Assembly: GCA_039700805.1 (NCBI GenBank) | Contig: JBCAZE010000003.1 | Location: forward strand, 1,552-65,551 | From: Pseudomonadota bacterium | GTDB lineage: Bacteria; Pseudomonadota; Gammaproteobacteria; Steroidobacterales; Woeseiaceae | DNA length: 64,000 nt | Reading direction: 5' to 3' | In this document: piece by piece, positions 1-64,000 of the stretch | Numbering within the stretch: the stretch's first letter is position 1 | Layout: every line of letters starts with the position of its first letter | Program-made: the position numbers and the translations under genes | Notes under the pieces: model-generated | Told to the model about the DNA's origin: nothing | Seen by the model: only the letters and a program-made list of their open reading frames with translations | Database searches by the model: none

Positions 1-682
1 GAAGAGCGATTCAGCAGTCTTGAAAGACTCGATGACCAAATCGTTTTTTGCCGGTCTGCTCGCACGACATCTGTGTGTGAAAGAGAAACTAAAGAACGCC
101 GAAGAGGCATTTATCGCTGGGATGTGTCACCACTTGGGACAAAACCTCACGATTTACTACTTTCCGGACGAACACGATGATATTGAGTCACTGCGTAAAG
201 AGCGCGGTCTCGACAGCATTACCGCTTGTCAGGAAGTGCTCGGCGTCACCTATGCGGACCTTGGGGCCAACGTGGCCGCGATTTGGTCGTTGCCGGAAAT
301 CATCGTTGATACGATCCGCGGCCTGCCAACGGAAGGTCCGATCGCGGCGCCAACCGACGAAGCCGAGACGATCCGCAATCTTTCCGTACTATGCAATGAG
401 CTCTGCGATGCGTTCATCGAGCGTGAACTTGATGACATTACCGAGACATTGAGCGCACTAACGGCCCGTTACGCGTTATCCACAAAGATCAGTGATGAGT
501 ATCTCTACAAACTGTTCGCCGCTGGCTATGAGAAGCTCAGCCAGTTTGCGCCCGTTTTTGAGATCAACGTCGGATCGAGCGAATTTTGCTCCGCTGTCTC
601 AGCATGGACAACACAGCGCGGCAAAGAACTTGCAGCACTCGCTGAAGCGAATGCGGAAAGTGCCGCGACCGCGACGGGTTGA
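1..682 (+). CDS. HDOD-domain signalling protein, C-terminal part (gene runs off the left edge)
   Basis: The frame is open from nt 2. HDOD-like core: AFIAGMCHHLGQNL ... LGVTYADLGANVAAIWSLPEII. Stop at 680-682. Confidence 0.6.
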   Translation, partial: KSDSAVLKDSMTKSFFAGLLARHLCVKEKLKNAEEAFIAGMCHHLGQNLTIYYFPDEHDDIESLRKERGLDSITACQEVLGVTYADLGANVAAIWSLPEIIVDTIRGLPTEGPIAAPTDEAETIRNLSVLCNELCDAFIERELDDITETLSALTARYALSTKISDEYLYKLFAAGYEKLSQFAPVFEINVGSSEFCSAVSAWTTQRGKELAALAEANAESAATATG

Positions 683-794
683 TGCGAAGCAATAGCCCGA
701 ATTACCTGTCCGTGGCCGCTTGCTGAACCTTTAGGCGCGTTCGACCCGAAAATCCTTTATCTTACGGTTGCTAGGTTCCTTGGGGAGAGCAACC

Positions 795-2369
795 ATGACA
801 GATGCGGCGATTCCGCAGAAGGGCATCCTTGCCTGGATTGAACGAACAGGCAATCGACTGCCAGACCCTGTTTTCATTTTTTTCTGGCTGATCGCTTTTC
901 TGGTCATCGTCAGTATCGTCGCCGCCATGATGGGCGTTTCGGCACCGCATCCAACCAAGCTAGATGCGGACGGTGGGGCGCTCATCATCAGTGCCCAAAG
1001 TCTGCTGAGCGCAGACAATATTCAGCGCCTGTGGGTCGACATGCCGAAGACGTTCACGCATTTCCACCCGATGGGTTATGTCCTCGTTGTGATGCTAGGC
1101 GCGGGGGTTGCTGAGCGTTCGGGTCTTTTTGGCACCGCCATGCGCGGCGCAGTCAGGAATGCACCGAAATACTTGCTGACACCGATGGTTGCGTTGGTCG
1201 CGATGCTTGGCAATCTGGCTGCGGATGCAGCCTACGTGGTCCTGATCCCGCTGGCAGGGGTGTTGTACGCAGCAGCGGGACGCCACCCAGTCGCGGGCAT
1301 CGCGGCTGCGTTCGCCGGCGTCTCCGGCGGTTTCTCAGCAAATCTATTCCCCGGTCAGCTTGACGCCCTGCTATTCGGCATTACGCAAGAAGCGGCCGAG
1401 ACCCTCGTGCCGGGCTGGGAAGCGAATATCGCGGGCAACTGGTATTTCATCGCAGCAATGACGCTGGTGTTCTTACCGGTCATCTGGTTTGTGACCGACA
1501 AGATCATTGAGCCGAGGCTCGGTGACTTCAAAGGCGAGGGCGACCTTACGACGATCACAACAGACGATGACAAACCGCTCGAGCCGGGCGAACGCAAGGG
1601 CCTAGTCCATGCTGCATTCGCAGCACTCGGCGTGATCGCTTTGTGGACCTTCTTCACGATTGGCCCAGGTACACCGTTGATCAACGAAGCTGCGCAGCCC
1701 GATGCGCGCTTAAGTCCGTTTTACAAGTCACTTGTTGCAGGTTTTCTGGTCTTGTTCACTGCCTGCGGATGGGCCTACGGCGCGGCTGCGGGCACTGTCA
1801 AAGATCACCGCGACATTGTCAAAATGATGAGCGACGCGATGGGCGATCTCGCTTATTACATGGTACTCGCATTCGCTGCAGCGCATTTTGTCGCGATGTT
1901 CGCATGGTCAGAACTCGGCTTAATCTTCGCCATCAAAGGCGCCGATGCCCTGAATGGCGCCAACCTCCCGATGCCGGTATTGCTCGGTCTATTGGTGTTA
2001 TTTACGGGTGTCATCAATTTGTTTGTCGGCTCGGCTAGCGCGAAATGGGCGTTGCTCGCGCCCGTGATGGTGCCCATGTTGATGTTGCTGAATATCAGCC
2101 CGGAGATGACCACCGCGGCGTATCGTGTTGGCGACGGCGCCAGCAACATCATCACGCCACTGATGGTTTATTTCCCATTGATCCTGACCTTCTGCCAGCG
2201 CTGGCAGAAATCATTCGGGCTGGGCAGCCTGTCCGCGACAATGATTCCTTATTCCATTGGTCTCATGGTCTCTGGGTTGATCATAACGATGGCCTGGATC
2301 GCGCTCGGTTTGCCGCTCGGACCAGGTGCCTCCGTCGAATACGCATTGCCAGGATCGATCGGGGGCTGA
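795..2369 (+). CDS. AbgT-family (p-aminobenzoyl-glutamate type) transporter
   Basis: N-terminus MTDAAIPQKGILAWIERTGNRLPDPVFIFFWL is typical of AbgT, with many TM segments. I chose ATG 795, which has GGGGAGAG upstream, over the longer ORF-track start at 768. Confidence 0.85.
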   Translation: MTDAAIPQKGILAWIERTGNRLPDPVFIFFWLIAFLVIVSIVAAMMGVSAPHPTKLDADGGALIISAQSLLSADNIQRLWVDMPKTFTHFHPMGYVLVVMLGAGVAERSGLFGTAMRGAVRNAPKYLLTPMVALVAMLGNLAADAAYVVLIPLAGVLYAAAGRHPVAGIAAAFAGVSGGFSANLFPGQLDALLFGITQEAAETLVPGWEANIAGNWYFIAAMTLVFLPVIWFVTDKIIEPRLGDFKGEGDLTTITTDDDKPLEPGERKGLVHAAFAALGVIALWTFFTIGPGTPLINEAAQPDARLSPFYKSLVAGFLVLFTACGWAYGAAAGTVKDHRDIVKMMSDAMGDLAYYMVLAFAAAHFVAMFAWSELGLIFAIKGADALNGANLPMPVLLGLLVLFTGVINLFVGSASAKWALLAPVMVPMLMLLNISPEMTTAAYRVGDGASNIITPLMVYFPLILTFCQRWQKSFGLGSLSATMIPYSIGLMVSGLIITMAWIALGLPLGPGASVEYALPGSIGG

Positions 2370-2375
2370 TAACGC

Positions 2376-4139
2376 ATGGATGAGGAACGGCCGAAAGGGC
2401 GGTCATTAAGACCGCTCGCTACGCTATGGCCGTTCATCCGGCCTTATCGCGGCACGTTGATCTTCGCGATGGTGGCGCTGATCGTGGCGGCCGTTGCGAT
2501 GCTATCGCTGCCGGTCGCGTTCCGATTCTTGATCGACCGTGGTTTTGGTGCGGGCGATCTTGCGACGATCAATCGCTACTTTGCCGGCTTCCTGCTTGTT
2601 GCCCTGCTGTTCGGCGCCTTCGCAGCGTTGCGTTTCTATCTTGTGACCTGGCTCGGGGAGCGTGTGGTTGCGGATCTACGTAGCCAGGTCTTCGGCAAAG
2701 TCGTGCATATGGACCCGACCTTTTTTGAAGTCACAAGAACGGGTGAAGTGCTATCGCGATTGACCACCGATACGACGCTAGTACAAAGCATCTCGGGTGT
2801 CAGTTTGTCGATCGCACTGCGTACTTCTATCAGTTTTGTCGGTGCACTGATCTTGTTGTTGGTCACAAGCCCCGCATTGGCAGGCTATATTCTCGCGACG
2901 ATCCCTTTGGTGGTCGTGCCGCTCATCGCCGTCGGACGCCGTATCAGAAAGCTGTCGCGGGTCGCCCAAGATCGCATTGCTGAAACCAGTGGTCTAGCGG
3001 GCGAAACGCTCAATGCCATGCAGACCGTTCAGGCATTCACGATGGAAGCGTTGCAACGCAAACGTTTTGACGATGCGGTTGAGGAGAGTTTTGAAGCCGG
3101 TGTGGCGCGAAGCCGCGTGCGCGCATTGATCTCAGCGCTGGGGGTTATCCTCGTGTTTGGCGCATTGACGTTCGTGCTCTGGCTGGGTGCGCGTGCCGTT
3201 ATCCAAGGCAACATGACCGGCGGCGAGCTGGGTCAGTTTTTGTTGTATGCCGGATTGGTTGGTTCGTCTGCAGCGGGGCTTAGCGAAGTCTGGGGAGAGA
3301 TACAACGGGGGGCCGGGGCGATGGAGCGCTTGGCGGAGTTGCTCGACGCCACCCCTGTCATTCAGGCGCCTGACACGCCGCTCACGCTGACCGAACGGCC
3401 GCAAGGCGACGTTCGATTCGAGTCCGTCGGCTTTAACTACCCGTCGAGGCCCAAAGACCGGGCGATCGACGGCCTGTCGTTCATGGTCGAGCCCGGTCAA
3501 ACCGTTGCATTGGTTGGGCCCTCCGGGGCGGGTAAGAGCACATGCTTGCAATTGCTGTTGAGGTTCTACGACCCGGCAGAGGGCAAAATTTGCATCGACC
3601 AGCACGATATCCGCGCGATGGATCCGGTCACGCTGCGGCAGCAGATTGGGCTCGTTCCTCAAGAGACCGTGCTGTTCGGTACCAGCGCGCTCGAAAACAT
3701 TCGATTCGGGAGGCCAGATGCGACGGAAGCCGAGGTACGCGCCGCAGCCGTTGCAGCGGCGGCGGATGACTTCATCACGCAACTGCCCGAAGGCTATGAC
3801 ACATTTCTTGGCGAACGCGGCACACGACTGTCAGGCGGTCAGCGTCAGCGCATCGCGATTGCTCGCGCCATCCTGAAGGACGCGCCGATACTACTGCTCG
3901 ACGAAGCCACGAGCGCCCTCGACGCAGAGAGTGAGCGCCTGGTCCAAGAAGCGCTCGACCGGCTGATGGAGCAGCGCACAACCATCGTCATCGCACATCG
4001 GCTCGCCACCGTGAAACAAGCGGATGCGCTCATCGTCATCGACAAGGGCCGTATGGTTGCAACCGGCACACACGATGAATTGGTGGAGACGAACCCGCTT
4101 TATGCGCGCCTTGCCAAGCTGCAGTTCACCAGCGTGTAG
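2376..4139 (+). CDS. Fused ABC transporter permease/ATP-binding protein (ABCB/MsbA-like exporter)
   Basis: Six-TM N-terminal half. Walker A GPSGAGKST, signature LSGGQRQRIAIARA, Walker B ILLLDEATSALD. Lies 6 nt after the AbgT gene. Confidence 0.9.
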   Translation: MDEERPKGRSLRPLATLWPFIRPYRGTLIFAMVALIVAAVAMLSLPVAFRFLIDRGFGAGDLATINRYFAGFLLVALLFGAFAALRFYLVTWLGERVVADLRSQVFGKVVHMDPTFFEVTRTGEVLSRLTTDTTLVQSISGVSLSIALRTSISFVGALILLLVTSPALAGYILATIPLVVVPLIAVGRRIRKLSRVAQDRIAETSGLAGETLNAMQTVQAFTMEALQRKRFDDAVEESFEAGVARSRVRALISALGVILVFGALTFVLWLGARAVIQGNMTGGELGQFLLYAGLVGSSAAGLSEVWGEIQRGAGAMERLAELLDATPVIQAPDTPLTLTERPQGDVRFESVGFNYPSRPKDRAIDGLSFMVEPGQTVALVGPSGAGKSTCLQLLLRFYDPAEGKICIDQHDIRAMDPVTLRQQIGLVPQETVLFGTSALENIRFGRPDATEAEVRAAAVAAAADDFITQLPEGYDTFLGERGTRLSGGQRQRIAIARAILKDAPILLLDEATSALDAESERLVQEALDRLMEQRTTIVIAHRLATVKQADALIVIDKGRMVATGTHDELVETNPLYARLAKLQFTSV

Positions 4140-4334
4140 TCCCCACCGTGTGGCACTGATCTCTGCAATGGTTGCGCAGATGCATGTCAGCAATGCCGAT
4201 CGCGACTTCAGCATTGCGCGTATTTTTCATTCACGCGCTGCTTATTCAAACACTTGAGTACCGTCCGCAATCAACACGCACAATCGGGCTTGCCAGTCTG
4301 ACTACTGTCGAGTATTTTGCTCGGGACTTCATCA

Positions 4335-4515
4335 GGTGAACACTGTCTGGCGACGATAGTGTTAAACGGGAAGACGGTGCGCACTAGCAATCCCGTCACT
4401 GCCCCCGCAACGGTAAATGAGTCAGGGGATCTTCTTATGCCACTGCGCTAACTGCGTGGGAAGGCGATCTACCGAGACGCAGCGCGTCACTCATGAGTCC
4501 GGATACCGGCCTGTT
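4335..4515 (+). promoter_or_regulatory. Cobalamin (B12) riboswitch in the btuB-like leader
   Basis: Conserved elements seen: AAACGGGAAGACGGTG (4364-4379), CCCCCGCAACGGTAAA, GCCACTG (4439-4445) and the B12-box-like GAGTCCGGATACCGGCC (4495-4511). About 125 nt upstream of the receptor ATG. Confidence 0.8.
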
Positions 4516-4636
4516 GATTAATCCACGGTGTCATTGCGGCGGGCGATGATAGGGATTCGCGACGTGTCGCGCTCCTTCGACTCATCCGCAGCTAACGCCA
4601 AAAGCGCAGGCTCGGGGACGTCTGCGGGAGATCATC

Positions 4637-6556
4637 ATGTTCAAACTCACTCTTCCATTCACTGCGACAATCGTTGGTGTGCTCATTGCCGGCCACGCAC
4701 TGGCCGATGACGGACGTCCATTCGATGAAATCGTCGTTAGCGCAGCCCGCGTGCCACTCGCCGTCAGCGACATCGGTAACGCAGTCACGATCATCGACAG
4801 CGGCGATATCGCGCGACGACAGGCGCAGAATGTCGCTGATCTGTTAAGAAGCGTTCCTGGGTTCTCGGTGAGCCGCACTGGCGTCACAGGGTCACAAACG
4901 CAAGTGCGTGTCCGAGGCTCGGAAGCCAATCAGGTTTTGGTGCTGATCGACGGCAACCGGGTCAATGATCCGGGCACCGCTGACGAATTCCGCTGGGAGT
5001 ACTTGAGCACGACTCAAATCGAACGGGTAGAGATTGTCCGGGGCGCTCAAAGTACGTTGTGGGGCACCGACGCGATCGGTGGCGTGGTCAACATCATTAC
5101 GCGCAGTCAGTCGCGAGACCAACAAGTCGGCGGTTACGCGGAAGCGGGAAGCCTCGGCACGACCAATGCGGGCGTCGATCTGCGCGCTGGTAGCGGTGAC
5201 TGGTCGCTGTCCGCGGGCGTCGACCGTCAGGATACGGATGGCGACAACATTTCCAGATTGGGTGATGAGGACGATGGCGCAACACTGACCACTGCGTCCG
5301 TCAGCGCCGACTACGACGCGGGACGAGGGTTCACCATTGAATCCGGGCTGCGTTACACCGATGCGGAATCCGCCTTCGATGGCGTCGACTTCAGCACAGG
5401 ATTGCCGGCCGACAGCGATAGCATCGGCGAGACCGAGACGCTCACGGCACACCTGCGCGGCACGTGGCAAGCTGCGAATAGCGACATCACGCACCGTGGG
5501 ACGCTGCGTTGGTTTGACGGCAGCAATGACACGGTGGTCGACGGCACGAGCTCCGGCTCAACGGCATCGGATCGTCTGACGCTCGGCTATCAGTTCGACG
5601 TCGTGCTCGGTGATGGGGGCTTGACGCTCGCCGCGGAACACGAATCAACAGATTTTTCGCAACGCGGCCCGAACGTATTTGGCGATCCGAATCAGGACCA
5701 ATCGATGGACGTTTCAAGCTTCATTGCGGAATACCGTGGCAGCGTCAGCGACAGATTGTCTTGGATTGTTAGCGGACGGTTCGACAGCAACAGCGATTTC
5801 GACGATGCGTTCAATGGGCGCATCTCGGGTAGTTACGCAGCGTCGGACAACATGCGCTTGCGAGCCAGCGTCGGCACCGGGCAGAAGAACCCAACATTTA
5901 CCGAACGATTCGGGTTTTTCCCGGGCTCGTTTATTGGAAACCCGGATCTCAAACCAGAGCGCTCGTTGTCTATCGATGTTGGTATCGATGGCTTCGCGCT
6001 CAATGAAGCGCTGGAATGGCAGGTCACCATTTTCAGTCAAGACTTAGAAGACGAGATCAACGGTTTTGTATTCACCGAAAACTTCGAGGTGACTGCGGAG
6101 AACCAACAAGGTGAGAGCAAACGCCGTGGTGCGGAACTCGGCGCCCAATGGCGTCTCAACGACCGATTTGGCGTCGACGCTACCTACACCTATGTTGACG
6201 CGACAGAGCCAGACGGAGCAGGCAACGACATCGATGAATTGCGGCGTCCGCGTCATACAGCCGCGGTCGGCGTTGATCTCGACGCGATGCAAGGTCGCTG
6301 GACGAATCGTCTAACAGCGGAATATGGTGGAACACGAAATGACCGGTTTTTCCCGCCATTTCCACAGCCATCGCAGATTGTGACGATCGGCAATTTTTGG
6401 TTACTAGAACTCAGTAGCCGATTCGCTGTGAATGACAACTTAACAGTCTACGTTCGTGGCACGAACCTACTGGATGAGGACTACGAAGAGGTGTTCGGCT
6501 ACCAAACGCTTGGTCGAGCAGCATTCATCGGCGCTCGATTCAACTTCGCACTGTAA
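4637..6556 (+). CDS. btuB: TonB-dependent vitamin B12 (cobalamin) receptor
   Basis: Signal peptide. Plug-domain motifs DEIVVSAARVP and VRVRGSEANQVLVLIDGNRVND. C-terminal beta-barrel ending ARFNFAL. Preceded by the B12 riboswitch. Confidence 0.8.
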   Translation: MFKLTLPFTATIVGVLIAGHALADDGRPFDEIVVSAARVPLAVSDIGNAVTIIDSGDIARRQAQNVADLLRSVPGFSVSRTGVTGSQTQVRVRGSEANQVLVLIDGNRVNDPGTADEFRWEYLSTTQIERVEIVRGAQSTLWGTDAIGGVVNIITRSQSRDQQVGGYAEAGSLGTTNAGVDLRAGSGDWSLSAGVDRQDTDGDNISRLGDEDDGATLTTASVSADYDAGRGFTIESGLRYTDAESAFDGVDFSTGLPADSDSIGETETLTAHLRGTWQAANSDITHRGTLRWFDGSNDTVVDGTSSGSTASDRLTLGYQFDVVLGDGGLTLAAEHESTDFSQRGPNVFGDPNQDQSMDVSSFIAEYRGSVSDRLSWIVSGRFDSNSDFDDAFNGRISGSYAASDNMRLRASVGTGQKNPTFTERFGFFPGSFIGNPDLKPERSLSIDVGIDGFALNEALEWQVTIFSQDLEDEINGFVFTENFEVTAENQQGESKRRGAELGAQWRLNDRFGVDATYTYVDATEPDGAGNDIDELRRPRHTAAVGVDLDAMQGRWTNRLTAEYGGTRNDRFFPPFPQPSQIVTIGNFWLLELSSRFAVNDNLTVYVRGTNLLDEDYEEVFGYQTLGRAAFIGARFNFAL

Positions 6557-6570
6557 CGACAACATCACTG

Positions 6571-6600
6571 GCAGTCGCAATCGTCTTCGGTTGCGACTGC
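6571..6600. terminator. Perfect 10-bp stem hairpin between convergent genes
   Basis: GCAGTCGCAA-tcgtcttcgg-TTGCGACTGC, immediately after the btuB stop and abutting the stop of the minus-strand gene. No clear U-tract. Confidence 0.4.
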
Positions 6601-7238
6601 TAGTCATTGCCCGGTTGCGCTAAGCGGCGCACGGGTAGTGAAAGATTGAAGACAATACCCGCAGCTCGCAGAGAGAACGCAACAACACCACCAGCGAGCA
6701 TTGCCCATCCTTGCGGCAAGGAAAAGAGACCATGGGCAATACAGAAGATCGACGCGCCGGCGACCGCAGCACTTGCGTATATTTCCCTGACCAACACGAG
6801 CGGAATCTCGTTGCTGACAATATCCCGCAGCATACCGCCCACCACCGCAGTCATCGCACCCATCGTGACAGCGACTACGGGGCTACCCGTAACCGCGAAC
6901 GCCTTGGAGGCGCCCATCACGCAAAACAATGACATGCCCAGCGCATCGGCCCACGTCAGTACCGTCAGTCGTTTACCCACAACGACCGGGACTGCAAACG
7001 CTGTCAGGCCAGCGGTAATTGCCACAATAATGTAACGCGGGTTCTCGACCCAAAATACGGGCACGCCAAGAATCAGATCGCGAAAGGTACCGCCGCCGAC
7101 CGCAGGCAATAACGCCAATACGATATAGCCGAACATGTCCATGCGTTGACGTGCAGCCGCCAAGCCGCCGCTATAAGCAAACACACTAATTCCGAGTAAA
7201 TCGGCCAACTCCAAGAGTGTCACCGGCGACCCCTTCAA
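6600..7238 (-). CDS. Trimeric intracellular cation channel family protein (UPF0126/YadS-like)
   Basis: About seven TM segments. Duplicated UPF0126 motif, e.g. AVGGGTFRDLILG and VVGGMLRDIV. Confidence 0.8.
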   Translation of the reverse strand: MKGSPVTLLELADLLGISVFAYSGGLAAARQRMDMFGYIVLALLPAVGGGTFRDLILGVPVFWVENPRYIIVAITAGLTAFAVPVVVGKRLTVLTWADALGMSLFCVMGASKAFAVTGSPVVAVTMGAMTAVVGGMLRDIVSNEIPLVLVREIYASAAVAGASIFCIAHGLFSLPQGWAMLAGGVVAFSLRAAGIVFNLSLPVRRLAQPGND

Positions 7239-7350
7239 TCATTGTCGTCGAATACGCGTATAACAATTGTTAACACAAGACGCTAGGCAACCCCTGCGTT
7301 TTTGTATTATGTTGGATCGTGGGAATGGAGTCACGTGTCGGGGAGGGCGC

Positions 7351-8427
7351 ATGGCGAACACACACACCCTGCAAATAGAGCGTAATGTGCGCTATTGGAA
7401 ACGTCGCGACGAACCTGTTGGCTGGCTGCCGTGGGGTCTCTTGTGGTTACTTGGTTTGCTCGTGGTGTTCCTGGTCGGTGCATTGTTGATTGCACCGGAG
7501 ATGCAACGACACACGCAAACCAGCGTCGCAACCATGCTGAAAGACTATGACGCGGTCACGGTCGATGCCGATGGCCAACATGTCATGGTGAGCGCAGAAG
7601 CACCGCAAGACGCCGAGACGATGATTCACGCGTTGGCCGCCAACGCACAATGCGACACCTGGCTCGGTCTGCGACGTTGTCCCGTCAATGTAAAGACATC
7701 TCTGACAGCACCAGTAATGACACCGCGCCTGCATGACTTTCTACTCACACGCGACGATCAAACTTGGAACGTGTCTGGCGAGGTCGGTGATGACGAGGCG
7801 CGAGCGCGCTTTTCTACGCTGGCCAACAATGACGTCAGCGCGCTGTCCATTTCGGGTGAGACGGCGACAAGCTCAGATGCGGAGGCGATAGGACGTGCAA
7901 CGGCAATCGCCGCGCTACTGCAGTCCGGTGAAGTTCAGTGGCTGGATGGCGTATTCAGCGTCCGCGGAACAGCCGATCGCGCATCGGCGGATAGGATCAC
8001 CGCCCTATTCAACCGCACTGAAAATGCGATTGGACTCGGCGACCTCAATCTCAAAATTCCTGAAGTCGTGTCCGCCTGCAACGCACAACTCGCTGAGACG
8101 TTAGACGGCACACAGATCCGCTTTGCTACCGGCAGTGCGGCAATCAGCCCTGATAGCGAAGCGCTATTGCGTCGACTGGCGACGATACTCAGCGATTGCC
8201 CAGGCAGTGTGACGGTCGATGGTCATACAGACAGCGTGGGCGCGGAAGACGCGAACCTGACACTCAGTCATTCGAGGGCCGCGTCTGTCGCGACGGCACT
8301 CGCATCGCTCGGTATTGAAAAAGCGCGTATCACATCGCGCGGCTATGGCGAGTCATCACCGATTGCTGATAACAACACGGCAGCGGGTCGCGCCCGCAAC
8401 CGCCGCATCGTCATCACCATCGATTAA
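7351..8427 (+). CDS. OmpA/MotB-like peptidoglycan-binding protein with N-terminal TM anchor
   Basis: C-terminal OmpA_C motif: VDGHTDSVGAEDANLTLSHSRAASV...GYGESSPIADNNTAAGRARNRRIVI. I chose ATG 7351, which has GGGGAGGG upstream. Confidence 0.8.
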   Translation: MANTHTLQIERNVRYWKRRDEPVGWLPWGLLWLLGLLVVFLVGALLIAPEMQRHTQTSVATMLKDYDAVTVDADGQHVMVSAEAPQDAETMIHALAANAQCDTWLGLRRCPVNVKTSLTAPVMTPRLHDFLLTRDDQTWNVSGEVGDDEARARFSTLANNDVSALSISGETATSSDAEAIGRATAIAALLQSGEVQWLDGVFSVRGTADRASADRITALFNRTENAIGLGDLNLKIPEVVSACNAQLAETLDGTQIRFATGSAAISPDSEALLRRLATILSDCPGSVTVDGHTDSVGAEDANLTLSHSRAASVATALASLGIEKARITSRGYGESSPIADNNTAAGRARNRRIVITID

Positions 8428-8442
8428 CGCGGGGAGAAAGAC

Positions 8443-9750
8443 ATGGAATATTTACTAGCAAAGTTTGCAATCATTTTTCTATTGGCAGCCCTGCTTGGAT
8501 TTGCCCTCGGCTACTGGTGGTCACGCCGTCGACTCATTGATGTGACCGAGAGTTACAGCGCTTTGGTTCAGCAGCGCAGTGACGATGAGGCACGTTGGAA
8601 CACACTCAACGAACGTGTCAGCGGCATTGGCGATGACTTAGCACCGCGCTTCCAGAGCGCTATCGCCGGGATTCCGGCACCGGATTTTCCGACGACAGAT
8701 TTAAGCGGTCTAGAACGCTCACTCAGCAAGCTGCAAGCCGACTTCGATGCTTTTGAAATCCCGAAACCAGCGCCGACGGATTTGTCGGGGTTAACTGCCG
8801 ATGTCGCAACGCTCGCGGGTAAAGTATCCAGCATTCGGATGCCATCGTTAGATTTATCAGACGTTGTCAGTCGCATTGATTCGCTGGCGGCACGTATCGA
8901 TGCCATCAAGATTCCCGAGCCCGCGCCGACCGATCTATCTGGGATCGAACGTCAATTGGTCGCTGTGTCTGGCGCTGTCGACCAGATCGAAATCCCTGCT
9001 TCACCGGATCTCTCGGGCATCCATAGCGAGCTTGCAAATCTCAAGCGCGCGATCGACGGCATAGACATCCCGTCACCGGACTTGGGGTCCATCGAGCGCG
9101 AAGTGCACGGATTATCGCAATGGGCGACGTCATCTAATTTCGCTTCCAACACCGATCTCGCACCGTTGGCGGCAGGTATCGATGCATTGTCGGAAAAGAT
9201 CCGTCAGCTGCCGGAGCCGGCAACAACAGACCTCGGCCCAGTGAACGCAAGATTGAGCGCGCTTGAACAAGCCATCGCCAACTTACCGGTTGTTGAGACG
9301 CATGAGGCCGCCGATCTCACACCAATCCAGTTGCGCCTTGAGGCGGTCGAACGCGCGTTGAAGCAAGTGCCTGTCGTGAAGACACAAGCCGCGCCAGATC
9401 TTTCGGGTATCGACAGTCAGCTAGCGGCACTCAAGATCGCTATCGCAAAGATCGCGACTCGACCAGCGCCTAAGCCTGCGAAAAAAGCAGGGCCTATATT
9501 GCTGAAATCCGCAGCGCATGGACCAAAAGACGACCTCAAACGTATTTCAGGGGTCGGGCCGAAACTCGAGAGGCTGTTGAACCGCAACGGCGTCTATTAC
9601 TTCTGGCAAGTCGCAGATTGGACGGCCAGGGACATTCGATTAGTCGATGAAAAATTGGATGTCTTTAAGGGTCGTATCAGTCGGGATTCCTGGGTCAAAC
9701 AAGCGCGTTCGCTCAAACGCACGGCGGGCGCCGCAACGAAACCCAACTAG
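8443..9750 (+). CDS. TM-anchored repeat protein with C-terminal helix-hairpin-helix-like domain
   Basis: N-terminal TM segment (FAIIFLLAALLGFALGYWW). Ten degenerate repeats of about 25 aa. C-terminal LKRISGVGPKLERLLNRNGVYYFWQVADW...GRISRDSWVKQA. Lies 15 nt after the OmpA-like gene. Confidence 0.75.
   Translation: MEYLLAKFAIIFLLAALLGFALGYWWSRRRLIDVTESYSALVQQRSDDEARWNTLNERVSGIGDDLAPRFQSAIAGIPAPDFPTTDLSGLERSLSKLQADFDAFEIPKPAPTDLSGLTADVATLAGKVSSIRMPSLDLSDVVSRIDSLAARIDAIKIPEPAPTDLSGIERQLVAVSGAVDQIEIPASPDLSGIHSELANLKRAIDGIDIPSPDLGSIEREVHGLSQWATSSNFASNTDLAPLAAGIDALSEKIRQLPEPATTDLGPVNARLSALEQAIANLPVVETHEAADLTPIQLRLEAVERALKQVPVVKTQAAPDLSGIDSQLAALKIAIAKIATRPAPKPAKKAGPILLKSAAHGPKDDLKRISGVGPKLERLLNRNGVYYFWQVADWTARDIRLVDEKLDVFKGRISRDSWVKQARSLKRTAGAATKPN
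8668..9462 (+). repeat. Protein-level tandem repeats (10 units, 24-28 aa period) around a P-x-P-x-DLSG[IL] core
   Basis: DL[SGTA] cores at aa 86, 113, 137, 164, 189, 213, 238, 263, 291 and 319 of the 435-aa product. Confidence 0.7.
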
Positions 9751-9761
9751 CTGAGGGAAGG

Positions 9762-10853
9762 TCACTGCTCCCAGCCGAGCTCCCGCGCAACACGCTGCGT
9801 GAGACGCACGGCGCGCGAATCCCGACCATAATTGCGTTTCATCGCGAGAATGGCCTGGGAGGTCCGGCGACGTTGGCGACGGCAATGATCATTGCGTGCG
9901 ATCGACATGGTCGCGTCAATGGTCATATCAACACCGCGGCACAAAGACGCGCCGGCATGCCAAGCGGCAACGTCTTTTGCCATCCATTGCGGTTGTTCAG
10001 CGATGCGGCGATTGAGCCGCTCAACGAAGACCGGCCGATCCGCAAAGCAAGGATGCAATCCCGCGTACGCCGCTAGACTGCGATCTTCTTCGTAAGCGCA
10101 GATGGTCGCGACGGTCTTTTCCTCGGTAATGCCCTGATAGTCACGTCGTGCTGTTTGCTGTCGACTTGCGGTGAAGACAAATTGTGTATGTTCGGCATTC
10201 GCTGATTCCCACGGCATCAGAACACCTGCTGCGGCCAGTGAGTCCAGAAAACGTTGCTCGTCGTAAGGCTGATTGGTGTAGATGAGCACCTGCTCTTGAC
10301 CGCGACGTTCTCCGGACTGCCCAGCAATGGGCTCCAACACTGGCCCGCCCGTGACGTACCCGATCACGCCGGTGGCCAATACCAATAGCGGCGATAACAC
10401 CGTAATCGACCATGCAGCAATCGGCGCTCGACTCAAGCCAATGGTCAGCACACCAAGCCAAAAGGCATCCGTCAAAACGAACAGCAAGAATGGGTTTTTG
10501 GAGAACCGAATGGCTGAACCGGCAGGCGCATAATCGGTGAAAAGAACAGCATTCAGACGTTCGGCATCGACCATGGCAGCGAGCGCACCCAATGCGACGG
10601 CAAACGCAAGTATGGCAACCCATCGAGCGAGCACCGTACCGTCGCGCGCCATCAAATACATCGCGAGAAACACGGCAAAACTTGGTACGTGCAGAACGCC
10701 GCCGGAGACGGGTAGCGGCAGTAAGTAATCAAACAACGCAGACCCGGAACCCCAAACACCGCGACAACCGGCGGCGCCAGCAATCAAGGCAGGCGTGAGC
10801 CATACGACGATCGCGATCAGCAGCACCTTGGTTTTACGCGCGTTCCAGTTCAT
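9762..10853 (-). CDS. Hypothetical membrane protein (N-terminal multi-TM half, soluble C-terminal half)
   Basis: Long ORF with hydrophobic segments. No family recognised. Confidence 0.55.
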   Translation of the reverse strand: MNWNARKTKVLLIAIVVWLTPALIAGAAGCRGVWGSGSALFDYLLPLPVSGGVLHVPSFAVFLAMYLMARDGTVLARWVAILAFAVALGALAAMVDAERLNAVLFTDYAPAGSAIRFSKNPFLLFVLTDAFWLGVLTIGLSRAPIAAWSITVLSPLLVLATGVIGYVTGGPVLEPIAGQSGERRGQEQVLIYTNQPYDEQRFLDSLAAAGVLMPWESANAEHTQFVFTASRQQTARRDYQGITEEKTVATICAYEEDRSLAAYAGLHPCFADRPVFVERLNRRIAEQPQWMAKDVAAWHAGASLCRGVDMTIDATMSIARNDHCRRQRRRTSQAILAMKRNYGRDSRAVRLTQRVARELGWEQ

Positions 10854-10985
10854 GCCGCTAATGTACCGATAGCGGGGAGCCCATGAACAGCAACGGGTTC
10901 ACAATCCTGCGACCTTGGATAGTGCTGCGACGATGCCGCATTCTGTTACGATTTCGGTGAAGAACAAGACAGAAGGCGCTGAAGG

Positions 10986-11411
10986 ATGCTGATCAAGCAG
11001 CTCATAATCGGTTCGTCCATGGTGCTGGTCACTGCCAGCCTTCACGTCGTCGCCTTGTTTTTCCTTGCCGTCAGATCACGTCGTATGTTGATCGATTCAA
11101 CCTGGTCTGAAAACTATCTAAAACGGCTCGTCATTCTCTCGTTACTCGTTCTCGCCGTGGTTGCGATTCACTCCGTGGGTGTTTGGCTGTGGGCATTTTT
11201 CTATCTGGCAATCGGTGAGTTTTCTGAGTTTGGCCGCGCGCTATATTTTTCAGCAACCACAATTACGACGCTCGGCTACGGCGATATCACGCTATCTCCC
11301 GACTGGCAGTTGACCAGCACCTTCGAGGCATTAAGCGGGCTCATCCTAATCGGTGTCAGCACCGCCTTCATGTTCGAGATGATGCGCCATGTCTTGGACG
11401 ATGCGACTTGA
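10986..11411 (+). CDS. Small two-TM potassium channel
   Basis: Selectivity filter TTLGYGD within SATTITTLGYGDITL, flanked by TM helices. Confidence 0.8.
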   Translation: MLIKQLIIGSSMVLVTASLHVVALFFLAVRSRRMLIDSTWSENYLKRLVILSLLVLAVVAIHSVGVWLWAFFYLAIGEFSEFGRALYFSATTITTLGYGDITLSPDWQLTSTFEALSGLILIGVSTAFMFEMMRHVLDDAT

Positions 11412-11461
11412 GGCCGACAACGATCAACACGATGTTGGTTGCAACGAACAACAGTGTCGCG

Positions 11462-12469
11462 CTAGTTGTTAGCGCCAAGACCTTTGAACACTGTTTTACC
11501 GATGACACGCCCCGTTTCCTGCTGCAGATGTGCCATCTGCAATCCTTCGACTGTCAGCGCGCCAGCGAATTGAGTCGCGGTGCTCTTTACGGCACCACTG
11601 TCGACTAATTGCGAAACCGTCGACAACAGCTGATGCTGACTCGCCATATCGTGCGTATCAAACATCGGGCGCGCGAACATGAACTCCCAACACAACGCCA
11701 ACGATTTTGGTTTCATCGACAGAATGTCGATCGCTTTCGGGTCGTCGATCAACGCGATACGTCCCCGCGGGGCGATCACATCGACGATGCTCGGCATATG
11801 TTGATCAGAAGCGGTCAACGAGGCAACGAAGGAGGGGACGAGCGATAAGTCTTTCAGTTGCGCAACGATCGACGCGTGGTGATCAATGACGTGATGGGCG
11901 CCCATCGACTTCGCCCAGTCTTTGGTTTCCGGCCTCGATGCCGTACCGACCACAGTCATATGCGTCAGCGCACGCGCGATCTGTACGAGCGCTGATCCGA
12001 CGCCGCCGGCTGCACCGGTGATCAACAACACGCCTTCGGACTCACCCGCCGAGGAGACACCGAGAGAATCGAATAACAGCTCCCATGCCGTGATGACCGT
12101 CAGCGGCAATGCTGCCGCTTCCTCAAATGACAAAGCGGTGGGCATTGGTCCGACGATACGTTCATCAACCAGATGGCGTTCACAATTGGTACCTTGTCGC
12201 GTGATATCGCCGGCGTAAAACACACGGTCGCCGACACTGAAATTCACGACCTCGGCACCGACGGCCTCGACGATACCCGCCGCATCGTAACCAAGCACAT
12301 GCCGCTCGAAGGCGGCCGGCCGCGCTGCCCGAATCTTGGTGTCCACTGGATTGACCGAGACTGCATGTACGGACACCAGGAGATCACGGGGACCCGGCGT
12401 TGGCTCGGGCAGCTCAAATTCCTCGAGCACCTCAGGTGAACCGGGTTGGCGGTATCCAATCGCACGCAT
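11462..12469 (-). CDS. Zinc-type/MDR quinone oxidoreductase-alcohol dehydrogenase family protein
   Basis: MRAIGY..PGSPEVLE..ELPEP.PGP.DLLV.V.AVSVNPVDTKIR and the Rossmann motif ITGAAGGVGS. Confidence 0.85.
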   Translation of the reverse strand: MRAIGYRQPGSPEVLEEFELPEPTPGPRDLLVSVHAVSVNPVDTKIRAARPAAFERHVLGYDAAGIVEAVGAEVVNFSVGDRVFYAGDITRQGTNCERHLVDERIVGPMPTALSFEEAAALPLTVITAWELLFDSLGVSSAGESEGVLLITGAAGGVGSALVQIARALTHMTVVGTASRPETKDWAKSMGAHHVIDHHASIVAQLKDLSLVPSFVASLTASDQHMPSIVDVIAPRGRIALIDDPKAIDILSMKPKSLALCWEFMFARPMFDTHDMASQHQLLSTVSQLVDSGAVKSTATQFAGALTVEGLQMAHLQQETGRVIGKTVFKGLGANN

Positions 12470-12540
12470 CGCACGCTCCTGTGGGGGCTTGTTAGAAAGC
12501 CGTAGTGTAACTGACGTTCATCACACCCTATGCATGGGCC

Positions 12541-12570
12541 AAAAGAAAAACCCCGGCAGCGCCGGGGTCT
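12541..12570 (-). terminator. Rho-independent terminator of the TonB-dependent receptor gene
   Basis: Minus strand reads ACCCCGGCgctGCCGGGGT followed by TTTTTCTTTT. About 40 nt downstream of the stop at 12609. Confidence 0.65.
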
Positions 12571-12608
12571 TTGGGGGGGTGCGGGAATTCCTTTCCCGAC
12601 AATGGAAC

Positions 12609-14750
12609 TCAGAATTGGAATGTGGCTGTCAGACGCGCGTTGATGGGCTCGCCCGTCGAGATGTTGTCGTTGCTATGCGCATCCGGGAAATAGTCTTCAT
12701 CCAAGAGATTCTCGATGTTGAGCTGCAACATCAATCGATCGGTGGCCTGATAAAAGGTCGCCGCATCGACACGTGTAAAAGAAGGAACCTCGACGGCGTT
12801 GTCTTCCCTAACGAAGAACGCGTCCTGGTAAGTGGCGCCAATACCGAAGCCAAGTCGCTCGTTAATTTGGAAATTGTTCCAGATCGAGAACATGTTATCG
12901 GGCGTCTGACGCGTCTTGTTGCCGTCGTTACCGCTGCCGTCAGCGCGCTGCACTTCGCCATCCAAGGTTGCAAGCCCCGTGACGATCGACCAACGCGGGG
13001 TGATTTGTCCTGTCAATTGCAGCTCGACACCAGGCGTAGTCGAGCCCTCGATGATGATGACCTGTTCCGGGTCCTCGGGATCAACCGACGTAAAGCTCTC
13101 ACGATCCAGTTCGAATACCGCGGCCGTCAAACTGAGATCCGGACGAATATCCCACTTCAAGCCGATCTCGCGATTTTCGAAAAACTGCGCGCGCGTGCTC
13201 TCACTATCAAGGTTCAGTGTTAGGAATTGATCGCCAGAGCGAGGTAAGAACGTCTCGGAGTAGCTCGCGTAGACCGAAATGTTTTCTGCTGGTTTGTAGA
13301 TAAACCCTAAGCGCGGTGTGACCTCAGAGTCTTTGCGCGAAAAATTGCCATCAATCGCATCGCCATCGTTTTGCTCGATCCGGTCGAGCACATCGATATC
13401 GAACACGTCATACCGTAAACCGGCGATTAACTTGAACGAATCCGTGAGGTTGATCTGATCCTGCAAATACAACGATGTAAAGCTGACATCCGAGTCTCGA
13501 TTGCGTACCTCGTTGGAATACGCAAAAGCTGGAATGACCAACGGATCAGAGAAAGGCAACACGAGCTGGTCGTCTCCGTTGTCGGCAAATACGTTGTCGA
13601 ACCGAGCGTTGCTCGTTTCTTGTTGCCCGACTTCCGCGCCGATCAGCATCGTGTGTCCAAACCGACCCGTCGTGAACTCCGTGACAAGATTACCTTGAGC
13701 GATGAAATTGGAGCGCTCCGTGGTATCGCGATAGCCATCAAGCTCAACCGAATCGAAGACACCATTGGTCACGAGGACCGAATCACTGGGGTAGAGGTTT
13801 TGGTAAAGTTTGTCGTAGTCCGCGTATTGAACCGTCACGTTGCCACGCAGTTTGTCAGAGAATGCGTGATCCACACGCGCTCGGAGCAAATGCGCTTCGA
13901 GCGTTGTGAAGTTCTGGTCCGGAGCACCGAAGAAGGTATCTTCGAAGCCTTCCAGTGGCACGTCAGCACCACCGTCGACTATCCGAGATGGTACGCCACG
14001 ATCGACAACCCGATCATCGTTTAAATATTCATAAGAGAATGTTGCACTCGTGTCTGGAGAAAGCTCGACTTTCAAGGTCGGATTGATCGCGTACGTCGTG
14101 CCATCGAAAAAGTCGCGATGATTGTCGAGTCCTTGATAGAACGCATTGACTCGGAGGGCCGAGTTATCGGAGGTCGCGATGTTGCTGTCCAGCGTGGCAA
14201 TGTAGGCGCCAAAGGAGTCGGCACTGACGCTGGTGGTATTGAACATGTCGCCGATGATGGCTTGTTTCTGAACGCGATTGATAACACCGCCGCCACCCCC
14301 ACGACCGAACAATAAGGCATTTGCGCCGCGCAGGATCTCGACTTGCTGCACGTTGTAGAGCGGGCGGTAGTACTGCACATCATCGCGCACACCATCGACG
14401 AAGAAATCCGCCGTGGTTTGTATACCGCGAATAATAATCGCATCACGATGGCCTTCACCTTGACTGATCGACAAACCCGGCGTGTAGCGAAGTACATCAC
14501 CGAAATTCTGGAATGCCTGATCGCTGATTTGATCAGCGGTCAAAATCGACAGACTTTGCGGTACGTCGACGATCGGCGTTGGCGTCTTCACCGAGTTGAT
14601 CTTATCGATCGAGAGGTAGCGTCCTTCAACGACGATTTCGTCGATATCGTTTCCGTCTTGTTGGGCGGATGCTGCAGCAGAGAGCGACAGCGCGGCGACC
14701 GAAACCACGATACGGCGTAAGCCGGTGCGGTCCGTAAAAACAGTCTTCAT
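12609..14750 (-). CDS. TonB-dependent (siderophore-type) outer-membrane receptor
   Basis: Signal peptide. TonB box/plug IDEIVVEGRY and RGIQTTADFFVDGVRD. C-terminal ...RLTATFQF. Confidence 0.9.
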   Translation of the reverse strand: MKTVFTDRTGLRRIVVSVAALSLSAAASAQQDGNDIDEIVVEGRYLSIDKINSVKTPTPIVDVPQSLSILTADQISDQAFQNFGDVLRYTPGLSISQGEGHRDAIIIRGIQTTADFFVDGVRDDVQYYRPLYNVQQVEILRGANALLFGRGGGGGVINRVQKQAIIGDMFNTTSVSADSFGAYIATLDSNIATSDNSALRVNAFYQGLDNHRDFFDGTTYAINPTLKVELSPDTSATFSYEYLNDDRVVDRGVPSRIVDGGADVPLEGFEDTFFGAPDQNFTTLEAHLLRARVDHAFSDKLRGNVTVQYADYDKLYQNLYPSDSVLVTNGVFDSVELDGYRDTTERSNFIAQGNLVTEFTTGRFGHTMLIGAEVGQQETSNARFDNVFADNGDDQLVLPFSDPLVIPAFAYSNEVRNRDSDVSFTSLYLQDQINLTDSFKLIAGLRYDVFDIDVLDRIEQNDGDAIDGNFSRKDSEVTPRLGFIYKPAENISVYASYSETFLPRSGDQFLTLNLDSESTRAQFFENREIGLKWDIRPDLSLTAAVFELDRESFTSVDPEDPEQVIIIEGSTTPGVELQLTGQITPRWSIVTGLATLDGEVQRADGSGNDGNKTRQTPDNMFSIWNNFQINERLGFGIGATYQDAFFVREDNAVEVPSFTRVDAATFYQATDRLMLQLNIENLLDEDYFPDAHSNDNISTGEPINARLTATFQF

Positions 14751-14784
14751 TGTTGGTTAGTTCCAAAGGTAGGTTGATGCGGAC

Positions 14785-14815
14785 GATAACGTAAATGAGA
14801 TTGATTCGCAATAAC
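14785..14815. promoter_or_regulatory. Candidate Fur box upstream of the receptor gene (weak)
   Basis: GATAACGTAAATGAGATTGATTCGCAATAAC. The hexamers GTAAAT/GAGATT/ATTCGC match about 12 of 18 positions of GATAAT-GATAAT-c-ATTATC. Confidence 0.3.
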
Positions 14816-14951
14816 GTTTGACCTGTTTTTCAAGAAAACTCAACAGTCTTGCTGTCATTGGTAGTTGACACACCGGCAATCGCCCTGGAATCCGCTCACG
14901 GCCGAATCTCGCGAGTATCCGAATACGCTGGTTTGGCGGTAGACTGATGCT

Positions 14952-15479
14952 ATGGAAATGCGCAAAACCACATTGTTGTTTTTGGCCGTCTCTTTTGGCG
15001 TGGCCGCATGCAACGCAGCACAGCAGTCTACCGATACAGAGGCTTCCGCCGAATCGCTCCGGCCCCCGACAAACGGTCCCGCCGTCGGTCCGTCGATTGC
15101 AAACACGGGCGCATATGCGACCGCCATGTGCTATTTGTTGTCGAATGACGTGACGACCGCCGGATTCCGGCTTACGGCCGCAGGGCAGGCACCTTCCGGC
15201 GTCTTTATTGTTGAGACAGCAGACGCGAAACAAGGCACGGCGAGCAAGACGATCACGACACTCGCCAACGGCGAACCTAGCCCCGGCGGCATAGTGACGT
15301 TTGATGCCGCCACCGATACCGACAACGGCATCATGACTGGGCGTCATCGATGGTCGTTCAATTTAAGGTCAGCGACCTTTCTTGGTGATGTAGATCAAGC
15401 CATCGAGCAATCGATGACATTGCAGCGCCTGAACTGCGGCGCTCTAGAGCGCTCGATGGACTTTTCTATTACACGCTGA
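14952..15479 (+). CDS. Hypothetical lipoprotein
   Basis: Lipobox LAVSFGVAAC-N after a basic N-terminus. Divergent from the receptor gene. The antisense ORF 14757-15347 is R/C/G-rich and is rejected. Confidence 0.6.
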   Translation: MEMRKTTLLFLAVSFGVAACNAAQQSTDTEASAESLRPPTNGPAVGPSIANTGAYATAMCYLLSNDVTTAGFRLTAAGQAPSGVFIVETADAKQGTASKTITTLANGEPSPGGIVTFDAATDTDNGIMTGRHRWSFNLRSATFLGDVDQAIEQSMTLQRLNCGALERSMDFSITR

Positions 15480-17066
15480 CTAGCGTTCAGCGAGGCGCGC
15501 AGGTCGCGGATCGGCTGATGCGACCATCGATACGCAACATCCCGCTTTTGGCGTCTCCTTCAATGTGAAGAAGAACGTCGTACCCTCACCTAGTGTCGAC
15601 TCAAGCCAGATTTCTCCACCATGCCGTTCGACGATCTTCTTGACGATCGTCATGCCAACGCCGGTCCCGCCGCCATAGGCGCTTTCATGATGAAGGCGCC
15701 CAAAAATCTTGAACACTTTGTGATGTGATCGCGGATGGATACCGATGCCGTTGTCTCGAACAAAGAAAACCGGTGGCATGTGCTCACAGTGTTCTTCTGT
15801 GTCCACCACACCGATTTCAACCCGCTTACGAACAGACTCGTTGTAGTTGAGCGCATTGGCAATGAGATTACGAAACAGCACGCGCATGCTGACCTTATCG
15901 ACATAGACCATCGGCATGTCTTGCTGAACAACAATATCCGCTGCCTCCGCGTCGGGTAACAAGGCAACGGCAGACCAAACGGCCGCCTCTAGATTCACCA
16001 CTTCCGGTTGATCCTCGGATGAAGAGACGCGTGAGAATTCGAGGAGGTTCGAGACCATCGTCTCGCTACGCTCGGCAAGACGCGCAATCTTTGTCAACGC
16101 CTCCGCCAGTTTCGGATCGAGGGTCGACAGATCAAAGTCTTCCTGAATGAACTGCAAAAGACTGCCAATCCCCCGTAACGGTTGACGCAAATCGTGTGCG
16201 GCAATGTGTGCAAAGTCATCCAGTTGCTCATGCGACCGTCTTAGGTTGCGATCCGCTTCCTTACGCTCGGTGATGTCGTCGATGGAACCGGCGACGCGAT
16301 GAATCTTGTTGTTAGGACCGCGTTGACCTTGTCCACGCAAATGCACCCAGCTAAACGTGCCATCATCGCGTCGTAGCCGAATCTCTTCGTCATAGAAGAC
16401 GTGCGCTGGATCATGCGAGCGCGCACGCTTTGTCAGCCCGGCAAGATCGTCCGGGTGCACTCTGTCGATGAAATCGGCTAGTGAAGGAACAAAGCCTTGT
16501 TGTTCGATACGCAAGATTTGTCGGACGCGATCCGACCAAAACATATCTCCTGACTCACGATTCCAATCCCAAATTCCAACAGATGAGCCCGCTACAGCCA
16601 ACGAATAGCGCGCCTCACTGTCTGCCAACGCTTTACGGTCAGACAAGATATCGGTGATATCCCTTGCGATACCGGCGATGTACTCGGTGCCTTCCGCCGT
16701 TTGAAAACGGATCTTTCGGGTCTGGAGCGTACGACGCTCACCAAACGGCATATCGATGGTCTCGACGGTATTGGATTCACCATGCTCGAAAGCCAAACGG
16801 TCAAACTCAAGAAAGGCCGCGGCCTCCTTCTCAGAGTATTGTTCAACTGTTGTGTGACCAATGACGTTCTGTTGCTGCTCCGGCGGGTAAAGATCGAGAA
16901 AGGCTTGGTTACCCAGCACAATTCGGTAGTCCCTGTCCTTAACGAAAAAGACATCAGGGATACTTCTCACGACAAGCGCCAAAAACTCAGGTGAGTTCAA
17001 CAACGTTTCGTGCATCGTTTGCACACTGTGAGCTAGCAGCTCGCCAGGCTGATTTCGATCTGCCAT
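15480..17066 (-). CDS. Cytoplasmic PAS-PAS sensor histidine kinase
   Basis: Two PAS-like regions. H-box AHDLRQPLRGI. HATPase G-boxes DNGIGI and GGTGVGMTIVKKIVERHGGEIW. Confidence 0.85.
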   Translation of the reverse strand: MADRNQPGELLAHSVQTMHETLLNSPEFLALVVRSIPDVFFVKDRDYRIVLGNQAFLDLYPPEQQQNVIGHTTVEQYSEKEAAAFLEFDRLAFEHGESNTVETIDMPFGERRTLQTRKIRFQTAEGTEYIAGIARDITDILSDRKALADSEARYSLAVAGSSVGIWDWNRESGDMFWSDRVRQILRIEQQGFVPSLADFIDRVHPDDLAGLTKRARSHDPAHVFYDEEIRLRRDDGTFSWVHLRGQGQRGPNNKIHRVAGSIDDITERKEADRNLRRSHEQLDDFAHIAAHDLRQPLRGIGSLLQFIQEDFDLSTLDPKLAEALTKIARLAERSETMVSNLLEFSRVSSSEDQPEVVNLEAAVWSAVALLPDAEAADIVVQQDMPMVYVDKVSMRVLFRNLIANALNYNESVRKRVEIGVVDTEEHCEHMPPVFFVRDNGIGIHPRSHHKVFKIFGRLHHESAYGGGTGVGMTIVKKIVERHGGEIWLESTLGEGTTFFFTLKETPKAGCCVSMVASADPRPARLAER

Positions 17067-17193
17067 TTAGCCCCGCCCCGAAACGGAACGCCTTTCTCCA
17101 CGACCCCTTTTAGAGCGGCCAGAACAACCAGGCCTTTAACGCCGAGATTATGACGAGTCGTCGAGTAATATCGATCTTTTGTCTGCAGCAGGC

Positions 17194-17224
17194 AAAAAAA
17201 AACGCCCGCGAAACGGGCGTTTTT
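17194..17224 (-). terminator. Rho-independent terminator of acnB (bidirectional architecture)
   Basis: A9-CGCCCG-cgaaa-CGGGCG-T4. On the minus strand the hairpin is followed by a run of nine T. Confidence 0.8.
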
Positions 17225-17244
17225 GATTGGAGACAGCGTCAACG

Positions 17245-20007
17245 CTAGGGTCGCGGTGGCGCGTACTTCGTAAGGTCTATACCTTGCACCGCCGCTTTGT
17301 ACTCCTCGAGTTCCGGTGTGCGACCGAGAATCGTCGACAAGACGACAACCGGTGTCGATGCCAGCAATGACTCACCCTTCTTCTCGTCTGAGTCTTCAAC
17401 GACACGGCCCTGGAACAAGCGCGTGGACGTCGCCATAACGGTGTCACCCTTTTCCGCTTTTTCCTGGTTGCCCATGCACAAGTTACAACCGGGTCTCTCG
17501 AGATACATCATATTCTCGTAAGCAACACGTGCGGCGTTCTTTGGCGCAGCATCGTCAAACTCGAATCCAGAGTATTTCTGCAAGACGGCCCAATCACCTT
17601 CGGCCTTGAGCTCATCAACAATGTTGTAGGTCGGCGGCGCGACAACCAGCGGAGCCTTAAACTCGATGCTGCCATTTTGTGCCTCAAGGTTTTGTAGCAT
17701 TTGCGAGATGATCTTCATATCGCCTTTGTGCACCATGCACGAGCCGACAAAACCAAGGTCGACTTTCTTAGTGCCTTCGTAATGTGAGATCGGACGAATC
17801 GTATCGTGCGTGTAGCGCTTGGACACATCATCATTGTTCACGTCGGGATCTGCAATCATCGGCTCGACGATCTGATCAAGATCGACCACAAACTCAGCAG
17901 AGTACTTGGCATCTGCATCAGGACGAAGCGCAGGATTTGCACCTGAACGAATTTCTGCAATCCGTCTGTCGGCGATGTCGATCAAGCCTTGCAATACGCC
18001 TTTCGCGTTGTCCATGCCCTTCTCGATCATGATGTTGATACGAGATTTAGCGATCTTCAGTGACTGGATGAGCGTCTCATCCTCAGAGATACATATCGAT
18101 GCCTTCGCCTTCATCTCGGCTGTCCAATCGGTGAACGTGAACGCTTGGTCAGAGAGCAAGGTGCCAATATGCACCTCAATAATCTTGCCCTGGAAAACGT
18201 TCTCGCCGAATTCTTTCAGCATCTGTGCTTGCGTCGCATGGACAACATCTCGAAAGTCCATGTGCTCTTTCAACGTACCTTTGAAAGTGACCTTGACCGA
18301 CTCGGGAATCGGCATGGTCGCCTCACCGGTCGCCAGTGCCAACGCAACCGTACCGGAATCCGCACCAAACGCGACGCCTTTCGACATCCGCGTATGCGAA
18401 TCGCCGCCGATAATCACGGCCCAGTCATCAACAGTGATGTCGTTCAGGACCTTATGGATCACATCGGTCATCGCGTGATATTCGCCGTTGGGGTCCCGCG
18501 CTGTGATCAGTCCGAACTTGTTCATGAAGCTCATCAATTTCGGAATGTTGGTCTGCGCTTTTCGATCCCATACCGAAGCGGTATGGCAACCGGATTGATA
18601 CGCGCCGTCGACGGTCGGCGATATGACTGTCGCCGCCATCATTTCGAGCTCCTGCGATGTCATCAAACCGGTCGTATCCTGGGAGCCCACGATGTTCACT
18701 TTGACGCGCACGTCCGAGCCCGCGTGCAGTTTCTTGCCAGGTGTCACACCGACCGCATTGCGGTTGAAGATCTTCTCAACAGCCGTCAAACCCTGCCCCT
18801 CGTGCGAGATCTCTTTTGACGATGCATAAACGGCTGGCACGTCGATACCGAGAACGCCTGCCGCGAAAGTCTGAAGTTTTTTGCCGAATACGACCGCGTA
18901 GGATCCGCCTGCTTTGATGAACTCGAGCTTCTGGGGCGTCAGCGCAGCAGAGATGTCAGTGAGCGTTTCACTACGGTCTGCACTTAACAGCTTCTTCGTT
19001 TTCAGATTGATCGTCAAAACGGTGCCGGTATCGACCGCGTAGACTTGCTCTAACTCTGGCTCGCCGTCTTCGTCGAGTACCGTATTGCCATCGGCGTCGA
19101 GCTTTTTCACCCAATTGTCGAGATCAATACCGATACCCCCGGTGACGCCAACCGTTGTTAGGAAGATCGGAGAGATGCCGTTGGTGCCCCCAACGATCGG
19201 CGCGATGTTGATGAACGGTACGTAGGGACTCGCCTGCTTGCCGGTCCACAGCGCCACGTTGTTCACACCGGACATTCGCGACGAACCGACGCCCATCGTG
19301 CCTTTCTCCGCGACCAACATGACTTGTTTGTCGGGATGTTGCGCCTGAAGACTCTTGATCTCTTCTTGTGCTTGTTCGGAAATGAGGCATTTGCCATGTA
19401 ATTCGCGATCCGATCGCGAATGCGCCTGATTGCCAGGCGAGAGTAGGTCAGTGGATACGTCACCAATCGCCGCCACATAGGTCACGACCTGAATCTCTTC
19501 ATCAACATCAGGAAGCTCCGTGAAGAACTCCGCCTTCGCGTAACTCTCGATCAGTGACTTCGCGATCGGGTGACCGCTCTGATACGCCGCTTCGAGTCGA
19601 TCGGTATCCGCCTCGTACAAGAACACTTGGGTCTTAAGTACAACGGCGGCTTGCCGCGCGATGGACTGATCATCACCCAGCGCGAGATCTAACAGCGCCT
19701 CTACTGACGGCCCGCCTTTCATATGCGACAGCAGCTCGAAGGCAAACGCCTGGGAAATCTCGGGTACCGATTCCTCTCCAAGGATTATCGCTTTTAGAAA
19801 CCTTGCCTTTTCACCAGCAGCACTCGTCGTACCCGGCAGCGTGTTGTAAATGAAGAAATTCAGTGAGTCTTCGCGATGCGGGTTCGATCCATCACGAATC
19901 TGCGCAATAAGCTCAGCAACAAGTGCAGCGTCTTCGATTGGCTTGGCGTGCAGGCCTTGTGTTTTGCGGCTTTCAATTTCCGCAAGATAGTCTTGATACA
20001 AACTCAT
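17245..20007 (-). CDS. acnB: Aconitate hydratase B / 2-methylisocitrate dehydratase
   Basis: AcnB-type N-terminal HEAT-like domain (MSLYQDYLAEIESRK..GL.AKP). Colinear by eye with the E. coli AcnB sequence recalled from memory, through the swivel and catalytic domains. Product is 920 aa. Confidence 0.9.
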   Translation of the reverse strand: MSLYQDYLAEIESRKTQGLHAKPIEDAALVAELIAQIRDGSNPHREDSLNFFIYNTLPGTTSAAGEKARFLKAIILGEESVPEISQAFAFELLSHMKGGPSVEALLDLALGDDQSIARQAAVVLKTQVFLYEADTDRLEAAYQSGHPIAKSLIESYAKAEFFTELPDVDEEIQVVTYVAAIGDVSTDLLSPGNQAHSRSDRELHGKCLISEQAQEEIKSLQAQHPDKQVMLVAEKGTMGVGSSRMSGVNNVALWTGKQASPYVPFINIAPIVGGTNGISPIFLTTVGVTGGIGIDLDNWVKKLDADGNTVLDEDGEPELEQVYAVDTGTVLTINLKTKKLLSADRSETLTDISAALTPQKLEFIKAGGSYAVVFGKKLQTFAAGVLGIDVPAVYASSKEISHEGQGLTAVEKIFNRNAVGVTPGKKLHAGSDVRVKVNIVGSQDTTGLMTSQELEMMAATVISPTVDGAYQSGCHTASVWDRKAQTNIPKLMSFMNKFGLITARDPNGEYHAMTDVIHKVLNDITVDDWAVIIGGDSHTRMSKGVAFGADSGTVALALATGEATMPIPESVKVTFKGTLKEHMDFRDVVHATQAQMLKEFGENVFQGKIIEVHIGTLLSDQAFTFTDWTAEMKAKASICISEDETLIQSLKIAKSRINIMIEKGMDNAKGVLQGLIDIADRRIAEIRSGANPALRPDADAKYSAEFVVDLDQIVEPMIADPDVNNDDVSKRYTHDTIRPISHYEGTKKVDLGFVGSCMVHKGDMKIISQMLQNLEAQNGSIEFKAPLVVAPPTYNIVDELKAEGDWAVLQKYSGFEFDDAAPKNAARVAYENMMYLERPGCNLCMGNQEKAEKGDTVMATSTRLFQGRVVEDSDEKKGESLLASTPVVVLSTILGRTPELEEYKAAVQGIDLTKYAPPRP

Positions 20008-20258
20008 AAATAGCCCCGATATATGTGTTGAGCCCGAGATAACCGTTTGATTTGTAATGGGTCACAGTATTGCTGCGCACCATACCGCATTGCAGCCGAG
20101 ACAAAACTCTGTCGCTTCAGTTGTCCGGCTCTCAGGAAAATCTGCGCGCATATTATAGCAAGGCGCGACTGCCTTAAGGCGACTACCCGCGCCGCGAATA
20201 GACACTATTGATGCAAGAAATAGACGTCCAGGGTGAACGACTCGTCGTATCAATACGT

Positions 20259-21407
20259 CTAGATGGAGCTCGAAGCTTCGCTGTCTCGAGCATGACTGGT
20301 CGCAGCTTCTGTCGTCAGATTGAGCAAGGATTCGGCGCTTTTTTTCCAACTGTGACGCTCGATGTTTTGCAGCCCTTTTCGGCGCAGCGCCTCTCTCAAG
20401 GTCTCATCTTCTTGAATCGCCACCATGGCGGTTGCCAGTGAACCAGGGTCATCCGGGTCAATAAAGACCGCGGCATCACCACAAACCTCTGGCATCGCGC
20501 TACGGTTTGACGCGATCACAGGGCAGCCTTGTGACATCGCTTCAACGGGCGGTAATCCGAAGCCTTCGTAGTAGGAGGGAAATACAAGGCAGACCGCCTG
20601 TCGATAAAGCGCAACCAATAACTCATCGGAGACGAATCCCAGGTGCTGAATGCGCTCACTCTCGAGCTCCACGGGACTGAAGTGTCCTTGGACTCTCTGC
20701 CCGACGATCACCAGCATAGGTGCATCATCACCCAACTGTCGTGTCGCTTCTACGACGGCACGAAAGTTCTTGTTGGGATTGGCGCTGGAAACCGCGAGGA
20801 TAAATGGCTTGTCGGTTAGGCCAAGATCCGCCAGCTCTTTCGTCGACGACTCCAGGCGGTGCATATGCTCAACACCCGGGCCACAGCGCTGCATCTTCTC
20901 AATGTTCAGTCCGATACAACGATTCAGCTCGGCGCGAGTGAACTCCGAATTGACCAATATGTGCTGAGAACAGCGCCCGGCCACACTGTAAAGAACGCGA
21001 TACCACGTACGAAAAGGGAATGAGAAATTCTCCCCGATCACGAACGGCTGCGCGTCGTGAAGATAAATGATTTGCTTACGTTTGATCAGCGGCCCGGTGT
21101 TGCAGAGACTGATCAACCATTCACCACGCGTGATCAGTGGAAGGGAAAACTGCTCCCAAGCGTGGCCATCAAACGACCCGAGTCGGCGCAGAGGTAAGTT
21201 TGGCCACGGCGATGTTGTCGACCCACCCTTAGGTGCGACCAAGATCATTTGGCAACGGCCTGCAGGCGTCATCCAACAACCATCTTCATCCAGCATTTGA
21301 CTCGCGATCACCGAGAGTACTTCTCGCGCTACGCGCTCAACACCGGTGGTCGGACGGTCGATAAACCGCGCGTTAATCCAGACACGATGCGAAATTTCAG
21401 ATGCCAT
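20259..21407 (-). CDS. Glycosyltransferase family 4 (GT-B)
   Basis: EX7E region YYEGFGLPPVEAMSQGCPVIASN. Start ATG 21407 with GGAGGGAAG upstream. Overlaps the stop of the upstream gene. Confidence 0.85.
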   Translation of the reverse strand: MASEISHRVWINARFIDRPTTGVERVAREVLSVIASQMLDEDGCWMTPAGRCQMILVAPKGGSTTSPWPNLPLRRLGSFDGHAWEQFSLPLITRGEWLISLCNTGPLIKRKQIIYLHDAQPFVIGENFSFPFRTWYRVLYSVAGRCSQHILVNSEFTRAELNRCIGLNIEKMQRCGPGVEHMHRLESSTKELADLGLTDKPFILAVSSANPNKNFRAVVEATRQLGDDAPMLVIVGQRVQGHFSPVELESERIQHLGFVSDELLVALYRQAVCLVFPSYYEGFGLPPVEAMSQGCPVIASNRSAMPEVCGDAAVFIDPDDPGSLATAMVAIQEDETLREALRRKGLQNIERHSWKKSAESLLNLTTEAATSHARDSEASSSI

Positions 21408-22665
21408 GTGGCTTCCCTCCGTAGATATGTCGATCATCTGACTGGTAGAACACCTCAGATGAGGCAAGCGCCCGAACCACAACGCCACACGTGAGCGCGA
21501 GGATGGCGTTCTCGACAATATTGGTCATCGCGCCATAGACGAGCGTCGTTACAACCCAGCAAAACAACAACAGCTCCCTTTGACTGCGCAGCGGCTTCAG
21601 TCTCAGCGTACGCATTAGGAAGAAGATGAATCCGGGTAATGCCAGGGCACCAAAGACGACAAACCAGTACATAAAAATATTGTCACCGGCATTGAATCGA
21701 CTTGGTTCGAAGTAGGTTTGGGCCGTGCCGATGGCACCAATGCCTCGACCGAGCAACACCGAGCCAGACTCTTCCAATAGAGCCCACGCCTCAGGCCACA
21801 TACGATTGAGTCTGTCGTAGAAAGAGAATGTCGCACTTGCCAACGTTGGGTTCTGAAACGTGCTGTTAAATTCAAATGCCAGCGTAGACAGCGGCAACGC
21901 TAAACCGATAGACCCGAAGAAAGCCGGGATAGGTCGAATGAGTGATTGCGATAAATGCCGCTGCAGAATGACAACCGGTGTCAATACGAGCCAGACCAGC
22001 AAAATGCCCTTACTGTTGGTCGGAACAATCGCCATGACGGTGATTCCCCAGTAAGCCATCCGCATCAAGATGCTGCGCGACTGAAGCGTCATAACGATGC
22101 CCAACAACTGTACTTGAGCGGCTGCATCGAACGATGCGCGCGCCATGCCTGCCAGGCGTTTCTGCCCACCGTTTGCATACCATTGACGACTACCGTCGAC
22201 ATCGAGATCGCCAACGGCATAGGCATAACCTTCCCATGGATACTCGACGAACTGATTCGCAATGATCGCCCCCGCGACGAGCGCAAAGGCAATCGGGACC
22301 CAGGGCTCTGCCTTCTGCCATTGAGACAGAATCGTTCGTCCGCAACTCAGCCCAAAGAAGAAGGGCAGTAGCACATAAACGCCCATGATGGACTGAATAG
22401 GCGAAAGGAAAAGAAAGCCAACAACGCTGGCATAGCCGATGATGGCCAAAGCCATCAAGCGCATGGCATCCGCACCATGCTCAAAAGGCTCGGCGAGTAA
22501 TTGCCAAACGCAAGCGACGATCAACAGCAGGTTGGGTATGTAAATAAGCGGCGAGAGACCCACGGTCGATAAGTACATACGTGCGGGTCCAGCAGCGAGC
22601 GTCATCGCAACGTATGAGCCGAATGCCAGCCAAATCAAACGCTCTCTTCCTGCCTTCCCGAACAT
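21397..22665 (-). CDS. O-antigen polymerase/ligase-like (Wzy-type) membrane protein
   Basis: About 10 TM segments. Embedded between glycosyltransferase genes in a Wzx-containing locus. The assignment rests on context. Confidence 0.6.
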   Translation of the reverse strand: MFGKAGRERLIWLAFGSYVAMTLAAGPARMYLSTVGLSPLIYIPNLLLIVACVWQLLAEPFEHGADAMRLMALAIIGYASVVGFLFLSPIQSIMGVYVLLPFFFGLSCGRTILSQWQKAEPWVPIAFALVAGAIIANQFVEYPWEGYAYAVGDLDVDGSRQWYANGGQKRLAGMARASFDAAAQVQLLGIVMTLQSRSILMRMAYWGITVMAIVPTNSKGILLVWLVLTPVVILQRHLSQSLIRPIPAFFGSIGLALPLSTLAFEFNSTFQNPTLASATFSFYDRLNRMWPEAWALLEESGSVLLGRGIGAIGTAQTYFEPSRFNAGDNIFMYWFVVFGALALPGFIFFLMRTLRLKPLRSQRELLLFCWVVTTLVYGAMTNIVENAILALTCGVVVRALASSEVFYQSDDRHIYGGKPHGI

Positions 22666-22669
22666 TGAC

Positions 22670-23914
22670 CTATCCGTGCGCTTGCGCGACGAGATTGCTG
22701 TGCTTTGTCACGACGCGACTCAAGAAATCGATGTACTCGTTTGCCCGCTTGGCAGGTTGATACTCATGCGATTTCGCGAGTGCTGCCTCCGCAAGTGAGG
22801 CACGAGAAGACTCGAAGGTACCCAGCATGTGCATACAATCGGCAAGTGCCATGACATTGCCCGCTTCAAACACCATGCCGTTTTTCAGATGCTCGATTGA
22901 CTCAGGAATACCGCCCATCGTCGATCCAATGACCGGCAATCCTTGCGAGAAGGCTTCGAACACGCCGTTGCCTAAGGCTTCTCTAAGTTCAGAGGGAAAT
23001 ACCAAGACATCGATCTCATTGAAGAACTTGGCGGTATCGACATAACCGGCAAACTCGACTGGCGCCTCGGCATATTGTTGCTTCAACCCCTCGATATAGG
23101 CTGGATCCCCGTTCCCGGCGATCACAACTTCAAGATCGAAGTCTTTGCTGCTGAGGTAGCGCATGGCCTCAAGTAATGTCTCGACACCTTTGGCTTTCTC
23201 AACGCGGCCGAGGAAACCGAATCTAATCGGTTTGCTCGTGTCGCGGTGGCCAACGCTCGACTGAATGGTCAGCGAGGGTTTCAGCGCATTGTAGATAACG
23301 GTTCGCTCGGCATCTTGGAACAAACCATGATCCACATGCGCATCGAGCACAGCGCGGCTTACGCCGATAACGGCATCGGCAGCGTTCGTGTGTCGCCACC
23401 GCCAGGACGTCAACAAGCGACAACTGGTGCAGCGCGCATCCTTTTGTCCGCACACCTTGCCGTTCCTGAACATGCTGGTCTGAGGACACAGCAACGAGAA
23501 GTCGTGAATAACGTGTACGAGTGGTAAGCCCAACTGTTTCACAGCCGGCATCACAGCGGTCGAGAAGCCTTGCAGATTTCTTGTCAGCACAACATCAGGC
23601 TGGATGTTTCGCAGCGCGGTTTTGACAGCAGATGCCATGAGTCCGTTGTGCGTATCGATGGCATGCCACAACGCCTTCGTAACGCGACTACGCGCATGCC
23701 GCTGTTGATCGAAGGGCCAATACAAATTTTTGAGCGGCGTGGGATGGACCGTTACCGAGGACCCGTTGGATTCTGGCTTCTTGGGGCCATCAAGCGTGAT
23801 GATGTGGACATCGTGGCCGGCACGCGCCATTTCGTCCGACATGACCTTCAATCCTTGCTCGGCGCCGCCAACAATATTGGGCGGGTACAGACTTGAGATA
23901 TTCACAATACGCAT
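22670..23914 (-). CDS. Glycosyltransferase family 4
   Basis: N-terminus RIVNISSLYPPNIVGGAEQ. C-terminal EALGNGVFEAFSQGLPVIGS. ATG 23914 overlaps the wzx stop (TGATG). Confidence 0.85.
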   Translation of the reverse strand: MRIVNISSLYPPNIVGGAEQGLKVMSDEMARAGHDVHIITLDGPKKPESNGSSVTVHPTPLKNLYWPFDQQRHARSRVTKALWHAIDTHNGLMASAVKTALRNIQPDVVLTRNLQGFSTAVMPAVKQLGLPLVHVIHDFSLLCPQTSMFRNGKVCGQKDARCTSCRLLTSWRWRHTNAADAVIGVSRAVLDAHVDHGLFQDAERTVIYNALKPSLTIQSSVGHRDTSKPIRFGFLGRVEKAKGVETLLEAMRYLSSKDFDLEVVIAGNGDPAYIEGLKQQYAEAPVEFAGYVDTAKFFNEIDVLVFPSELREALGNGVFEAFSQGLPVIGSTMGGIPESIEHLKNGMVFEAGNVMALADCMHMLGTFESSRASLAEAALAKSHEYQPAKRANEYIDFLSRVVTKHSNLVAQAHG

Positions 23915-25185
23915 CAACGCGACTCCTGCAATGACGAGGAAAACCGATAGGCCAGCATTTTGACGACTTCACCAATCACAAGCGCCGCGATGAGGCCGGT
24001 CACAGAAAAGTAGTAGGCCAGTACGCACGTCGCGATAATCTGGACGACAGCACCGAGCACGAGACTCTGAGAAAAGCGTCGCGTTTGACCGAGCGCCATC
24101 ACCGCTAACTGACCATAAGCGGTGACGATGATGTGGCATACAATCCAGACCTGAAGACACTGTAAGATCCAACTGAAGGCACTCATCTCTGAACCGAACA
24201 GCAAGTCGGTGACCGGGCGGGCGACGACAACCATGACTACCGCGGCAAGGATCACCGCCAGCGACGTCCCCAACACCCAACGTCTTGCAATTCGCGTGGC
24301 TGATGTTCGATCTTGCAACGCACGTTCTGAGATATAGGGATACAAGGCACGGATGATCGGCTGAAAACCACTGGCAACGGCCTTCGCAATCTTTTCCATC
24401 GCCGCGTAAATCCCGACCAGAGATTCACTCGCTAACAAGCTCAGCATGAAGACCGTGCTGTTGTTCGCAACGTTCATCGCGAACTCGGATGGCGTTAAGA
24501 AACGAACCTCGCGAAGCACATTCTTAACGATGGGTATGACCTCTGCCGGCGGCAAGAAAAAACGCATCCCCAGGCGTTTGATGGTCGTCATGTGGGCCAC
24601 GAAGCCAGCCACTGCAGTACCTGAGGCCTGCAAGAACGCGGCGAGCACGAGGTCGTCCGGTGAATCGATCAATAGAAAAATCAACACTGACACAAAGATG
24701 CGACCGGATACGGCGCAGATTGTTGTCATATGCATGATCTGCAGACCCTGGAACAACCAGGTGGGAAACAGGAACGTACCGAGTACGATCATGAACGTCG
24801 CCAGGTACACCGCCGCGTTTTCGGTGAGGGCGGGCACCGTATAGACAAGAACCACGAGCGTAAGGCTACCAACGATAGCGATCGCCGCACGCAGCCACTG
24901 TGTTGCTGCATAGACTTGCAAGACACGTGACGGGTCTTGCCGGCCTCTCGCGATCTCACGCGTCGCCAACGTGTTGAAACCAGCATCGATCAGCAGCACA
25001 AGAATCATCACCGTGGCGTAAGCAGTCGCCATCACGCCATAAGCCGCTGTACCAAGACGAGCGATCAGGAATGGAAGAATGATGACGGGGATGGCGTAGT
25101 TCGCCATCTGCAGGGCAAACAACGCTCGCGCGTTCGCCGCAACGCTCGCGGGCTGAACGGTCTCGGCTCGAGTGGCCGCGCTCAT
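23914..25185 (-). CDS. wzx: Oligosaccharide flippase (Wzx / MOP superfamily)
   Basis: About 12 TM segments. RfbX-like N-terminus. ATGA overlap with the upstream gene. Confidence 0.75.
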   Translation of the reverse strand: MSAATRAETVQPASVAANARALFALQMANYAIPVIILPFLIARLGTAAYGVMATAYATVMILVLLIDAGFNTLATREIARGRQDPSRVLQVYAATQWLRAAIAIVGSLTLVVLVYTVPALTENAAVYLATFMIVLGTFLFPTWLFQGLQIMHMTTICAVSGRIFVSVLIFLLIDSPDDLVLAAFLQASGTAVAGFVAHMTTIKRLGMRFFLPPAEVIPIVKNVLREVRFLTPSEFAMNVANNSTVFMLSLLASESLVGIYAAMEKIAKAVASGFQPIIRALYPYISERALQDRTSATRIARRWVLGTSLAVILAAVVMVVVARPVTDLLFGSEMSAFSWILQCLQVWIVCHIIVTAYGQLAVMALGQTRRFSQSLVLGAVVQIIATCVLAYYFSVTGLIAALVIGEVVKMLAYRFSSSLQESR

Positions 25186-26417
25186 GAAGCACCACTCTGT
25201 TTCGGATTCCCGAACATCAAGAGCGACTTCAACTCAGCCCACTGTTCATCAAACAGGCTGCTCTGCGTTTTCCGTTGGCTGACGTAAGCCTGTACCAACA
25301 CCCAGAACAAGCAGACAATACCAACACCAATAAAGGTCAGGATCGCGGCCAGAGCAGTGCGAGGTTTCGATTTATCATGCGGGGCAATGGCGTGATCTAA
25401 CACTTGGAACAATGACAAATCTCGTCGCTCATCGATCTTGCCGAGCTCACTCAGTTGACCGATCAACTCGACGATGTTCTCCCAGTAGCGCACGTCACGA
25501 CTACGCTGGGAGAATGCAAGCAAGGTATCGGGCACAGAGCCCAAGTTGACCATTGCATTGCCGTCCGCCTCGACCCCATTGGAAATTTTGGTCAGTCGAT
25601 CAAGTTCCGCGCGGAGTTCTTTGAGCTCTTTACGAATCAGAACGACGTCTTGGTTCGTGTCAGTGGCATACGAGGCCATTGTGCGCAACTGGATCTCTCG
25701 CGTCGCAATGCGACTTTGGATTTCGGCGGCGCCGAGTACGATCGTTTGATCTTGCCCGGCAATGCCGGCATAGCCAGTCTCTTTGTTGGTCGTTAGCAAG
25801 CGAAGGTCCGCATTGGCGAGATTCTGACGCGCAGCATCCAAAGCCGTCGCATAAAAGTCGGCACGCCGGCTTGCCTGTTGACGTGCGAGGTCCTGTGAGA
25901 ACTTATAGAACTCAGCAACGTAAGCATTCGAGAGATCCGCAGCGATCTGTCGATCGGTGTCTTCAACAGATACCGATACGATGCCATTTTTGGCAGCACG
26001 AATGACAGTAGCGCCGCTGAGTTTGCGGCGCGCATCAGCGATCTGGGCCACACCGTAATATTCGAGCAACTGCTGCCGCTCGATAACCGCATCAACAATA
26101 GTGCGACTCGTGAGGATGCCAACAAACAAATCGGTCGGGTTCTTCAATGCCAGTGCACTGTTACCCAGCTGACTTTCGCCGCCAAGCTGGTTTTGCATAG
26201 CCATGACCGTGTTCTCGTTGTACTGCGGCGGCAGCAAGCGTGCTGTCGCGGTGTAGATTGGGTCCGAGAGCTTGCAATAGACAATGGCAATGATCGCGCA
26301 AACGAGTGGTGTTCCAACCAGAAAACGAAAACGCCGCGCGGCGACAAGGAGCAACGGCATGATGCTCTGCGTCAACTCATCCCGCTTGGTCTCCTCGGGC
26401 GCTGGAGATGCCTCCAT
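25182..26417 (-). CDS. Polysaccharide chain-length determinant (PCP/Wzz/GumC-like) without a kinase domain
   Basis: TM segment + YTATARLLPPQ motif + long coiled-coil periplasmic region + C-terminal TM segment. ATG 26417 overlaps the exporter stop (TGATG). Confidence 0.7.
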   Translation of the reverse strand: MEASPAPEETKRDELTQSIMPLLLVAARRFRFLVGTPLVCAIIAIVYCKLSDPIYTATARLLPPQYNENTVMAMQNQLGGESQLGNSALALKNPTDLFVGILTSRTIVDAVIERQQLLEYYGVAQIADARRKLSGATVIRAAKNGIVSVSVEDTDRQIAADLSNAYVAEFYKFSQDLARQQASRRADFYATALDAARQNLANADLRLLTTNKETGYAGIAGQDQTIVLGAAEIQSRIATREIQLRTMASYATDTNQDVVLIRKELKELRAELDRLTKISNGVEADGNAMVNLGSVPDTLLAFSQRSRDVRYWENIVELIGQLSELGKIDERRDLSLFQVLDHAIAPHDKSKPRTALAAILTFIGVGIVCLFWVLVQAYVSQRKTQSSLFDEQWAELKSLLMFGNPKQSGAS

Positions 26418-28669
26418 CAGAAGACCTCCAAAAGGTTGAGGCCAGCGGCCCCCAGACCCAGCTGATACAAGACCTGAGTCCAATCTTTGATGCGCCGCAC
26501 CGTACGTTCTCTATCAACCTCTTCAGGAACAATGACGGTGTCGCCCGGGCGGATTCTTAGACCGCGCGTAACTTGACGGAATGAACCATCTGGACGAATG
26601 ACGTAAACATTTCGTGTATCAGCGACTTCCAAAAGACCTGCGTTCTGGAGGTAACCTTTGAGCTTGGTGCCGTTATAAATGAACGATCCCTGTCGATACA
26701 CAGCACCGACCACTTCGATCGTCGGTGGCACCGACGGCACGTGCAACACATCGCCGTCTTCGAGATTGAGTCGTGGCAACGCCGACGTACTGGTGATCTC
26801 GTCATCAAGCTCAAGGACAATGCGACCGTTGGGTTCACTTTCTCTTAGTTGCTCGATGAGACCACGAATAGCGGCAGCCTCGGGCATGATCGAATGCGTG
26901 AGATCACCCGTCAGCACATTCCGTGAGCGTTCTATCAGGTGGCGATAGTAGTCCTGCTCCAGTTGATCTATCGATTCATCGATTCGTTTGCGCTGTCGTT
27001 CACGGATCGAGGTGCGAGACATTTCCAGGCCATAGAGATAAGCCGCGTCCGTGAGTCCGCCGGCCATCCGCAAGGCATCTTCGATCGTATCGTTTGGCCC
27101 AACGGGATACACACCAGCACGTGCCACTTCGCCTTCGATCCGGACGAAACGACGCGTCGCGTCTCGTCGAACACGAAAGTCCTTGAGTGAAAATACCGTC
27201 ACACGGTCGCCCGGCTGTAGCAGGTGATCCTCGATCGGATTACGTTGGTTGACCACATCGCCAAGACGAAAGGGAATCAAGCTAGTCCGCAACGTGTTGG
27301 GATTAGTGCGCTCAATCACCGCGTATTCCCAATTGATGTCGGGGAAATCGATACGCAGGCCTGTATCTGCAGCCGTGGTGATGAGTTCGGCGACCTGTCG
27401 CTGCTCGTTTCTGCGTATCCAATAGTTCGGTGATATCAGCGCCTCGGCGTCGGGCAATAAGTCCGACAATCGCATACCGTCGCGCCATTCGTGACGCAGC
27501 GGCTGCGCGACATGTCCACGCAGTGTGACCGCGTTTTGGAACTGCGGTGAAATCGGCTGAACCAGCACCAGATCACCTTTTTGTAACGGGCGCTGCAGCG
27601 CTGCCTCGTCGAGCACAAATTCTTCGACCACACGCTGCCCGTCGGTGGATATGCGCTCCATGACAATGCGATGTTTGGTGGCAACAACACTGAGACCGCC
27701 CCCATGGGCCAGCAACTGAGCCAGAGTTTCGCCTTTCGCCAATTGGTAAATGCCCTGACGATTGATCGCACCAGCAAGCGCCACCTCACCGTGCATGGGC
27801 TGCAAGTGCAGCACATCACCAGTCCGCATGCGAAGAGAATGCTTGAACTGCCCGGCGTTTAAGAACTCGTAGAAGTCTGCCTCAAGCAAGACTTCGCCGT
27901 CACGCAACCACTGAATGCGCCGCAAGTCACCGGCGGCATCGGGACCGCCTGCATAAAACAACACGTTCATCGGTGTGGATAAGGCACTGACCGTGTAGCT
28001 GCCTGGGACGCGCGCAAAGCCGGTGACATAAACGCGAACGGATCGCAGCTGCCCCATAGCAACACTTAACTCAAAACTGTGAAACGCACGACCGATGGCC
28101 GCCTCGAGATGCGACTTGAGTTCACCGTATCGCACACCACGCAGCGGGATCTCACCAACCTTGGGCAACGAGATCACCCCGTTGCGATCAATGGTGACGC
28201 GTACATCGAGATCGATTGAGCCCCAAGCGCGGATATACACCTCATCGCCGCTATCGAGGACAAAGTCATCGGGCACGGCAATATCAGTTACTGGATCGAA
28301 ACCACGTGACGCGTCTGCAAATAACGAAGCGCCATAGACCGGCAACTTGAATCCGAGGGTTTGCTCAACCAATCGATGGAACGGCGATTCGCTAGGCGCT
28401 GGCAGCTCAAGCTTCGGCGCCTCAGTCGGGCTTTGAACCTTGCGCGGTTCGCGGACATCTAGCCGAAGGGTCGGATAAGTGATGTCCCCACCCGCGGGCA
28501 TCTCCATGCTGCCGAGGCCATCATTGGCAACCGGCAAGTCGGTCGTTAGCGGTGCGTTTTTCAGCGCTTGATAACGCTCGTTGGTACTTTGCGCGTTGGC
28601 GATATCAGTCGCAAACAGCGCAGTCGCTAGCAGCACCAATCCAGATAAAAACGTCGACTTTGGCATCAT
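26417..28669 (-). CDS. Large polysaccharide export protein (Wza-like Poly_export domain plus several SLBB domains)
   Basis: Signal peptide. LDSGDEVYIRAWGSIDLDVRVTIDRNGVISLPKVGEIPLRG, plus repeated GD.(V/L)...P SLBB-like modules. Confidence 0.85.
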   Translation of the reverse strand: MMPKSTFLSGLVLLATALFATDIANAQSTNERYQALKNAPLTTDLPVANDGLGSMEMPAGGDITYPTLRLDVREPRKVQSPTEAPKLELPAPSESPFHRLVEQTLGFKLPVYGASLFADASRGFDPVTDIAVPDDFVLDSGDEVYIRAWGSIDLDVRVTIDRNGVISLPKVGEIPLRGVRYGELKSHLEAAIGRAFHSFELSVAMGQLRSVRVYVTGFARVPGSYTVSALSTPMNVLFYAGGPDAAGDLRRIQWLRDGEVLLEADFYEFLNAGQFKHSLRMRTGDVLHLQPMHGEVALAGAINRQGIYQLAKGETLAQLLAHGGGLSVVATKHRIVMERISTDGQRVVEEFVLDEAALQRPLQKGDLVLVQPISPQFQNAVTLRGHVAQPLRHEWRDGMRLSDLLPDAEALISPNYWIRRNEQRQVAELITTAADTGLRIDFPDINWEYAVIERTNPNTLRTSLIPFRLGDVVNQRNPIEDHLLQPGDRVTVFSLKDFRVRRDATRRFVRIEGEVARAGVYPVGPNDTIEDALRMAGGLTDAAYLYGLEMSRTSIRERQRKRIDESIDQLEQDYYRHLIERSRNVLTGDLTHSIMPEAAAIRGLIEQLRESEPNGRIVLELDDEITSTSALPRLNLEDGDVLHVPSVPPTIEVVGAVYRQGSFIYNGTKLKGYLQNAGLLEVADTRNVYVIRPDGSFRQVTRGLRIRPGDTVIVPEEVDRERTVRRIKDWTQVLYQLGLGAAGLNLLEVF

Positions 28670-28885
28670 TTTCTCAAAGCATTGCTCATTACAGTTTGAT
28701 CATTATCATTATGATAAAACTGAGATACCGTGATCGAATTAGCAGTTTTAGTAATAATTCTGATACTAAATCTGTTACTAAATCGATAATAATGATATTT
28801 CTTGACGCGTTTTGTGACTTGAATCACGGACGAAAATCAAGAGACATCTACACTAATCGGCAGTCCGACGAGGAACTGAAATATC
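28670..28885. promoter_or_regulatory. AT-rich divergent control region of the two polysaccharide operons
   Basis: Visibly AT-rich compared with its flanks. Perfect 7-1-7 inverted repeat TTATCATtATGATAA (28703-28717). Direct repeat ACTAAATC at 28765 and 28777. TTGACG at 28802. Confidence 0.5.
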
Positions 28886-29488
28886 GTGAAAGAAAAACAG
28901 GTAACAGAGGCCGTTGTCGGCTCATTGCAAGCCGCCAAGATGCTCGGAGTGTCAGTGCGGACCATCCAGCTTTGGGTCGAGAAAGGGGTACTCAAAGCGT
29001 GGAAAACACCAGGCGGCCATCGCCGGATTACTGTCGCATCGATAGAACAAGCGCTTTTGAAGCCCGATTCAGGTACCGAACTGCCGACAGCACCTCAAAA
29101 CGACAAAAAACCACTAAAGGTTTTGGTGGTTGAGGACGAACCCTCTGTAAGCGCCTATAACGAAGCGCTCATTAGCATGGTGTGCCCTGGCGCAGTTTTG
29201 CTGTCCGCCACAGACGGGATAGAAGCGTTGCTGGTCATCGGAAGAGAGTCGCCCGATGTTGTGTTGCTAGATATCGACATACCGTTGATGGACGGATTGG
29301 TGATGCTGAGGAAGCTGAACGAAATGCAAATTGGCGAAAATATGCAAATCGCGATCGTATCGTCGCTCAGTGAAGCGCAGATCGCCGCACGTGGCGGACT
29401 ACCCGAGGGTATTGCCCGTTATCAAAAACCGCTGCCATTAGACGCATTGGAATCGATTCTCGCGGGTTCGAGAAAAGGAGAGCGCTAG
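28886..29488 (+). CDS. Response regulator with N-terminal excisionase/MerR-type HTH and C-terminal receiver
   Basis: HTH: LQAAKMLGVSVRTIQLWVEKGVLKAWKTPGGHRRI. REC: KVLVVEDEP...DVVLLDIDIPLMDG. GTG start. Confidence 0.8.
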   Translation: MKEKQVTEAVVGSLQAAKMLGVSVRTIQLWVEKGVLKAWKTPGGHRRITVASIEQALLKPDSGTELPTAPQNDKKPLKVLVVEDEPSVSAYNEALISMVCPGAVLLSATDGIEALLVIGRESPDVVLLDIDIPLMDGLVMLRKLNEMQIGENMQIAIVSSLSEAQIAARGGLPEGIARYQKPLPLDALESILAGSRKGER

Positions 29489-30033
29489 TGCGTGGAACGA
29501 TGTTTGTTGAGTTTTTCGATCATGTCGAGCGTCATCACGGCATCGACGTTGTCGATCGAATTATCGAGGAAAGCGCGCAGCACACCTCGACAGGTGGGGC
29601 GTACACCAGCGTCGGCAATTATCCGCACGGAGAATTGTTGGCACTCGCGACGGCACTGAGCAATGTCTGCGGCGAAGACCTCGTCAGCATTATCGATAAA
29701 TTCGCGATCCATATCATGGACGCCTTCAAACGCATGCACCCCGAATACTTCGAGGTTGGCAACGCGTTTGATTTCCTGAGTTCGGTGGGCGCGTCGATTC
29801 ACAAAGACGTCCGCAAACTATATCCCGATGCCAACCCGCCAGAGGTCGAAGCCTCACTACAGGCGGACGGCTCATTACTGCTGCATTACCGTTCACATCG
29901 ACCGCTCGCGCACCTAGCACTCGCGCTGACTCGGCTCGCAACACAAATGTATGGCGAGACAATCGACGTCGAGATCGTCGAGATGAGCGCGGAGGGGAAC
30001 GCAGCAGCAATGCGCCTGAGGCGAGCGCAATGA
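29488..30033 (+). CDS. hnoX: H-NOX (haem NO/O2-binding) sensor protein
   Basis: N-terminus MRGTMFVEFF..HG.DVVD. Proximal His105 in GASIHKDVRKLYPDANPP. Y134-x-S136-x-R138 haem-propionate motif (HYRSHR). GTG start overlaps the upstream stop (TAGTG), with AAAAGGAGAG upstream. Confidence 0.85.
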   Translation: MRGTMFVEFFDHVERHHGIDVVDRIIEESAQHTSTGGAYTSVGNYPHGELLALATALSNVCGEDLVSIIDKFAIHIMDAFKRMHPEYFEVGNAFDFLSSVGASIHKDVRKLYPDANPPEVEASLQADGSLLLHYRSHRPLAHLALALTRLATQMYGETIDVEIVEMSAEGNAAAMRLRRAQ

Positions 30034-31946
30034 GCGACAGCCAGTGGAAAGCCCGATTCGAACGGGAGCGCAACGCGCGTCAGCAGGCGGAGCGTATCTT
30101 GGAAGACAAGAGTCGTGAGCTTTATGAGGCAAATCAGAATTTGCTAGCCCTCACCCGCTCGCAAGATGTCGTCATTGAAGAGCGCACCAAAGAACTCCAC
30201 GCAACGATCGAGCAACTTAAGGGAGAAGCTGAGAAGCGCAAAGAGGCATCGAAAGAGCTGCGCGTCGCTCGCGATGAGGCGCTCGAACTTGCGCAAGTGA
30301 AGACCGATTTTCTAGCGCGGATGAGTCATGAAATCCGTACACCGATGAACGCGATCATTGGCCTCACGGGCGTTCTCCTCGACAAGATCAAAGATGCAGA
30401 ACTTGCCTCACATCTTCTGACAGTGCGTTCGAGCGGACATCTACTGCTCCGATTGATCAACGATATTCTCGACTTCTCGAAAGTTGACGCCGGCAAGATT
30501 GAACTCGAATACAACAATGCGTCACTGGAGTCTGTCATTCAGCAATCTGTTTCGCTGGTGATGCTGGAGGCCGATAAGAAGGAATCTCGTTTTGAGATTC
30601 AACGCGCCGAGGGTTTGCCGGAAAACATCGTTATCGATGCCGGACGCGTGGTTCAAGTGTTGAGCAACCTGGTCAACAACGCAGTCAAGTTCTCAGAAAA
30701 TGACATCATCAAGATCGCGGTTGAAGTCTCGAAGGAATCAATCCGTTTCGACGATGTTCCCGCGGAGATTCGCGCGCTCGATGACGGACAGCTGTTCGAT
30801 TATCGGTTTATCACCTTTGCGGTGACTGACCGTGGCATCGGTATTCATCCTGACAAGATCGACACACTTTTCGATCCATTTACCCAATTCGCCGGCGCAT
30901 CACCTGGCAGCTCCGGGCTGGGACTTGCGATTTGTAAGAGCCTTTGCGAGTGCATGGGCGGCGATATCTGGGTCACCAGTCAACCGGGCGAAGGATCGAC
31001 ATTCATTATTCGATTTATCTGTGGACTTGAGACAGCCACACGAGTAACGAAGGTCTATCAAGAAGAAGTCCTGGATTGTTCTGAAGAAACCGGTCGTCAT
31101 CTATTGTTGGGCGACGCGGCACTGGCAGCGAAACTCGGGGAAGCCCCGCTTGCGAGCAGCAAGCCGTTGCGCATACTCATTGCGGATGACTACGAGGTCA
31201 ATCGTATCGTCCAACAGGCGCAGCTCGATGCCCTAGGTTATCGAGCCGATACGGTGGCTAACGGTGAGGAAGTCCTGCGCGCGATCCATGCACGAGACTA
31301 CGACCTGATCATGATGGACATACGGATGCCCATCATGGACGGCGAGGAAACCACTCGTCGAATTCGATCCCATGCAGATCATCAGCCCTACATCGCAGCG
31401 GTAACAGCGAGCGCATTGAATGACGATCAGAAACGATTTGCGAAAGCTGGTTTCGATCGTTTCCTCGCGAAGCCGGTGGACGCAGCCGAGCTGGTGGAGA
31501 CATTAGAAGCAGCATTCGAGCATAAGCACGGACAAACCTCTGTACAGATGTTCTCGAACTCGGAGTTGATCGAGATCGAGCCGTTGGAACTCGATCACGA
31601 ATTTCTGACCAAGACGGTAGGGCCAGCACTCAACCAAGTTTTGGCACGTGTGGTACCGGTGTTCTTACGAGACTTACCAGACCGCTGTATTTCACTTGAG
31701 AAGAGTGTGAAAACCAAGGACGCGGAGTCGTTTGCATCCATTTGCCATGGCCTGAAAGGTGCAAGCCGAAGTGTCGGCGGCATGGACTTATCCGAGATGT
31801 GCGCCAGCTTTGAAGAACGTGCCTACAGTGGCTATGTCGCCAACGAAGATGAACTTGTTGAAATGACCAGCATGATCAACCGCACCCGTCGCGCGTTGGA
31901 GAGAAAACTCGCGACGATCAATGACCCATCGGAGGTGTCCGCATGA
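30030..31946 (+). CDS. Soluble hybrid histidine kinase (coiled coil-HisKA-HATPase-REC-HPt), H-NOX-associated
   Basis: H-box MSHEIRTPMNAIIG. G-boxes DRGIGI and GSSGLGLAICK. REC ILIADDYEVNR...DLIMMDIRMPIMDG. HPt ICHGLKGASRSVG. ATGA overlap with the H-NOX gene. Confidence 0.9.
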   Translation: MSDSQWKARFERERNARQQAERILEDKSRELYEANQNLLALTRSQDVVIEERTKELHATIEQLKGEAEKRKEASKELRVARDEALELAQVKTDFLARMSHEIRTPMNAIIGLTGVLLDKIKDAELASHLLTVRSSGHLLLRLINDILDFSKVDAGKIELEYNNASLESVIQQSVSLVMLEADKKESRFEIQRAEGLPENIVIDAGRVVQVLSNLVNNAVKFSENDIIKIAVEVSKESIRFDDVPAEIRALDDGQLFDYRFITFAVTDRGIGIHPDKIDTLFDPFTQFAGASPGSSGLGLAICKSLCECMGGDIWVTSQPGEGSTFIIRFICGLETATRVTKVYQEEVLDCSEETGRHLLLGDAALAAKLGEAPLASSKPLRILIADDYEVNRIVQQAQLDALGYRADTVANGEEVLRAIHARDYDLIMMDIRMPIMDGEETTRRIRSHADHQPYIAAVTASALNDDQKRFAKAGFDRFLAKPVDAAELVETLEAAFEHKHGQTSVQMFSNSELIEIEPLELDHEFLTKTVGPALNQVLARVVPVFLRDLPDRCISLEKSVKTKDAESFASICHGLKGASRSVGGMDLSEMCASFEERAYSGYVANEDELVEMTSMINRTRRALERKLATINDPSEVSA

Positions 31947-32692
31947 AAAACGGGACCAATGCCGCGACCATCGAAGCGCATGACGAACTGCTAGACCCAA
32001 TGGCGTTTGCCATGAAGCATTCGAGCGGTAGACGGAGAAATCGCTTCACGCGCAAAGTGTTTCTTGCCTTCTGGTGGTTGAATATTCGCGTGCAGCGCGC
32101 CCTGAAGCGGTGTATCGACTTTCTAGGCGCAGCGGTAGGACTATTGCTGCTCTCGCCTTTGCTGATCATTGTCGCAATCTGCATCAAACTAGATTCGCGT
32201 GGCCCCGTGTTTTACTCGCAGATTCGAGTCGGCGAACGTGGAAAGACATTTCGTATGTACAAGTTTCGCTCGATGCGCACAGATGCCGACGAAGTTCGTG
32301 CCGAGCTCGAAGCTGCGAACGAAAGTGCCGATGGCGTCATCTTCAAAATGAAAGAGGACCCGCGTGTCACTCGACTTGGGCGGTTCATACGCCGATTCTC
32401 GATCGATGAACTTCCGCAGCTCTACAACATCCTCCGTGGCGATATGGCAATCGTTGGACCAAGACCCGCATTGCCATCGGAAGTCGCACAATACGACATC
32501 CAAGCCCGCAAGCGACTGCAAACCAAGCCGGGCCTGACATGCATCTGGCAAGTCAGCGGCCGCTCGAATCTGTCCTTCTCTCAGCAGATTGATCTCGATA
32601 TCGAATACTTGAGTTCGAAGTCGACGAAAAAGGACATCGAGCTCATCGCAAAAACCATCCCGGCGGTGATTGATAGCGACGGGGCGTACTAG
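31943..32692 (+). CDS. Undecaprenyl-phosphate sugar phosphotransferase (WbaP/ExoY-type priming enzyme)
   Basis: Bacterial sugar-transferase motifs PVFYSQIRVGERGK.F.MYKFRSM, DELPQLYNILRGDMAIVGPRP and KPGLTCIWQVSGRS. ATGA overlap with the kinase gene. Confidence 0.9.
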   Translation: MKNGTNAATIEAHDELLDPMAFAMKHSSGRRRNRFTRKVFLAFWWLNIRVQRALKRCIDFLGAAVGLLLLSPLLIIVAICIKLDSRGPVFYSQIRVGERGKTFRMYKFRSMRTDADEVRAELEAANESADGVIFKMKEDPRVTRLGRFIRRFSIDELPQLYNILRGDMAIVGPRPALPSEVAQYDIQARKRLQTKPGLTCIWQVSGRSNLSFSQQIDLDIEYLSSKSTKKDIELIAKTIPAVIDSDGAY

Positions 32693-33648
32693 TGAGCGGT
32701 ACGCAGATAGAGCCACCGATTGCTGTGATCGGCTTTAGCAACCTTGGATCACCGATAGAGGAAGCTTGGCCATCGACCCACCGGGCGCTACTGCCGATAG
32801 CGGGGCAACCGGTGATCGTCCGACTGATGCAGCAATTGAGCGCCCAAGGCATCTCGCATTTACGAATCGCGGGCTCTATTCAGCAGGTCGCTGTCAAACA
32901 GCGAATCGGTGATGGTTCTGAGTGGGGACTAAAGGTGCGCTACTCGGACTTGCACGGCGCTGACCTTCGCAGCCAAACGCTTCTGGAGAGAGGTCGATGC
33001 TTATACCTCGCAGGCGACGTGCTGCACGCCGGACGGTTCGAATCGTCGGGCGCTCTGGGCCGCATGGAAACGACGAAACGACTGTCGGCTGTGGAAGAAG
33101 AGTCGAGTCTCTGGGCGTTGGATGTAAACGGTGAACAACGATTGCGACTCAGCCCCGTTCGCAACGAGGCAACGGCAAGCCTGCGATTGGCGGACGCCGG
33201 CAGTTTCCATCGGGCAAACCTCGCGGCCGTCAAAGGCTTAATCAACAACATCAACATTCCAGGTCGTCAAATGCGCTCGGGCGTGTGGGAAGACTGGTCT
33301 ACCGACGTCGCCGACGATGCGCATATCGGCGACCGAGTCGTTATTGGCAAACACTGTTCGATCGGCAGTGGTGTGAAACTGCATTCCGATGTGATCGTTG
33401 GCAACGGCTGCATCATCATGAAGCACGCCCAGCTCAAGAATGTAACGCTACTGCCCAATACCTACATTGGTTCAGACGTGCGATTGCGCGATGCCATCGT
33501 CAGCCCGATTGGCATTTTCGACTTTGGTGACCACTACTGGCCAATTGGTAATGAACATCTCATCAGTCGCTCTCGCAGCAACCAAGAGGCTGCGACGGGT
33601 ATTCCGAGCGAACACCTGAACCTAACCGAAAAGGAATTGCGCACCTAA
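32692..33648 (+). CDS. Nucleotidyltransferase-like / left-handed beta-helix protein with degenerate NTP-binding motif
   Basis: N-terminal NTP_transferase-like fold signature (LLPIAGQPVIVRLMQQL), but AVIGFSNLGSP replaces G-x-G-T-R. C-terminal hexapeptide repeats IGDRVVIGKHCSIGSGVKLHSDVIVGNGC. TAGTG overlap. Confidence 0.55.
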   Translation: MSGTQIEPPIAVIGFSNLGSPIEEAWPSTHRALLPIAGQPVIVRLMQQLSAQGISHLRIAGSIQQVAVKQRIGDGSEWGLKVRYSDLHGADLRSQTLLERGRCLYLAGDVLHAGRFESSGALGRMETTKRLSAVEEESSLWALDVNGEQRLRLSPVRNEATASLRLADAGSFHRANLAAVKGLINNINIPGRQMRSGVWEDWSTDVADDAHIGDRVVIGKHCSIGSGVKLHSDVIVGNGCIIMKHAQLKNVTLLPNTYIGSDVRLRDAIVSPIGIFDFGDHYWPIGNEHLISRSRSNQEAATGIPSEHLNLTEKELRT

Positions 33649-33670
33649 CGCCGCGCATACGGAGCAAACC

Positions 33671-34894
33671 ATGAAAGTTGCGATTATCCACGATTGGTGC
33701 GTTGTCTACGGCGGTGCGGAACGCGTCCTCGAACACATTATCGACTGCTATCCGCAGGCTGACATCTTTTCTCTTATCGACAAAGTCCCCGAGGAACAGC
33801 GTCACTTCTTGCGAGGAAAAACGGTCAATACCAGTTTCTTGCAGCGAATTCCGAAAATCGAAAAACTGTATCGAAAGCTGCTGTTTTTGATGCCGTACGC
33901 AATCGAGCAATTCGATCTTACGGAGTATGACCTCGTGATCTCGTCAAGCTACTGCGTGGCAAAGGGCGTTCTGACGGGTCCAAACCAACTGCATGTCAGC
34001 TACTGCCATTCCCCAATGCGCTATGCATGGGATCACTATCATGAATACTTGCACGAAATGAACCTCGGCAATGGACCTATCGGACTCTTCGCTAAGAGAA
34101 CACTCCATAAGATTCGGGACTGGGATGTTCGGTCCTCCAATACTGTCGATCGCTTTGTTGCCAATTCAAGCTTCGTTAACGCGCGCATCAAAAAATTCTA
34201 TCGCCGAGACAGCGATATCGTGTTCCCGCCGGTGGAAACGTCAATCTTCGAGGTGCAACACCACAAAGAGGACTATTACGTCACGGCGGGTCGATTCGTG
34301 CCCTTCAAACGGCTCGATTTGGTTGTGGATGCGTTCCGAGAAATGCCAGACAAGAAGTTAATCGTTGTCGGCGACGGACCCGACCGCGGCAAGCTCGAAT
34401 CAAAGGCTGGGTCGAACGTCACATTCACTGGTTTCTTGTCGGCACCCGAAGTCGCGAATTATCTCGGACGTGCAAAGGCGTTCCTCTTTCCCTCAGAGGA
34501 AGACTTTGGCATCGTGCCCGTAGAGGCTCAGGCTTCGGGAACGCCAGTCATTGCCTTTGGGTCTGGTGGCGCGCTCGAAACAGTTGTCAGTCCGGAGCAG
34601 GCTAAGCGCACACAGTCTCAACCCACCGGCTTGTTCTTCAACCGACAAACGCCAGGCGCCATCGTCGACGCTGTCAAACGCTTCGAAGATAACATCTCGA
34701 TCTTCGAGCCGGCGGCGATTAGCCGTCACGCCAGCAGCTTTGCACCGAGCGCCTTCAAAGAAGCGCTCCTCGCGAGTGTTGCACGCGCGTGGCAGGAAAA
34801 AGCATACCGACCCAACATTCCACCGACGGGTTCTGACAACAACTGGTCTACGGAGATAACCGACGCTCGTGATTCACTATCCAATGTCGGCTGA
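33671..34894 (+). CDS. Glycosyltransferase family 4
   Basis: MKVAIIHDW..YGGAERV at the N-terminus. EDFGIVPVEAQASGTPVIAFGSGGALETV. Confidence 0.85.
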   Translation: MKVAIIHDWCVVYGGAERVLEHIIDCYPQADIFSLIDKVPEEQRHFLRGKTVNTSFLQRIPKIEKLYRKLLFLMPYAIEQFDLTEYDLVISSSYCVAKGVLTGPNQLHVSYCHSPMRYAWDHYHEYLHEMNLGNGPIGLFAKRTLHKIRDWDVRSSNTVDRFVANSSFVNARIKKFYRRDSDIVFPPVETSIFEVQHHKEDYYVTAGRFVPFKRLDLVVDAFREMPDKKLIVVGDGPDRGKLESKAGSNVTFTGFLSAPEVANYLGRAKAFLFPSEEDFGIVPVEAQASGTPVIAFGSGGALETVVSPEQAKRTQSQPTGLFFNRQTPGAIVDAVKRFEDNISIFEPAAISRHASSFAPSAFKEALLASVARAWQEKAYRPNIPPTGSDNNWSTEITDARDSLSNVG

Positions 34895-34911
34895 GACCAA
34901 AACGCGTATCA

Positions 34912-36063
34912 TCAAGATGGATCTTCAAGTTCACTGCAAGCTCGCGGCATCGCATTGATCCACGCTGCAATGAGCGACACCCCATCGTTATGAGCGATAG
35001 CTCGACCGAGTTCCGGCATCATGACCGCCGGATCGTCGGATGCCATGCGATACGTGAAGATCGATGCATCCGCATCTCCAGGGACGATGTCATAGCGGCG
35101 ATCACCGGTGCCCGTTCCAGCCGCGATCGGCGGTTTGCACAAACCTAGCTGAACGCCGTGCGGCGTCGTCGCCTCGAGATGCAATCCCGAGGTGTCGGCG
35201 GCGCCTTGCGCGTTGTGACAATGCGCGCAGTTGATATCCAAGTAAGCCCTAGCGCGCCTATCCAATGGCGCAGTCTGATCATCCCATGCGGCATTCGCAG
35301 GGATCTCGTTGTCCGGCGGTAGTCCTTTCAGCATACCGACAGACGCCCAATACTGGAGCTGATTGGGCATACCGTCGAATAACGTGGACTCACGATTCAG
35401 ATGTCGTGCCTTCGGCCCGATCGGGAGCAGTTTGCGACTCGTCGCATTGGTGGCATGACAACCAGCGCACTGATTAACGTTCGGCACAAGGTAGTTGAAC
35501 GGCTGTTCATCCTCTTGAGATATCAAGCGAAGGGGCTTGATGGCGCCTGCACGCTTCAACACAGCTTCGGTCTGTTCCTCATTCCAAACGTAAGGCAACG
35601 CGACCCAACCTTCTGCACGATGGACAAGGATCCGCGTTTCGATCAGTCTCACTGACGTTAGGTCGAAGCCATCGGCAAGCCGTTTGGGTGTATCGTCGAC
35701 GCCGACGGTAACGCGATGCCCAGCGGCATCCTCGCTCGGGTAGTAAAACGTCTTCGAGATGATCGTGCCTACAGGAAAATCGAACGTTTCTGTCGGTGAG
35801 TATTCGGCGGCTAAACCATCAGGCAACGTGATTGTTCGAAGCTTATGAGCGTAGTCAGAAAACAGTGGTGAGTTCAGTTCGTAAGCAACAACACGTTCGT
35901 TGAGCACCAATTGATTTGAAGATAAGCGAAACAGCTGCCACGCACTTAGGCGTGTCGGGTTGTCAATCGCATGGAACATCGGCGCCACAGGCGACCGGCC
36001 GCCGCACGAAAGCAACGCGAGCGAAAGCATCACTATCAGAGAGCGCTTTAGAGAACCCAACAC
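34912..36063 (-). CDS. Dihaem c-type cytochrome lipoprotein (resembles what I recall as the SO_2930 family)
   Basis: Lipobox LALLSC-G. Two CXXCH motifs (CAGCH and CAHCH). Start overlaps the stop of the upstream beta-helix gene. Confidence 0.7.
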   Translation of the reverse strand: MLGSLKRSLIVMLSLALLSCGGRSPVAPMFHAIDNPTRLSAWQLFRLSSNQLVLNERVVAYELNSPLFSDYAHKLRTITLPDGLAAEYSPTETFDFPVGTIISKTFYYPSEDAAGHRVTVGVDDTPKRLADGFDLTSVRLIETRILVHRAEGWVALPYVWNEEQTEAVLKRAGAIKPLRLISQEDEQPFNYLVPNVNQCAGCHATNATSRKLLPIGPKARHLNRESTLFDGMPNQLQYWASVGMLKGLPPDNEIPANAAWDDQTAPLDRRARAYLDINCAHCHNAQGAADTSGLHLEATTPHGVQLGLCKPPIAAGTGTGDRRYDIVPGDADASIFTYRMASDDPAVMMPELGRAIAHNDGVSLIAAWINAMPRACSELEDPS

Positions 36064-37295
36064 TATCCCGTCTCGAGTGACACCGCGGGAAGCTTCGGCA
36101 AGACGCAGCGATGACGATCGGTGTCTTCTTGCGGGTTCTTGTAACCGCCTGGGCCGTCCGCATTCAACACAGCACTATCGCCATTGCTGACACAAATTCT
36201 TGATGCCAGCGGCATCACGCCATCGACGAGTTTCTCCTCGTTCTGAAAACCGTCCCAAACAACGTCGGGGAACGCACCACCGAATCCGTAAACAGCAAGT
36301 TTCAGCGCCTTCAGATCAAGGCCATCGGGTGATTCGCCACCCCCATCGAAACGATTGTCATAGATATAGATACCTTCGGGATAAGGATCGTAGCTATCGA
36401 CGGTATCTCCCTCACTGTAGTTGGTTGAGTAGACACTAGAGACGATGACATTCGCTGTGTTGTTGTTGCGTACATCGTTCTCAAAGATCTCAACGCGATC
36501 GTTGGAATTGATGACAATGCCAGAGCCGGCCGGCACGCTCGCCACCGGCGTACCTTTGTGTCCGAAGTTGTCGGTATTGTTATCAACAACGGTGTTGTTA
36601 AAAACACGGGTATTGCGACCTTCCTGTGGCAAGTTCGGCATATTGAAAACCAGAATCCCGCCGGTGTTATTAACCGCAGTGTTCTCATAGACATCGGCGT
36701 TGATCGTGTTTTCGATCTCGATACCTGCCACATTAAATTCGGCGCGGTTACGCCGCACAATCACGTTGTTTGATTGTCCGATATACAAACCGGCATCGGA
36801 GGCGCCAATCGCGACGTTGTCTTCCATCAACACATTGGTTGTCTGCACTGGATAGATCCCGTACGCACCGTTGCTGGTCTTGTGCCCGCCGGTCCATTCG
36901 GTTCGAATACCGCGAATAACGATATTGTCGCCCTCAGTGATCTTGAGCGCATCGCCTTTGGTATCTTCGATAGCAAGATGCTCGATCGTAAAATCATTGG
37001 CGGTCACTAGCAGACCTTCGGCACCAGCAACTTGGCCCTTAAACGAGAGGATCGTTTTGTCCATACCGGCGCCCCGGATGGTCACGCCATCGACCGCCAG
37101 GCTTAAAGACCGGTCGAACAAAAACACACCCTCTGGGATGTTGATAACCGAACCCGGTGTGGCGTCAAGCAACTGAAGCTGCAGTGTTTCCTGATAGCTC
37201 GTATCAACTGCCGCAGTACTTGTATCCTCGTCGGACGAACAGCCGGTTAGCGCCGAGAGAATGATCGCAGCGCCAGCAAGACGTTCGAAATGCAT
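36063..37295 (-). CDS. Parallel beta-helix repeat lipoprotein
   Basis: Lipobox LSALTGC-S. Repeated N/G/I-rich turns of about 22 aa (VIVRRNRAEFNVAGIEIENT..., NTAVNNTGGILVFN...) typical of a right-handed beta-helix. Confidence 0.7.
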   Translation of the reverse strand: MHFERLAGAAIILSALTGCSSDEDTSTAAVDTSYQETLQLQLLDATPGSVINIPEGVFLFDRSLSLAVDGVTIRGAGMDKTILSFKGQVAGAEGLLVTANDFTIEHLAIEDTKGDALKITEGDNIVIRGIRTEWTGGHKTSNGAYGIYPVQTTNVLMEDNVAIGASDAGLYIGQSNNVIVRRNRAEFNVAGIEIENTINADVYENTAVNNTGGILVFNMPNLPQEGRNTRVFNNTVVDNNTDNFGHKGTPVASVPAGSGIVINSNDRVEIFENDVRNNNTANVIVSSVYSTNYSEGDTVDSYDPYPEGIYIYDNRFDGGGESPDGLDLKALKLAVYGFGGAFPDVVWDGFQNEEKLVDGVMPLASRICVSNGDSAVLNADGPGGYKNPQEDTDRHRCVLPKLPAVSLETG

Positions 37296-37440
37296 GGTAG
37301 TCCCCCTTCACCATGATATGTGTGATCTAAGATTAGCAGGAGTGCTTACCGAATGCTCCGGCGGAACGCGCTTTTGCGGTGCGGGGCGTGGGCGCGCCCT
37401 ACGATCGAGAGCGCGCCCGCATGCAGTCAGTGAATCAGCG

Positions 37441-38823
37441 TCATACGTGGGCTTGCAACCGTGCCCTGATGTCGTCGAACGTGTCGTCAATCAACAACTC
37501 ACCATCGCGGAACACGGGTCTCAGCAAGTTCCCACCCGCCGGCGCATCCGCTTCGCGCACTGTCATAAAGGCGCCTTTTGACGCGACCAATGCGAGCCGA
37601 CCGCGTTTGGAACGTTTCCCTTTGTCCGTGACGGGATCCTTGTAGACATCCGACCATTGTCCATCGACGCGAATGGCGGAGGCTTTCATTGCGAACTTCA
37701 TCGTGTCGCGATTGACGTTTTGCAGGAGTTCGCCGCCCATACCAAAAGCGACGTTGTCCGCACTGAACCGATGAATCTTCATGACCGCCAGGATCTGCCG
37801 AATTTGTGCGGGACTGATGCCGTCGCCTTGTATCACGCGAACGTAGTCGGGCAAAACGAGATAGCCTTTGCTGTTTTCGCGATAGCCGAATCGGTCCATC
37901 AGTTTTCGGATCGACTCACAGACAATGTCAGCCGGATCACCGCTGTCCGGACGGATGACGACAGTGCCACCGTTGTTGATGACGGCGTCTTTGAGTTCGC
38001 CACCCCACAAGTGCTCGATGGCGTGAAACAGATCATACGAATCGCTAACGATGGCGACCGTCTTCTCTGGACCAGCGAATTGCTGCAACATGTTGCGATA
38101 CGCATCGAGCTCTCGTTCCTGGCCCCAGCAGGTGATGGTGGAGTGTTCTGCAGCGGGTATCGAGAAACCCGGCATTTCAGCAGCGTAGTACCGACGTAAG
38201 GCAGTGATACCGTTGATGGTATCTGTACCCATGAACGAAAGTAGGTGAGCGGCACCGCCAGCCTCAGCAGACTCCATAGAGCTCACACCACGAGCACCGA
38301 AATCGTGAAGTTTGAACTCAATGCCGTCCAGCGAATCAGCCGTCTCCAACATAGCTCGCTTGATCGTCTCCCGACACTCGAACGATCGCGTCGCTATCGT
38401 GGTGGGATACCAGATCGCGCGTAACATCGCGGTTTCGATATAACTCGTTAACCATGGCACGGCAGGGTCAGTGTTTCTCACTTGGACCATGACGTTGGAC
38501 ACAGGCATACGCGTTCCCTCGGGTACCGCCTCGACTTCTAACGGCAGTCGCCCACCATGGGCATCGAGAATATGCAGCCATCCGGCGCGATTAAACGGCA
38601 GACCATGAGCGCTTAACACCGCCTCGGCTTCCTCAATGTGCTCGCGAGTGATGGGCTGAGATAAGTAGCGCTTCAGGAACATCTGCAAACCGAAGAAAAC
38701 ACTCTCTTCGTACTCACCACCTCGAGATTCGATGTAGCTGGAGACAAATTCCGCACCCGGCGGATATTGCAGATAGTGCGACGCCTTGTAGGAATCAATA
38801 TTTAGGATTGGATTGATCATCAC
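37441..38823 (-). CDS. nadV: Nicotinamide phosphoribosyltransferase
   Basis: N-terminus NPILNIDSYKASHYLQYPPG, with the overall NAMPT pattern as I recall it. Upstream partner is nadM. Confidence 0.9.
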   Translation of the reverse strand: MMINPILNIDSYKASHYLQYPPGAEFVSSYIESRGGEYEESVFFGLQMFLKRYLSQPITREHIEEAEAVLSAHGLPFNRAGWLHILDAHGGRLPLEVEAVPEGTRMPVSNVMVQVRNTDPAVPWLTSYIETAMLRAIWYPTTIATRSFECRETIKRAMLETADSLDGIEFKLHDFGARGVSSMESAEAGGAAHLLSFMGTDTINGITALRRYYAAEMPGFSIPAAEHSTITCWGQERELDAYRNMLQQFAGPEKTVAIVSDSYDLFHAIEHLWGGELKDAVINNGGTVVIRPDSGDPADIVCESIRKLMDRFGYRENSKGYLVLPDYVRVIQGDGISPAQIRQILAVMKIHRFSADNVAFGMGGELLQNVNRDTMKFAMKASAIRVDGQWSDVYKDPVTDKGKRSKRGRLALVASKGAFMTVREADAPAGGNLLRPVFRDGELLIDDTFDDIRARLQAHV

Positions 38824-38883
38824 TGGAGCTCCTCCTGTGAAAAAGAGAATGCGGGTCTTTCCTGCATTCTTGTGATGCCCTGA

Positions 38884-39960
38884 TCAGACTGTTTGTCCGA
38901 TCATGGACTGAATAATGAAATAGTGATCCTCGAACATCCGTTGCGGATCCAGTGCAGCTAGCGGCACCCAAAATGCACGGCGTGCATCATCCCCGCCCTG
39001 GACTTTGGGCAAGCTGGGTTCGGCGCGCAGCTGAATGTGAAAGGCATGTGTCACCGTGCGACCTCGCGCCGAGCGATGCGGATCATCGAACACCGATTGA
39101 TTGACAATCGAGCCGGCGAGCACAGGCGCAGGCACCTTGATACGGGTTTCTTCTTTGAGCTCACGGAGCATCGATTCGACGATCGACTCATCAGAAGACA
39201 AAAACCCGCCCGGCAGCGCCCACTGGCCTTTTCCGGGTCTTGCGCGTCGCTCGACTAAGAGGATATGCCCGGATTGCACAACCAATGCGTCCACCGTCAC
39301 GAACATCGGCTCATAGGGCGCAGCGTTCCACTGCGCCCGATACTTGGTGACGAAGTCGAATTCATCGCGAAGCTCTGCAAACGCATCACTGCGGGTGTAG
39401 CTGTCGAGAAACGCGAGCACCTCTGGTGGTACGGTGTCTGCCACATTGGCAGCGACAGAGACTCGCGCGTCTTCCCATTCGCCTTTGTCCGATTGAAAAA
39501 TCGCCTGGCGAACCTCGGTCGCAGACACGTCGGCTAAGCCGGGGACATCAACCGAGGACCAATTCGGGAACAGTGATAGGTAGTATGAGGAATGGTCCTT
39601 TGCGTGGCCGATCAAACCGATTTTCGGATCACGGTGCGGCTGTGTGTGTCTCGCAGCCACAATCCCCTGCACACTTTTTTGTACATTGGCGAGCCATAGG
39701 TCATCGTTGTATGTCGCATCCATGATTGGCGCGATGAAGACCCGTGCATTGTCCTCATCGCCGAGCGTGGCACGAATCATGCGCTCGCGCTCATCGAACG
39801 ACCAAGGATTGCGAACACACGGCGGCCGGTGAGACGAGCCAACAAGTAGGATTACATTGGCGGATTCTTGCAGCGCTCGAGCGACGACACGTGCATGACC
39901 GTTATGGAAAGGCTGAAAACGGCCGATGAAGACCAGGAAGTCATATTGCTTTGTAGACAC
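38884..39960 (-). CDS. nadM: Bifunctional NMN adenylyltransferase / Nudix ADP-ribose pyrophosphatase
   Basis: FIGRFQPFHNGH nucleotidyltransferase motif. C-terminal Nudix box GGFLSSDESIVESMLRELKEETRI. Confidence 0.9.
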   Translation of the reverse strand: MSTKQYDFLVFIGRFQPFHNGHARVVARALQESANVILLVGSSHRPPCVRNPWSFDERERMIRATLGDEDNARVFIAPIMDATYNDDLWLANVQKSVQGIVAARHTQPHRDPKIGLIGHAKDHSSYYLSLFPNWSSVDVPGLADVSATEVRQAIFQSDKGEWEDARVSVAANVADTVPPEVLAFLDSYTRSDAFAELRDEFDFVTKYRAQWNAAPYEPMFVTVDALVVQSGHILLVERRARPGKGQWALPGGFLSSDESIVESMLRELKEETRIKVPAPVLAGSIVNQSVFDDPHRSARGRTVTHAFHIQLRAEPSLPKVQGGDDARRAFWVPLAALDPQRMFEDHYFIIQSMIGQTV

Positions 39961-40007
39961 AGTAAACTCCTTACTGCGAGGCGCGGTGGGATCTGTTACC
40001 GTTGCGC

Positions 40008-40032
40008 TAGTGGTGTATAATTTACACTACTA
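40008..40032. promoter_or_regulatory. Candidate NrtR operator in the nadM/nrtR divergent intergenic region
   Basis: Imperfect palindrome TAGTgGTGTAtaatTTACACtACTA (arms GTGTA/TACAC and TAGT/ACTA), located between the two divergent starts. Confidence 0.45.
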
Positions 40033-40040
40033 AAATATTT

Positions 40041-40703
40041 TTGCAAGATCCGAGAAGCCAATTGGTTGAATATCCCTTTCCAAGACCCGCTGTCACCGTT
40101 GATACGATTGTGTTTCGCGTGACGGACGCCGTGCTCGAGGTATTGCTGATTCGGCGAGACGCCTCACCTTTCGCTGGCAGTTGGGCACTACCTGGTGGCT
40201 TCGTGCATGAGGATGAACCGCTCGAGGCCACAGCGGCGCGGGTTCTCGGCGAGAAGGCCGGCGTTACGACCTATCATCTTGAACAACTCGGCACATTCGG
40301 TGCACCCGATCGGGATCCACGAGATCGTGTCATCAGTGTCGCTTATTTCGCCATCATCAATGGTGATCCTGCGGTGGACAAGAACGCGGAGTGGTTCTCT
40401 GTCGACGACGTTCCGCCCACTGCCTTTGACCATGACCATATTATCGCCACGGCAATACAGCGTCTTCGCAGCAAATTGACGTACACCCGCATCGGCTTCG
40501 CGTTTGTGCCCGATGTATTCACGCTGCCACAACTGCAAAGGACATGGGAGGCCGTGCTTAAAGCGCCGCTTGATAAACGTAATTTCAGAAAAATGGTCAT
40601 GGCGGACGGTCAAGTGATCGCCACCGGAGAAAAAACCCGTGGTGGCGCTCACCCGCCCGCGATGCTCTATCGGACGATACAACCGATCCGCGAAACCCAG
40701 TAG
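40041..40703 (+). CDS. nrtR: Nudix-related transcriptional regulator NrtR
   Basis: Degenerate Nudix box LPGGFVHEDEPLEATAARVLGEKAGV. C-terminal winged-helix motif FTLPQLQRTWEAVLKAPLDKRNFRKMV. TTG start is uncertain (alternative TTG at 40062). Confidence 0.85.
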   Translation: MQDPRSQLVEYPFPRPAVTVDTIVFRVTDAVLEVLLIRRDASPFAGSWALPGGFVHEDEPLEATAARVLGEKAGVTTYHLEQLGTFGAPDRDPRDRVISVAYFAIINGDPAVDKNAEWFSVDDVPPTAFDHDHIIATAIQRLRSKLTYTRIGFAFVPDVFTLPQLQRTWEAVLKAPLDKRNFRKMVMADGQVIATGEKTRGGAHPPAMLYRTIQPIRETQ

Positions 40704-40707
40704 TCGC

Positions 40708-41370
40708 TTAGAACCGGTACCCGAAACCAACACTCAGTGTCAGCGGATCATAATCACTGGTTACCGTGCGCGAGGTGTCATCGGGAAACTCGAGCTCAAC
40801 ATCAGACGCCACGAGATAGCGTAGACCCGCATCGGCGAACCAGCGCTCACCGAACAGATAACGAACGCCCGCCTGCAGTTGCACGGCAATATCGTCAGTT
40901 TCGAAAGACGTTTCGATGCCGGCATCTTCAAAATCAACATCGATTTCCTGGATGAACGCCAAACCGGCGCCAACGTATGGACTGAGATTGGGGTTCGCTG
41001 GCAGCTCGAAGTCGTAGAGCACACTCGCCGCAATCGACAGGGAGGCGAAGTCACCTTCGGCGAAAGTGCCAAGCCCATCCAAAGTGACGGAACCATCCTG
41101 CTCATTACGACGGTACATCAGCTCAGCTTCCGCTCGCCAATTCGGGCCAAAGTCGTAGCCTATGGTGCCACCCGCTGCAAAAGCCGCATCGAACTGGCGG
41201 TCCGTACTCGATGTCACTGCCTCATCACGATACGTCGCAGATTGGTCACCAAGCAGGTTAAGGCCCGCGACAGCACTGGCGTAAAACCCCGTGTCATCTG
41301 CCTGTACAGAGGGTATCGATAGCGGTAGCGCAGCAACTAAAGCGAGCGAAAAGGTCGTTTTGGATCTCAT
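40708..41370 (-). CDS. Outer-membrane beta-barrel protein (OmpA-like/OmpW-like small barrel)
   Basis: Signal peptide MRSKTTFSLALVAALPLSIPSVQA. Alternating beta-strand pattern. C-terminal LSVGFGYRF. ATG 41370 with GGAG upstream. The longer track ORF to 42099 is rejected. Confidence 0.75.
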   Translation of the reverse strand: MRSKTTFSLALVAALPLSIPSVQADDTGFYASAVAGLNLLGDQSATYRDEAVTSSTDRQFDAAFAAGGTIGYDFGPNWRAEAELMYRRNEQDGSVTLDGLGTFAEGDFASLSIAASVLYDFELPANPNLSPYVGAGLAFIQEIDVDFEDAGIETSFETDDIAVQLQAGVRYLFGERWFADAGLRYLVASDVELEFPDDTSRTVTSDYDPLTLSVGFGYRF

Positions 41371-41563
41371 GAGGGTACTCCTAACCGGATAACTAAAAAA
41401 TGAACGAACAACGCGGATTTCGGCGATTTTCCAGCCCTGGATCTCGATTTTCGGCGCTTTTGTACGAACGGTACCGTTGATGAACGAACGGTCACCGCCA
41501 GCCATTGCCGGCACCGATGGTCGGGAGCGCAATGATCGGTGCTGCGACTTGTATAATCCCGCT

Positions 41564-42391
41564 ATGCCCGAACTCGCCGAACCATCGCGCCGATTTTTGC
41601 TCCGATTAGTGTTGTCCTGGGCTGGACTCTCGTTGCTCTTCGCCGCCCTCGCGCCTGCTAGCTCCGCACCGTTGAGCGGCTTAATGCGACTCGTGTTCTG
41701 GTCGCTGCATATCGGATTCGGACTCGCTTGTGCGACCGGCGCAGCGATCCTGTTTGTTCGAAACACAGCGCTGCCACGAGACTGGCGTTTGATCAGCCTG
41801 TCGGCTCTCGGGGGTGTCGTCCTGTTCGCGCCCGCAGCGGTCATGCTTGAGTCGCTGTTTCCAGCGATATCGGCACAGCCGCCAGATGATCCGTTCGATG
41901 TCTGGGCGGCCAAAAGCCTCTTCCGAACCGTCGTAGCGGAGGCATTGGCCGTAGCGCCGTCCTTCATACCCGCATGGATGTTGATCAATCTCGATGCGCT
42001 GGTGGGTTCGCCGTCAACCAAAAGTACGACCGATGAATCACAGCAAGAGCGATCTATCACGCTGCCATTTGCGTTGCCGAGTGCGGTCGGTGACAACATT
42101 GTCGCGATCAGTTCTGATTTGCATTACCTACACGTCTACACCACCAAGGGTAAGGCGATGGTACTCGGCTCGCTTAGTCAGGCGATGGACGCATTAGGCG
42201 ACGAGGGTATTCAGATTCATCGCAGTCACTGGATAGCGACCGCGCACGTCAAGCGACTCAAGAAGACGACCAAGACGTGGCAGGTGGAGATGAGCAATCA
42301 AATGTTGTTTGACATTAGTCGTAGAAAAAGAAGCTGGGTCGTCGAGCAACTCGGCACCGACTTTGAAGTATTTGCAAACCCACAGGTTTGA
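41564..42391 (+). CDS. Membrane protein with C-terminal LytTR DNA-binding domain
   Basis: Four to five TM segments, then a LytTR-like IVAISSDLHYLHVYTTKGKAMVLGSLSQAMDAL...IQIHRSHWIA. Start is uncertain (41477 or 41564). Confidence 0.7.
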   Translation: MPELAEPSRRFLLRLVLSWAGLSLLFAALAPASSAPLSGLMRLVFWSLHIGFGLACATGAAILFVRNTALPRDWRLISLSALGGVVLFAPAAVMLESLFPAISAQPPDDPFDVWAAKSLFRTVVAEALAVAPSFIPAWMLINLDALVGSPSTKSTTDESQQERSITLPFALPSAVGDNIVAISSDLHYLHVYTTKGKAMVLGSLSQAMDALGDEGIQIHRSHWIATAHVKRLKKTTKTWQVEMSNQMLFDISRRKRSWVVEQLGTDFEVFANPQV

Positions 42392-42415
42392 GAGACTGCC
42401 ACACCTTACACGTTC

Positions 42416-42445
42416 AAAAAAAAAGGGCACCTAATCGGTGCCCTT
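42416..42445 (-). terminator. Rho-independent terminator (strong on the minus strand)
   Basis: A9-GGGCACC-taatc-GGTGCCC. The minus strand reads the hairpin followed by nine T. The stop codon of the small minus-strand ORF lies in the loop. Confidence 0.7.
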
Positions 42446-42757
42446 GATGTTGGCTACTGGATATAGCCGGTTTGCAATACGCGCGATACCTTCGGTTTCC
42501 AGTACACGCAGCACTTCATCGAGATTCTTGTAGACGTGTCCACATTCATCCAACGGTGTGCGGCGTGTGTTGCCGACAATCCCTTTCACCTCGACACCGC
42601 CGAGCGTTCGGGTAATCGTCCGCATTTCATCGTCGATCTCATCATGGATGTCAGCGAGCTCCTGCTTCTCTCAGCTGCGCACGAAGCTCAGCGGGTTTCA
42701 TCTGCGCCTGCTCCCGGGCGGAACGAATGCGCGATGCGATGTTGGAGGGCTCTGCCA
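42431..42757 (-). pseudogene. Small gene apparently split by a frameshift (37-codon 5' ORF plus 64-codon 3' ORF); function unknown
   Basis: ATG 42757 opens MAEPSNIASRIRSAREQAQMKPAELRAQLREAGAR*. Another frame is open from just after a TGA: EKQELADIHDEIDDE-MRTITRTLGGVEVKG...NIKGTD*. The two frames overlap by about 17 nt. Confidence 0.35.
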
Positions 42758-42986
42758 TGAGAAACCTAGCGACTTTGGTGTGCGTGACTATACCATTCAC
42801 GACGGTGATGTTTACCGTCACTGCAGTCGTTTGAGAAAAGGCGAATCACAGCCGACACAAGCTTGTAAGAACGCTTGCTAACACTGCATACATCGTCAGT
42901 GGCGTGTCACGTACAACTGTCGGCGTCTCCATGGTTCGTCTGATCACCGATAACACCCCGTATCGCAACGATGGGATAAATTTGCC

Positions 42987-43724
42987 ATGCATGGCAGTCT
43001 CATATCGCACACGTGCCGATGCAGGGATGACACTGACATGCGTAGACAGGCCGCTTTGAAAATGGAATATAGGGGCGAGCACGAAGCAAAGACTCGGCTG
43101 GTTACCATCATTCCAACGAGACTGTACCGAGACAGTGTCGACAGCGCGCTACGCGACAATAACGCGATTGAGCTCGCCGCAAGCTATTCCGACTGGCAGA
43201 CAGCAGTAACCGTGTTGGATTCACTCAGACCCGACATTCTTGTGACAGATATTCCAACGAGCGATTCGCTGTTGTTGTTGGAGCATCTTCAAGCGAAAGA
43301 CTGTCGTCCACGCGTTCTTTGTTTGTCCGCGCCAACGAACCTTGACGAAATTCTTGCTTTAACAGCGGCGGGGGTTTCTGGTTTTGCGTCTGCCAATGGT
43401 CGATTCGACGACCTAATTTTCTCTATCGATAGTGTCGCGAATGGAAAGTTTGCTTGCGATGGCACTGTTGCAACTGCGCTTGCACAGCATGTCGCACGCG
43501 ACGCAAGTTTAGATACCGCCAGCACACCCATCACACTGACGGCACGAGAACAGCAGGTTGTCCGGTGTATTGCACTGGGTCACGCGAACAAGACCATCGC
43601 GCATCAATTGTGCATCAGCGTCTCTACCGTCAAACATCATGTGCACAACTCACTTGAGAAACTCGGCGCGAGGAATCGTACAGAAGCTGCTGTCATCGCG
43701 AGAAACCTCGGCTTCGCAGACTAG
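42987..43724 (+). CDS. LuxR/FixJ-type regulator with degenerate receiver domain
   Basis: C-terminal HTH: LTAREQQVVRCIALGHANKTIAHQLCISVSTVKHHVHNSLEKLGARNRTEAA. The N-terminal REC-like fold lacks the acidic DD pocket (VTIIPTRLYRDS). Start is uncertain (42987, 43038 or 43062). Confidence 0.8.
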   Translation: MHGSLISHTCRCRDDTDMRRQAALKMEYRGEHEAKTRLVTIIPTRLYRDSVDSALRDNNAIELAASYSDWQTAVTVLDSLRPDILVTDIPTSDSLLLLEHLQAKDCRPRVLCLSAPTNLDEILALTAAGVSGFASANGRFDDLIFSIDSVANGKFACDGTVATALAQHVARDASLDTASTPITLTAREQQVVRCIALGHANKTIAHQLCISVSTVKHHVHNSLEKLGARNRTEAAVIARNLGFAD

Positions 43725-43860
43725 TCCGATCGATCTAGATCCACCGATCGACCATCACCGACCTTGCGGTTAGCGGCCTATAGGTCTCGCTCTCGACCTT
43801 TGATCGATACCGTCCTTTTCAAGCGGGGAGCAAACTGCTCTCAACGAAAAGGAGAACGTG

Positions 43861-44220
43861 ATGACGAAGATTCGCGTGCACATTTCCGGCCTTCCGGCCC
43901 TGATAACACAAAACCTCGAAGATGCGATTTCGAATGCGAGCGACATGCTATTGCTCTCGCCCGAGCGTGCTGTACGAGATCGAGAGATCGACGTGTTAAT
44001 CACCGCCGAGCAAGAACATGACAAAAGAGCTTTTGCGGATGTGATGTCAAAACCGAATCGTGGGCTGATTGTTCTGCCAGCCGATGCATTGCATATGACA
44101 CGGTATCAACTTCAGCTGGTTAGCTCCGAAATTCGAGAGCCAAGCACTGACGACATTCTAAGCACGATTCGTCACATGTATCAGCAATCAAACCAACCAC
44201 TCGGCAACACCGGAGCGTAG
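43861..44220 (+). CDS. Hypothetical 119-aa protein, receiver-like (beta-alpha)5 pattern without acidic pocket
   Basis: GGAGA lies 5 nt upstream of ATG 43861. Alternating hydrophobic strand / amphipathic helix pattern: KIRVHISG, DMLLL, DVLIT, GLIVLP, LQLVS. Confidence 0.65.
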   Translation: MTKIRVHISGLPALITQNLEDAISNASDMLLLSPERAVRDREIDVLITAEQEHDKRAFADVMSKPNRGLIVLPADALHMTRYQLQLVSSEIREPSTDDILSTIRHMYQQSNQPLGNTGA

Positions 44221-44224
44221 TCGC

Positions 44225-45037
44225 ATGAGTATGATCCCAACACACATCAAGCACACCCGATTCCCGGCAGTCAGACTAGCAATGACGGATGCTGGCGCGA
44301 GCCTCACTGACGAAGCCCTTTCCGTGCACCTCAACGAGCTCTTTCCAGAGTCCAATCCTGAGGAGGTGGAGAACCTCATGCGGTCGCTCAGCAAGTTTGG
44401 TAAGAGCCTTGCACCCGTCGTTCGGCAAGTAGGCCCGCTACTCCAACGCGCTGCCCCAGGTGCCATTCAAGGGGCAATGACCGGCATGGTCGCAGGCCCG
44501 AAGGGTGCATTGGTTGGCGCAGGAATCGGCGCGGTCACATCGCTGTTGGCGCAGCCATCGGCAAACCCAGCGGCCTCACGAGCACCGCAACAGGTAGCAC
44601 CACCGCCAACACCTGTCCCGCAACAGCCGCTACCAGCGCGACAATCTTCACCGCCGATGCCTTATACAACGATGCCGGCACCGGCCGCGATGAATGCGAA
44701 TGGTCGCGCTGCTGTTACTCAGTTACTCGCGCTGCTTTCACGGCCGGAAACAATGCAAGCGTTGTCCGCCTTACTGATGGGTGCATCGGGCCGTCAACAA
44801 GTTCGCGTTGGCGCAAGGCAAGCACCCGTCGCGGCATTTGCGAACGCCATTTCGGAATATGCCGCAGAGATTGTTGAGCAAGCTGATCCGGTTGATCTCA
44901 TTGATGACGAAACGCTAACAGCGCTGACCGAGTCAGGTGTCGATGTTGCCAGCCCCTCGAGCCGGGCCGATGCACTGCTGACGGAACTGCTCGACGGTGC
45001 TTTGATCAACCACGGTCTCCCATCAAATACGCACTAA
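44225..45037 (+). CDS. Hypothetical 270-aa protein with glycine-zipper segment and Pro/Ala/Gln-rich linker
   Basis: Lies 4 nt after the previous stop. GAIQGAMTGMVAGPKGALVGAGIGAVTSLLA (aa 78-109), then PQQVAPPPTPVPQQPLPARQSSPPMPYTTMPAP. Confidence 0.65.
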   Translation: MSMIPTHIKHTRFPAVRLAMTDAGASLTDEALSVHLNELFPESNPEEVENLMRSLSKFGKSLAPVVRQVGPLLQRAAPGAIQGAMTGMVAGPKGALVGAGIGAVTSLLAQPSANPAASRAPQQVAPPPTPVPQQPLPARQSSPPMPYTTMPAPAAMNANGRAAVTQLLALLSRPETMQALSALLMGASGRQQVRVGARQAPVAAFANAISEYAAEIVEQADPVDLIDDETLTALTESGVDVASPSSRADALLTELLDGALINHGLPSNTH

Positions 45038-45050
45038 AGAAGGAACACTC

Positions 45051-45536
45051 ATGCAAACCCAGAACACCAATGAGGCCAATGTCGCCAACGAGAACCTGAT
45101 GCAACAAGTGCTAGCCGCTGTGCAACAGAACCCGCAGCTCGCAACACTGGTCGGCAATTTCGCGGCCCAGTATCTGGAACCAGGAGTCACCCGAAATTTG
45201 GCCGATATTTTTGGTGCAGCGGATCAATCGGACCGGACAACGGTCGATGCAGAGTTCTACGACGACTTCGATAGCCGAGAGCCCATCGAAGAAGAACTGG
45301 ATTCGCACGGGGTGCCGTCAACGGAGACAGAGGCGCTGGATATTTTCATGGAGGCTTTTGGTCTTTGCCCGACTTGTCTGACGGAGGCGCATTGCCGGAA
45401 TTGTGAGAATGGCGAACTTCCACCAGAGCCTAACGAACCACTGCTGTTGGAACTGCTGCTACCGGTGCTTCCAAAGCTAACGCTGCCTAGTCGCCGACGG
45501 ATTTTCTCTGCGCTAAAAGGCCGCCCTCAGATTTAG
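45051..45536 (+). CDS. Hypothetical 161-aa acidic protein with CxxC-x5-CxxC motif
   Basis: GAAGGA SD sequence upstream. C106-P-T-C109 ... C115-R-N-C118. Confidence 0.65.
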   Translation: MQTQNTNEANVANENLMQQVLAAVQQNPQLATLVGNFAAQYLEPGVTRNLADIFGAADQSDRTTVDAEFYDDFDSREPIEEELDSHGVPSTETEALDIFMEAFGLCPTCLTEAHCRNCENGELPPEPNEPLLLELLLPVLPKLTLPSRRRIFSALKGRPQI

Positions 45537-45592
45537 ATCATCACTTTCGATGACAACCAAGAGCACACAGCTCAAACCATAAGGAGAACCCC

Positions 45593-46363
45593 ATGGACGA
45601 CTTTGACCATGACTTTGAGTCCGATGATATCGAGATGGAAGAAGGCATCAGCGACTATGTCGATGATGGCGATGACGACTTGGAATACGAGCCCTATGAA
45701 ATGACGGGCGATGATGATTTAGAAGACCCCGAAGAGAGCATCGACATCGACGACACTCTGTATTCAATGATGGACGAGAGTACTGGCGAAAACGGCGAGT
45801 ATCCGGAGCTCGTTGGCTACGGTATCGCAAAACTAATCGAACGGCGCAAAAAGAAGAAGCGTGCTGAAAAGCGGCGACGTGAATTGATGAAACGCCAAGT
45901 GAAACGCGCCAAAACAGCAAGCAAAGTGCGCAAAGGCACATTGTCTGCGATCAACCGTCAACTAAAAGCTAACTCACGCGGCATTCGCACGAACACCAAC
46001 AGTCTTCGTCGTGTTAACAAGTCCCTGATTAGTACTAGTCGGCGCGTCAGCGGTTTGTCGTCGAGTGTTTCGAAAGCGCACGCCGTAAATCGAGTGCAGT
46101 CTAAGCGTCTTGCGAAGAACACCAAGATCTTGAAAATCGACGGTGCCTTGGATCTTGCCCGTGGCGTAACGTTGACGCGTACTGACAACGGCATCGATGT
46201 CGATGTCGATTTCACGTCGTTGATTCAAGGTGCTGTTAAAAACGAGTGGATCGGTAAGGGCAAGGGCTTCATCAGCAGTCCCACTGGACTGGGTGCGCTC
46301 GGGTTCCTCGCACAAAACTACCAAGCCATTCTTCCGGCGGGTCGCAATATCCACCTGAAGTAA
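45593..46363 (+). CDS. Hypothetical 256-aa protein: hyper-acidic N-terminus followed by a poly-basic segment
   Basis: AAGGAGA SD sequence upstream. Residues 1-75 are dominated by D/E. Residues 84-114 read RRKKKKRAEKRRRELMKRQVKRAKTASKVRK. Confidence 0.7.
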   Translation: MDDFDHDFESDDIEMEEGISDYVDDGDDDLEYEPYEMTGDDDLEDPEESIDIDDTLYSMMDESTGENGEYPELVGYGIAKLIERRKKKKRAEKRRRELMKRQVKRAKTASKVRKGTLSAINRQLKANSRGIRTNTNSLRRVNKSLISTSRRVSGLSSSVSKAHAVNRVQSKRLAKNTKILKIDGALDLARGVTLTRTDNGIDVDVDFTSLIQGAVKNEWIGKGKGFISSPTGLGALGFLAQNYQAILPAGRNIHLK

Positions 46364-46390
46364 CAAGGTCACCAGGCAAGGAGTTTTGAG

Positions 46391-47029
46391 ATGAAGATTC
46401 ATATCCCTACCACAGCCGCGTCCACGGCCGCCCCTGTTACAGGGGCGGTGCGTCAACCAAATCGAAAGGTCCGACTATTCTCATTTGGTGGGACAGGTAA
46501 CGCAGCCGCAAAACCTACCGCCAATACAGAAGATTCGAACTTGGCGTTGGTATGTTTTGCCGTTGCTGCTGCAGAGGATCCGAAGGAAGCGGAGAAACAA
46601 GACAAGCAGTTCCGCAATGACTCTGGCAAGTTTTTCAGCAGCGCGAAGTTCGATGAGCAGGAGGTCGGAGATTTCCTCGACCACCTAGCGCTCATCGAAC
46701 AAAGAGCAGACGTTGATATCACGCCGGATGCATTCGAAACCCGCATCGCGAACACACTATCTGTGTCACCGATGCTGGTCGCTGCAGCACGGCGACGTCT
46801 TGCGAAGATGTCAGACTCTGAACGAGGCAAGATGGTCAAAAGTCTTGTCAGCTTCGCATGCAGCATGACGGATGAAGAACAGGCGCGAAAAGTGATCCTG
46901 TACGGCTTTAATCGCGACAGGCTGGAACTCGCCAATCGCACACCCAAAGCCGAGCGAACGCTGGACGAGCGGGTTCGCGATAACGCGGATCGAATCGAGA
47001 TGCTAGAAAATAGCGTCGCGTCGCCCTGA
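46391..47029 (+). CDS. Hypothetical 212-aa protein
   Basis: AAGGAG SD sequence upstream. Tight spacing within the operon. No family recognised. Confidence 0.65.
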   Translation: MKIHIPTTAASTAAPVTGAVRQPNRKVRLFSFGGTGNAAAKPTANTEDSNLALVCFAVAAAEDPKEAEKQDKQFRNDSGKFFSSAKFDEQEVGDFLDHLALIEQRADVDITPDAFETRIANTLSVSPMLVAAARRRLAKMSDSERGKMVKSLVSFACSMTDEEQARKVILYGFNRDRLELANRTPKAERTLDERVRDNADRIEMLENSVASP

Positions 47030-47042
47030 CGGCTGGCAAACC

Positions 47043-50000
47043 ATGACATCAATACGGTCATATCCTGCGCTCAACGAGGCTGTCCAAGCGGGCAGTGACG
47101 ATGATCGTATTGGTGTCATCGGTCATCTTCGAGATGCGAGCGAGCTGCCGACCGGTGTTCGCATCATCACCCAATTCGGAGACGTTGCAACGCTGCGCCT
47201 GCAGCGAAACCAACTCAATGCACTCTGCGAAAGTGATGCCTGCCACAACATCGAAGCATCACGGCGTATTCGAATCCCTTTCGACGAGTCGAGCATGGAA
47301 TCTGAGGAGACACGAATCGACGCGTCGACAAATCCAGTCGTCTCAGTACGACGACCGCCTGGTGTCGCAGAGACCGGGCATGGCGTTGTGATCGGCATTA
47401 TCGACTGGGGCCTTGATATCGCTCATCCCGCATTCCTCAAAGATGGTCGTACTCGCGTACGCGCGTTATGGGATCAACGGGGCACTCAGCGGGAGGAAAA
47501 TCGCTGGGGTTACGGGAGAATTTATGATCGAGCGGAGATCAATGCGGCGCTCGAAACCAGTAATCCCTACGACGCCCTCGATTATCAGCCGTGGCTGTCT
47601 GATCGAGACAACACAGGATCTCATGGTACACATGTCGCGAGTATTGCAGCTGGCGGGGTCTATCCTGGCGGCGAACCCGGCGTTGCGCCAGGAGCGGAGA
47701 TTGTTTTCGTGCACTTGGCACGAACACCGAATGTACTGGCAGCCGGAGACCTTGGCGACTCTGTCTCGGTGCTTGAGGCATTGGATTTTATTTACGAAGT
47801 CGCAGGCGACAAGCCCGTCGTCGTCAACTTGAGCGTAGGCGCCCATAGCGGCAACCATACTGGTCGCTCATTGGTGGAACGCGGCATCGATCAGTCGGTC
47901 TGGCTACAACCAGGACGCTCGGTCGTTAATAGTGCTGGCAACTACCGCCAAAAGGCCGCTCATGCATCGGGCCGTCTGAAAGCACCAGCGGTCGCGACAC
48001 TACCTTTCGTGATCCCATCAGACGATCTTAATAACAGCGAAATTGAAGTCTTCTACCGCGACACTGACCTTTTCGACGTTGTGGTCGTTGCGCCGGATGG
48101 GACAACTCACGGACCGGTATCGAAAGGTGATGATTTAGCAATCGAGATTGACGATCGCAAAGTCGGGCACCTCTACCATGAGCATGAGCCGCAGCATGGT
48201 GACCATCATATCGACTTGTTTTTGTACAGCGAAGCGGCGCCCGGTCAATGGGCGCTACAACTAAAAGCAAGCAAAGTCATCGATGGGCGTTATCACGCAT
48301 GGATCGAACGAGACTCCAGCAAGCAGCCGTTTTTTCGAGGCCCACTGGTCGATTCGCGAACAACGATCGGAACACTAGCCAATGGCGAGTTTAGTATTAC
48401 AGTCGGTGCCTATGACGCACACCTCGCACATCAACCGATAGGCGAGTTCTCTTCGAGTGGACCGACCCGAACCGGCGCCATCAAACCGGAGCTAGTCGCA
48501 CCCGGCGTCAAGGTCGCAGCAGCGCGATCTACAAACCCAGGCAGACAGGACACAGATCTCACCACAGTGAAATCCGGGACCAGCATGGCAGCACCGTATG
48601 TTGCTGGGAGCGTCGCGTTGATGTTCGAAGCCTGCAAGCGACCAATGGAAATCACAGAGACGCGTGCCCTGCTGCTGAGTGAACTTCGCGGCGCGGGACG
48701 TTGCCAACATGACGCTTGCCGTAAACATGACGTTCATACCGTCGGGTATGGCTATCTCGATCTTGATCGATTGATGCGTCTCGTAAAACACAGGGAAGAA
48801 CTTATGGATGACCACTATCACACCGAATCCACCGATTCGGTTGCCCCATTGGATCTGCCGGTACCGGTACTCGAGCTCTCGGAAGACGCACCAGAATGGG
48901 CGCCTGAGGATGAAGACAGAAAGGACGTTGACCTACCACTCGAGTCAGAACCGTTCTCAGACGGTGTAATCGACGCTGCGGAAAGTAGTGGGTCGATAAA
49001 CACGCGACTGGAGATGCCGAGATGCGAAACTGGCTGCCAACGAGCACCGGCATCAGGCGATGTCTTAGTCCGAAGGAATGTTGCGGAGGGTGTCGATTAT
49101 CGCGCCGTTATGATCACGGACCCGCAACCCAACATCAACGCGACAGCGATTGACGAAATCGTCGAGTCTCGAGGAAGCGGCTGGTACGCGCGAGTGATTG
49201 AGAAAAAACTGGGGTCGGATTTAGCACGCTACGCAATCCGTAAAGTCATGAACGCCGACGGCTCTCCTATTCGGGGACAAAAGATCTTACCGGTCACGAC
49301 TGATATTGACGAGCACATGCCATCCGATGATTGCGATTCGGCGTTCGTGGAAGCGCTACCCAATCTCAGCGCCTGGCAACACCTCATCAGTTTTAGACCG
49401 CCCGTCGGCGTACAACGGTCTCTAGTCCGTTCTTACGCGCCAGATTGGTCGGTTCATAAGATCGAAGATGCGCACGGTGACATCAACCTCGACTACTACC
49501 CGATTCGGGTGGTTCGGCTGCCACGCGTCGGCGGTCGCACAATCTCGGCCCAAGAGCTGCTGCGTATGCTGCGCCTTAACATCGATGGCTTTATCGACAC
49601 GCGTATCTCCAGCTTCCGGCCCTACAATCGCGCTTCCGCGAGACGTTGGCGATCATCAACTCCGGTTGGCAGTGTTCTGCACATCGATATGAAAACTGCG
49701 GGTGGCTATTTGAATCCCGATGATGGCTCTGTCGTTTGTGCTCGCGCCACGGCGAGTGATTGGATTTTCTCGACAATTTGGACGCCGGCGGATTTCGGCC
49801 ACCCAGTCAGTGGAAACCGGCAATTCGGTTTCACGCAGCAAAACGGAGAGTGGATTTTCTACACCCGAGGGGCTGATAGAACCACCGGTCGTGTTGACTC
49901 ATTAATGTCTGGCACCGTCTTCTCCAAAGCAGACGATCTCTGGCGAAGCCTTCAGCGCGGCCTCACCGATTTCATCAATACCAATGGTGGTGCAGCGGTC

Positions 50001-50081
50001 TACTTGAGCCGAACAAGCAGGCGTTACAACTGGCCAGCAGTAAAGAGCAGTTACTGGCGCCCCAGCACGCGATGGATTTGA
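47043..50081 (+). CDS. S8 (subtilisin-family) serine peptidase, no signal peptide, with ~450-aa C-terminal extension
   Basis: Catalytic Asp121 (VIGIIDWGLD), His194 (GSHGTHVASIAAGG), oxyanion Asn (VVNLSVGA) and Ser514 (SGTSMAAPYVAGS). Acidic linker at aa ~600-650. Unknown domains to aa 1012. Confidence 0.9.
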   Translation: MTSIRSYPALNEAVQAGSDDDRIGVIGHLRDASELPTGVRIITQFGDVATLRLQRNQLNALCESDACHNIEASRRIRIPFDESSMESEETRIDASTNPVVSVRRPPGVAETGHGVVIGIIDWGLDIAHPAFLKDGRTRVRALWDQRGTQREENRWGYGRIYDRAEINAALETSNPYDALDYQPWLSDRDNTGSHGTHVASIAAGGVYPGGEPGVAPGAEIVFVHLARTPNVLAAGDLGDSVSVLEALDFIYEVAGDKPVVVNLSVGAHSGNHTGRSLVERGIDQSVWLQPGRSVVNSAGNYRQKAAHASGRLKAPAVATLPFVIPSDDLNNSEIEVFYRDTDLFDVVVVAPDGTTHGPVSKGDDLAIEIDDRKVGHLYHEHEPQHGDHHIDLFLYSEAAPGQWALQLKASKVIDGRYHAWIERDSSKQPFFRGPLVDSRTTIGTLANGEFSITVGAYDAHLAHQPIGEFSSSGPTRTGAIKPELVAPGVKVAAARSTNPGRQDTDLTTVKSGTSMAAPYVAGSVALMFEACKRPMEITETRALLLSELRGAGRCQHDACRKHDVHTVGYGYLDLDRLMRLVKHREELMDDHYHTESTDSVAPLDLPVPVLELSEDAPEWAPEDEDRKDVDLPLESEPFSDGVIDAAESSGSINTRLEMPRCETGCQRAPASGDVLVRRNVAEGVDYRAVMITDPQPNINATAIDEIVESRGSGWYARVIEKKLGSDLARYAIRKVMNADGSPIRGQKILPVTTDIDEHMPSDDCDSAFVEALPNLSAWQHLISFRPPVGVQRSLVRSYAPDWSVHKIEDAHGDINLDYYPIRVVRLPRVGGRTISAQELLRMLRLNIDGFIDTRISSFRPYNRASARRWRSSTPVGSVLHIDMKTAGGYLNPDDGSVVCARATASDWIFSTIWTPADFGHPVSGNRQFGFTQQNGEWIFYTRGADRTTGRVDSLMSGTVFSKADDLWRSLQRGLTDFINTNGGAAVYLSRTSRRYNWPAVKSSYWRPSTRWI

Positions 50082-50094
50082 AGGAGTACACACC

Positions 50095-51342
50095 ATGACA
50101 ACACCGATCATCATCGTGCCGGGCATTATGGGCACGCGACTCGTTGACTCACGCGGTCGGCGACTCTGGGACCCCAATGCAGATATGTCCCGACAGAACA
50201 TCATCAGATTGTTGGCCAATCCGGCTGCTGCCGGTGTCGAAGTAGGATTTCGGACGCGATTCTTGCGTCTCGGAACCACTGCCATCCCGAGCACAAGAGC
50301 ACGCGCCAGCTTAACTCAGCTTTTTCGGCAGCGTGGCATCGTCAACGGCGGTAATCTTGTTTGGGAGGGCGGCTACGACAAACTTGTGAAGGGGCTGTCG
50401 GATCCTGCGTTCAATACCAGTTGTGGTGGCGGCACTAAACTCTACGCCGCGGGGTACGACTGGCGACAGAGCAATAGCACTTCGGCAAATCGCCTGAAGT
50501 CTGTTGTCGAACGCGCGATGCGTGAGACCGGCTCGAGCGATGTCATCCTAGTGGCGCACAGTATGGGTGGACATGTCGCGCGTTGGTTCTGCAAGCACGC
50601 AACAATCAACGGAACCCGCGGCCACCGTTTTGTCAGACATCTTTTCCTTCTTGGCAGCCCGATACATGGTGCGAGTAAGGCGTATCGCGCACTCCGACAA
50701 TCCTTCGTGACAGCGGATACGATCGCGGACATTGCCTTGCCGCAACACGTCGATACTTATGACGATTCTGTCGTCGACTTAGCCGGCCGCGCTGTATCCT
50801 CACTCGTGAAGGTGATCCCCTCTGTGTATGAGCTGTTGCCAACACGAGCGTTTTGCAACGCCAATCCAAATTGGCTTCGATTTAACACAAGCCTTGCAGG
50901 TATTGCGGATGCTTCCAATCCAAGTCGGTTGTATAGCAATCGACACACTGGCCTGACAACAAACGGCGTTACCAATACGCTTGTCACCGCTTTTCTGGCA
51001 GGCCGCGATGTCTTTGATCGTTATCTTGGTACTTACCTGCCGGCGCAAACCACAGTCGTCTATAGCGATAGTGAACCCACAGAGACGGTTATGCGAATCG
51101 AATCGAACGGGAGCCTTGCGAGAGCCGGCGGTCGACGACTAAACCTAGGTGACGGCACCGTCCCTACTTACTCGGCCAGCGCACAAGGAAATGGCAACCA
51201 GAACATCCCAAGACTTGCGATTCGTGGCGTCGACCATGTCGGTGTCGCCAATCATCCGTTCGCAGTCAGACGAATCCAACAGCTCGTTGCCGCACAATGC
51301 GTGCGCCGACAAACCGCCGACGGCTGGAGGGCCGCGTTATGA
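50095..51342 (+). CDS. LCAT/PGAP1-like alpha/beta-hydrolase (putative phospholipase/acyltransferase), no signal peptide
   Basis: IIIVPGIMGTRL, YDWRQS, nucleophile elbow AHS156MGG, GDGTVP and VDHVG motifs. AAGGAG SD sequence upstream. Confidence 0.8.
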   Translation: MTTPIIIVPGIMGTRLVDSRGRRLWDPNADMSRQNIIRLLANPAAAGVEVGFRTRFLRLGTTAIPSTRARASLTQLFRQRGIVNGGNLVWEGGYDKLVKGLSDPAFNTSCGGGTKLYAAGYDWRQSNSTSANRLKSVVERAMRETGSSDVILVAHSMGGHVARWFCKHATINGTRGHRFVRHLFLLGSPIHGASKAYRALRQSFVTADTIADIALPQHVDTYDDSVVDLAGRAVSSLVKVIPSVYELLPTRAFCNANPNWLRFNTSLAGIADASNPSRLYSNRHTGLTTNGVTNTLVTAFLAGRDVFDRYLGTYLPAQTTVVYSDSEPTETVMRIESNGSLARAGGRRLNLGDGTVPTYSASAQGNGNQNIPRLAIRGVDHVGVANHPFAVRRIQQLVAAQCVRRQTADGWRAAL

Positions 51343-52139
51343 ACACGGTAATAGAGGCACCTAGACTTGCCGATGCGCCGCTGGACGAGCGAGCGACTTG
51401 TCGCTTCAACCTATTAGATCCATATGCAGACGGTGTTGGTGAGTACCACATCAACACGCATGTTGTTTACTTTCGACCGCCGGGGAACACCTCTCCACAG
51501 GCGATGACACGCGCGTTGTTCAACATGTTCCCGACGGTCTTCAATCCAAATAACGTCGCTGTCGTACAGCAAAGCACTTGTCGCTTTCAAAACAAAGGGA
51601 CGCTCAAGTTCACCGGCAAGGTTCCCGCTCTACCAGATCTCCACGATGACTGGGTGGCGACGGAATGGCGCGGCAGTAACTTCCGAGCACAGACCTTGGA
51701 GCGACGATGGCTCGAACGTTGGGAAGTGGCGGCGCTGGCTGCCAGAGTGCCTTTACCCGGGTTTCCAGGCCTTCCTGTTGGACTCGCGCTGCCGATCAAT
51801 AGACGCCATTTCCTTGCCGGCGTGAGATCCTGGCATGTTGGGCAAATGCCGAGTCGCGGTCTGTACTTTCTAGAAACTGCAGCGTTCGAGCGCTACTCAC
51901 ACCGCGCCTTCATCGCGGCGGCACCCATGATCAACATTCGCGCACAGATCCTAGAAACATGGACCAAACTGCTGGAGAACTTCTTGTTAAGCATCAACGC
52001 CACAGCAGTCAATTTCACGCCACCAGGCTATCAAATCAATCGCGCGATTCGCTATCAACGTGCCAGCGCACAAAACCCATCTCAGTTACGAGCGACACCA
52101 TGGTTCGCGGGGCTGCTTTCGCGGCACAGCGGCCTGTAG
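51339..52139 (+). CDS. Hypothetical 266-aa protein, apparently paralogous to the C-terminal domain of the S8 peptidase
   Basis: ATGA overlap with the lipase stop, with GGAGG upstream. Similarity by eye to S8 aa ~810-990 (see findings). Confidence 0.7.
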   Translation: MNTVIEAPRLADAPLDERATCRFNLLDPYADGVGEYHINTHVVYFRPPGNTSPQAMTRALFNMFPTVFNPNNVAVVQQSTCRFQNKGTLKFTGKVPALPDLHDDWVATEWRGSNFRAQTLERRWLERWEVAALAARVPLPGFPGLPVGLALPINRRHFLAGVRSWHVGQMPSRGLYFLETAAFERYSHRAFIAAAPMINIRAQILETWTKLLENFLLSINATAVNFTPPGYQINRAIRYQRASAQNPSQLRATPWFAGLLSRHSGL

Positions 52140-52167
52140 TGGCGAGTCCGCAATCAACAACGGTAGG

Positions 52168-53586
52168 TCAACGTGGGCGTAGCGGATCCTTATCGATGTC
52201 CATCATTTGCTGCTGGAACTGAACGCTCAATACTTGGACGACATCGCGATGAGCATCGCTCACGTCCAAGAGTTCCAAGGGGTCATCGTCGAGATTGTAC
52301 AAAGCAACCGGCTGCTGATCGTCATCGAGCAGCAATTTCCAACTGCCTTTTCGTATTGCATAGTCGGGGCCATCCGCATCTTCAAGTGCCCACATCAGAC
52401 TACGCGGAGGTAGCGAATCGCCAGCCAACGCATCACTAATATCAATGCCATCGATGGCGCGATCCGTTGGAATATCTGCATCAACCAAGGTCGCCAACGT
52501 CGTGAATAAATCCGTACCGATGATCACTTCGTCCGATTCGCTGCCCGCCTGGGTGATACCGGGTACACGTAGAATCGCTGGCACACGAATCCCGCCCTCA
52601 TACACGCGATGCTTCCGACCACGCAAACCGCCGGTGCTGCCATGGGCATTCACTTCCCACCAAGTGCGCCAGTTCTCAGTGACCGGACCATTGTCGCTTG
52701 CGAAGACGATCACCGTATCGTCATAGAGTCCGAGTTCACGCATCGCCGACAGCAGTCTGCCGATTTGGTGATCCATGTAAGTGACATTCGCGTAATACTC
52801 GCCCGGACCTCTAGGAATCAACAGCTCGATAGGCGGCTTGGCACCACCGGAAGGAATCGGAACGACCTCGCCGTTGATGAACTCACGATATTTCTCGTTG
52901 AACTCAGGCGGATTCTCGAATGTGGTGTGGGGTTCGGCCATATTGAACATCAACAAGAACGGCTGATCGTCATCGTGTGCCGTCAACCAACGCACAGCTT
53001 CATCCACATAGATCTCGGCAATGTAACCTTCCTGTTCACCGACTGGCTCATGTCCGCGATGGATGTTGATGGGGTTGCGGCTGGTTGGAATCTGGAACGC
53101 ATTGTGGCCGAAAAAATAGTCGAAGCCTTGCTCGGTCGGTTGAGGCTCGGCGCGACTCGCCAAACTCGAGTTGAGGTGCCATTTTCCGACGAGTGCCGTC
53201 GCGTACCCTTCATCTTTCAAGAGTTCCGGCAACGTGATTTCATGATCACGCAGATACACACCACTGCCATGCGGTATCCAACTCCGGATACCGGTTCGAT
53301 ACGGGTGGCGCCCGGTCAATAACGCAGCACGTGATGGTGAGCACAGCGGCGAAGGGGCGTAGTAACTGGTCAACGTCATACCATCCGCCGCCAACGCATC
53401 CAGGTGGGGTGTCTCGATCACGGGATGACCAAAACTACCGAGATCGCCATAGCCAAGATCATCAACGTAAATGATAAGAATATTGGGTGGTGACTCATCG
53501 CCATCGGCATCCGCTTCGGTGAAACCAAAACAAAAGAAGAGGCCAAGTAGTGCAATGCGATGAACGAGTGGTCGATTAAATGACAT
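52168..53586 (-). CDS. Arylsulfatase (formylglycine-dependent sulfatase family)
   Basis: Signal peptide MSFNRPLVHRIALLGLFFCF. IYVDDLGYGDLGSFG. Sulfatase signature CSPSRAALLTGR. ATG 53586 chosen. Confidence 0.9.
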   Translation of the reverse strand: MSFNRPLVHRIALLGLFFCFGFTEADADGDESPPNILIIYVDDLGYGDLGSFGHPVIETPHLDALAADGMTLTSYYAPSPLCSPSRAALLTGRHPYRTGIRSWIPHGSGVYLRDHEITLPELLKDEGYATALVGKWHLNSSLASRAEPQPTEQGFDYFFGHNAFQIPTSRNPINIHRGHEPVGEQEGYIAEIYVDEAVRWLTAHDDDQPFLLMFNMAEPHTTFENPPEFNEKYREFINGEVVPIPSGGAKPPIELLIPRGPGEYYANVTYMDHQIGRLLSAMRELGLYDDTVIVFASDNGPVTENWRTWWEVNAHGSTGGLRGRKHRVYEGGIRVPAILRVPGITQAGSESDEVIIGTDLFTTLATLVDADIPTDRAIDGIDISDALAGDSLPPRSLMWALEDADGPDYAIRKGSWKLLLDDDQQPVALYNLDDDPLELLDVSDAHRDVVQVLSVQFQQQMMDIDKDPLRPR

Positions 53587-53632
53587 CAAAAATACCAATA
53601 CGATAAACAGGCGGTAGCATTCAACACGCTGC

Positions 53633-54310
53633 TCATCGACGTCGTGACGAACGGAGACGGTTGTTTTCACGCGCCTCGTCGCGCATACGTTTCTTGGTCG
53701 CTGTGAACGAACAAATCGGACAGGTTTCGAGATCATGGAAACGTGCGGGGCAGTATTCGCGCCCGAAGAAGATGATCTGCAAATGCAGCTTGTTCCAAAG
53801 CTCACGAGGAAAGATCTTCTTGAGATCTCTCTCTGTCTTCTCGACAGACTTGCCGTCTGACAATCCCCAGCGAGCGGCCAACCGATGAATGTGTGTGTCT
53901 ACGGGAAACGCGGGGACACCGAACGCCTGCGACATCACCACCGATGCGGTCTTGTGACCGACTCCAGGCAGCGCCTCGAGCCCTTCGAAGGTCTCTGGTA
54001 CATCGCCACCATCGGCAACCAACATCTCAGAGAGCTTCTTAATGTTCTTGGCTTTCTGCGGCGCCAAACCTAGCTGACGGATCAACGTGAGAATGTCCTC
54101 AGTGGGTAACGCGGCCATCGCGAACGGATCAGGACCACGAGCGAACAGCGCCGGTGTGACTTCATTAACCTTTTTGTCTGTCGTTTGTGCCGACAGCAAG
54201 ACAGCGATCAACAACTCAAAGTCATTCCGGTGGTCTAACGGCACCGGTGTTTCCGGATACAAGTCCTCTAGAATTTCAACGATCCGTTCGGCTTTTTCTT
54301 GGCGTCTCAT
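53633..54310 (-). CDS. nth: Endonuclease III family DNA glycosylase
   Basis: HhH-GPD: LPGVGHKTASVVM (Lys) and VDTHIHRL (Asp). The C-terminus has only three Cys (CPARFHDLETCPIC) and a basic tail. Confidence 0.85.
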   Translation of the reverse strand: MRRQEKAERIVEILEDLYPETPVPLDHRNDFELLIAVLLSAQTTDKKVNEVTPALFARGPDPFAMAALPTEDILTLIRQLGLAPQKAKNIKKLSEMLVADGGDVPETFEGLEALPGVGHKTASVVMSQAFGVPAFPVDTHIHRLAARWGLSDGKSVEKTERDLKKIFPRELWNKLHLQIIFFGREYCPARFHDLETCPICSFTATKKRMRDEARENNRLRSSRRR

Positions 54311-54473
54311 ACGGCAAGTGTATTCGGAAACAGCAACCGGCAATAGGTTTGGCGACACCGCCGATCGCTTGCATGCATTCAGTACGCGGCCGCCATACAT
54401 TTAGTTTACGAATTTCGTGAAGAGACTGGCGCGAGTTATGCTCGGAACACTCATAAAAAAAGGGATACACGGC

Positions 54474-54899
54474 ATGTTGGCCGAACACACACTTCCGAGG
54501 CATCCGATACTGACTGTATTGGCGCGATTTCTTCTTGTGTCGCTGTTTTTGTTATCAGGCGTCACGCACTTCACCAATGTGCCGTACTACGTTTCCTTGA
54601 TGCCACCCGAAACGCCGTACCCGCTGTTGTGGATTTATCTGTCTGGCGTGGTAGAGCTCGCAGGGGCGCTGATGATCTTGTTCAACTGGCGGCCTAGACT
54701 CGGCGCCTGGCTGCTTGTCATATTTTTGATACCGGTGACGATCGTCGTCCACGGTTATGAGATGACACACGCGACGGATCCTGTCATCCGCGCGCTACAG
54801 CAGGCGCACTTTCTCAAAGGTTGGGCTTTGGTGGGCGCGGCTCTACTCGTCTCGCAGATTGGTTGCTCACACCCTGCAGCGACAGCGAAAGAAGAATAG
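54474..54899 (+). CDS. DoxX-family membrane protein
   Basis: Four TM segments with a DoxX-like layout (LARFLLVSLFLLSGVTHF, GVVELAGALMILF). Confidence 0.6.
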   Translation: MLAEHTLPRHPILTVLARFLLVSLFLLSGVTHFTNVPYYVSLMPPETPYPLLWIYLSGVVELAGALMILFNWRPRLGAWLLVIFLIPVTIVVHGYEMTHATDPVIRALQQAHFLKGWALVGAALLVSQIGCSHPAATAKEE

Positions 54900-54985
54900 G
54901 GGCACTTGCGCTTGGCGTAACAACCAGCGCTCTCCACTGACCCATGTGGCGACCGACGGCAGTGTCGGTGCTGGGCGCGACTCAT

Positions 54986-55612
54986 CTAGTCGTTGGCGTT
55001 GGACCTTAAGCCGAGCAATACTGCGGCACCGATGAGGCTGACCCCTGCGGCTCGCTCAACCCATGCCTTGTAGCGACTCTTGAGACGCTGCGACAACCAG
55101 CTGGCGCCTTTGCCGTAGGCTGAAAGAAAGCAGCCATCGATCAGAAGATAGGTGCCGCTCAGAATCAGCATTTGCGAAAGCAACGGTTGGTCGGGGTTCA
55201 GGAACTGGGGAAACAGCGCTGCGAAGAACACCACCGCTTTCGGGTTGGCTGCTGACGTCACAAAACCTCGAAACCAGAGTTTTGATATCGATGCTTGTGA
55301 CGTCTGACTGTCCTCTTCCGCTGTCGCAAATGATGCCATGATCTGCCGGACGCCAACCCATACCAGATACGCCACACCGGACCATTTGATGATCGCAAAA
55401 CCGTAGCGTGACGCGGTAATCACCGCCGCAAGACCGAAACCGGCCAACAACATCTGGATAAGATTCGCCGAAAGATCGCCCGCAGCTGTCGCCAACGAGC
55501 GTCCGAAGCCGTTCGACATACTCACCGACAGCATCAATAAATGGCTCGGACCAGGGGTGCTCATAAACAACAGCACCGTGCCGACGTAAAGCAACCAAAC
55601 ATCGAGCGTCAT
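54986..55612 (-). CDS. LysE/RhtB-family amino-acid exporter
   Basis: MTLDVWLLYVGTVLLFMSTPGPSHLLMLS N-terminal LysE motif. Six TM segments. Confidence 0.85.
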   Translation of the reverse strand: MTLDVWLLYVGTVLLFMSTPGPSHLLMLSVSMSNGFGRSLATAAGDLSANLIQMLLAGFGLAAVITASRYGFAIIKWSGVAYLVWVGVRQIMASFATAEEDSQTSQASISKLWFRGFVTSAANPKAVVFFAALFPQFLNPDQPLLSQMLILSGTYLLIDGCFLSAYGKGASWLSQRLKSRYKAWVERAAGVSLIGAAVLLGLRSNAND

Positions 55613-55629
55613 CGCAGCGACCTTAACCG

Positions 55630-56019
55630 TTAGCTCGCGACGTGCTGATAGATCTGTATGAGATTGCCGCAGGTGTCGGCAAACACAGCCATCTTCACAG
55701 GACCGGCGTCGGTGGGCTCGGTCGTGAAAGCAACGCCCGCATCGGACAGGCGCTTAAACTCCGCATCCATGTCGTCCACTTCGAACGCGGTCATCGGAAT
55801 GCCTTGCTCGAATAGCGCCTCTTGAAATGTTTTTCCAGCCGGATTGGCGTTGGGTTCGAGCGACAGTTCAACATCACCACCTTCGGGTGATTTCACGCTA
55901 ATCCAACGGTATTCACCCATCGGAATATCCTGACATTTCACAAACCCAAGAACGTCCGTGTAGAAATCCAAGGCCTTTTGTTGGTCGTCCACCATGATGG
56001 CGGTCAGGCTGATTTTCAT
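55630..56019 (-). CDS. VOC/glyoxalase-family protein
   Basis: 129 aa. MVDDQQKALDFYTDVLGF... and a paired beta-alpha-beta-beta-beta pattern. Confidence 0.8.
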   Translation of the reverse strand: MKISLTAIMVDDQQKALDFYTDVLGFVKCQDIPMGEYRWISVKSPEGGDVELSLEPNANPAGKTFQEALFEQGIPMTAFEVDDMDAEFKRLSDAGVAFTTEPTDAGPVKMAVFADTCGNLIQIYQHVAS

Positions 56020-56055
56020 TGTTATGCTCCTGCGAATAGGGAATCAACGTGAAGT

Positions 56056-56490
56056 TTACGGCGGGGGTATTTCTCCGCTTCTCGAAATTTGCGATTTATG
56101 GGACCACGCCGCCTGCATCAGTTCCATACAGGCCGGCGCCACCGGGTTTTCCGAAAGACGTGTCGTCGTACGATAAGTGGATGGAGACTGACCTTCGCGG
56201 GCAGCGAACAAGGCACTGAAGCTACCGAGACTTGAAAAACCAACCGACATACAGATGTCAGTCACCGACTGATCACTATCGGACAGTAACTGTTTCGCGC
56301 GATCCAAGCGAGCGCGTGTGCGGTATTGCACGGGTGTCACGCCAAATACGGCTTTGAATTGGCGGACGAAATAGAACCGCGATAAAGCTGCCGCTCGAGC
56401 GACATCGTCGATTGAAGGCTCTTGCTCTCCAATCTCTCGCAATGCAGCGCGCGCAGCGCACAGGCGAACGAGCTGTTCCTGTCTTAACAT
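56056..56490 (-). CDS. Short AraC-family transcriptional regulator (HTH domain only)
   Basis: SIDDVARAAALSRFYFVRQFKAVFGVTPVQYR..RLDRAKQLL......VTDICMSVGFSSLGSFS. Confidence 0.8.
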   Translation of the reverse strand: MLRQEQLVRLCAARAALREIGEQEPSIDDVARAAALSRFYFVRQFKAVFGVTPVQYRTRARLDRAKQLLSDSDQSVTDICMSVGFSSLGSFSALFAAREGQSPSTYRTTTRLSENPVAPACMELMQAAWSHKSQISRSGEIPPP

Positions 56491-56716
56491 TGGCTGCCTC
56501 TTCTCATAGCACCAGGCTCAACATAAGCCTCCGTACCATGCGATTGTCCCCGAAGCATGCTTCGTCCTTAGAGCATACCGTATTTCCCGTTTGAGTGATC
56601 GAGTGGCGAGCTCAACGACCGAACACGGAGGCGTTGGCTCTATCCGAACGCTATGAGACGATGCGCGGACGGTTGGGTCGTGACTGACGCTCAGCTACGA
56701 TCAAGGGGATGAACGA

Positions 56717-57148
56717 GTGATGCTAAAAACGGTTCTGGTGCTGAACGCCATATGGTTCGCGATGGGCTTCCACGCGTTTTTCCTTCGGCGTGACATCTTC
56801 GGCAAAGTGCTCGTCCCCGTGAAAGAAGATCGTGACAATACCGCCTATGCCGCGGTCATTGAGTCGGGTCGATTCATGGGTGGGTTCAATCTCGCCTGGT
56901 GTGTATTCAATCTATTGTTGGTTTTCAATGTCGGCGGATTCGGCACCAACGCGCAGTGGGCGGTTTTGTTACTGGTCAATGCCGTCGCACATGGTTCACA
57001 GTTTGTCGGCAATATTCCCATGGCACTGCAGAACCGCCGAGGTGGTGGTATCTGGCCCGTGTTCCACGGGGTCATGCTGCGGATTTTTGTCATCGACTGT
57101 GTACTGATGATCGCGAATGCGGGACTCGCGCTGTGGCTCGTGGTGTGA
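56717..57148 (+). CDS. Hypothetical four-TM membrane protein
   Basis: Hydrophobic ORF. No family recognised. GTG 56717 or ATG 56720. Confidence 0.5.
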   Translation: MMLKTVLVLNAIWFAMGFHAFFLRRDIFGKVLVPVKEDRDNTAYAAVIESGRFMGGFNLAWCVFNLLLVFNVGGFGTNAQWAVLLLVNAVAHGSQFVGNIPMALQNRRGGGIWPVFHGVMLRIFVIDCVLMIANAGLALWLVV

Positions 57149-57176
57149 CTCAGGCTTCAACTAACGACGACCATCA

Positions 57177-58079
57177 CTAGGCCTGCGCTGCCACATTGGT
57201 ATCCACCAATCCCTGCACGAGGAAATGCACCAAGCGATTGGTCAAACCGTGGCGCGGCGAGTTTTTTGGCCATACCGCTTTGATCGGTAAACTCGGTAAC
57301 GACCAGTCTTCCAGCAGTCGATGCAAGCGCCCCGCGTCTAGGTCTGCCTGAACCATCGAGGCTGGCAACACTGACACGCCTGCCCCCGCTAGTGTGAGTT
57401 GAAGAATGGCCAGGCTGTTGTCGACAGTGATTCGCGATGTTTGCGTCAACGGGTGATCGGTGTGCCCTTTCGTTAGTACCACGGGGCTCAGTCTTGGTGA
57501 GAATCCGATGAGATCCCATCCATCCAAATCGGTGGGCTCCGTCGGATGCATGCGCTCGGCGACATAACCCGACGCGGCGACGAGGTATTTCGGTTCTATG
57601 CAGAGCGGTCTTTCGCTATGCGCCGTCCTCTCCGCTTCGCCCATTCTTAGCACCAGATCCAAACCCGATGCGACCAAGTCTCGACGCACATCCGAGAACT
57701 CGAGATTAAGGGCAACGCCTGAAAACCGTGTTGAGAAATCGGCCAGCAGAGAGACGATAGGATGTGCACTCAATGCCACGGGTAATGAGAGCTTCAATGT
57801 ACCGACCGGCGATTCGGCGATCTTGGCGAACGATGACAACCCTTGCTGGGCCGCCGCCGTCATCTGTCGCGCTGATGCCAACAACCGCTCGCCATCTTCC
57901 GTCAGCGCCAATTTTCGCGTCGAGCGATAGAGGAGTGCGACGCCGAGCCGGTGCTCCAGCGCTCCAATGTGATGGCTGACAACAGACGGCGACAATCCCA
58001 GGTGTTTTGCCGCACCGCGGAAGGAGCCTTTGTCGGCCACGGTTGCGAAAATCGCTAGCGGACGTAGATCGTTAATCAT
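57177..58079 (-). CDS. LysR-family transcriptional regulator
   Basis: N-terminal HTH LAIFATVADKGSFRGAAKHLGLSPSVVSHHIGALEHRLGVALLYRSTRKLALTEDG. Confidence 0.9.
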   Translation of the reverse strand: MINDLRPLAIFATVADKGSFRGAAKHLGLSPSVVSHHIGALEHRLGVALLYRSTRKLALTEDGERLLASARQMTAAAQQGLSSFAKIAESPVGTLKLSLPVALSAHPIVSLLADFSTRFSGVALNLEFSDVRRDLVASGLDLVLRMGEAERTAHSERPLCIEPKYLVAASGYVAERMHPTEPTDLDGWDLIGFSPRLSPVVLTKGHTDHPLTQTSRITVDNSLAILQLTLAGAGVSVLPASMVQADLDAGRLHRLLEDWSLPSLPIKAVWPKNSPRHGLTNRLVHFLVQGLVDTNVAAQA

Positions 58080-58241
58080 AGTGAATAATTTCCGAACAGT
58101 ATGATCGAATTGTTTCTATTAATTATGCAATAGATCTATGTCATCCTCACCACCGCTTTCCGAGATCGGCTGCGCGCCATGGACGAAAAAAGATCCAGCG
58201 CTTTGATGGCGGAAGAACATCAGCAAACAGGGGATCCATCT

Positions 58242-58778
58242 ATGCAGACTTCTAAATCCACGTTGTTCATTCGGTCACTCGTCGTTGGCGCGATTGTCGC
58301 GATCGCCGGCTGCGCCGCCACAGAAGAGCGCGCACAAAAACAAGCGTTCAAATCCGAGGTCATGCAGGGCCAGGAAACGCTTGCCGTCGCCAAAGCATTT
58401 CTTGGGGCCGCTGGCTCCGGTGATATGCAGACGCTCAAGCGTCTTATGGCTGACGACTTCGTTTGGCACAACGAAGGCGATAGCTCCATTCCGTGGATCG
58501 GCACCTGGGACGGCAAAGAGGTGGTCTTGACGAAATTTTTGCCGGCATTCGGGGCTGGCCTCAAGACAACCAGTTGGTCTACCGACTACGAGATGGCCAT
58601 GGGTGATCAAGCCATCTTCATGGGTACGATGGGCGCGATCGCGAATGCCTCTGGCGCTGAGACCGGCGAGTTCAGTTGGGCAGTTCGTGTGCATGTCGTC
58701 GATGGGCAAGTAAAAAGCTGGAACTGGTTCGAAGACAGCTACGCGGTCTCGAAGGCGTTCCATACCAGCGACAACTAG
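58242..58778 (+). CDS. NTF2/SnoaL-like lipoprotein
   Basis: Lipobox VAIAGC-A. SnoaL-like LKRLMADDFVWHNEG...W.G..EV. Confidence 0.6.
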   Translation: MQTSKSTLFIRSLVVGAIVAIAGCAATEERAQKQAFKSEVMQGQETLAVAKAFLGAAGSGDMQTLKRLMADDFVWHNEGDSSIPWIGTWDGKEVVLTKFLPAFGAGLKTTSWSTDYEMAMGDQAIFMGTMGAIANASGAETGEFSWAVRVHVVDGQVKSWNWFEDSYAVSKAFHTSDN

Positions 58779-58835
58779 TCATCGACGCATTCGCGGAATT
58801 GCTTATCCGAGTGTGAACCATCATTGGAGAATTCA

Positions 58836-59615
58836 ATGGGCATCGCAGCAGAGAATGTCAGAAAGTTATATTTAGAAGGGATCGCAGGAGGCAACGCACG
58901 CGCTGCCGTCGAGCAATTCACCGGGCACCGATACACACAACACTCAACGGGCGTTGGCGATGGCGTAGAAGGATTCTTGACGTTCCTCGAGCCGTTCCTG
59001 GAACGCAACCCGGATCGGCATATTGAAATCGTCTGCTTGTATGAAGATGGGCCCTGGGTATTTTGTAGCGCGTATCAGTCGCTCAACGGCGGTAGTGCGC
59101 AATGGGTCACCATGGATTTGTTCTACACCGACAGTCATGGCTTGATTCTCGAACACTGGGATACCATCGCCGCGTTTGCGACTGACACCCCCTCCGGCAA
59201 CGACATGGTCGGTGGCACGCGGGACGTTGACCCGAACGCGCGGACAGCAAGCACGGCGAACGCGACAAAGTCGCTGGTGTTGGAATTCACCAAACAAGTA
59301 TTGCAACAAGGCGATCTCTCGAAACTTGATGAGTTCGTGGACGAAAACCTGGTCCAACATGCCGCGACGATCGAGCGTGGTCGTGACGGGCTTAAGCAGT
59401 GGATCCAATCCGATGCTTGCGGCGACTATGAGATGTTGTTCCAACTGATCGGCGATGGTGATTTCGCGGTCACTTATGGGAAGCGTCATGCCGGCGGCAA
59501 TGACATTGCCGTGTTTGATATTTATCGTGTCGCTGACGGGAAAATTGTCGAGCATTGGATGAACGAAGAGGTCATTGGCCCACGCGATCAATGGGGCAAC
59601 AGCGGGAAGTTTTAG
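58836..59615 (+). CDS. Tandem SnoaL-like (NTF2 superfamily) protein
   Basis: Two NTF2-like halves (…YTQHSTGVGDG…LEHWDTI and …LVQHAATIERG…IVEHWMNE). ATG 58836 with GGAGA 5 nt upstream. Confidence 0.65.
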   Translation: MGIAAENVRKLYLEGIAGGNARAAVEQFTGHRYTQHSTGVGDGVEGFLTFLEPFLERNPDRHIEIVCLYEDGPWVFCSAYQSLNGGSAQWVTMDLFYTDSHGLILEHWDTIAAFATDTPSGNDMVGGTRDVDPNARTASTANATKSLVLEFTKQVLQQGDLSKLDEFVDENLVQHAATIERGRDGLKQWIQSDACGDYEMLFQLIGDGDFAVTYGKRHAGGNDIAVFDIYRVADGKIVEHWMNEEVIGPRDQWGNSGKF

Positions 59616-59630
59616 ATCACGTGCTCAATC

Positions 59631-60071
59631 TCAAGCGTCGGTGTCACTGCATTCAAGCTGTTTTCGAAAGCCGATCCTTGCGTGTCCTTTGGGAAAGTTC
59701 TCAAAACGTGTGAACTCGACGTAACCTAGCTTCTTGTAGAAGTCTGCCGCTTGCCAGCTCTGCGTCCACAACCAAAGACCTGATAGGTGTTCTGATCGCG
59801 CGAACGATTCCGCCTCTTGCATCAGTGCACGCGCGACACCGCGACCTCGCCAATCGGCATCTACCCACAACTCATCGACGTACATCCAATCCCAGAGGAC
59901 GTCCGCCGTTAGCGCGGCCTTCAGCGCTTGGCGATCATCTTTCACGAGCCACTTGAACGGATGCTTTGCATACATCGGTGCGCGGTGCTCGTTCGAGTGT
60001 GCTTTGAATCCGTCTGATACGACGCGCTGTTCGTCGGCGCTCAACGGTGATGCCAGAAAATCGATCTTCAT
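59631..60071 (-). CDS. GNAT-family N-acetyltransferase
   Basis: Acetyl-CoA motif VDADWRGRGVARALMQEAE. Confidence 0.8.
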   Translation of the reverse strand: MKIDFLASPLSADEQRVVSDGFKAHSNEHRAPMYAKHPFKWLVKDDRQALKAALTADVLWDWMYVDELWVDADWRGRGVARALMQEAESFARSEHLSGLWLWTQSWQAADFYKKLGYVEFTRFENFPKGHARIGFRKQLECSDTDA

Positions 60072-60139
60072 CGCGATCCGCTCCAAAGGTGATCATGCTG
60101 CAACAGGTATTTATATCGCGTTTGCCATAGAATGATCCC

Positions 60140-60532
60140 ATGAAATCCGGCACGCTCTTCTTTGTTCTTTTTTTGGCGCTATACATAGGCTTCGAACTCT
60201 ACGTCGTGGAGAAGACACGCTATCGGACTGAGCCCGACTATATCTATCTTCAACACATCCGTGCGATGTATGCGACAGCATCATGCGACATCGACGTCAC
60301 CGAGAAGCGCACCCGATTCTCACAGAACTTCGAGTATGCGATGGCCCGCGCCCAGGATGCGGTGACGACCGACGGCTCATCAACCGATCAGAGCTTAGTG
60401 GATCGCGCTACCACCGTTCGCGGAGAAGTCGACCAACTGATCGAAGAGTATGGCTGCGGGCACATCGAACTTTGGAAGTTGTTTCGCCTTTACGAGATGC
60501 TGGCTGACCGATCGCCGCCCATTGCGCGCTGA
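60140..60532 (+). CDS. Hypothetical protein with N-terminal TM anchor
   Basis: ORF with a hydrophobic N-terminus (LFFVLFLALYIGFELYVV). No family recognised. Confidence 0.45.
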   Translation: MKSGTLFFVLFLALYIGFELYVVEKTRYRTEPDYIYLQHIRAMYATASCDIDVTEKRTRFSQNFEYAMARAQDAVTTDGSSTDQSLVDRATTVRGEVDQLIEEYGCGHIELWKLFRLYEMLADRSPPIAR

Positions 60533-60550
60533 TCATCGCATTTGCAGCCG

Positions 60551-61165
60551 TCACTCACCGCTCGTTGGCGACGTACTCGACAAACACAGCGCCAACAACA
60601 ACGTTGCCACCACGCCACTGCCGCCTGCTACGGGTGAAGGAATGAACGACCCTCGCCCCAATGCCATGACGGTCGCATTGGAGATGATCGCGATCACGCC
60701 GATCAGTGCAGTCACTGTACCGAGCATGCTTGCGCCACCGGTACCGACCGCCTTCTTTTGAAGGCCGAAAATGAGTGCAGCGAAACCGAGTAGGATCTTG
60801 GCGGCGTTGTAGACAAAAAATGAGAATGCAACGACAGCACCGGCGGTGGGCGCAAGTGTCTCTAGGTCTTGCGACGCTTCTCGGAACGGGCCAAACATCG
60901 TCAATCCAACACCCACTTGGACAACGTTAAGAACGGCGCTGAATGCAATCGCCGACCAACCGACTTTCAGGGTTCGTGACTCAGCAAGCGCTGCGCCGGC
61001 AAAAGCGGCAAGAAAAACGAACAGAAGCCCTTCGAGCCCCCAAAGTAATTGTCGTGGTACCGGCGCCTTGGCGACATAGAGCGCTGTGTAGACCGACTGG
61101 GTAATAGCGAGTGCGATCAGTAAGGCAGCAACCAACTTGACGGTTTGTTTGAAAGTGTAGTCCAT
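60551..61165 (-). CDS. Hypothetical six-TM membrane protein
   Basis: ATG 61165 with GGGGAGA upstream. Hydrophobic throughout. Confidence 0.55.
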   Translation of the reverse strand: MDYTFKQTVKLVAALLIALAITQSVYTALYVAKAPVPRQLLWGLEGLLFVFLAAFAGAALAESRTLKVGWSAIAFSAVLNVVQVGVGLTMFGPFREASQDLETLAPTAGAVVAFSFFVYNAAKILLGFAALIFGLQKKAVGTGGASMLGTVTALIGVIAIISNATVMALGRGSFIPSPVAGGSGVVATLLLALCLSSTSPTSGE

Positions 61166-61297
61166 GAGTCTCCCCAACGTATTCCTAGATAGGCGAATTA
61201 TGTAGACCCGACTAGAACGCGATGTATCACAAGGCCCGGTCGGTTCGATGATTTCTACATCTTCTGTGTAATCAACACCATCAGTATATGACCGACA

Positions 61298-62365
61298 TCA
61301 ACAGTCGAGTAGTTTCAGCGTCGAACGAATCTCGGACTCTTGGATATTGCGCGTGATGAAGACAATACGCGAGCGCCGATCGTCGCTTGGCCAGGCATCC
61401 AAAGTCGTTAGCGGGTGAAAGATGTGCTGCACTCCGTGAATAACTGCCGGTCGATCGAGCTGCGCAATATTCAGTATGCCTTTCATTCGCAAAAGGTCGG
61501 CACCGCGTAGTGTCAGCACGACATCGAGCCAACGATCAAGCGCCTCCCCGGCGATTGGCTCATCAATTGTCAGACAAAATGATCGTATCTCTTCGTCATG
61601 CCGGTTTACATCATGGTGGTGTGCGTGATGGCCGTGATCATCATGACTGTGATGATGATGGTGATCATGATTGTCTGAGAATGCCTCGGCGTTCAACCAC
61701 TCCCGCACATCTTTGCTTTTGGGCGTCGGATCGTACGGGTTTGAGTCGAATAGCACTTCTCCGTCAAGCATCCCATGCTCACACACTATCTGTGGCGACG
61801 TGGGATTGAGCGTCTTCAGACGCTCTTTTAGAAGTGCGAGTTGATGTGAGTTTGCAAGATCCGCTTTGGTTAATAGTAAACGATCCGCCATCGCTGCTTG
61901 CTTTACGGATTCGATTTGTCGATCCAGCGTATCGGCACCATTGACAGTATCGACTGTCGTTACAACCGAAGACAGATAGAACCGTCTCACGACACTTGGA
62001 TCGCTCATGAGTGTGTGTAGTATCGGTGCCGGATCAGCGAGCCCCGTAGTTTCAATCACAACACGATCGAACCAAAGCTCGCCGCCACGTGCAAATCGAC
62101 CAGGTGCTTCTCGCAGGGTTTTTGCGAGATCACCGCGAATAGTGCAGCAAAGGCAACCACTCGCCATCTCGACTACAAAGTCGTCCTCGCTGCTATATGC
62201 AACTAAGTCTTGATCGAGGCCAATCTCACCGAACTCGTTGATCAAAACCAGCGTGCGACCGAAGGTCGGTTGGCGCGTTAAGTGGTTTAAGACCGTGGTC
62301 TTGCCGCTGCCGAGAAACCCTGTGAGCACGGAAACGGGTAATCGCTTATTCGGAACAACTCGCAT
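61298..62365 (-). CDS. COG0523 (CobW/YeiR/ZigA-like) GTPase metallochaperone with His-rich insert
   Basis: Walker A GFLGSGKTT. CxCC motif GCLCCT. His-rich stretch HDHHHHHSHDDHGHHAHHHD. Confidence 0.85.
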   Translation of the reverse strand: MRVVPNKRLPVSVLTGFLGSGKTTVLNHLTRQPTFGRTLVLINEFGEIGLDQDLVAYSSEDDFVVEMASGCLCCTIRGDLAKTLREAPGRFARGGELWFDRVVIETTGLADPAPILHTLMSDPSVVRRFYLSSVVTTVDTVNGADTLDRQIESVKQAAMADRLLLTKADLANSHQLALLKERLKTLNPTSPQIVCEHGMLDGEVLFDSNPYDPTPKSKDVREWLNAEAFSDNHDHHHHHSHDDHGHHAHHHDVNRHDEEIRSFCLTIDEPIAGEALDRWLDVVLTLRGADLLRMKGILNIAQLDRPAVIHGVQHIFHPLTTLDAWPSDDRRSRIVFITRNIQESEIRSTLKLLDC

Positions 62366-62565
62366 AATCCAATCGCCGGATGCCGCCGACACTCACTACA
62401 GTATTGTCGAGCAGATCATTGTAACGACTATTACGAGATCAGGTAACGCCGAAGCTGGTTCCTGAGATCAGGCATATTACAATTAGTGAGCGTTGGAGTA
62501 TTGACCAACAGCACGATGAGAATCATGTCTTGCTAACGGTGAAATTAGAAGAGGGAAGTGAACTT

Positions 62566-63099
62566 GTGGCAAACGTAAAGATTGGGGTCATCAATGTGTC
62601 AGATCGTGCAGCAGCAGGTGTCTATGACGATGTACCGGGCAAAGCGGTGGTGGCAACTCTCAACGAGTATCTGACGACTGCATTTGAACCCGTATATCGA
62701 ATCATTCCTGATGAACAAGACCTCTTGGAAGCAGCCATGGTCGAGATGGCTGACGAACATGGCTGCTGCTTAGTGGTAACTACGGGTGGCACGGGGCCAG
62801 CGGTTCGAGACGTCACACCAGAGGCGACCGAAGCTGTGTGCGACAAGATGCTGCCGGGATTCGGGGAGCTCATGCGTATGACGTCGTTAAACTATGTACC
62901 TACAGCGATTCTCTCGCGTCAAACCGCTGGTATTCGAGGGAACACGTTGATGGTGAACTTACCTGGCCGCCCAAAAGCGATCAGAGAATGCCTTGACGCC
63001 GTATTCCCAGCGATTCCTTACTGCATCGATCTGATTGACGGCCCACGTTTGGAAACCAATGAGTCAGTGATTTCAGCATTTCGGCCGCGAGGCGCGTAA
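62566..63099 (+). CDS. mog: Molybdopterin adenylyltransferase
   Basis: Colinear by eye with the E. coli MogA sequence recalled from memory: IGVINVSDRAAAGVYDD, TTGGTGPAVRDVTPEAT, PGFGE.MR..SL..VPTAILSRQ, NLPG.PK.I.E. GTG 62566 with GAGGGAAG upstream. Confidence 0.9.
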   Translation: MANVKIGVINVSDRAAAGVYDDVPGKAVVATLNEYLTTAFEPVYRIIPDEQDLLEAAMVEMADEHGCCLVVTTGGTGPAVRDVTPEATEAVCDKMLPGFGELMRMTSLNYVPTAILSRQTAGIRGNTLMVNLPGRPKAIRECLDAVFPAIPYCIDLIDGPRLETNESVISAFRPRGA

Positions 63100-63106
63100 T
63101 GACAAC

Positions 63107-64000
63107 TTAGTCGGCAACGGCTCTCGTTAACGTTGCGAACAAGGCGTCCTGCCAAATCCAATCACTCGCTCTACTAGCATTCGGCCTAGCGCTGTGCAAA
63201 GCGATGACGACATCTTGATTGGGATCGATATAGATTGCCTGCCCGAAAATGCCCTCGGCTCCATATGCGCCATCGTCCTTAAGCCACCATAAATACCCAT
63301 ACTGCGGATTACTTTTTGATGGTCTCACCGACTCATCGATCCAGCCCTTAGGTAACACTGACTGTCCATTGGTTAGTCGCCCGTTCGCCAATGCGAACAG
63401 TCCAATGCGTCCATAGTCGCGGAGCGTCGCATTGATACAGCAACCACCGAACTCACCGCCGCCGGGCTCCGTGAGCGTCCAAAGCGCATCGGATTCCATA
63501 CCGAACGGCTGCCAAATCTTCTCGGACAAATAAGTCGACAGATTGTTGCCAATCGCTGCCCTAAGCAGCGTACCGGTGAGGTTTGACTCCGCTGTGTTGT
63601 AATTGAATCTGTTGCCAGCATCTGCAACGCGCCGCTTCGTCATTAGATACGTCTGTAGGCCGAGCGTGTCCCAAGGCGCTGTTGCGACGTCCGATGTTGC
63701 ATCCGCATAATTCTCGTTCCATTCAACGCCAGAGGACATCTGAAGCAGATCGGCTATCGATGTCTGATCGTATGCTGAGCCCTTCAGCCTTGGCAGGTAG
63801 CGAGTCACCTTGTCATCAACGCTGGCTATGAACCCATCTTCGATCGCTGCGCCGATAAGCATAGAAACTACCGACTTAGCGACGGAATACGATGCCCAGC
63901 GGCTGTGCTCATCATTCCCAAGACCATAGCGCTCATAGACGATAGCGCCATCTTTGATCACCAAGAGCCCTGCAACGCTATGCTCTCTGAAGTATGAGTC
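63107..64000 (-). CDS. Serine hydrolase / beta-lactamase-family protein (N-terminus beyond the right edge)
   Basis: The frame is open to nt 64000. S-x-x-K motif in YSVAKS. GLLVIKDGAIVYERYG. Confidence 0.8.
   Translation of the reverse strand, partial: DSYFREHSVAGLLVIKDGAIVYERYGLGNDEHSRWASYSVAKSVVSMLIGAAIEDGFIASVDDKVTRYLPRLKGSAYDQTSIADLLQMSSGVEWNENYADATSDVATAPWDTLGLQTYLMTKRRVADAGNRFNYNTAESNLTGTLLRAAIGNNLSTYLSEKIWQPFGMESDALWTLTEPGGGEFGGCCINATLRDYGRIGLFALANGRLTNGQSVLPKGWIDESVRPSKSNPQYGYLWWLKDDGAYGAEGIFGQAIYIDPNQDVVIALHSARPNASRASDWIWQDALFATLTRAVAD

What the first reader, a model, noticed from the sequence alone, without database searches (positions are those of the whole stretch)
28886..34894. 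H-NOX nitric-oxide sensor and its hybrid kinase are translationally coupled to the priming glycosyltransferase of an EPS locus
**Seen in the sequence**
- Six same-strand genes. The first four junctions are start/stop overlaps: TAGTG, ATGA, ATGA, TAGTG.
- Gene order: HTH-REC regulator, H-NOX, soluble HisKA-HATPase-REC-HPt kinase, undecaprenyl-phosphate sugar transferase, NTP-transferase-like protein, GT4.
- The H-NOX protein has His105 and the Y134-x-S136-x-R138 motif.
- The operon is divergent from a wza-wzz-wzx-GT-wzy-GT operon.

**Established knowledge**
- H-NOX proteins paired with histidine kinases or diguanylate cyclases control biofilm in Shewanella, Vibrio, Legionella and Pseudoalteromonas. 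This usually works through c-di-GMP or quorum-sensing phosphorelays encoded elsewhere.

**Inference**
- Here the sensor module is hard-wired into the polysaccharide operon itself. A DNA-binding response regulator is present and no c-di-GMP enzyme is in sight.
- That suggests direct NO-to-EPS transcriptional control. I do not recognise this wiring as described.
Basis: partly seen in the sequence, partly recalled or inferred. Interest (0 to 1): 0.65.

Follow-up and report, generated by a model that had tools for sequence, protein, structure and literature searches.

The report
NO-sensor phosphorelay built into polysaccharide locus
An uncultured marine bacterium carries a nitric-oxide sensor, its kinase and a DNA-binding regulator inside a surface-polysaccharide gene cluster, and the same repeated DNA motif sits at the cluster's promoters, so the gas signal probably switches polysaccharide genes on or off directly.

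Summary
All six genes, their domains, the four start/stop overlaps, the H-NOX haem residues and the divergent wza-wzz-wzx-GT-wzy-GT operon are as described.

**Conservation.** The two-operon cassette recurs at 43-56% H-NOX identity in an uncultured Woeseiaceae genome assembled from a metagenome, in other gammaproteobacterial assemblies and in metagenome contigs. Rearranged versions keep the linkage. One has the sensor module directly upstream of wza. Two have only the regulator plus a REC-HPt protein.

**New finding.**
- The regulator's DNA-binding domain is BldC-like.
- A motif of direct repeats about 9 bp apart (TGATA-N4-TGATA) marks the cassette promoters.
- A matrix built only from relatives puts its five best hits in the 64-kb window inside the 216-bp divergent intergenic region.
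- In relatives with a gap between the kinase and glycosyltransferase genes, the motif fills that gap.
- The motif is also enriched upstream of distant homologues of the regulator.

**Independent case.** Verrucomicrobia pair H-NOX, a hybrid kinase and a sigma-54 regulator divergently with an operon led by a priming glycosyltransferase.

**Best model.** NO-bound H-NOX inhibits a four-step phosphorelay to the regulator, which controls the polysaccharide promoters. The polarity is unknown.

**Precedents.** Vibrio fischeri HnoX/HahK-Syp and Shewanella HnoC. This is a new variant of a known kind.

The parts
28886..29488 (+). Response regulator with an N-terminal BldC/excisionase-like winged HTH (residues ~15-57) and a C-terminal receiver domain (E83/D84, D129, S159, K181).
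   Evidence: Pfam HTH_17 1.9e-10, MerR 3e-9, Response_reg 2.8e-13. NCBIfam excise domain and HTH_BldC 6e-8, below cut-off. PDB hits to BldC 6ama/6amk, E 1e-3. Receiver residues.
29488..30033 (+). Stand-alone H-NOX haem sensor. It has H105, P118 and Y134-S136-R138, and an apolar distal pocket (F9/I76/L143 in place of Tt W9/N74/Y140).
   Evidence: Pfam HNOB 1.7e-30. Invariant residues in 23 homologues. PDB H-NOX hits. Alignment to Tt H-NOX 1U4H.
30030..31946 (+). Soluble hybrid histidine kinase: coiled-coil N-terminus, HisKA (H100), HATPase (N216, D267xGxG, G293 box), REC (D430), HPt (H573).
   Evidence: Pfam. NCBIfam TorS/BarA/ArcB-like, all below cut-offs. No hydrophobic segment. Residue positions.
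31943..32692 (+). Small monotopic polyprenyl-phosphate glycosyl-1-phosphate transferase (priming enzyme). Its start overlaps the kinase stop (ATGA).
   Evidence: Pfam Bac_transf 1.7e-65. NCBIfam EPS_sugtrans/EpsZ/WbaP C-terminal region. One hydrophobic segment at 56-86. Junction.
32692..33648 (+). Protein with a left-handed beta-helix (hexapeptide) and a weak N-terminal sugar-1-phosphate nucleotidyltransferase-like region (GlmU/GMPPB-like layout).
   Evidence: Pfam Hexapep, LbH_EIF2B. NCBIfam weak matches at residues 28-93 to Man-1-P guanylyltransferase, RmlA and MurU.
33671..34894 (+). GT4 glycosyltransferase, the last gene of the sensor-plus-biosynthesis operon.
   Evidence: Pfam Glycos_transf_1 6.8e-24.
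28670..28885 (.). Divergent control region, 216 bp, 34% GC. It holds five matches to the ~9-bp direct-repeat motif: 28687-28706 (-), 28693-28712 (-), 28708-28727 (+), 28748-28767 (+) and 28780-28799 (+, AAATCGATAATAATGATATT, 26.4 bits).
   Evidence: The matrix was built from relatives only. These are the only hits of 12 bits or more in 64 kb. Dinucleotide shuffles of the region give a mean of 0.11 hits and at most 2 in 1000.
28813..28828 (+). CRP-like palindrome TGTGACTTGAATCACG, about 28.5 bp upstream of a putative -10 (TACACT, 28849-28854) for the regulator operon. A weaker mirror box, CGTGATCGAATTAGCA, lies at 28729-28744 and faces the wza promoter (putative -10 GATAAT on the minus strand, 28702-28707).
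   Evidence: Pattern search and manual geometry. Equivalent boxes occur in L001, L004, L005, L085 and L087. The box is not common upstream of the regulator's distant homologues: 4 of 72 loci at one mismatch or fewer, against 0.46 expected. The promoter assignment is inference.
26417..28669 (-). Wza-type outer-membrane polysaccharide export protein (OPX), first gene of the divergent operon.
   Evidence: Pfam Poly_export, SLBB. NCBIfam EpsE, below cut-off.
25182..26483 (-). Wzz/PCP chain-length protein with two transmembrane segments and no tyrosine-kinase domain.
   Evidence: Pfam Wzz. Hydropathy.
23914..25185 (-). Wzx flippase.
   Evidence: Pfam Polysacc_synt 2.5e-36.
22670..23917 (-). GT4 glycosyltransferase.
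   Evidence: Pfam.
21397..22665 (-). Polytopic membrane protein, candidate Wzy polymerase.
   Evidence: No Pfam or NCBIfam hit. About 9-10 hydrophobic segments. Position conserved in relatives at 46-61% identity.
20259..21518 (-). GT4 glycosyltransferase, the last gene of the divergent operon. The true start is probably downstream of the listed TTG.
   Evidence: Pfam. tblastn matches in relatives start at about residue 46.

Best explanation
The locus is a self-contained, gas-regulated polysaccharide cassette.

**Shown by sequence**
- A stand-alone H-NOX has all haem-binding residues and an apolar distal pocket.
- A soluble hybrid kinase follows, with every phosphorelay site intact (H100, D430, H573).
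- A response regulator has a BldC-like winged HTH fused to a receiver domain (D129).
- All three are co-oriented with, and here overlap, a priming glycosyl-phosphate transferase, an LbH protein and a GT4.
- They are divergent from a Wza-Wzz-Wzx-GT-Wzy-GT operon.

**Shown by comparison**
- The linkage is conserved and survives rearrangement.
- A motif of direct repeats about 9 bp apart, (T/C)GA(T/A)A-N4-(T/C)GA(T/A)A, marks the wza promoter, the regulator promoter and, where the glycosyltransferase has its own promoter, that one too.
- The same motif recurs upstream of distant homologues of the regulator.

**Inferred mechanism**
1. NO binds the H-NOX haem.
2. As in every characterised H-NOX/kinase pair, the NO-bound sensor inhibits kinase autophosphorylation.
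3. This lowers phosphate flow H100 to D430 to H573 to D129 of the regulator.
4. The regulator binds the ~9-bp repeats head-to-tail, as BldC does. Several sites overlap the putative -10/start region, so it probably acts as a repressor whose DNA binding changes with phosphorylation.
5. By analogy with HnoC, where the unphosphorylated form represses, NO would shut polysaccharide synthesis off. The opposite sign is not excluded.

A CRP-family activator probably supplies a second input through the TGTGA-N6-TCACA boxes.
For: - **Domains and residues:**
- **Conserved cassette:** L001/L002, L004, L005 (uncultured Woeseiaceae), L008 and L086. Rearranged but still linked in L007 (regulator-H-NOX-kinase directly upstream of wza-wzz-wzx-GT-wzy-GT).
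- **Variants without the sensor:** L085 and L087 keep the regulator plus a REC-HPt-only protein next to the same polysaccharide operon. This points to HPt-to-regulator as the core link and H-NOX/kinase as the input.
- **Motif in the window:** the matrix was trained on 12 sites from relatives. All five hits of 12 bits or more in the 64-kb window lie in the 216-bp intergenic region, against 0.11 expected from shuffles.
- **Motif in untrained gaps:** motif matches (mostly pairs) sit in the kinase-glycosyltransferase gaps of L004, L005, L008, L085 and L087, and in the kinase-wza gap of L007.
- **Held-out homologues of the regulator:** 12 of 72 upstream regions reach 20 bits, against 0.06 expected.
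- **Spacing, independent of the matrix:** half-site spacing peaks at 9, 10 and 18 bp: 16, 8 and 10 observed, against about 0.2 expected.
- **Negative control:** 4 hits of 20 bits or more in 1.31 Mb of other H-NOX loci, and none in the verrucomicrobial control regions.
- **BldC precedent:** BldC binds 9-bp direct repeats head-to-tail (PMC5859096). The HTH matches BldC structures.
- **Independent parallel:** Puniceicoccaceae, Coraliomargarita and Pelagisphaera assemblies place H-NOX, a PAS hybrid kinase and a sigma-54 regulator divergently from a transferase-GT-Wza-Wzz operon.
- **NO-bound H-NOX inhibits its kinase in known systems:** PMC4436077, PMC8738867.
Against: - There is no experimental or expression evidence. 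No RNA run holds the locus.
- The assignment of the repeat motif to this regulator rests on co-occurrence. Another AT-binding factor could use it.
- In the window itself the strongest sites lie upstream of the regulator operon's putative promoter, not over its start. The sign and mode of control at that promoter are therefore unclear.
- HnoC is reported to bind palindromes, not direct repeats (PMC9938897), so the HnoC analogy for polarity is weak.
- Promoter positions are consensus guesses. The sigma-70 scan found nothing above chance.
- H-NOX proteins can also report redox state, so NO may not be the only ligand (my own knowledge, not checked here).
- The HPt domain could also serve regulators encoded elsewhere.
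Confidence: 0.6

Rival explanations
1. The regulator only autoregulates its own signalling operon, as Shewanella HnoC does. The real output of the H-NOX/kinase is elsewhere, for example c-di-GMP enzymes or other regulators fed by the HPt domain. The polysaccharide genes would then be controlled mainly by the CRP-like factor and merely share the neighbourhood.
For: HnoC represses the hno genes themselves (PMC8738867). CRP-like boxes sit at about -41 of the cassette promoters. In the closest relative an HD_5/HD-domain gene flanks the cassette. HPt domains can serve several receivers.
Against: The repeat motif is also found over the putative -10/start of the wza promoter (window 28687-28706; L001, L004, L086). 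It is also in the separate glycosyltransferase promoters of five relatives, none of which were used for training. The linkage to polysaccharide genes survives rearrangement (L007) and loss of the sensor (L085, L087).
Confidence: 0.15
2. The phosphorelay controls the polysaccharide locus, but the H-NOX reports something other than NO, such as redox state, oxidants or another diatomic gas.
For: Ligand specificity cannot be read from sequence with certainty. H-NOX proteins have been proposed as redox sensors (my own knowledge, not checked here).
Against: The proximal His, YxSxR and Pro are conserved. The distal pocket is apolar (F9/I76/L143), with no counterpart of the O2-stabilising Tyr140 network of Tt H-NOX. 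This pattern goes with NO-selective H-NOX proteins. Relatives of the likely host family carry nitrite reductases that make NO (PMC12175321).
Confidence: 0.15
3. The adjacency has no functional meaning. A signalling operon landed next to a polysaccharide cluster and has been inherited passively in one lineage.
For: Only about 6 of 80 species-level loci with the most similar H-NOX genes have polysaccharide genes within 10 kb. The gammaproteobacterial cassettes form one H-NOX clade, so common descent explains part of the synteny.
Against: Protein identities of 43-62% imply long divergence with synteny kept. Three different rearrangements keep the linkage. A shared operator motif sits at every promoter. 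An independent verrucomicrobial arrangement uses a different regulator type.
Confidence: 0.05

Closest known systems
Vibrio fischeri HnoX/HahK to SypF(HPt) to SypG, controlling the syp polysaccharide locus
   Same: An H-NOX controls a hybrid histidine kinase. The phosphorelay ends in a DNA-binding response regulator that transcribes a polysaccharide biosynthesis and export locus, and the route as described names no c-di-GMP enzyme. NO inhibits biofilm there (PMC8738867; PMC12369376).
   Different: - In V. fischeri, by my recollection (not checked here), hnoX-hahK lies away from syp and feeds in through the HPt domain of another kinase.
- The regulator there is sigma-54 dependent.
- Here the sensor, the kinase with its own HPt and the regulator lie inside the locus, and the regulator is a BldC-like HTH-REC protein.
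- The verrucomicrobial loci found here (L011, L014, L041) resemble the Syp design more closely, because they use a sigma-54 regulator.
Shewanella oneidensis HnoX/HnoK network with the MerR-type response regulator HnoC
   Same: An H-NOX-regulated kinase phosphorylates a response regulator with a MerR-type HTH. That regulator acts as a repressor near -10/start and is relieved by phosphorylation (PMC8738867; PMC9938897 discussion).
   Different: - HnoC is reported to regulate the hno signalling genes and to recognise palindromes. The main biofilm output there is c-di-GMP, through HnoB and HnoD.
- Here the candidate operators are direct repeats about 9 bp apart, the targets include polysaccharide biosynthesis and export operons, and no c-di-GMP enzyme is nearby.
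Streptomyces BldC (MerR-like winged HTH binding 9-bp direct repeats head-to-tail)
   Same: The regulator's HTH matches BldC structures and the BldC family model, including the wing motif T-x-G-G-H-R-R. The candidate operators are 2-4 direct repeats with a pitch of about 9 bp, which is the BldC binding geometry (PMC5859096).
   Different: - BldC is a 68-residue protein with no signalling domain. Here the domain is fused to a receiver domain, which would make oligomerisation on DNA sensitive to phosphorylation.
- The repeat sequence differs: TGATA-type here, AATT-N4-C for BldC.
- The NCBIfam BldC model scores below its cut-off.
Other H-NOX / hybrid-kinase pairs (Pseudoalteromonas atlantica HahK, Vibrio harveyi HqsK, Silicibacter SiliHK)
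   Same: A stand-alone H-NOX lies next to a soluble hybrid kinase, and NO-bound H-NOX inhibits autophosphorylation (PMC4436077; PMC8738867).
   Different: Those kinases need a separate HPt protein (SiliHpt, LuxU) and end in a diguanylate cyclase, a phosphodiesterase or quorum-sensing regulators. Here the HPt domain is fused to the kinase and the regulator is encoded in the same operon.

Membership tests
H-NOX (haem NO/oxygen-binding, Pfam HNOB) | Full-length match to the HNOB domain above the curated cut-off | tested here: met
   106.6 bits against a cut-off of 25.5, covering model positions 2-162 of 163. PDB H-NOX hits at 2e-20.
H-NOX (haem NO/oxygen-binding, Pfam HNOB) | Proximal histidine, Y-x-S-x-R propionate-binding motif and the conserved proline | tested here: met
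   H105, Y134/S136/R138 and P118 align with Tt H102, Y131/S133/R135 and P115. They are invariant in 23 homologues.
H-NOX (haem NO/oxygen-binding, Pfam HNOB) | NO-selective subtype: no distal hydrogen-bonding Tyr network | tested here: met
   Tt W9/N74/Y140 align with F9/I76/L143. That this pattern predicts NO selectivity is established knowledge, not tested here.
H-NOX (haem NO/oxygen-binding, Pfam HNOB) | Binds haem and NO | not testable with these tools
   Needs spectroscopy on the purified protein.
H-NOX-associated histidine kinase (HnoK/HahK type) | Kinase gene immediately next to hnoX, soluble, without its own sensor domain | tested here: met
   ATGA overlap with hnoX. No transmembrane segment. 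Only a coiled-coil N-terminus precedes HisKA.
H-NOX-associated histidine kinase (HnoK/HahK type) | Intact catalytic and phosphorelay residues | tested here: met
   H100, N216, D267xGxG, G293 box, D430 and H573.
H-NOX-associated histidine kinase (HnoK/HahK type) | Autophosphorylation inhibited by NO-bound H-NOX | not testable with these tools
   Needs a biochemical assay.
HnoC-type (MerR-type HTH) response regulator | MerR-type HTH combined with a receiver domain | tested here: met
   Pfam MerR 3e-9, HTH_17 1.9e-10 and Response_reg 2.8e-13. The PDB REC domain of a 'merR family DNA-binding response regulator' (3cnb) matches at 8e-15.
HnoC-type (MerR-type HTH) response regulator | Sequence orthology to S. 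oneidensis HnoC | not tested
   The HnoC sequence and the primary papers (PMC3845109, PMC3361614) were not available.
HnoC-type (MerR-type HTH) response regulator | Palindromic operator overlapping -10/start | tested here: inconclusive
   The enriched motif is a direct repeat, not a palindrome. In relatives, sites do overlap the putative -10/start. Palindromic CRP-like boxes also exist but do not travel with the regulator family.
BldC family (MerR-like winged HTH on direct repeats) | Match to the BldC family model above its cut-off | tested here: not met
   NF033787 HTH_BldC scores 32.4 bits against a cut-off of 77. BldC structures are hit at only E 1e-3. The domain is a relative, not a member.
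BldC family (MerR-like winged HTH on direct repeats) | Binds direct repeats with a 9-bp pitch, head-to-tail | tested here: inconclusive
   Candidate operators have exactly this geometry. Binding itself is untested.
Wzx/Wzy-dependent polysaccharide locus | Priming phosphoglycosyl transferase, Wzx flippase, Wzy-like polymerase, PCP (Wzz) and OPX (Wza) all present | tested here: met
   Pfam Bac_transf, Polysacc_synt, Wzz and Poly_export/SLBB. The Wzy candidate is supported only by topology and conserved position.
WbaP/WcaJ-type large priming transferase | Full-length architecture of about 450-480 aa with an N-terminal membrane domain | tested here: not met
   The protein is 249 aa and matches only the C-terminal catalytic part (model positions ~250-456) of the WbaP, WcaJ and EPS_sugtrans models, below their cut-offs. 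It is a small monotopic member of the same superfamily.

The most novel reading that the evidence does not exclude
The HTH-REC proteins of this family are phosphorylation-switchable BldC-like regulators that polymerise head-to-tail on repeats about 9 bp apart. This would be a response-regulator output class not yet characterised. In a marine gammaproteobacterial lineage related to Woeseiaceae, this regulator together with a REC-HPt relay is the built-in master switch of a Wzx/Wzy polysaccharide cassette. An H-NOX/kinase head has been plugged into it as an exchangeable NO input. Verrucomicrobia have arrived independently at the same H-NOX-to-polysaccharide wiring with a sigma-54 regulator. Direct transcriptional coupling of NO sensing to polysaccharide synthesis, bypassing c-di-GMP, would then be a recurrent solution in surface-attached marine bacteria.
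Probability: 0.4. Interest if true: 0.7.

Novelty: new variant of a known kind. Interest (0 to 1): 0.55.

Why it matters
- **A direct, measurable output.** Most H-NOX pathways end in c-di-GMP or quorum-sensing networks whose final targets are diffuse. Here the sensor, relay, transcription factor, candidate operators and regulated structural genes all lie within 15 kb. The route from NO to polysaccharide can be tested with a handful of constructs.
- **A possible new regulator class.** The data predict that a large, uncharacterised family of HTH_17/MerR-REC regulators, with more than 590 relatives in metagenomes, uses BldC-style binding to repeats about 9 bp apart.
- **Ecology.** The organism occurs in marine, plastisphere and coral-reef metagenomes. 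Its relatives are surface-attached partial denitrifiers that make NO. NO-gated polysaccharide production could therefore matter for attachment and dispersal on particles and plastics.

Tried and rejected
- **Leader peptide.** A conserved 'ATGATCAAACTG' element upstream of wza looked like a 4-6 codon leader ORF (MIKL*). It is better explained as two units of the 9-bp repeat, and the reading frame is not conserved.
- **CRP-like palindrome as the regulator's own operator.** Rejected as the primary candidate. It is not common upstream of the regulator's distant homologues (4 of 72 loci at one mismatch or fewer, against 0.46 expected), whereas the repeat motif is enriched.
- **Sigma-70 promoter and terminator scan of 28000-35500.** Nothing above chance.
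- **Rfam search.** No riboswitch or other RNA in the control region. The only window hit is a cobalamin riboswitch elsewhere.
- **Expression data.** No RNA run holds the locus.
- **HnoC primary papers.** Not held in the library, so the HnoC operator and sequence could not be compared.
- **L003.** This contig has the regulator and H-NOX followed by unrelated genes. It is a 1x-coverage contig, so I treated it as uninformative for downstream synteny.
- **Searches left unused.** I ran no further search on the regulator. Its hundreds of unnamed close metagenomic relatives would have filled the output before any named Shewanella protein.

Full report
**1. Observation**

Pfam gives these domains:
- 28886-29488: HTH_17/MerR plus Response_reg.
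- 29488-30033: HNOB.
- 30030-31946: HisKA, HATPase_c, Response_reg and Hpt.
- 31943-32692: Bac_transf.
- 32692-33648: hexapeptide repeats.
- 33671-34894: GT4.

I read the junctions directly. They are TAGTG, ATGA, ATGA and TAGTG, followed by a 22-nt gap. A GGAGG lies 8 nt before the ATG of the priming transferase.

H105 and Y134-x-S136-x-R138 are present in the H-NOX protein. Together with P118 they are invariant across 23 homologues.

The divergent operon is Wza (750 aa), Wzz, Wzx, GT4, a protein with about 9-10 transmembrane segments and no Pfam match (a Wzy candidate), and GT4. The locus is bounded by acnB on one side and by a dihaem cytochrome c gene on the other.

The kinase has no transmembrane segment. 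No GGDEF, EAL or HD-GYP domain was found in 46 larger ORFs of the window, and there is no c-di-GMP riboswitch.

The kinase/transferase junction lies inside one contig of the source run. An identical contig from a second sample spans it, so it is not an assembly chimera.

**2. Sensor and relay**

I aligned the H-NOX to Thermoanaerobacter tengcongensis H-NOX. The alignment pairs:
- H105 with H102.
- P118 with P115.
- Y134/S136/R138 with Y131/S133/R135.
- F9/I76/L143 with the O2-stabilising network W9/N74/Y140.

The distal pocket is therefore apolar, the pattern found in NO-selective H-NOX proteins (established knowledge).

The kinase has H100 in the H-box, the N and G boxes, receiver D430 and HPt H573. 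The regulator has E83/D84, D129, S159 and K181. A complete His-Asp-His-Asp relay is thus encoded in three consecutive overlapping genes.

**3. Conservation of the linkage**

The nearest H-NOX homologue is only 56% identical. Its contig carries the same two operons in the same order (L001/L002).

The same cassette occurs in:
- L004.
- L005, an uncultured Woeseiaceae genome assembled from a metagenome.
- L008, an uncultured gammaproteobacterium.
- L086, at least in part: this short contig reaches only from wza to the kinase gene.

Three kinds of rearrangement keep the linkage:
- L007, a Pseudomonadales assembly, has regulator-H-NOX-kinase directly upstream of wza-wzz-wzx-GT-wzy-GT on the same strand.
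- L085 and L087 have the polysaccharide operon divergent from the regulator, followed by a 304-aa protein that is only REC-HPt. They have no kinase core and no H-NOX.
- L088 and L092 have regulator-kinase with no H-NOX between them.

This pattern suggests the regulator plus the REC-HPt relay is the resident controller of the cassette. The H-NOX/kinase head would then be an input module.

About 70 of the 80 species-level loci with the most similar H-NOX genes have no polysaccharide genes within 10 kb; many pair the H-NOX with a kinase-like gene.

**4. An independent second case**

Three verrucomicrobial assemblies (Puniceicoccaceae, Coraliomargarita, Pelagisphaera; L011, L014, L041) show a parallel layout.
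- Plus strand: H-NOX, then a PAS-PAS hybrid kinase with REC and HPt, then a sigma-54 NtrC-type regulator.
- Divergent operon: a 170-aa protein, a Bac_transf priming enzyme, a WecG/GT2/GT4 fusion, Wza and Wzz.

The regulator type differs, so this looks like a separate solution to the same wiring. It resembles the Syp system.

**5. Control regions**

I compared the regions upstream of the regulator gene in the relatives. Two recurrent elements appeared.

*Direct repeats.* The first element is 2-4 direct repeats of (T/C)GA(T/A)A with a pitch of about 9 bp. They usually lie between a putative -10 and the ribosome-binding site. I built a 20-bp matrix from 12 such sites, none taken from the window. 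The tests gave:
- **Window.** All five hits of 12 bits or more on either strand of the 64-kb window lie at 28687-28799, inside the 216-bp divergent region. The best is AAATCGATAATAATGATATT at 26.4 bits. Across 1000 dinucleotide shuffles of that region the mean is 0.11 hits and the maximum is 2.
- **Untrained promoters.** Relatives with a 100-250 bp gap between kinase and priming transferase (L004, L005, L008, L085, L087) have motif matches, mostly in pairs, in exactly that gap. L007 has a pair between the kinase gene and wza.
- **Held-out homologues.** Among 72 metagenomic homologues of the regulator (35-47% identical, mostly with none of the cassette's polysaccharide genes nearby), 12 have a hit of 20 bits or more within 200 bp upstream. 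Shuffles predict 0.06.
- **Spacing without the matrix.** The spacing of strict TGA(T/A)A half-sites in those 72 regions peaks at 9 bp (16 observed), 10 bp (8) and 18 bp (10). About 0.2 is expected at each.
- **Negative control.** In 1.31 Mb of other H-NOX loci there are four hits of 20 bits or more. The verrucomicrobial control regions have none.

*CRP-like boxes.* The second element is a TGTGA-N6-TCACA box centred about 41 bp upstream of the putative starts of the cassette promoters. In the window it is 28813-28828. It is a perfect palindrome in L001 and L087. It is not common upstream of the regulator's distant homologues: 4 of 72 loci at one mismatch or fewer, against 0.46 expected.

**6. 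What binds the repeats**

The regulator's HTH matches these models and structures:
- The excisionase/HTH_17 and MerR models.
- The NCBIfam BldC model, at 6e-8 and below its cut-off.
- The BldC-DNA structures 6ama and 6amk. The wing motif T-x-G-G-H-R-R is shared.

Each BldC protomer binds one unit of a 9-bp direct repeat, and protomers assemble head-to-tail in variable numbers (PMC5859096). The candidate operators have exactly this geometry.

The motif travels with the regulator family across unrelated contexts. The simplest reading is therefore that the regulator binds it and that the family is generally autoregulated. This is inference from co-occurrence, not a demonstration.

**7. Mechanism and polarity**

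In every studied pair, NO-bound H-NOX inhibits its kinase (PMC4436077; PMC8738867). NO should therefore lower phosphorylation of the regulator.

In the window one site (28687-28706, minus strand) overlaps the putative -10 and start of the wza promoter. Relatives also have sites just downstream of the -10 of the regulator and transferase promoters. These positions fit repression.

If the regulator behaves like HnoC, where the unphosphorylated form represses and phosphorylation relieves repression (PMC8738867; PMC9938897), then NO would switch the polysaccharide off. That is the same sign as in V. fischeri. I put this at only slightly better than even.

At the window's regulator-operon promoter the strong sites lie upstream of the CRP-like box, so activation is also conceivable.

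**8. The translational-coupling point**

The ATGA overlap between kinase and priming transferase is real here. The closest relative has a 10-bp gap. Other relatives have a separate promoter region that carries the same motif.

The fusion into one operon is therefore a derived way of achieving the same co-regulation. It is not the ancestral or defining feature.

**9. Comparison with known systems**

- **V. fischeri HnoX/HahK to SypF to SypG to syp** is the closest in logic (PMC8738867; PMC12369376). By my recollection, not checked here, hnoX-hahK lies away from syp there. It differs in location and in regulator type.
- **Shewanella HnoC** is the closest known regulator by domain type. It is reported to bind palindromes and to control signalling genes. 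Its sequence could not be compared.
- **BldC** is the closest model for DNA binding, but it has no receiver domain.

I found no paper describing H-NOX genes inside a polysaccharide cluster. The library is incomplete, so this is weak evidence of absence.

**10. Host and ecology**

The best genome match is an uncultured Woeseiaceae assembly. The window sequence occurs in marine, plastisphere and coral-reef metagenomes. Woeseiaceae are mostly surface-attached, and many carry partial denitrification pathways that produce NO (PMC12175321). This gives a plausible source for the signal.

**11. Verdict**

The system is a new variant of known H-NOX two-component signalling. It is of moderate interest, mainly because the whole path from sensor to structural genes is local and testable, and because it points to a BldC-like class of response regulators.

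Noticed in passing
window 4317-4528 (+), upstream of 4637-6556: Cobalamin riboswitch (Rfam RF00174, 101 bits) directly upstream of a TonB-dependent receptor gene. This looks like a BtuB-type B12 uptake unit.
   Followed up: no
window 37441-40703: NAD salvage cluster: nicotinamide/nicotinate phosphoribosyltransferase (37441-38823), a cytidylyltransferase-like plus Nudix fusion (38884-39960), and a divergent NrtR-type Nudix/winged-helix regulator (40041-40703).
   Followed up: no
window 34912-37295 (-): An SO2930-family dihaem c-type cytochrome (399 bits, above cut-off) sits next to a NosD-like right-handed beta-helix protein. The pair is convergent with the end of the polysaccharide operon. The neighbours differ in the relatives examined, so it is probably unrelated to the cassette.
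   Followed up: partly
window 15480-17066 (-): Orphan PAS-PAS-HisKA-HATPase kinase just beyond acnB, with no response-regulator domain in the next ORF (14757-15347, no Pfam match). It could be a second input to the same or another relay.
   Followed up: no
window 42987-52139 (+): A LuxR/GerE-type regulator is followed by four ORFs with no Pfam match (44225-47029), a 1012-aa subtilase and an LCAT-like lipase. This is an uncharacterised, possibly secreted-enzyme cluster.
   Followed up: no
window 28813-28828 and 28729-28744; L001 9353, L087 2667, L085 8971: CRP-type boxes (TGTGA-N6-TCACA, perfect in L001 and L087) lie about 41 bp upstream of the putative starts of the cassette promoters. This suggests a second input from a CRP/Vfr/Clp-type factor.
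   Followed up: partly
L085 8014-8928; L087 1789-2547: Cassette variants in which the regulator gene overlaps (ATGA) a stand-alone REC-HPt protein. These loci have no kinase core and no H-NOX, so an unlinked kinase must feed them.
   Followed up: partly
L001 1-740; L002 10258-11970: In the closest relative the cassette is flanked on one side by an HD_5/HD-domain gene, which may be HD-GYP-like. About 1 kb beyond the other end is a fused ATP-sulfurylase/APS-kinase gene. These hint at c-di-GMP turnover and polysaccharide sulfation in that genome. Neither gene is present in the window.
   Followed up: no
L011 5659-8586 (-): A verrucomicrobial 975-aa fusion of WecG/TagA, GT2 and GT4 glycosyltransferase domains in one polypeptide, inside the H-NOX-linked polysaccharide operon.
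   Followed up: no
window 20-682 (+): HDOD-domain protein, cut by the start of the window. It is the only signalling-output-like domain found outside the locus, and it is not a c-di-GMP enzyme.
   Followed up: no

Follow-up and report, generated by a model that had tools for sequence, protein, structure and literature searches.

Organization of the operon

The analysed stretch of DNA (64,000 nt from Pseudomonadota bacterium GCA_039700805.1, JBCAZE010000003.1:1552-65551; hereafter the window) contains an operon at positions 42987-52139, in which a regulator gene is followed by eight open reading frames, O1 to O8. All nine frames lie on the + strand at the coordinates assigned to them in an earlier sequence-only reading, and the recomputed gaps agreed with it as well: 136 nt past the regulator, then 4, 13, 56, 27, 13 and 13 nt, with an ATGA overlap of O7 and O8 at 51339-51342. 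GGAG-type Shine-Dalgarno sites were present before O1, O2 (about 11 nt upstream), O3, O4, O5, O7 and O8; inspection of the region upstream of O6 revealed no such site before its start. O1 to O8 carry a coding signal, their codon-position GC being the same as that of the adjoining housekeeping genes. None of the operon products exhibited a signal peptide at its N-terminus, as had been noted before, or a 19-residue window above 1.4 on the Kyte-Doolittle scale. Transmembrane helices were not predicted in the window proteins and no known secretion marker was present. The lack of signal peptides is as compatible with export as with the intracellular action proposed in the sequence-only reading.

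The operon is flanked by NAD-salvage genes and by genes for an outer-membrane beta-barrel, a LytTR regulator, a sulfatase, Nth, DoxX and LysE, and the window holds no tRNA. A hairpin at 42423-42445 had been read as the terminator that bounds the operon upstream, but it does not serve a gene of the + strand: its T-run lies on the - strand, where the hairpin terminates a small, apparently frameshifted HTH-like gene. In agreement with the sequence-only reading, the operon contains no NTPase, nuclease or known sensor, and PADLOC matched no system. An immunity gene was recognisable neither in the window nor in the other proteobacterial S8 loci.

The first gene (42987..43724, +) encodes a NarL/FixJ-type regulator composed of a weak receiver and a GerE/LuxR helix-turn-helix domain (GerE, PF00196, E 8e-17). 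Its Response_reg score of 23.5 bits is below the Pfam threshold of 30.2, its closest NCBIfam model is NarL, far under the equivalog cut-off, and the position following beta-1, usually an acidic pair, reads IIPTR in the translation. The gene had been described as an orphan LuxR; instead, its receiver-plus-GerE architecture is not that of an autoinducer-binding, quorum-sensing LuxR solo. Presumably it is the dedicated activator of the operon. Activators found in the same place of related modules were sigma-54 EBPs (at least seven loci), LuxR-type proteins (at least three) and BTAD proteins (at least four).

The accessory proteins

Six of the products had been assigned to no recognised family. 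Indeed, O1 to O5 and O8 gave no match above threshold in Pfam, NCBIfam, PADLOC or PHROG, but O2 to O5 turned out to be members of large unannotated families. O1 (43861..44220, +; 119 aa), a small receiver-like protein, is preceded by the Shine-Dalgarno site AAGGAGA and shows coding-typical codon-position GC. It lacks a counterpart in Simiduia and Microbulbifer. Its similarity to a small protein of metagenome locus L122 is weak (phmmer E 0.008; pairwise BLAST 1e-4), and that to one of locus L163 is much weaker still (E 0.98). Both of these are encoded just upstream of an O2-like gene with a LuxR-type gene nearby, and we tentatively count O1 as a member of the module.

O3 (45051..45536, +; 161 aa) served as the marker gene of the module. 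It is acidic and contains a zinc ribbon of the form CxxC-x5-CxxC (Cys106-Cys118; nt 45366-45404, +), whose four cysteines are invariant in alignments A3 and A5. Its family comprises 1,301 clusters at 50% identity (E<=1e-3), matches no Pfam domain or model, and all source names given for its members were "hypothetical protein". The O3 HMM matched the gene upstream of the S8 gene in Thiobacillus (L013, E 2e-13) and, when run against six-frame ORFs, gave matches in L013, L014 and the Caulobacterales locus L018 (E 4e-12 to 8e-10). From metagenomes, 100 O3 loci were confirmed by tblastn and 80 were kept.

O2 (44225..45037, +; 270 aa) consists of a glycine-zipper N-terminal region, a Pro/Gln/Ala-rich linker and an acidic C-terminal part. 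The zipper lies at aa 75-108 (nt 44447-44548, +), and O2 scored a sub-threshold 20.8 bits against Gly-zipper_YMGG. The orthologs in Simiduia and Microbulbifer are 34-49% identical to it where they align (E 2e-22 and 4e-20), and the one from Simiduia reached 27.4 bits, under the Pfam cut-off of 28, against DUF6861, which has been described as a glycine-zipper domain at the N-terminus of polymorphic toxins (bioRxiv 10.1101/2022.08.23.504947). With a three-sequence HMM, an O2-like gene was detected in 52 of the 80 metagenome loci, and in annotated longer contigs it lies directly upstream of the zinc-ribbon gene.

O4 (45593..46363, +; 256 aa) combines a strongly acidic N-terminus with a poly-basic stretch, a coiled-coil-like middle and a Gly-rich hydrophobic C-terminal tail, and has orthologs in Simiduia (E 3e-12) and Microbulbifer (E 1e-15). 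Proteins in the O4 slot of 20 further loci mostly follow the same plan, with an acidic N-terminus in 18 (net charge as low as -29 within 60 aa) ahead of a basic middle and a C-terminal tail that is rich in Gly and often also in Met. The fourth accessory slot is taken by O5 (46391..47029, +; 212 aa), whose similarity to Simiduia and Microbulbifer proteins is weak and positional; an MKIxIP N-terminus and a C-terminal coiled coil are common to O5 and these counterparts. In most loci a gene of 110-275 aa fills this slot, and in L135, L165, L167 and L168 it was matched by the F5 HMM (E 1e-17 to 1e-23). Overall, the F4 HMM matched 16 and the F5 HMM four of the 80 loci. The link of O4 and O5 to distant loci is one of position and composition, with no significant sequence scores.

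The S8 protease, the lipase and O8

The N-terminal part of O6 (aa 1-593; 47043..48821, +) comprises a prodomain-like region and a Csp-like S8 subtilase (PF00082, 113 bits). The catalytic residues proposed earlier, Asp121, His194 and Ser514, align with those of CspB (PDB 4I0W), the closest solved relative (E 8e-35, aa 111-593), and among curated relatives the germination proteases CspB, CspC and CspBA come closest. With single-residue variations, the contexts DWG, HGTH, GNY and GTSMAAP are kept in all 28 aligned S8 proteins of the module. O6 is thus predicted from its sequence to be an active Csp-like subtilase. The middle of O6 (aa 594-774; 48822..49364, +) matched no Pfam family. It is made up of an acidic linker and of a short part that the Microbulbifer S8 protein has in common with O6; BLAST alignments run to aa 740 with that protein and to aa 635 with its Simiduia counterpart.

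The C-terminal tip of O6 (aa 775-1012, about 240 aa; 49365..50078, +) was assigned as a START-like helix-grip domain from its homologs, an AF2 model (pLDDT 91.8) and Foldseek, which retrieved PYL, Bet v 1, CoxG and aromatase-cyclase folds from the PDB (E about 3e-5, target-normalised TM 0.54-0.68). The tip belongs to a widespread unannotated family, with 208 homologs at 35-58% identity and the invariant columns D, Y, H, G, R, D, R and W. It is absent from the Simiduia and Microbulbifer S8 proteins, and elsewhere it is fused to Amidase_3, C92/NlpC, C70, LCAT, OmpA and PG_binding domains. Of 80 genome loci with the tip, 54, mostly from Bacteroidota, have it at the end of variable proteins and followed by the gene of a small polytopic membrane protein with 2-6 hydrophobic segments; some loci also contain orphan tip fragments. 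This layout resembles that of toxin-immunity pairs, and in Bacteroidota it comes with lipoprotein signals. None of the 12 loci whose tips are closest to that of O6 (L009-L020) carried the small Bacteroidota-type membrane gene. One START-tip locus is set among TIR, SIR2 and STAND genes.

O7 (50095..51342, +; 415 aa) is an LCAT/PGAP1-like alpha/beta-hydrolase and putative phospholipase (PF02450, 52.9 bits; PF07819, 28 bits). The motifs YDWR, AHSMGG and GDGTVP on which this assignment was originally based are present in the translation, and the nucleophile elbow AHSMGG aligns with those of lipase A and LPLA2. Simiduia and Microbulbifer have orthologs with 47-51% identity at the corresponding place in their clusters, and there too a counterpart of O8 comes after the lipase gene. 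O8 itself (51339..52139, +; 266 aa) is translationally coupled to the lipase through the ATGA overlap and has only seven homologs among 5.8 billion proteins. Its AF2 model (pLDDT 78.8) has a START/PYL-like fold, with PYL, Bet v 1 and hydroxynitrile lyase folds as Foldseek matches in the PDB (E 2e-4). A paralogous domain had been suggested within the operon; O8 and the S8 tip do both model as START/Bet v 1/PYL helix-grip domains, but neither BLAST nor profile-profile comparison revealed a sequence relationship.

Recurrence of the module in other genomes

The sequence-only reading had called the cluster an orphan and proposed a gene-neighbourhood census asking whether its genes co-occur beyond close relatives. 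They clearly do: the gene order recurs and the core synteny is found in unrelated taxa, which strengthens the finding. In Simiduia and Microbulbifer, O2, O4, the S8 protease, the lipase and O8 have sequence orthologs in the same order, and O3 and O5 have counterparts by position and weak similarity; these clusters are set in differing genomic flanks. The wider module runs, in order, from an activator (sigma-54 EBP, LuxR or BTAD) through an O2-like glycine-zipper protein, O3, a protein of acidic/basic character whose tail is rich in Gly or Met, and one more small protein to a Csp-like S8 protease. It was found in alpha-, beta- and gammaproteobacteria, one Streptomyces and 80 metagenome contigs; where genes were called independently, in a Streptomyces and in two long contigs, the order was again the same. 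O3 homologs also precede the S8-START fusions of Thiobacillus, of a Pseudomonadota MAG and of Caulobacterales. An S8 gene was present in 33 of the 80 metagenome loci found through O3, and 29 of these encode the same subfamily (E down to 1e-248); loci without an O2-like or S8 gene were mostly short contigs. Viral contigs contained no relatives of O3 or of the START-like tip.

S8 C-termini found in the module carry Peptidase_M15_4 (VanY-like), GH25 muramidase, PG_binding_1, OmpA or DUF2272 domains. The gene after S8 is often one for a phospholipase or a peptidoglycan hydrolase; products found in this place elsewhere are a patatin, a phospholipase D with peptidoglycan-binding and OmpA domains, an M23 protein with DUF2272, or DUF2272 alone. 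Such swapping of S8 C-termini and of the next gene among peptidoglycan hydrolases or binding domains, phospholipases and START-like domains is typical of envelope-targeting effectors.

Proposed function and alternatives

We give even chances to the reading that the operon is one copy of a widespread, unannotated, polymorphic, protease-processed effector module that attacks the cell envelope, and this module is apparently undescribed so far. A dedicated activator (here NarL-type, elsewhere a sigma-54 EBP or BTAD protein) would turn on the four accessory proteins O2 to O5, namely the glycine-zipper protein, the zinc-ribbon protein, O4 with its acidic propiece, basic coiled-coil middle and Gly-rich tail, and O5, followed by the S8 protease. 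The conserved part of the latter may be a handle that stays constant in a polymorphic effector, whose C-terminal tip is exchanged between lineages; here the tip is the START-like, putatively lipid-binding helix-grip domain, and elsewhere it is a peptidoglycan hydrolase or a peptidoglycan-binding domain. The gene after S8 would supply a second exchangeable envelope enzyme, in this operon the LCAT/PGAP1-like phospholipase together with START-fold O8, which could either inhibit or chaperone the lipase in the cytoplasm or be its partner in lipid handling. Proteolysis by S8 might mature the system by cutting its own acidic linker, thereby freeing the tip, and/or by removing the acidic propiece of O4. 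The non-enzymatic proteins O2, O4 and O5 may be membrane-active helpers by which the signal-less enzymes would reach the envelope on a Sec-independent route. Delivery is entirely hypothetical because there is no signal peptide, predicted transmembrane helix or known secretion marker. As to the protease-gated effector module envisaged in the sequence-only reading, the synteny in unrelated taxa and the swapped envelope domains bear out a coherent, co-inherited unit of conflict or effector type; action inside the cell and gating of the co-encoded proteins by the protease are hypothetical parts of that proposal.

The same enzymes might be turned on the producing cell. In such programmed lysis or abortive infection, the activator would fire under stress or infection, O2 and O4 would be holin-like, and the S8 fusion, peptidoglycan hydrolases and phospholipase would destroy the cell's own envelope, releasing its contents or stopping a phage. 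The missing immunity gene and signal peptides, the presence of activators that are under tight control, sigma-54 EBPs for example, the set of muramidase, amidase-type peptidase and phospholipase reminiscent of a lysis cassette, and the START-tip locus amid TIR, SIR2 and STAND genes all fit this scenario. It is nevertheless rather unlikely: a phage-sensing component is absent and no PADLOC system was matched, the flanks in the window are housekeeping genes rather than a defence island, the Bacteroidota layout of toxin, membrane protein and lipoprotein signals points outward, and O2 and O4 of the window are nowhere as hydrophobic as a classical holin would need to be; transcriptional induction would also probably be slow for abortive infection. 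Attack on other cells appears somewhat more likely than self-lysis.

Two further readings, each improbable, start from the protease. Csp activation of pro-SleC is established in Clostridium germination, and a Csp-like protease could similarly activate linked peptidoglycan-lytic enzymes that remodel the wall of the producing cell as it enters or leaves a cyst, stalk, hyphal or dormant stage. The kinship to germination proteases, the S8 fusions to PG_binding_1 and lytic domains, and the BTAD/SARP regulators and Streptomyces member agree with developmental control; the patchy distribution, differing flanks, mostly non-sporulating proteobacterial hosts and lack of signal peptides to reach the wall do not, and polymorphic tips and phospholipases are hallmarks of conflict systems rather than of conserved morphogenesis. 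Bacteriocin-type maturation, to which we attach a similarly small probability, would have S8 remove the acidic leader of an O4-like precursor, as the lantibiotic protease LanP or the S8-PTS peptidase does, and free a cationic Gly-/Met-rich membrane-active peptide, the fused lytic domains merely aiding target access. The plan of acidic block, poly-Arg/Lys and Gly-rich, often Met-rich hydrophobic tail persists in 18 of 20 loci despite low identity, and S8 enzymes do process toxin precursors at basic sites, cleavage in the S. aureus S8-PTS freeing a cationic helix. Against this, a length of 200-290 aa makes the O4-like proteins rather big to be peptide precursors, modification enzymes and an ABC exporter are absent, and the O4 tail of the window is only weakly hydrophobic; such maturation could be a component of the envelope-attacking effector module rather than an alternative to it. 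That unrelated genes stand side by side by chance, and that some of O1 to O5 are not real, might be suspected from the low complexity and missing database families of O1 to O5 and from the lack of an O1 ortholog in the closest related clusters. This is very improbable given synteny across phyla, protein-level conservation of O2, O3 and O4, tight gaps, Shine-Dalgarno sites and gene-typical codon-position GC, and for O2 to O8 the synteny census rules it out.

Comparison with known systems

A START-like helix-grip toxin tip, possibly of the same family as the tip described here, has been named in lipoprotein toxins of Bacteroidota (PMC12419801). The immunities reported in that work are lipoprotein jelly-roll and BamE-like proteins, whereas the candidates in our loci are polytopic membrane proteins. 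For the proposed proteolytic step, the S8-PTS of Firmicutes offers a known parallel, in which an S8 peptidase cuts a toxin and frees a cationic helix (PMC9424270, PMC13556192).

Organisation of the operon

The array begins with a regulator gene (42987-43724, 245 aa) and continues on the same forward strand with eight ORFs, which we named O1 (43861-44220, 119 aa), O2 (44225-45037, 270 aa), O3 (45051-45536, 161 aa), O4 (45593-46363, 256 aa), O5 (46391-47029, 212 aa), O6 (the S8 protease, 47043-50081, 1012 aa), O7 (the LCAT/PGAP1-like lipase, 50095-51342, 415 aa) and O8 (51339-52139, 266 aa). The ORF listing reproduced the spacing noted in the sequence-only reading, namely 136 nt after the regulator, then gaps of 4, 13, 56, 27, 13 and 13 nt and a final ATGA overlap, and the GGAG-type ribosome binding sites were found as described, O6 being without an obvious Shine-Dalgarno sequence. 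Codon-position GC of the array was in line with that of the neighbouring genes. The claim that the products lack signal peptides also held: no signal-like N-terminus was seen in any of them, and no 19-residue window of any array product exceeded a Kyte-Doolittle value of 1.4. Pfam matches in the array were limited to GerE with a weak receiver, Peptidase_S8 and LCAT/PGAP1, besides a sub-threshold glycine-zipper match in O2, while PADLOC, NCBIfam and PHROG scans of all products returned nothing specific beyond S8, lipase and HTH.

The flanks are ordinary, with NAMPT, NadM-Nudix, NrtR, outer-membrane beta-barrel and LytTR genes upstream and sulfatase, Nth, DoxX and LysE genes downstream. GC content is flat along the window, and no tRNA was found within it. 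The NAD-salvage cluster just upstream (37441-40703) comprises a NAMPT-like phosphoribosyltransferase, a NadM-type adenylyltransferase-Nudix fusion and an NrtR regulator (Nudix plus winged helix). A 463-aa reverse-strand ORF (40708-42099) overlaps the LytTR gene (41477-42391, forward strand); since its match to outer-membrane beta-barrel/OmpW is confined to the C-terminal ~210 aa, with a signal peptide start there, we regard this ORF as an over-extension. The terminator previously proposed as a boundary of the array is indeed a strong hairpin with a T-run (42423-42445), but it is oriented for the reverse strand. It comes after a small, apparently frameshifted HTH-like gene on that strand (42431-42821), where two short ORFs, MAEPSNIASRIRSAREQAQMKPAELRAQLREAGAR and MRTITRTL...NIKGTD, lie in different frames and resemble the two halves of one HTH-type gene.

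A conserved module with exchangeable domains

Comparison across genomes and metagenomes showed that the operon belongs to a conserved module of wide distribution, in which domains directed at peptidoglycan or membranes replace one another at the C-terminus of the S8 protease and in the gene that follows. In Simiduia litorea and Microbulbifer sp. TYP-18, respectively, a BTAD regulator is followed by an O2-like protein (274/284 aa), a protein of 172/171 aa, an O4-like protein (216/202 aa), a protein of 228/217 aa, an S8 protease (750/783 aa), an LCAT protein (398/395 aa) and an O8-like protein (299/304 aa), and the genomic flanks of the two clusters are unlike each other. BLAST supported orthology with the window's O2, O4, S8 protease (aa 8-740), lipase and O8. 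The positional counterparts of O3 and O5 are weakly related to them, with a common CxxC...CxxC motif in the case of O3 and common N- and C-terminal motifs in the case of O5.

A metagenome scan anchored on the Zn-ribbon protein O3 (alignment A4) gave 100 confirmed loci, 80 of which were kept. An O2-like gene was present in 52 of these 80 and lay directly upstream of O3 in annotated contigs. An S8 gene was present in 33, of which 29 belonged to the same subfamily (E down to 1e-248) and lay downstream of O3; the remaining loci were mostly on contigs too short to tell whether S8 is present. Independent gene calls with precomputed Pfam annotation gave the same gene order in Streptomyces sp. SID13031 and in two long contigs. 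Viral contigs scanned for O3 and for the tip, i.e., the C-terminal domain of O6, were negative.

As in polymorphic toxins, a constant part, here the S8 "handle" (E to 1e-248), was combined with different tips: Peptidase_M15_4 (VanY-like), GH25 muramidase, PG_binding_1, OmpA and DUF2272 extensions in other module S8 proteins, and a START-like domain in O6. The next gene encoded a patatin, a PG_binding-OmpA-phospholipase D protein, an M23-PG_binding-DUF2272 protein or DUF2272 alone and, in less clearly related cases, an amine oxidase or an S9 peptidase. HMMs of LCAT, O8 and START had zero matches in the 80 O3-anchored metagenome loci, and the combination of START tip, LCAT lipase and O8 thus appears specific to the lineage of the window.

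The activators upstream of the module differ by locus (sigma-54 EBP, LuxR-type or BTAD). The operon had been described as orphan LuxR-linked, but its regulator is not a quorum-sensing solo: in its N-terminal half it looks like a response-regulator receiver (23.5 bits), the best matches are NarL and MadR, and no match to Autoind_bind was obtained. O1 shows weak resemblance to small receiver-like proteins that precede O2 in loci with a LuxR-type gene nearby. At several loci of the sigma-54-regulated type (L090, L091, L132, L140-L142), a protein of 89-117 aa with a winged-helix look (motif ILAYLAKNPDAQDTLDGIVEWW) is encoded directly upstream of the O2-like gene and may be an extra regulator of the module.

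The accessory proteins O2-O5 belong to large families that have no annotation. O2 orthologs reached at most 27.4 bits against DUF6861 (cut-off 28). An exhaustive profile search placed the O3 family at 1,301 clusters at 50% identity, 1,202 of them at E<=1e-10; none of the 15 O3-family proteins returned carried a Pfam domain, and each source name given was "hypothetical protein". Eighteen of the 20 O4-slot proteins are built alike and in an unusual way: the N-terminus is acidic (net charge to -29 in 60 residues), the middle looks like a coiled coil and is often preceded by a poly-Arg/Lys run, and the tail is hydrophobic and rich in Gly, often also in Met. O5 gave a marginal match to a CARF model (E 0.032, PADLOC-DB v2). 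At one locus (L170, 10219-10794) the fourth accessory slot, that of O5, holds a PASTA domain. PASTA domains are normally extracytoplasmic and bind peptidoglycan, and this occurrence hints that the slot-4 protein may act outside the cytoplasm.

The S8 protease and its START-like tip

O6 matched PF00082 with 113 bits (cut-off 21.8), and the nearest solved structure to aa 111-593 was CspB (4I0W, E 8e-35). D121, H194, N300 and S514 align with CspB, giving the Asp/His/Ser triad and oxyanion Asn in subtilase order; the catalytic Asp121, His194 and Ser514 named in the sequence-only reading were therefore in register with the catalytic residues of CspB. The DWG, HGTH, GNY and GTSMAAP contexts were retained, with single-residue variations, in 28/28 aligned module S8 proteins, which are between 640 and >2,770 aa long. 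Judged by sequence, the protease is predicted to be catalytically intact. NCBIfam placed O6 nearest to the Csp germination proteases, at scores under the equivalog level (CspBA, 133.5 bits, cut-off 1250; CspC, 118.9 bits, cut-off 675), and we classify it as a relative, not an ortholog, of CspB/CspBA/CspC.

When O6 aa 600-1012 was used as query, 208 proteins were returned, and every match was limited to aa 775-1012, at 35-58% identity. Acidimicrobiia, Cyanobacteria, Caballeronia, Rhizobium and Nocardioides are among the sources. Many homologs stand alone and are 250-300 aa long, in others the domain comes after Amidase_3, C92/NlpC-P60, Peptidase_C70, LCAT, OmpA or PG_binding, and most are without a signal peptide. 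An alignment of 65 tip sequences (A1) revealed invariant D, Y, H, G, R, D, R and W columns, including the motif HPVSGNRxFG. Comparison of the AlphaFold (AF2) model of the tip (pLDDT 91.8) with the PDB by Foldseek pointed to the START/Bet v 1/PYL/CoxG helix-grip fold (E 3e-5). The top 50 PDB hits, for tip and O8 alike, were PYL, Bet v 1, CoxG, aromatase/cyclase and hydroxynitrile lyase structures at a probability of ~1.0, and both domains are accordingly modelled as helix-grip folds. Neither had a Pfam or NCBIfam match to the START, Polyketide_cyc or SRPBCC sequence families, and a PDB sequence search with the tip profile gave nothing at E<=1. The module S8 proteins of Simiduia and Microbulbifer are without the START-like tip, which we therefore consider an add-on. 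Its high conservation across phyla (35-58% identity; invariant His, Asp, Arg and Tyr) makes the modelled domain a candidate lipid-directed toxin or targeting module.

Scanning genomes with A1 yielded 80 tip loci. In 56 of them, mostly Bacteroidota, the next gene lies on the same strand within 150 nt and encodes 85-188 aa, and 54 of these 56 products have 2-6 (mostly 3-5) hydrophobic segments; some loci also contain orphan tip fragments with further small (membrane) genes. A tip gene followed by a small hydrophobic-segment gene corresponds to the arrangement of a toxin paired with a membrane immunity protein. About one third of the long tip proteins begin with a lipobox. In L021-L088 (mostly Bacteroidota), the tip-bearing proteins are lipoproteins of 350-3375 aa that vary greatly, and small hydrophobic-segment proteins follow them, an immunity-like type that differs from the one published for Cystatin-lipoprotein toxins. 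Neighbourhood clustering of the 80 loci revealed no single conserved partner except the small membrane genes. No such gene followed the tip gene in the 12 loci with the tip closest to that of the window (L009-L020), nor does a small variable gene follow O6, the genes downstream being those for the lipase and O8.

Three of the 80 tip loci (Thiobacillus, a Pseudomonadota MAG and Caulobacterales) encode S8-START fusions with an S8 part 37-41% identical to O6. Upstream on the forward strand, all three have genes for an Ala/Pro-rich O2-like protein, an O3 homolog (HMM E 4e-12 to 8e-10), an acidic/coiled-coil/Met-rich protein and a protein of ~115-120 aa; a sigma-54 activator lies ahead of these genes in L013 (Thiobacillus) and L014. 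A second recurrent set of unknown genes (clusters c29, c10, c11, c39 and c12, without a Pfam match) was observed before C92- or C70-START proteins in Caballeronia arationis (L009), Phaeobacter sp. (L017) and a Saprospiraceae MAG (L040). The same operon also holds a phage-lysozyme protein in L009 or an S8 protease in L040, and this set may represent another uncharacterised effector operon. In Nocardioides gansuensis (L007, 2113-9599), a Peptidase_C70-START protein is preceded by another C70 protein and an FAD-binding protein, together with a STAND-like AAA/TPR/GerE regulator and a TIR-domain protein; SIR2, DUF87 and DUF488 genes are nearby, a defence-island-like setting.

The lipase and O8

O7 belongs to the LCAT/PGAP1 family (PF02450, 52.9 bits, cut-off 21; PF07819, 28 bits, cut-off 24.3), and its GxSxG nucleophile elbow, AHSMGG, aligns with those of lipase A and lysosomal phospholipase A2 (LPLA2). 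O8 had only seven homologs in a collection of 5.8 billion proteins: the exact MAG protein, two from Simiduia, one from Microbulbifer, two metagenomic sequences and a distant one from Chryseobacterium. Its model (pLDDT 78.8) matched PYL, Bet v 1 and hydroxynitrile-lyase helix-grip structures in the PDB (Foldseek, E 2e-4). O8 had been read as a paralogous-domain protein. Its modelled fold is indeed that of the S8 tip, but neither BLAST nor hhalign detected a sequence relationship, so that what the two share is the fold alone.

The Chryseobacterium homolog (Chryseobacterium sp. BIGb0232, L005, 7159-12018; 29% identity) is encoded after a 944-aa protein and before a BetR-type HTH protein. No S8 or lipase gene accompanies it in this cluster, indicating that the O8 family can pair with other partners. 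The 944-aa protein has no detectable family; a PDB sequence search was empty, and HMMs of all module parts were negative.

Interpretation

We propose that the module makes envelope-attacking effectors, a reading that we consider about evenly balanced between right and wrong. [quoted passage not shown] O2, O4 and O5 might assist the signal-less enzymes in getting to the envelope, and O8 could inhibit or chaperone the lipase or be its partner in lipid handling, as suggested by the ATGA coupling and by one natural LCAT-START fusion (P0036).

Other readings are less probable. Self-lysis or abortive infection is a rather unlikely purpose of the module, although it is the first of the alternatives that we would consider; in PADLOC-DB v2 the gene set fits no known anti-phage defence system model, the only matches, apart from the marginal CARF hit of O5, being a generic "subtilase" HMM (E 4e-25), weak IetS and HTH-only hits. 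Developmental remodelling seems quite improbable. We judge it equally doubtful that O4 is a bacteriocin precursor, a role that could also form part of the effector-system reading. A further proposal concerns O2, O3, O4 and O5, which might together constitute a hitherto unrecognised apparatus that, without an ATPase, releases or exports folded envelope-lytic enzymes lacking a signal; a Csp-like protease would mature this apparatus, which would work in diderms and monoderms alike. This we regard as a long shot; if true, it would amount to a new protein-delivery route, more than a new toxin family.

If the envelope-effector reading is right, a module whose marker protein falls into ~1,300 distinct clusters has so far escaped annotation, although it is present in cultured Simiduia, Microbulbifer and Streptomyces as well as in metagenomes from soil, rhizosphere, freshwater and marine sites. 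It would represent a new antagonism or lysis architecture composed of a protease "handle", swappable wall- or membrane-attacking tips and phospholipase partners. Four unknown protein families gain a testable context, and the question is raised by which route signal-less peptidoglycan hydrolases and lipases get to their substrates; the accessory proteins may represent a new route of release.

Comparison with known systems

The literature, which was incompletely searchable, yielded analogues but no description of the module, be it on DUF6861, on START domains in polymorphic toxins, on subtilases with a glycine zipper or on subtilisins with zinc ribbons and conflict systems. We rejected a gasdermin-type, a T7SS-mycosin and a lanthipeptide-protease reading, as no gasdermin, Ecc/Esx or Lan genes, respectively, were found in the window cluster or its relatives. 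An immunity gene directly downstream, as in polymorphic toxins sensu Zhang et al. 2012, was not found in the window, nor was any secretion or trafficking signal (signal peptide, PAAR, LXG, RHS etc.) by Pfam and hydrophobicity analysis.

T6SS effectors reportedly include, according to Russell and co-workers in 2013, Tae/Tge peptidoglycan hydrolases and the phospholipases Tle1-5, among them PGAP1-like Tle4 and PLD-type Tle5. The module likewise combines amidase/muramidase, PGAP1/LCAT-like lipase, patatin and phospholipase D, none of which has a Sec signal. However, no T6SS genes, PAAR, VgrG or MIX occur in the annotated parts of the window or loci, and periplasmic immunity genes are absent. The Csp proteases of the Clostridia are the closest relatives of O6 in sequence and structure, and in Csp/SleC, as in the module, a protease is functionally linked to peptidoglycan-lytic enzymes. 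Unlike in that system, the NCBIfam scores lie far under the equivalog cut-offs, the hosts are non-sporulating, the lytic domains are protease-fused and polymorphic, and phospholipases and four unknown proteins belong to the set.

Among the tips of Lipobox/Cystatin-like Bacteroidota toxins, a START-like helix-grip C-terminal tip has been named beside VanY-like and colicin-M-like ones; other tips are also lipid- or peptidoglycan-directed, and the immunity proteins are lipoprotein jelly-roll or BamE-like (Burroughs, Nicastro & Aravind 2025, PMC12419801). Many Bacteroidota members of our tip family are likewise lipoproteins with a C-terminal domain. In contrast, the proteins encoded next have mostly 3-5 hydrophobic segments, and the window's tip is carried by an S8 protease that has no signal peptide, not by a lipoprotein. 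The supplements of PMC12419801 offered no basis for equating its helix-grip tip with our family.

In the S8-PTS, S8 and toxin are separate proteins, each with a signal peptide, the toxin has a BetaH domain and nuclease-type tips, an immunity gene comes next, and S8 proteolysis is the activating step, freeing a cationic helix (Li, Tan & Zhang 2022, PMC9424270; Mwangi et al. 2026, PMC13556192). The module resembles it in that a subtilase is genetically coupled to polymorphic, putatively toxic cargo and that basic stretches are likely cleavage sites. It differs in its envelope-targeting tips, four extra conserved genes and the lack of a visible immunity gene; in the window, S8 is fused to the variable tip without signal peptide or BetaH, and neither a signal-peptide-bearing toxin gene nor a recognisable immunity gene was found. 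The module is not an S8-PTS; conceptually, it belongs with the polymorphic toxin/effector systems that have processing peptidases.
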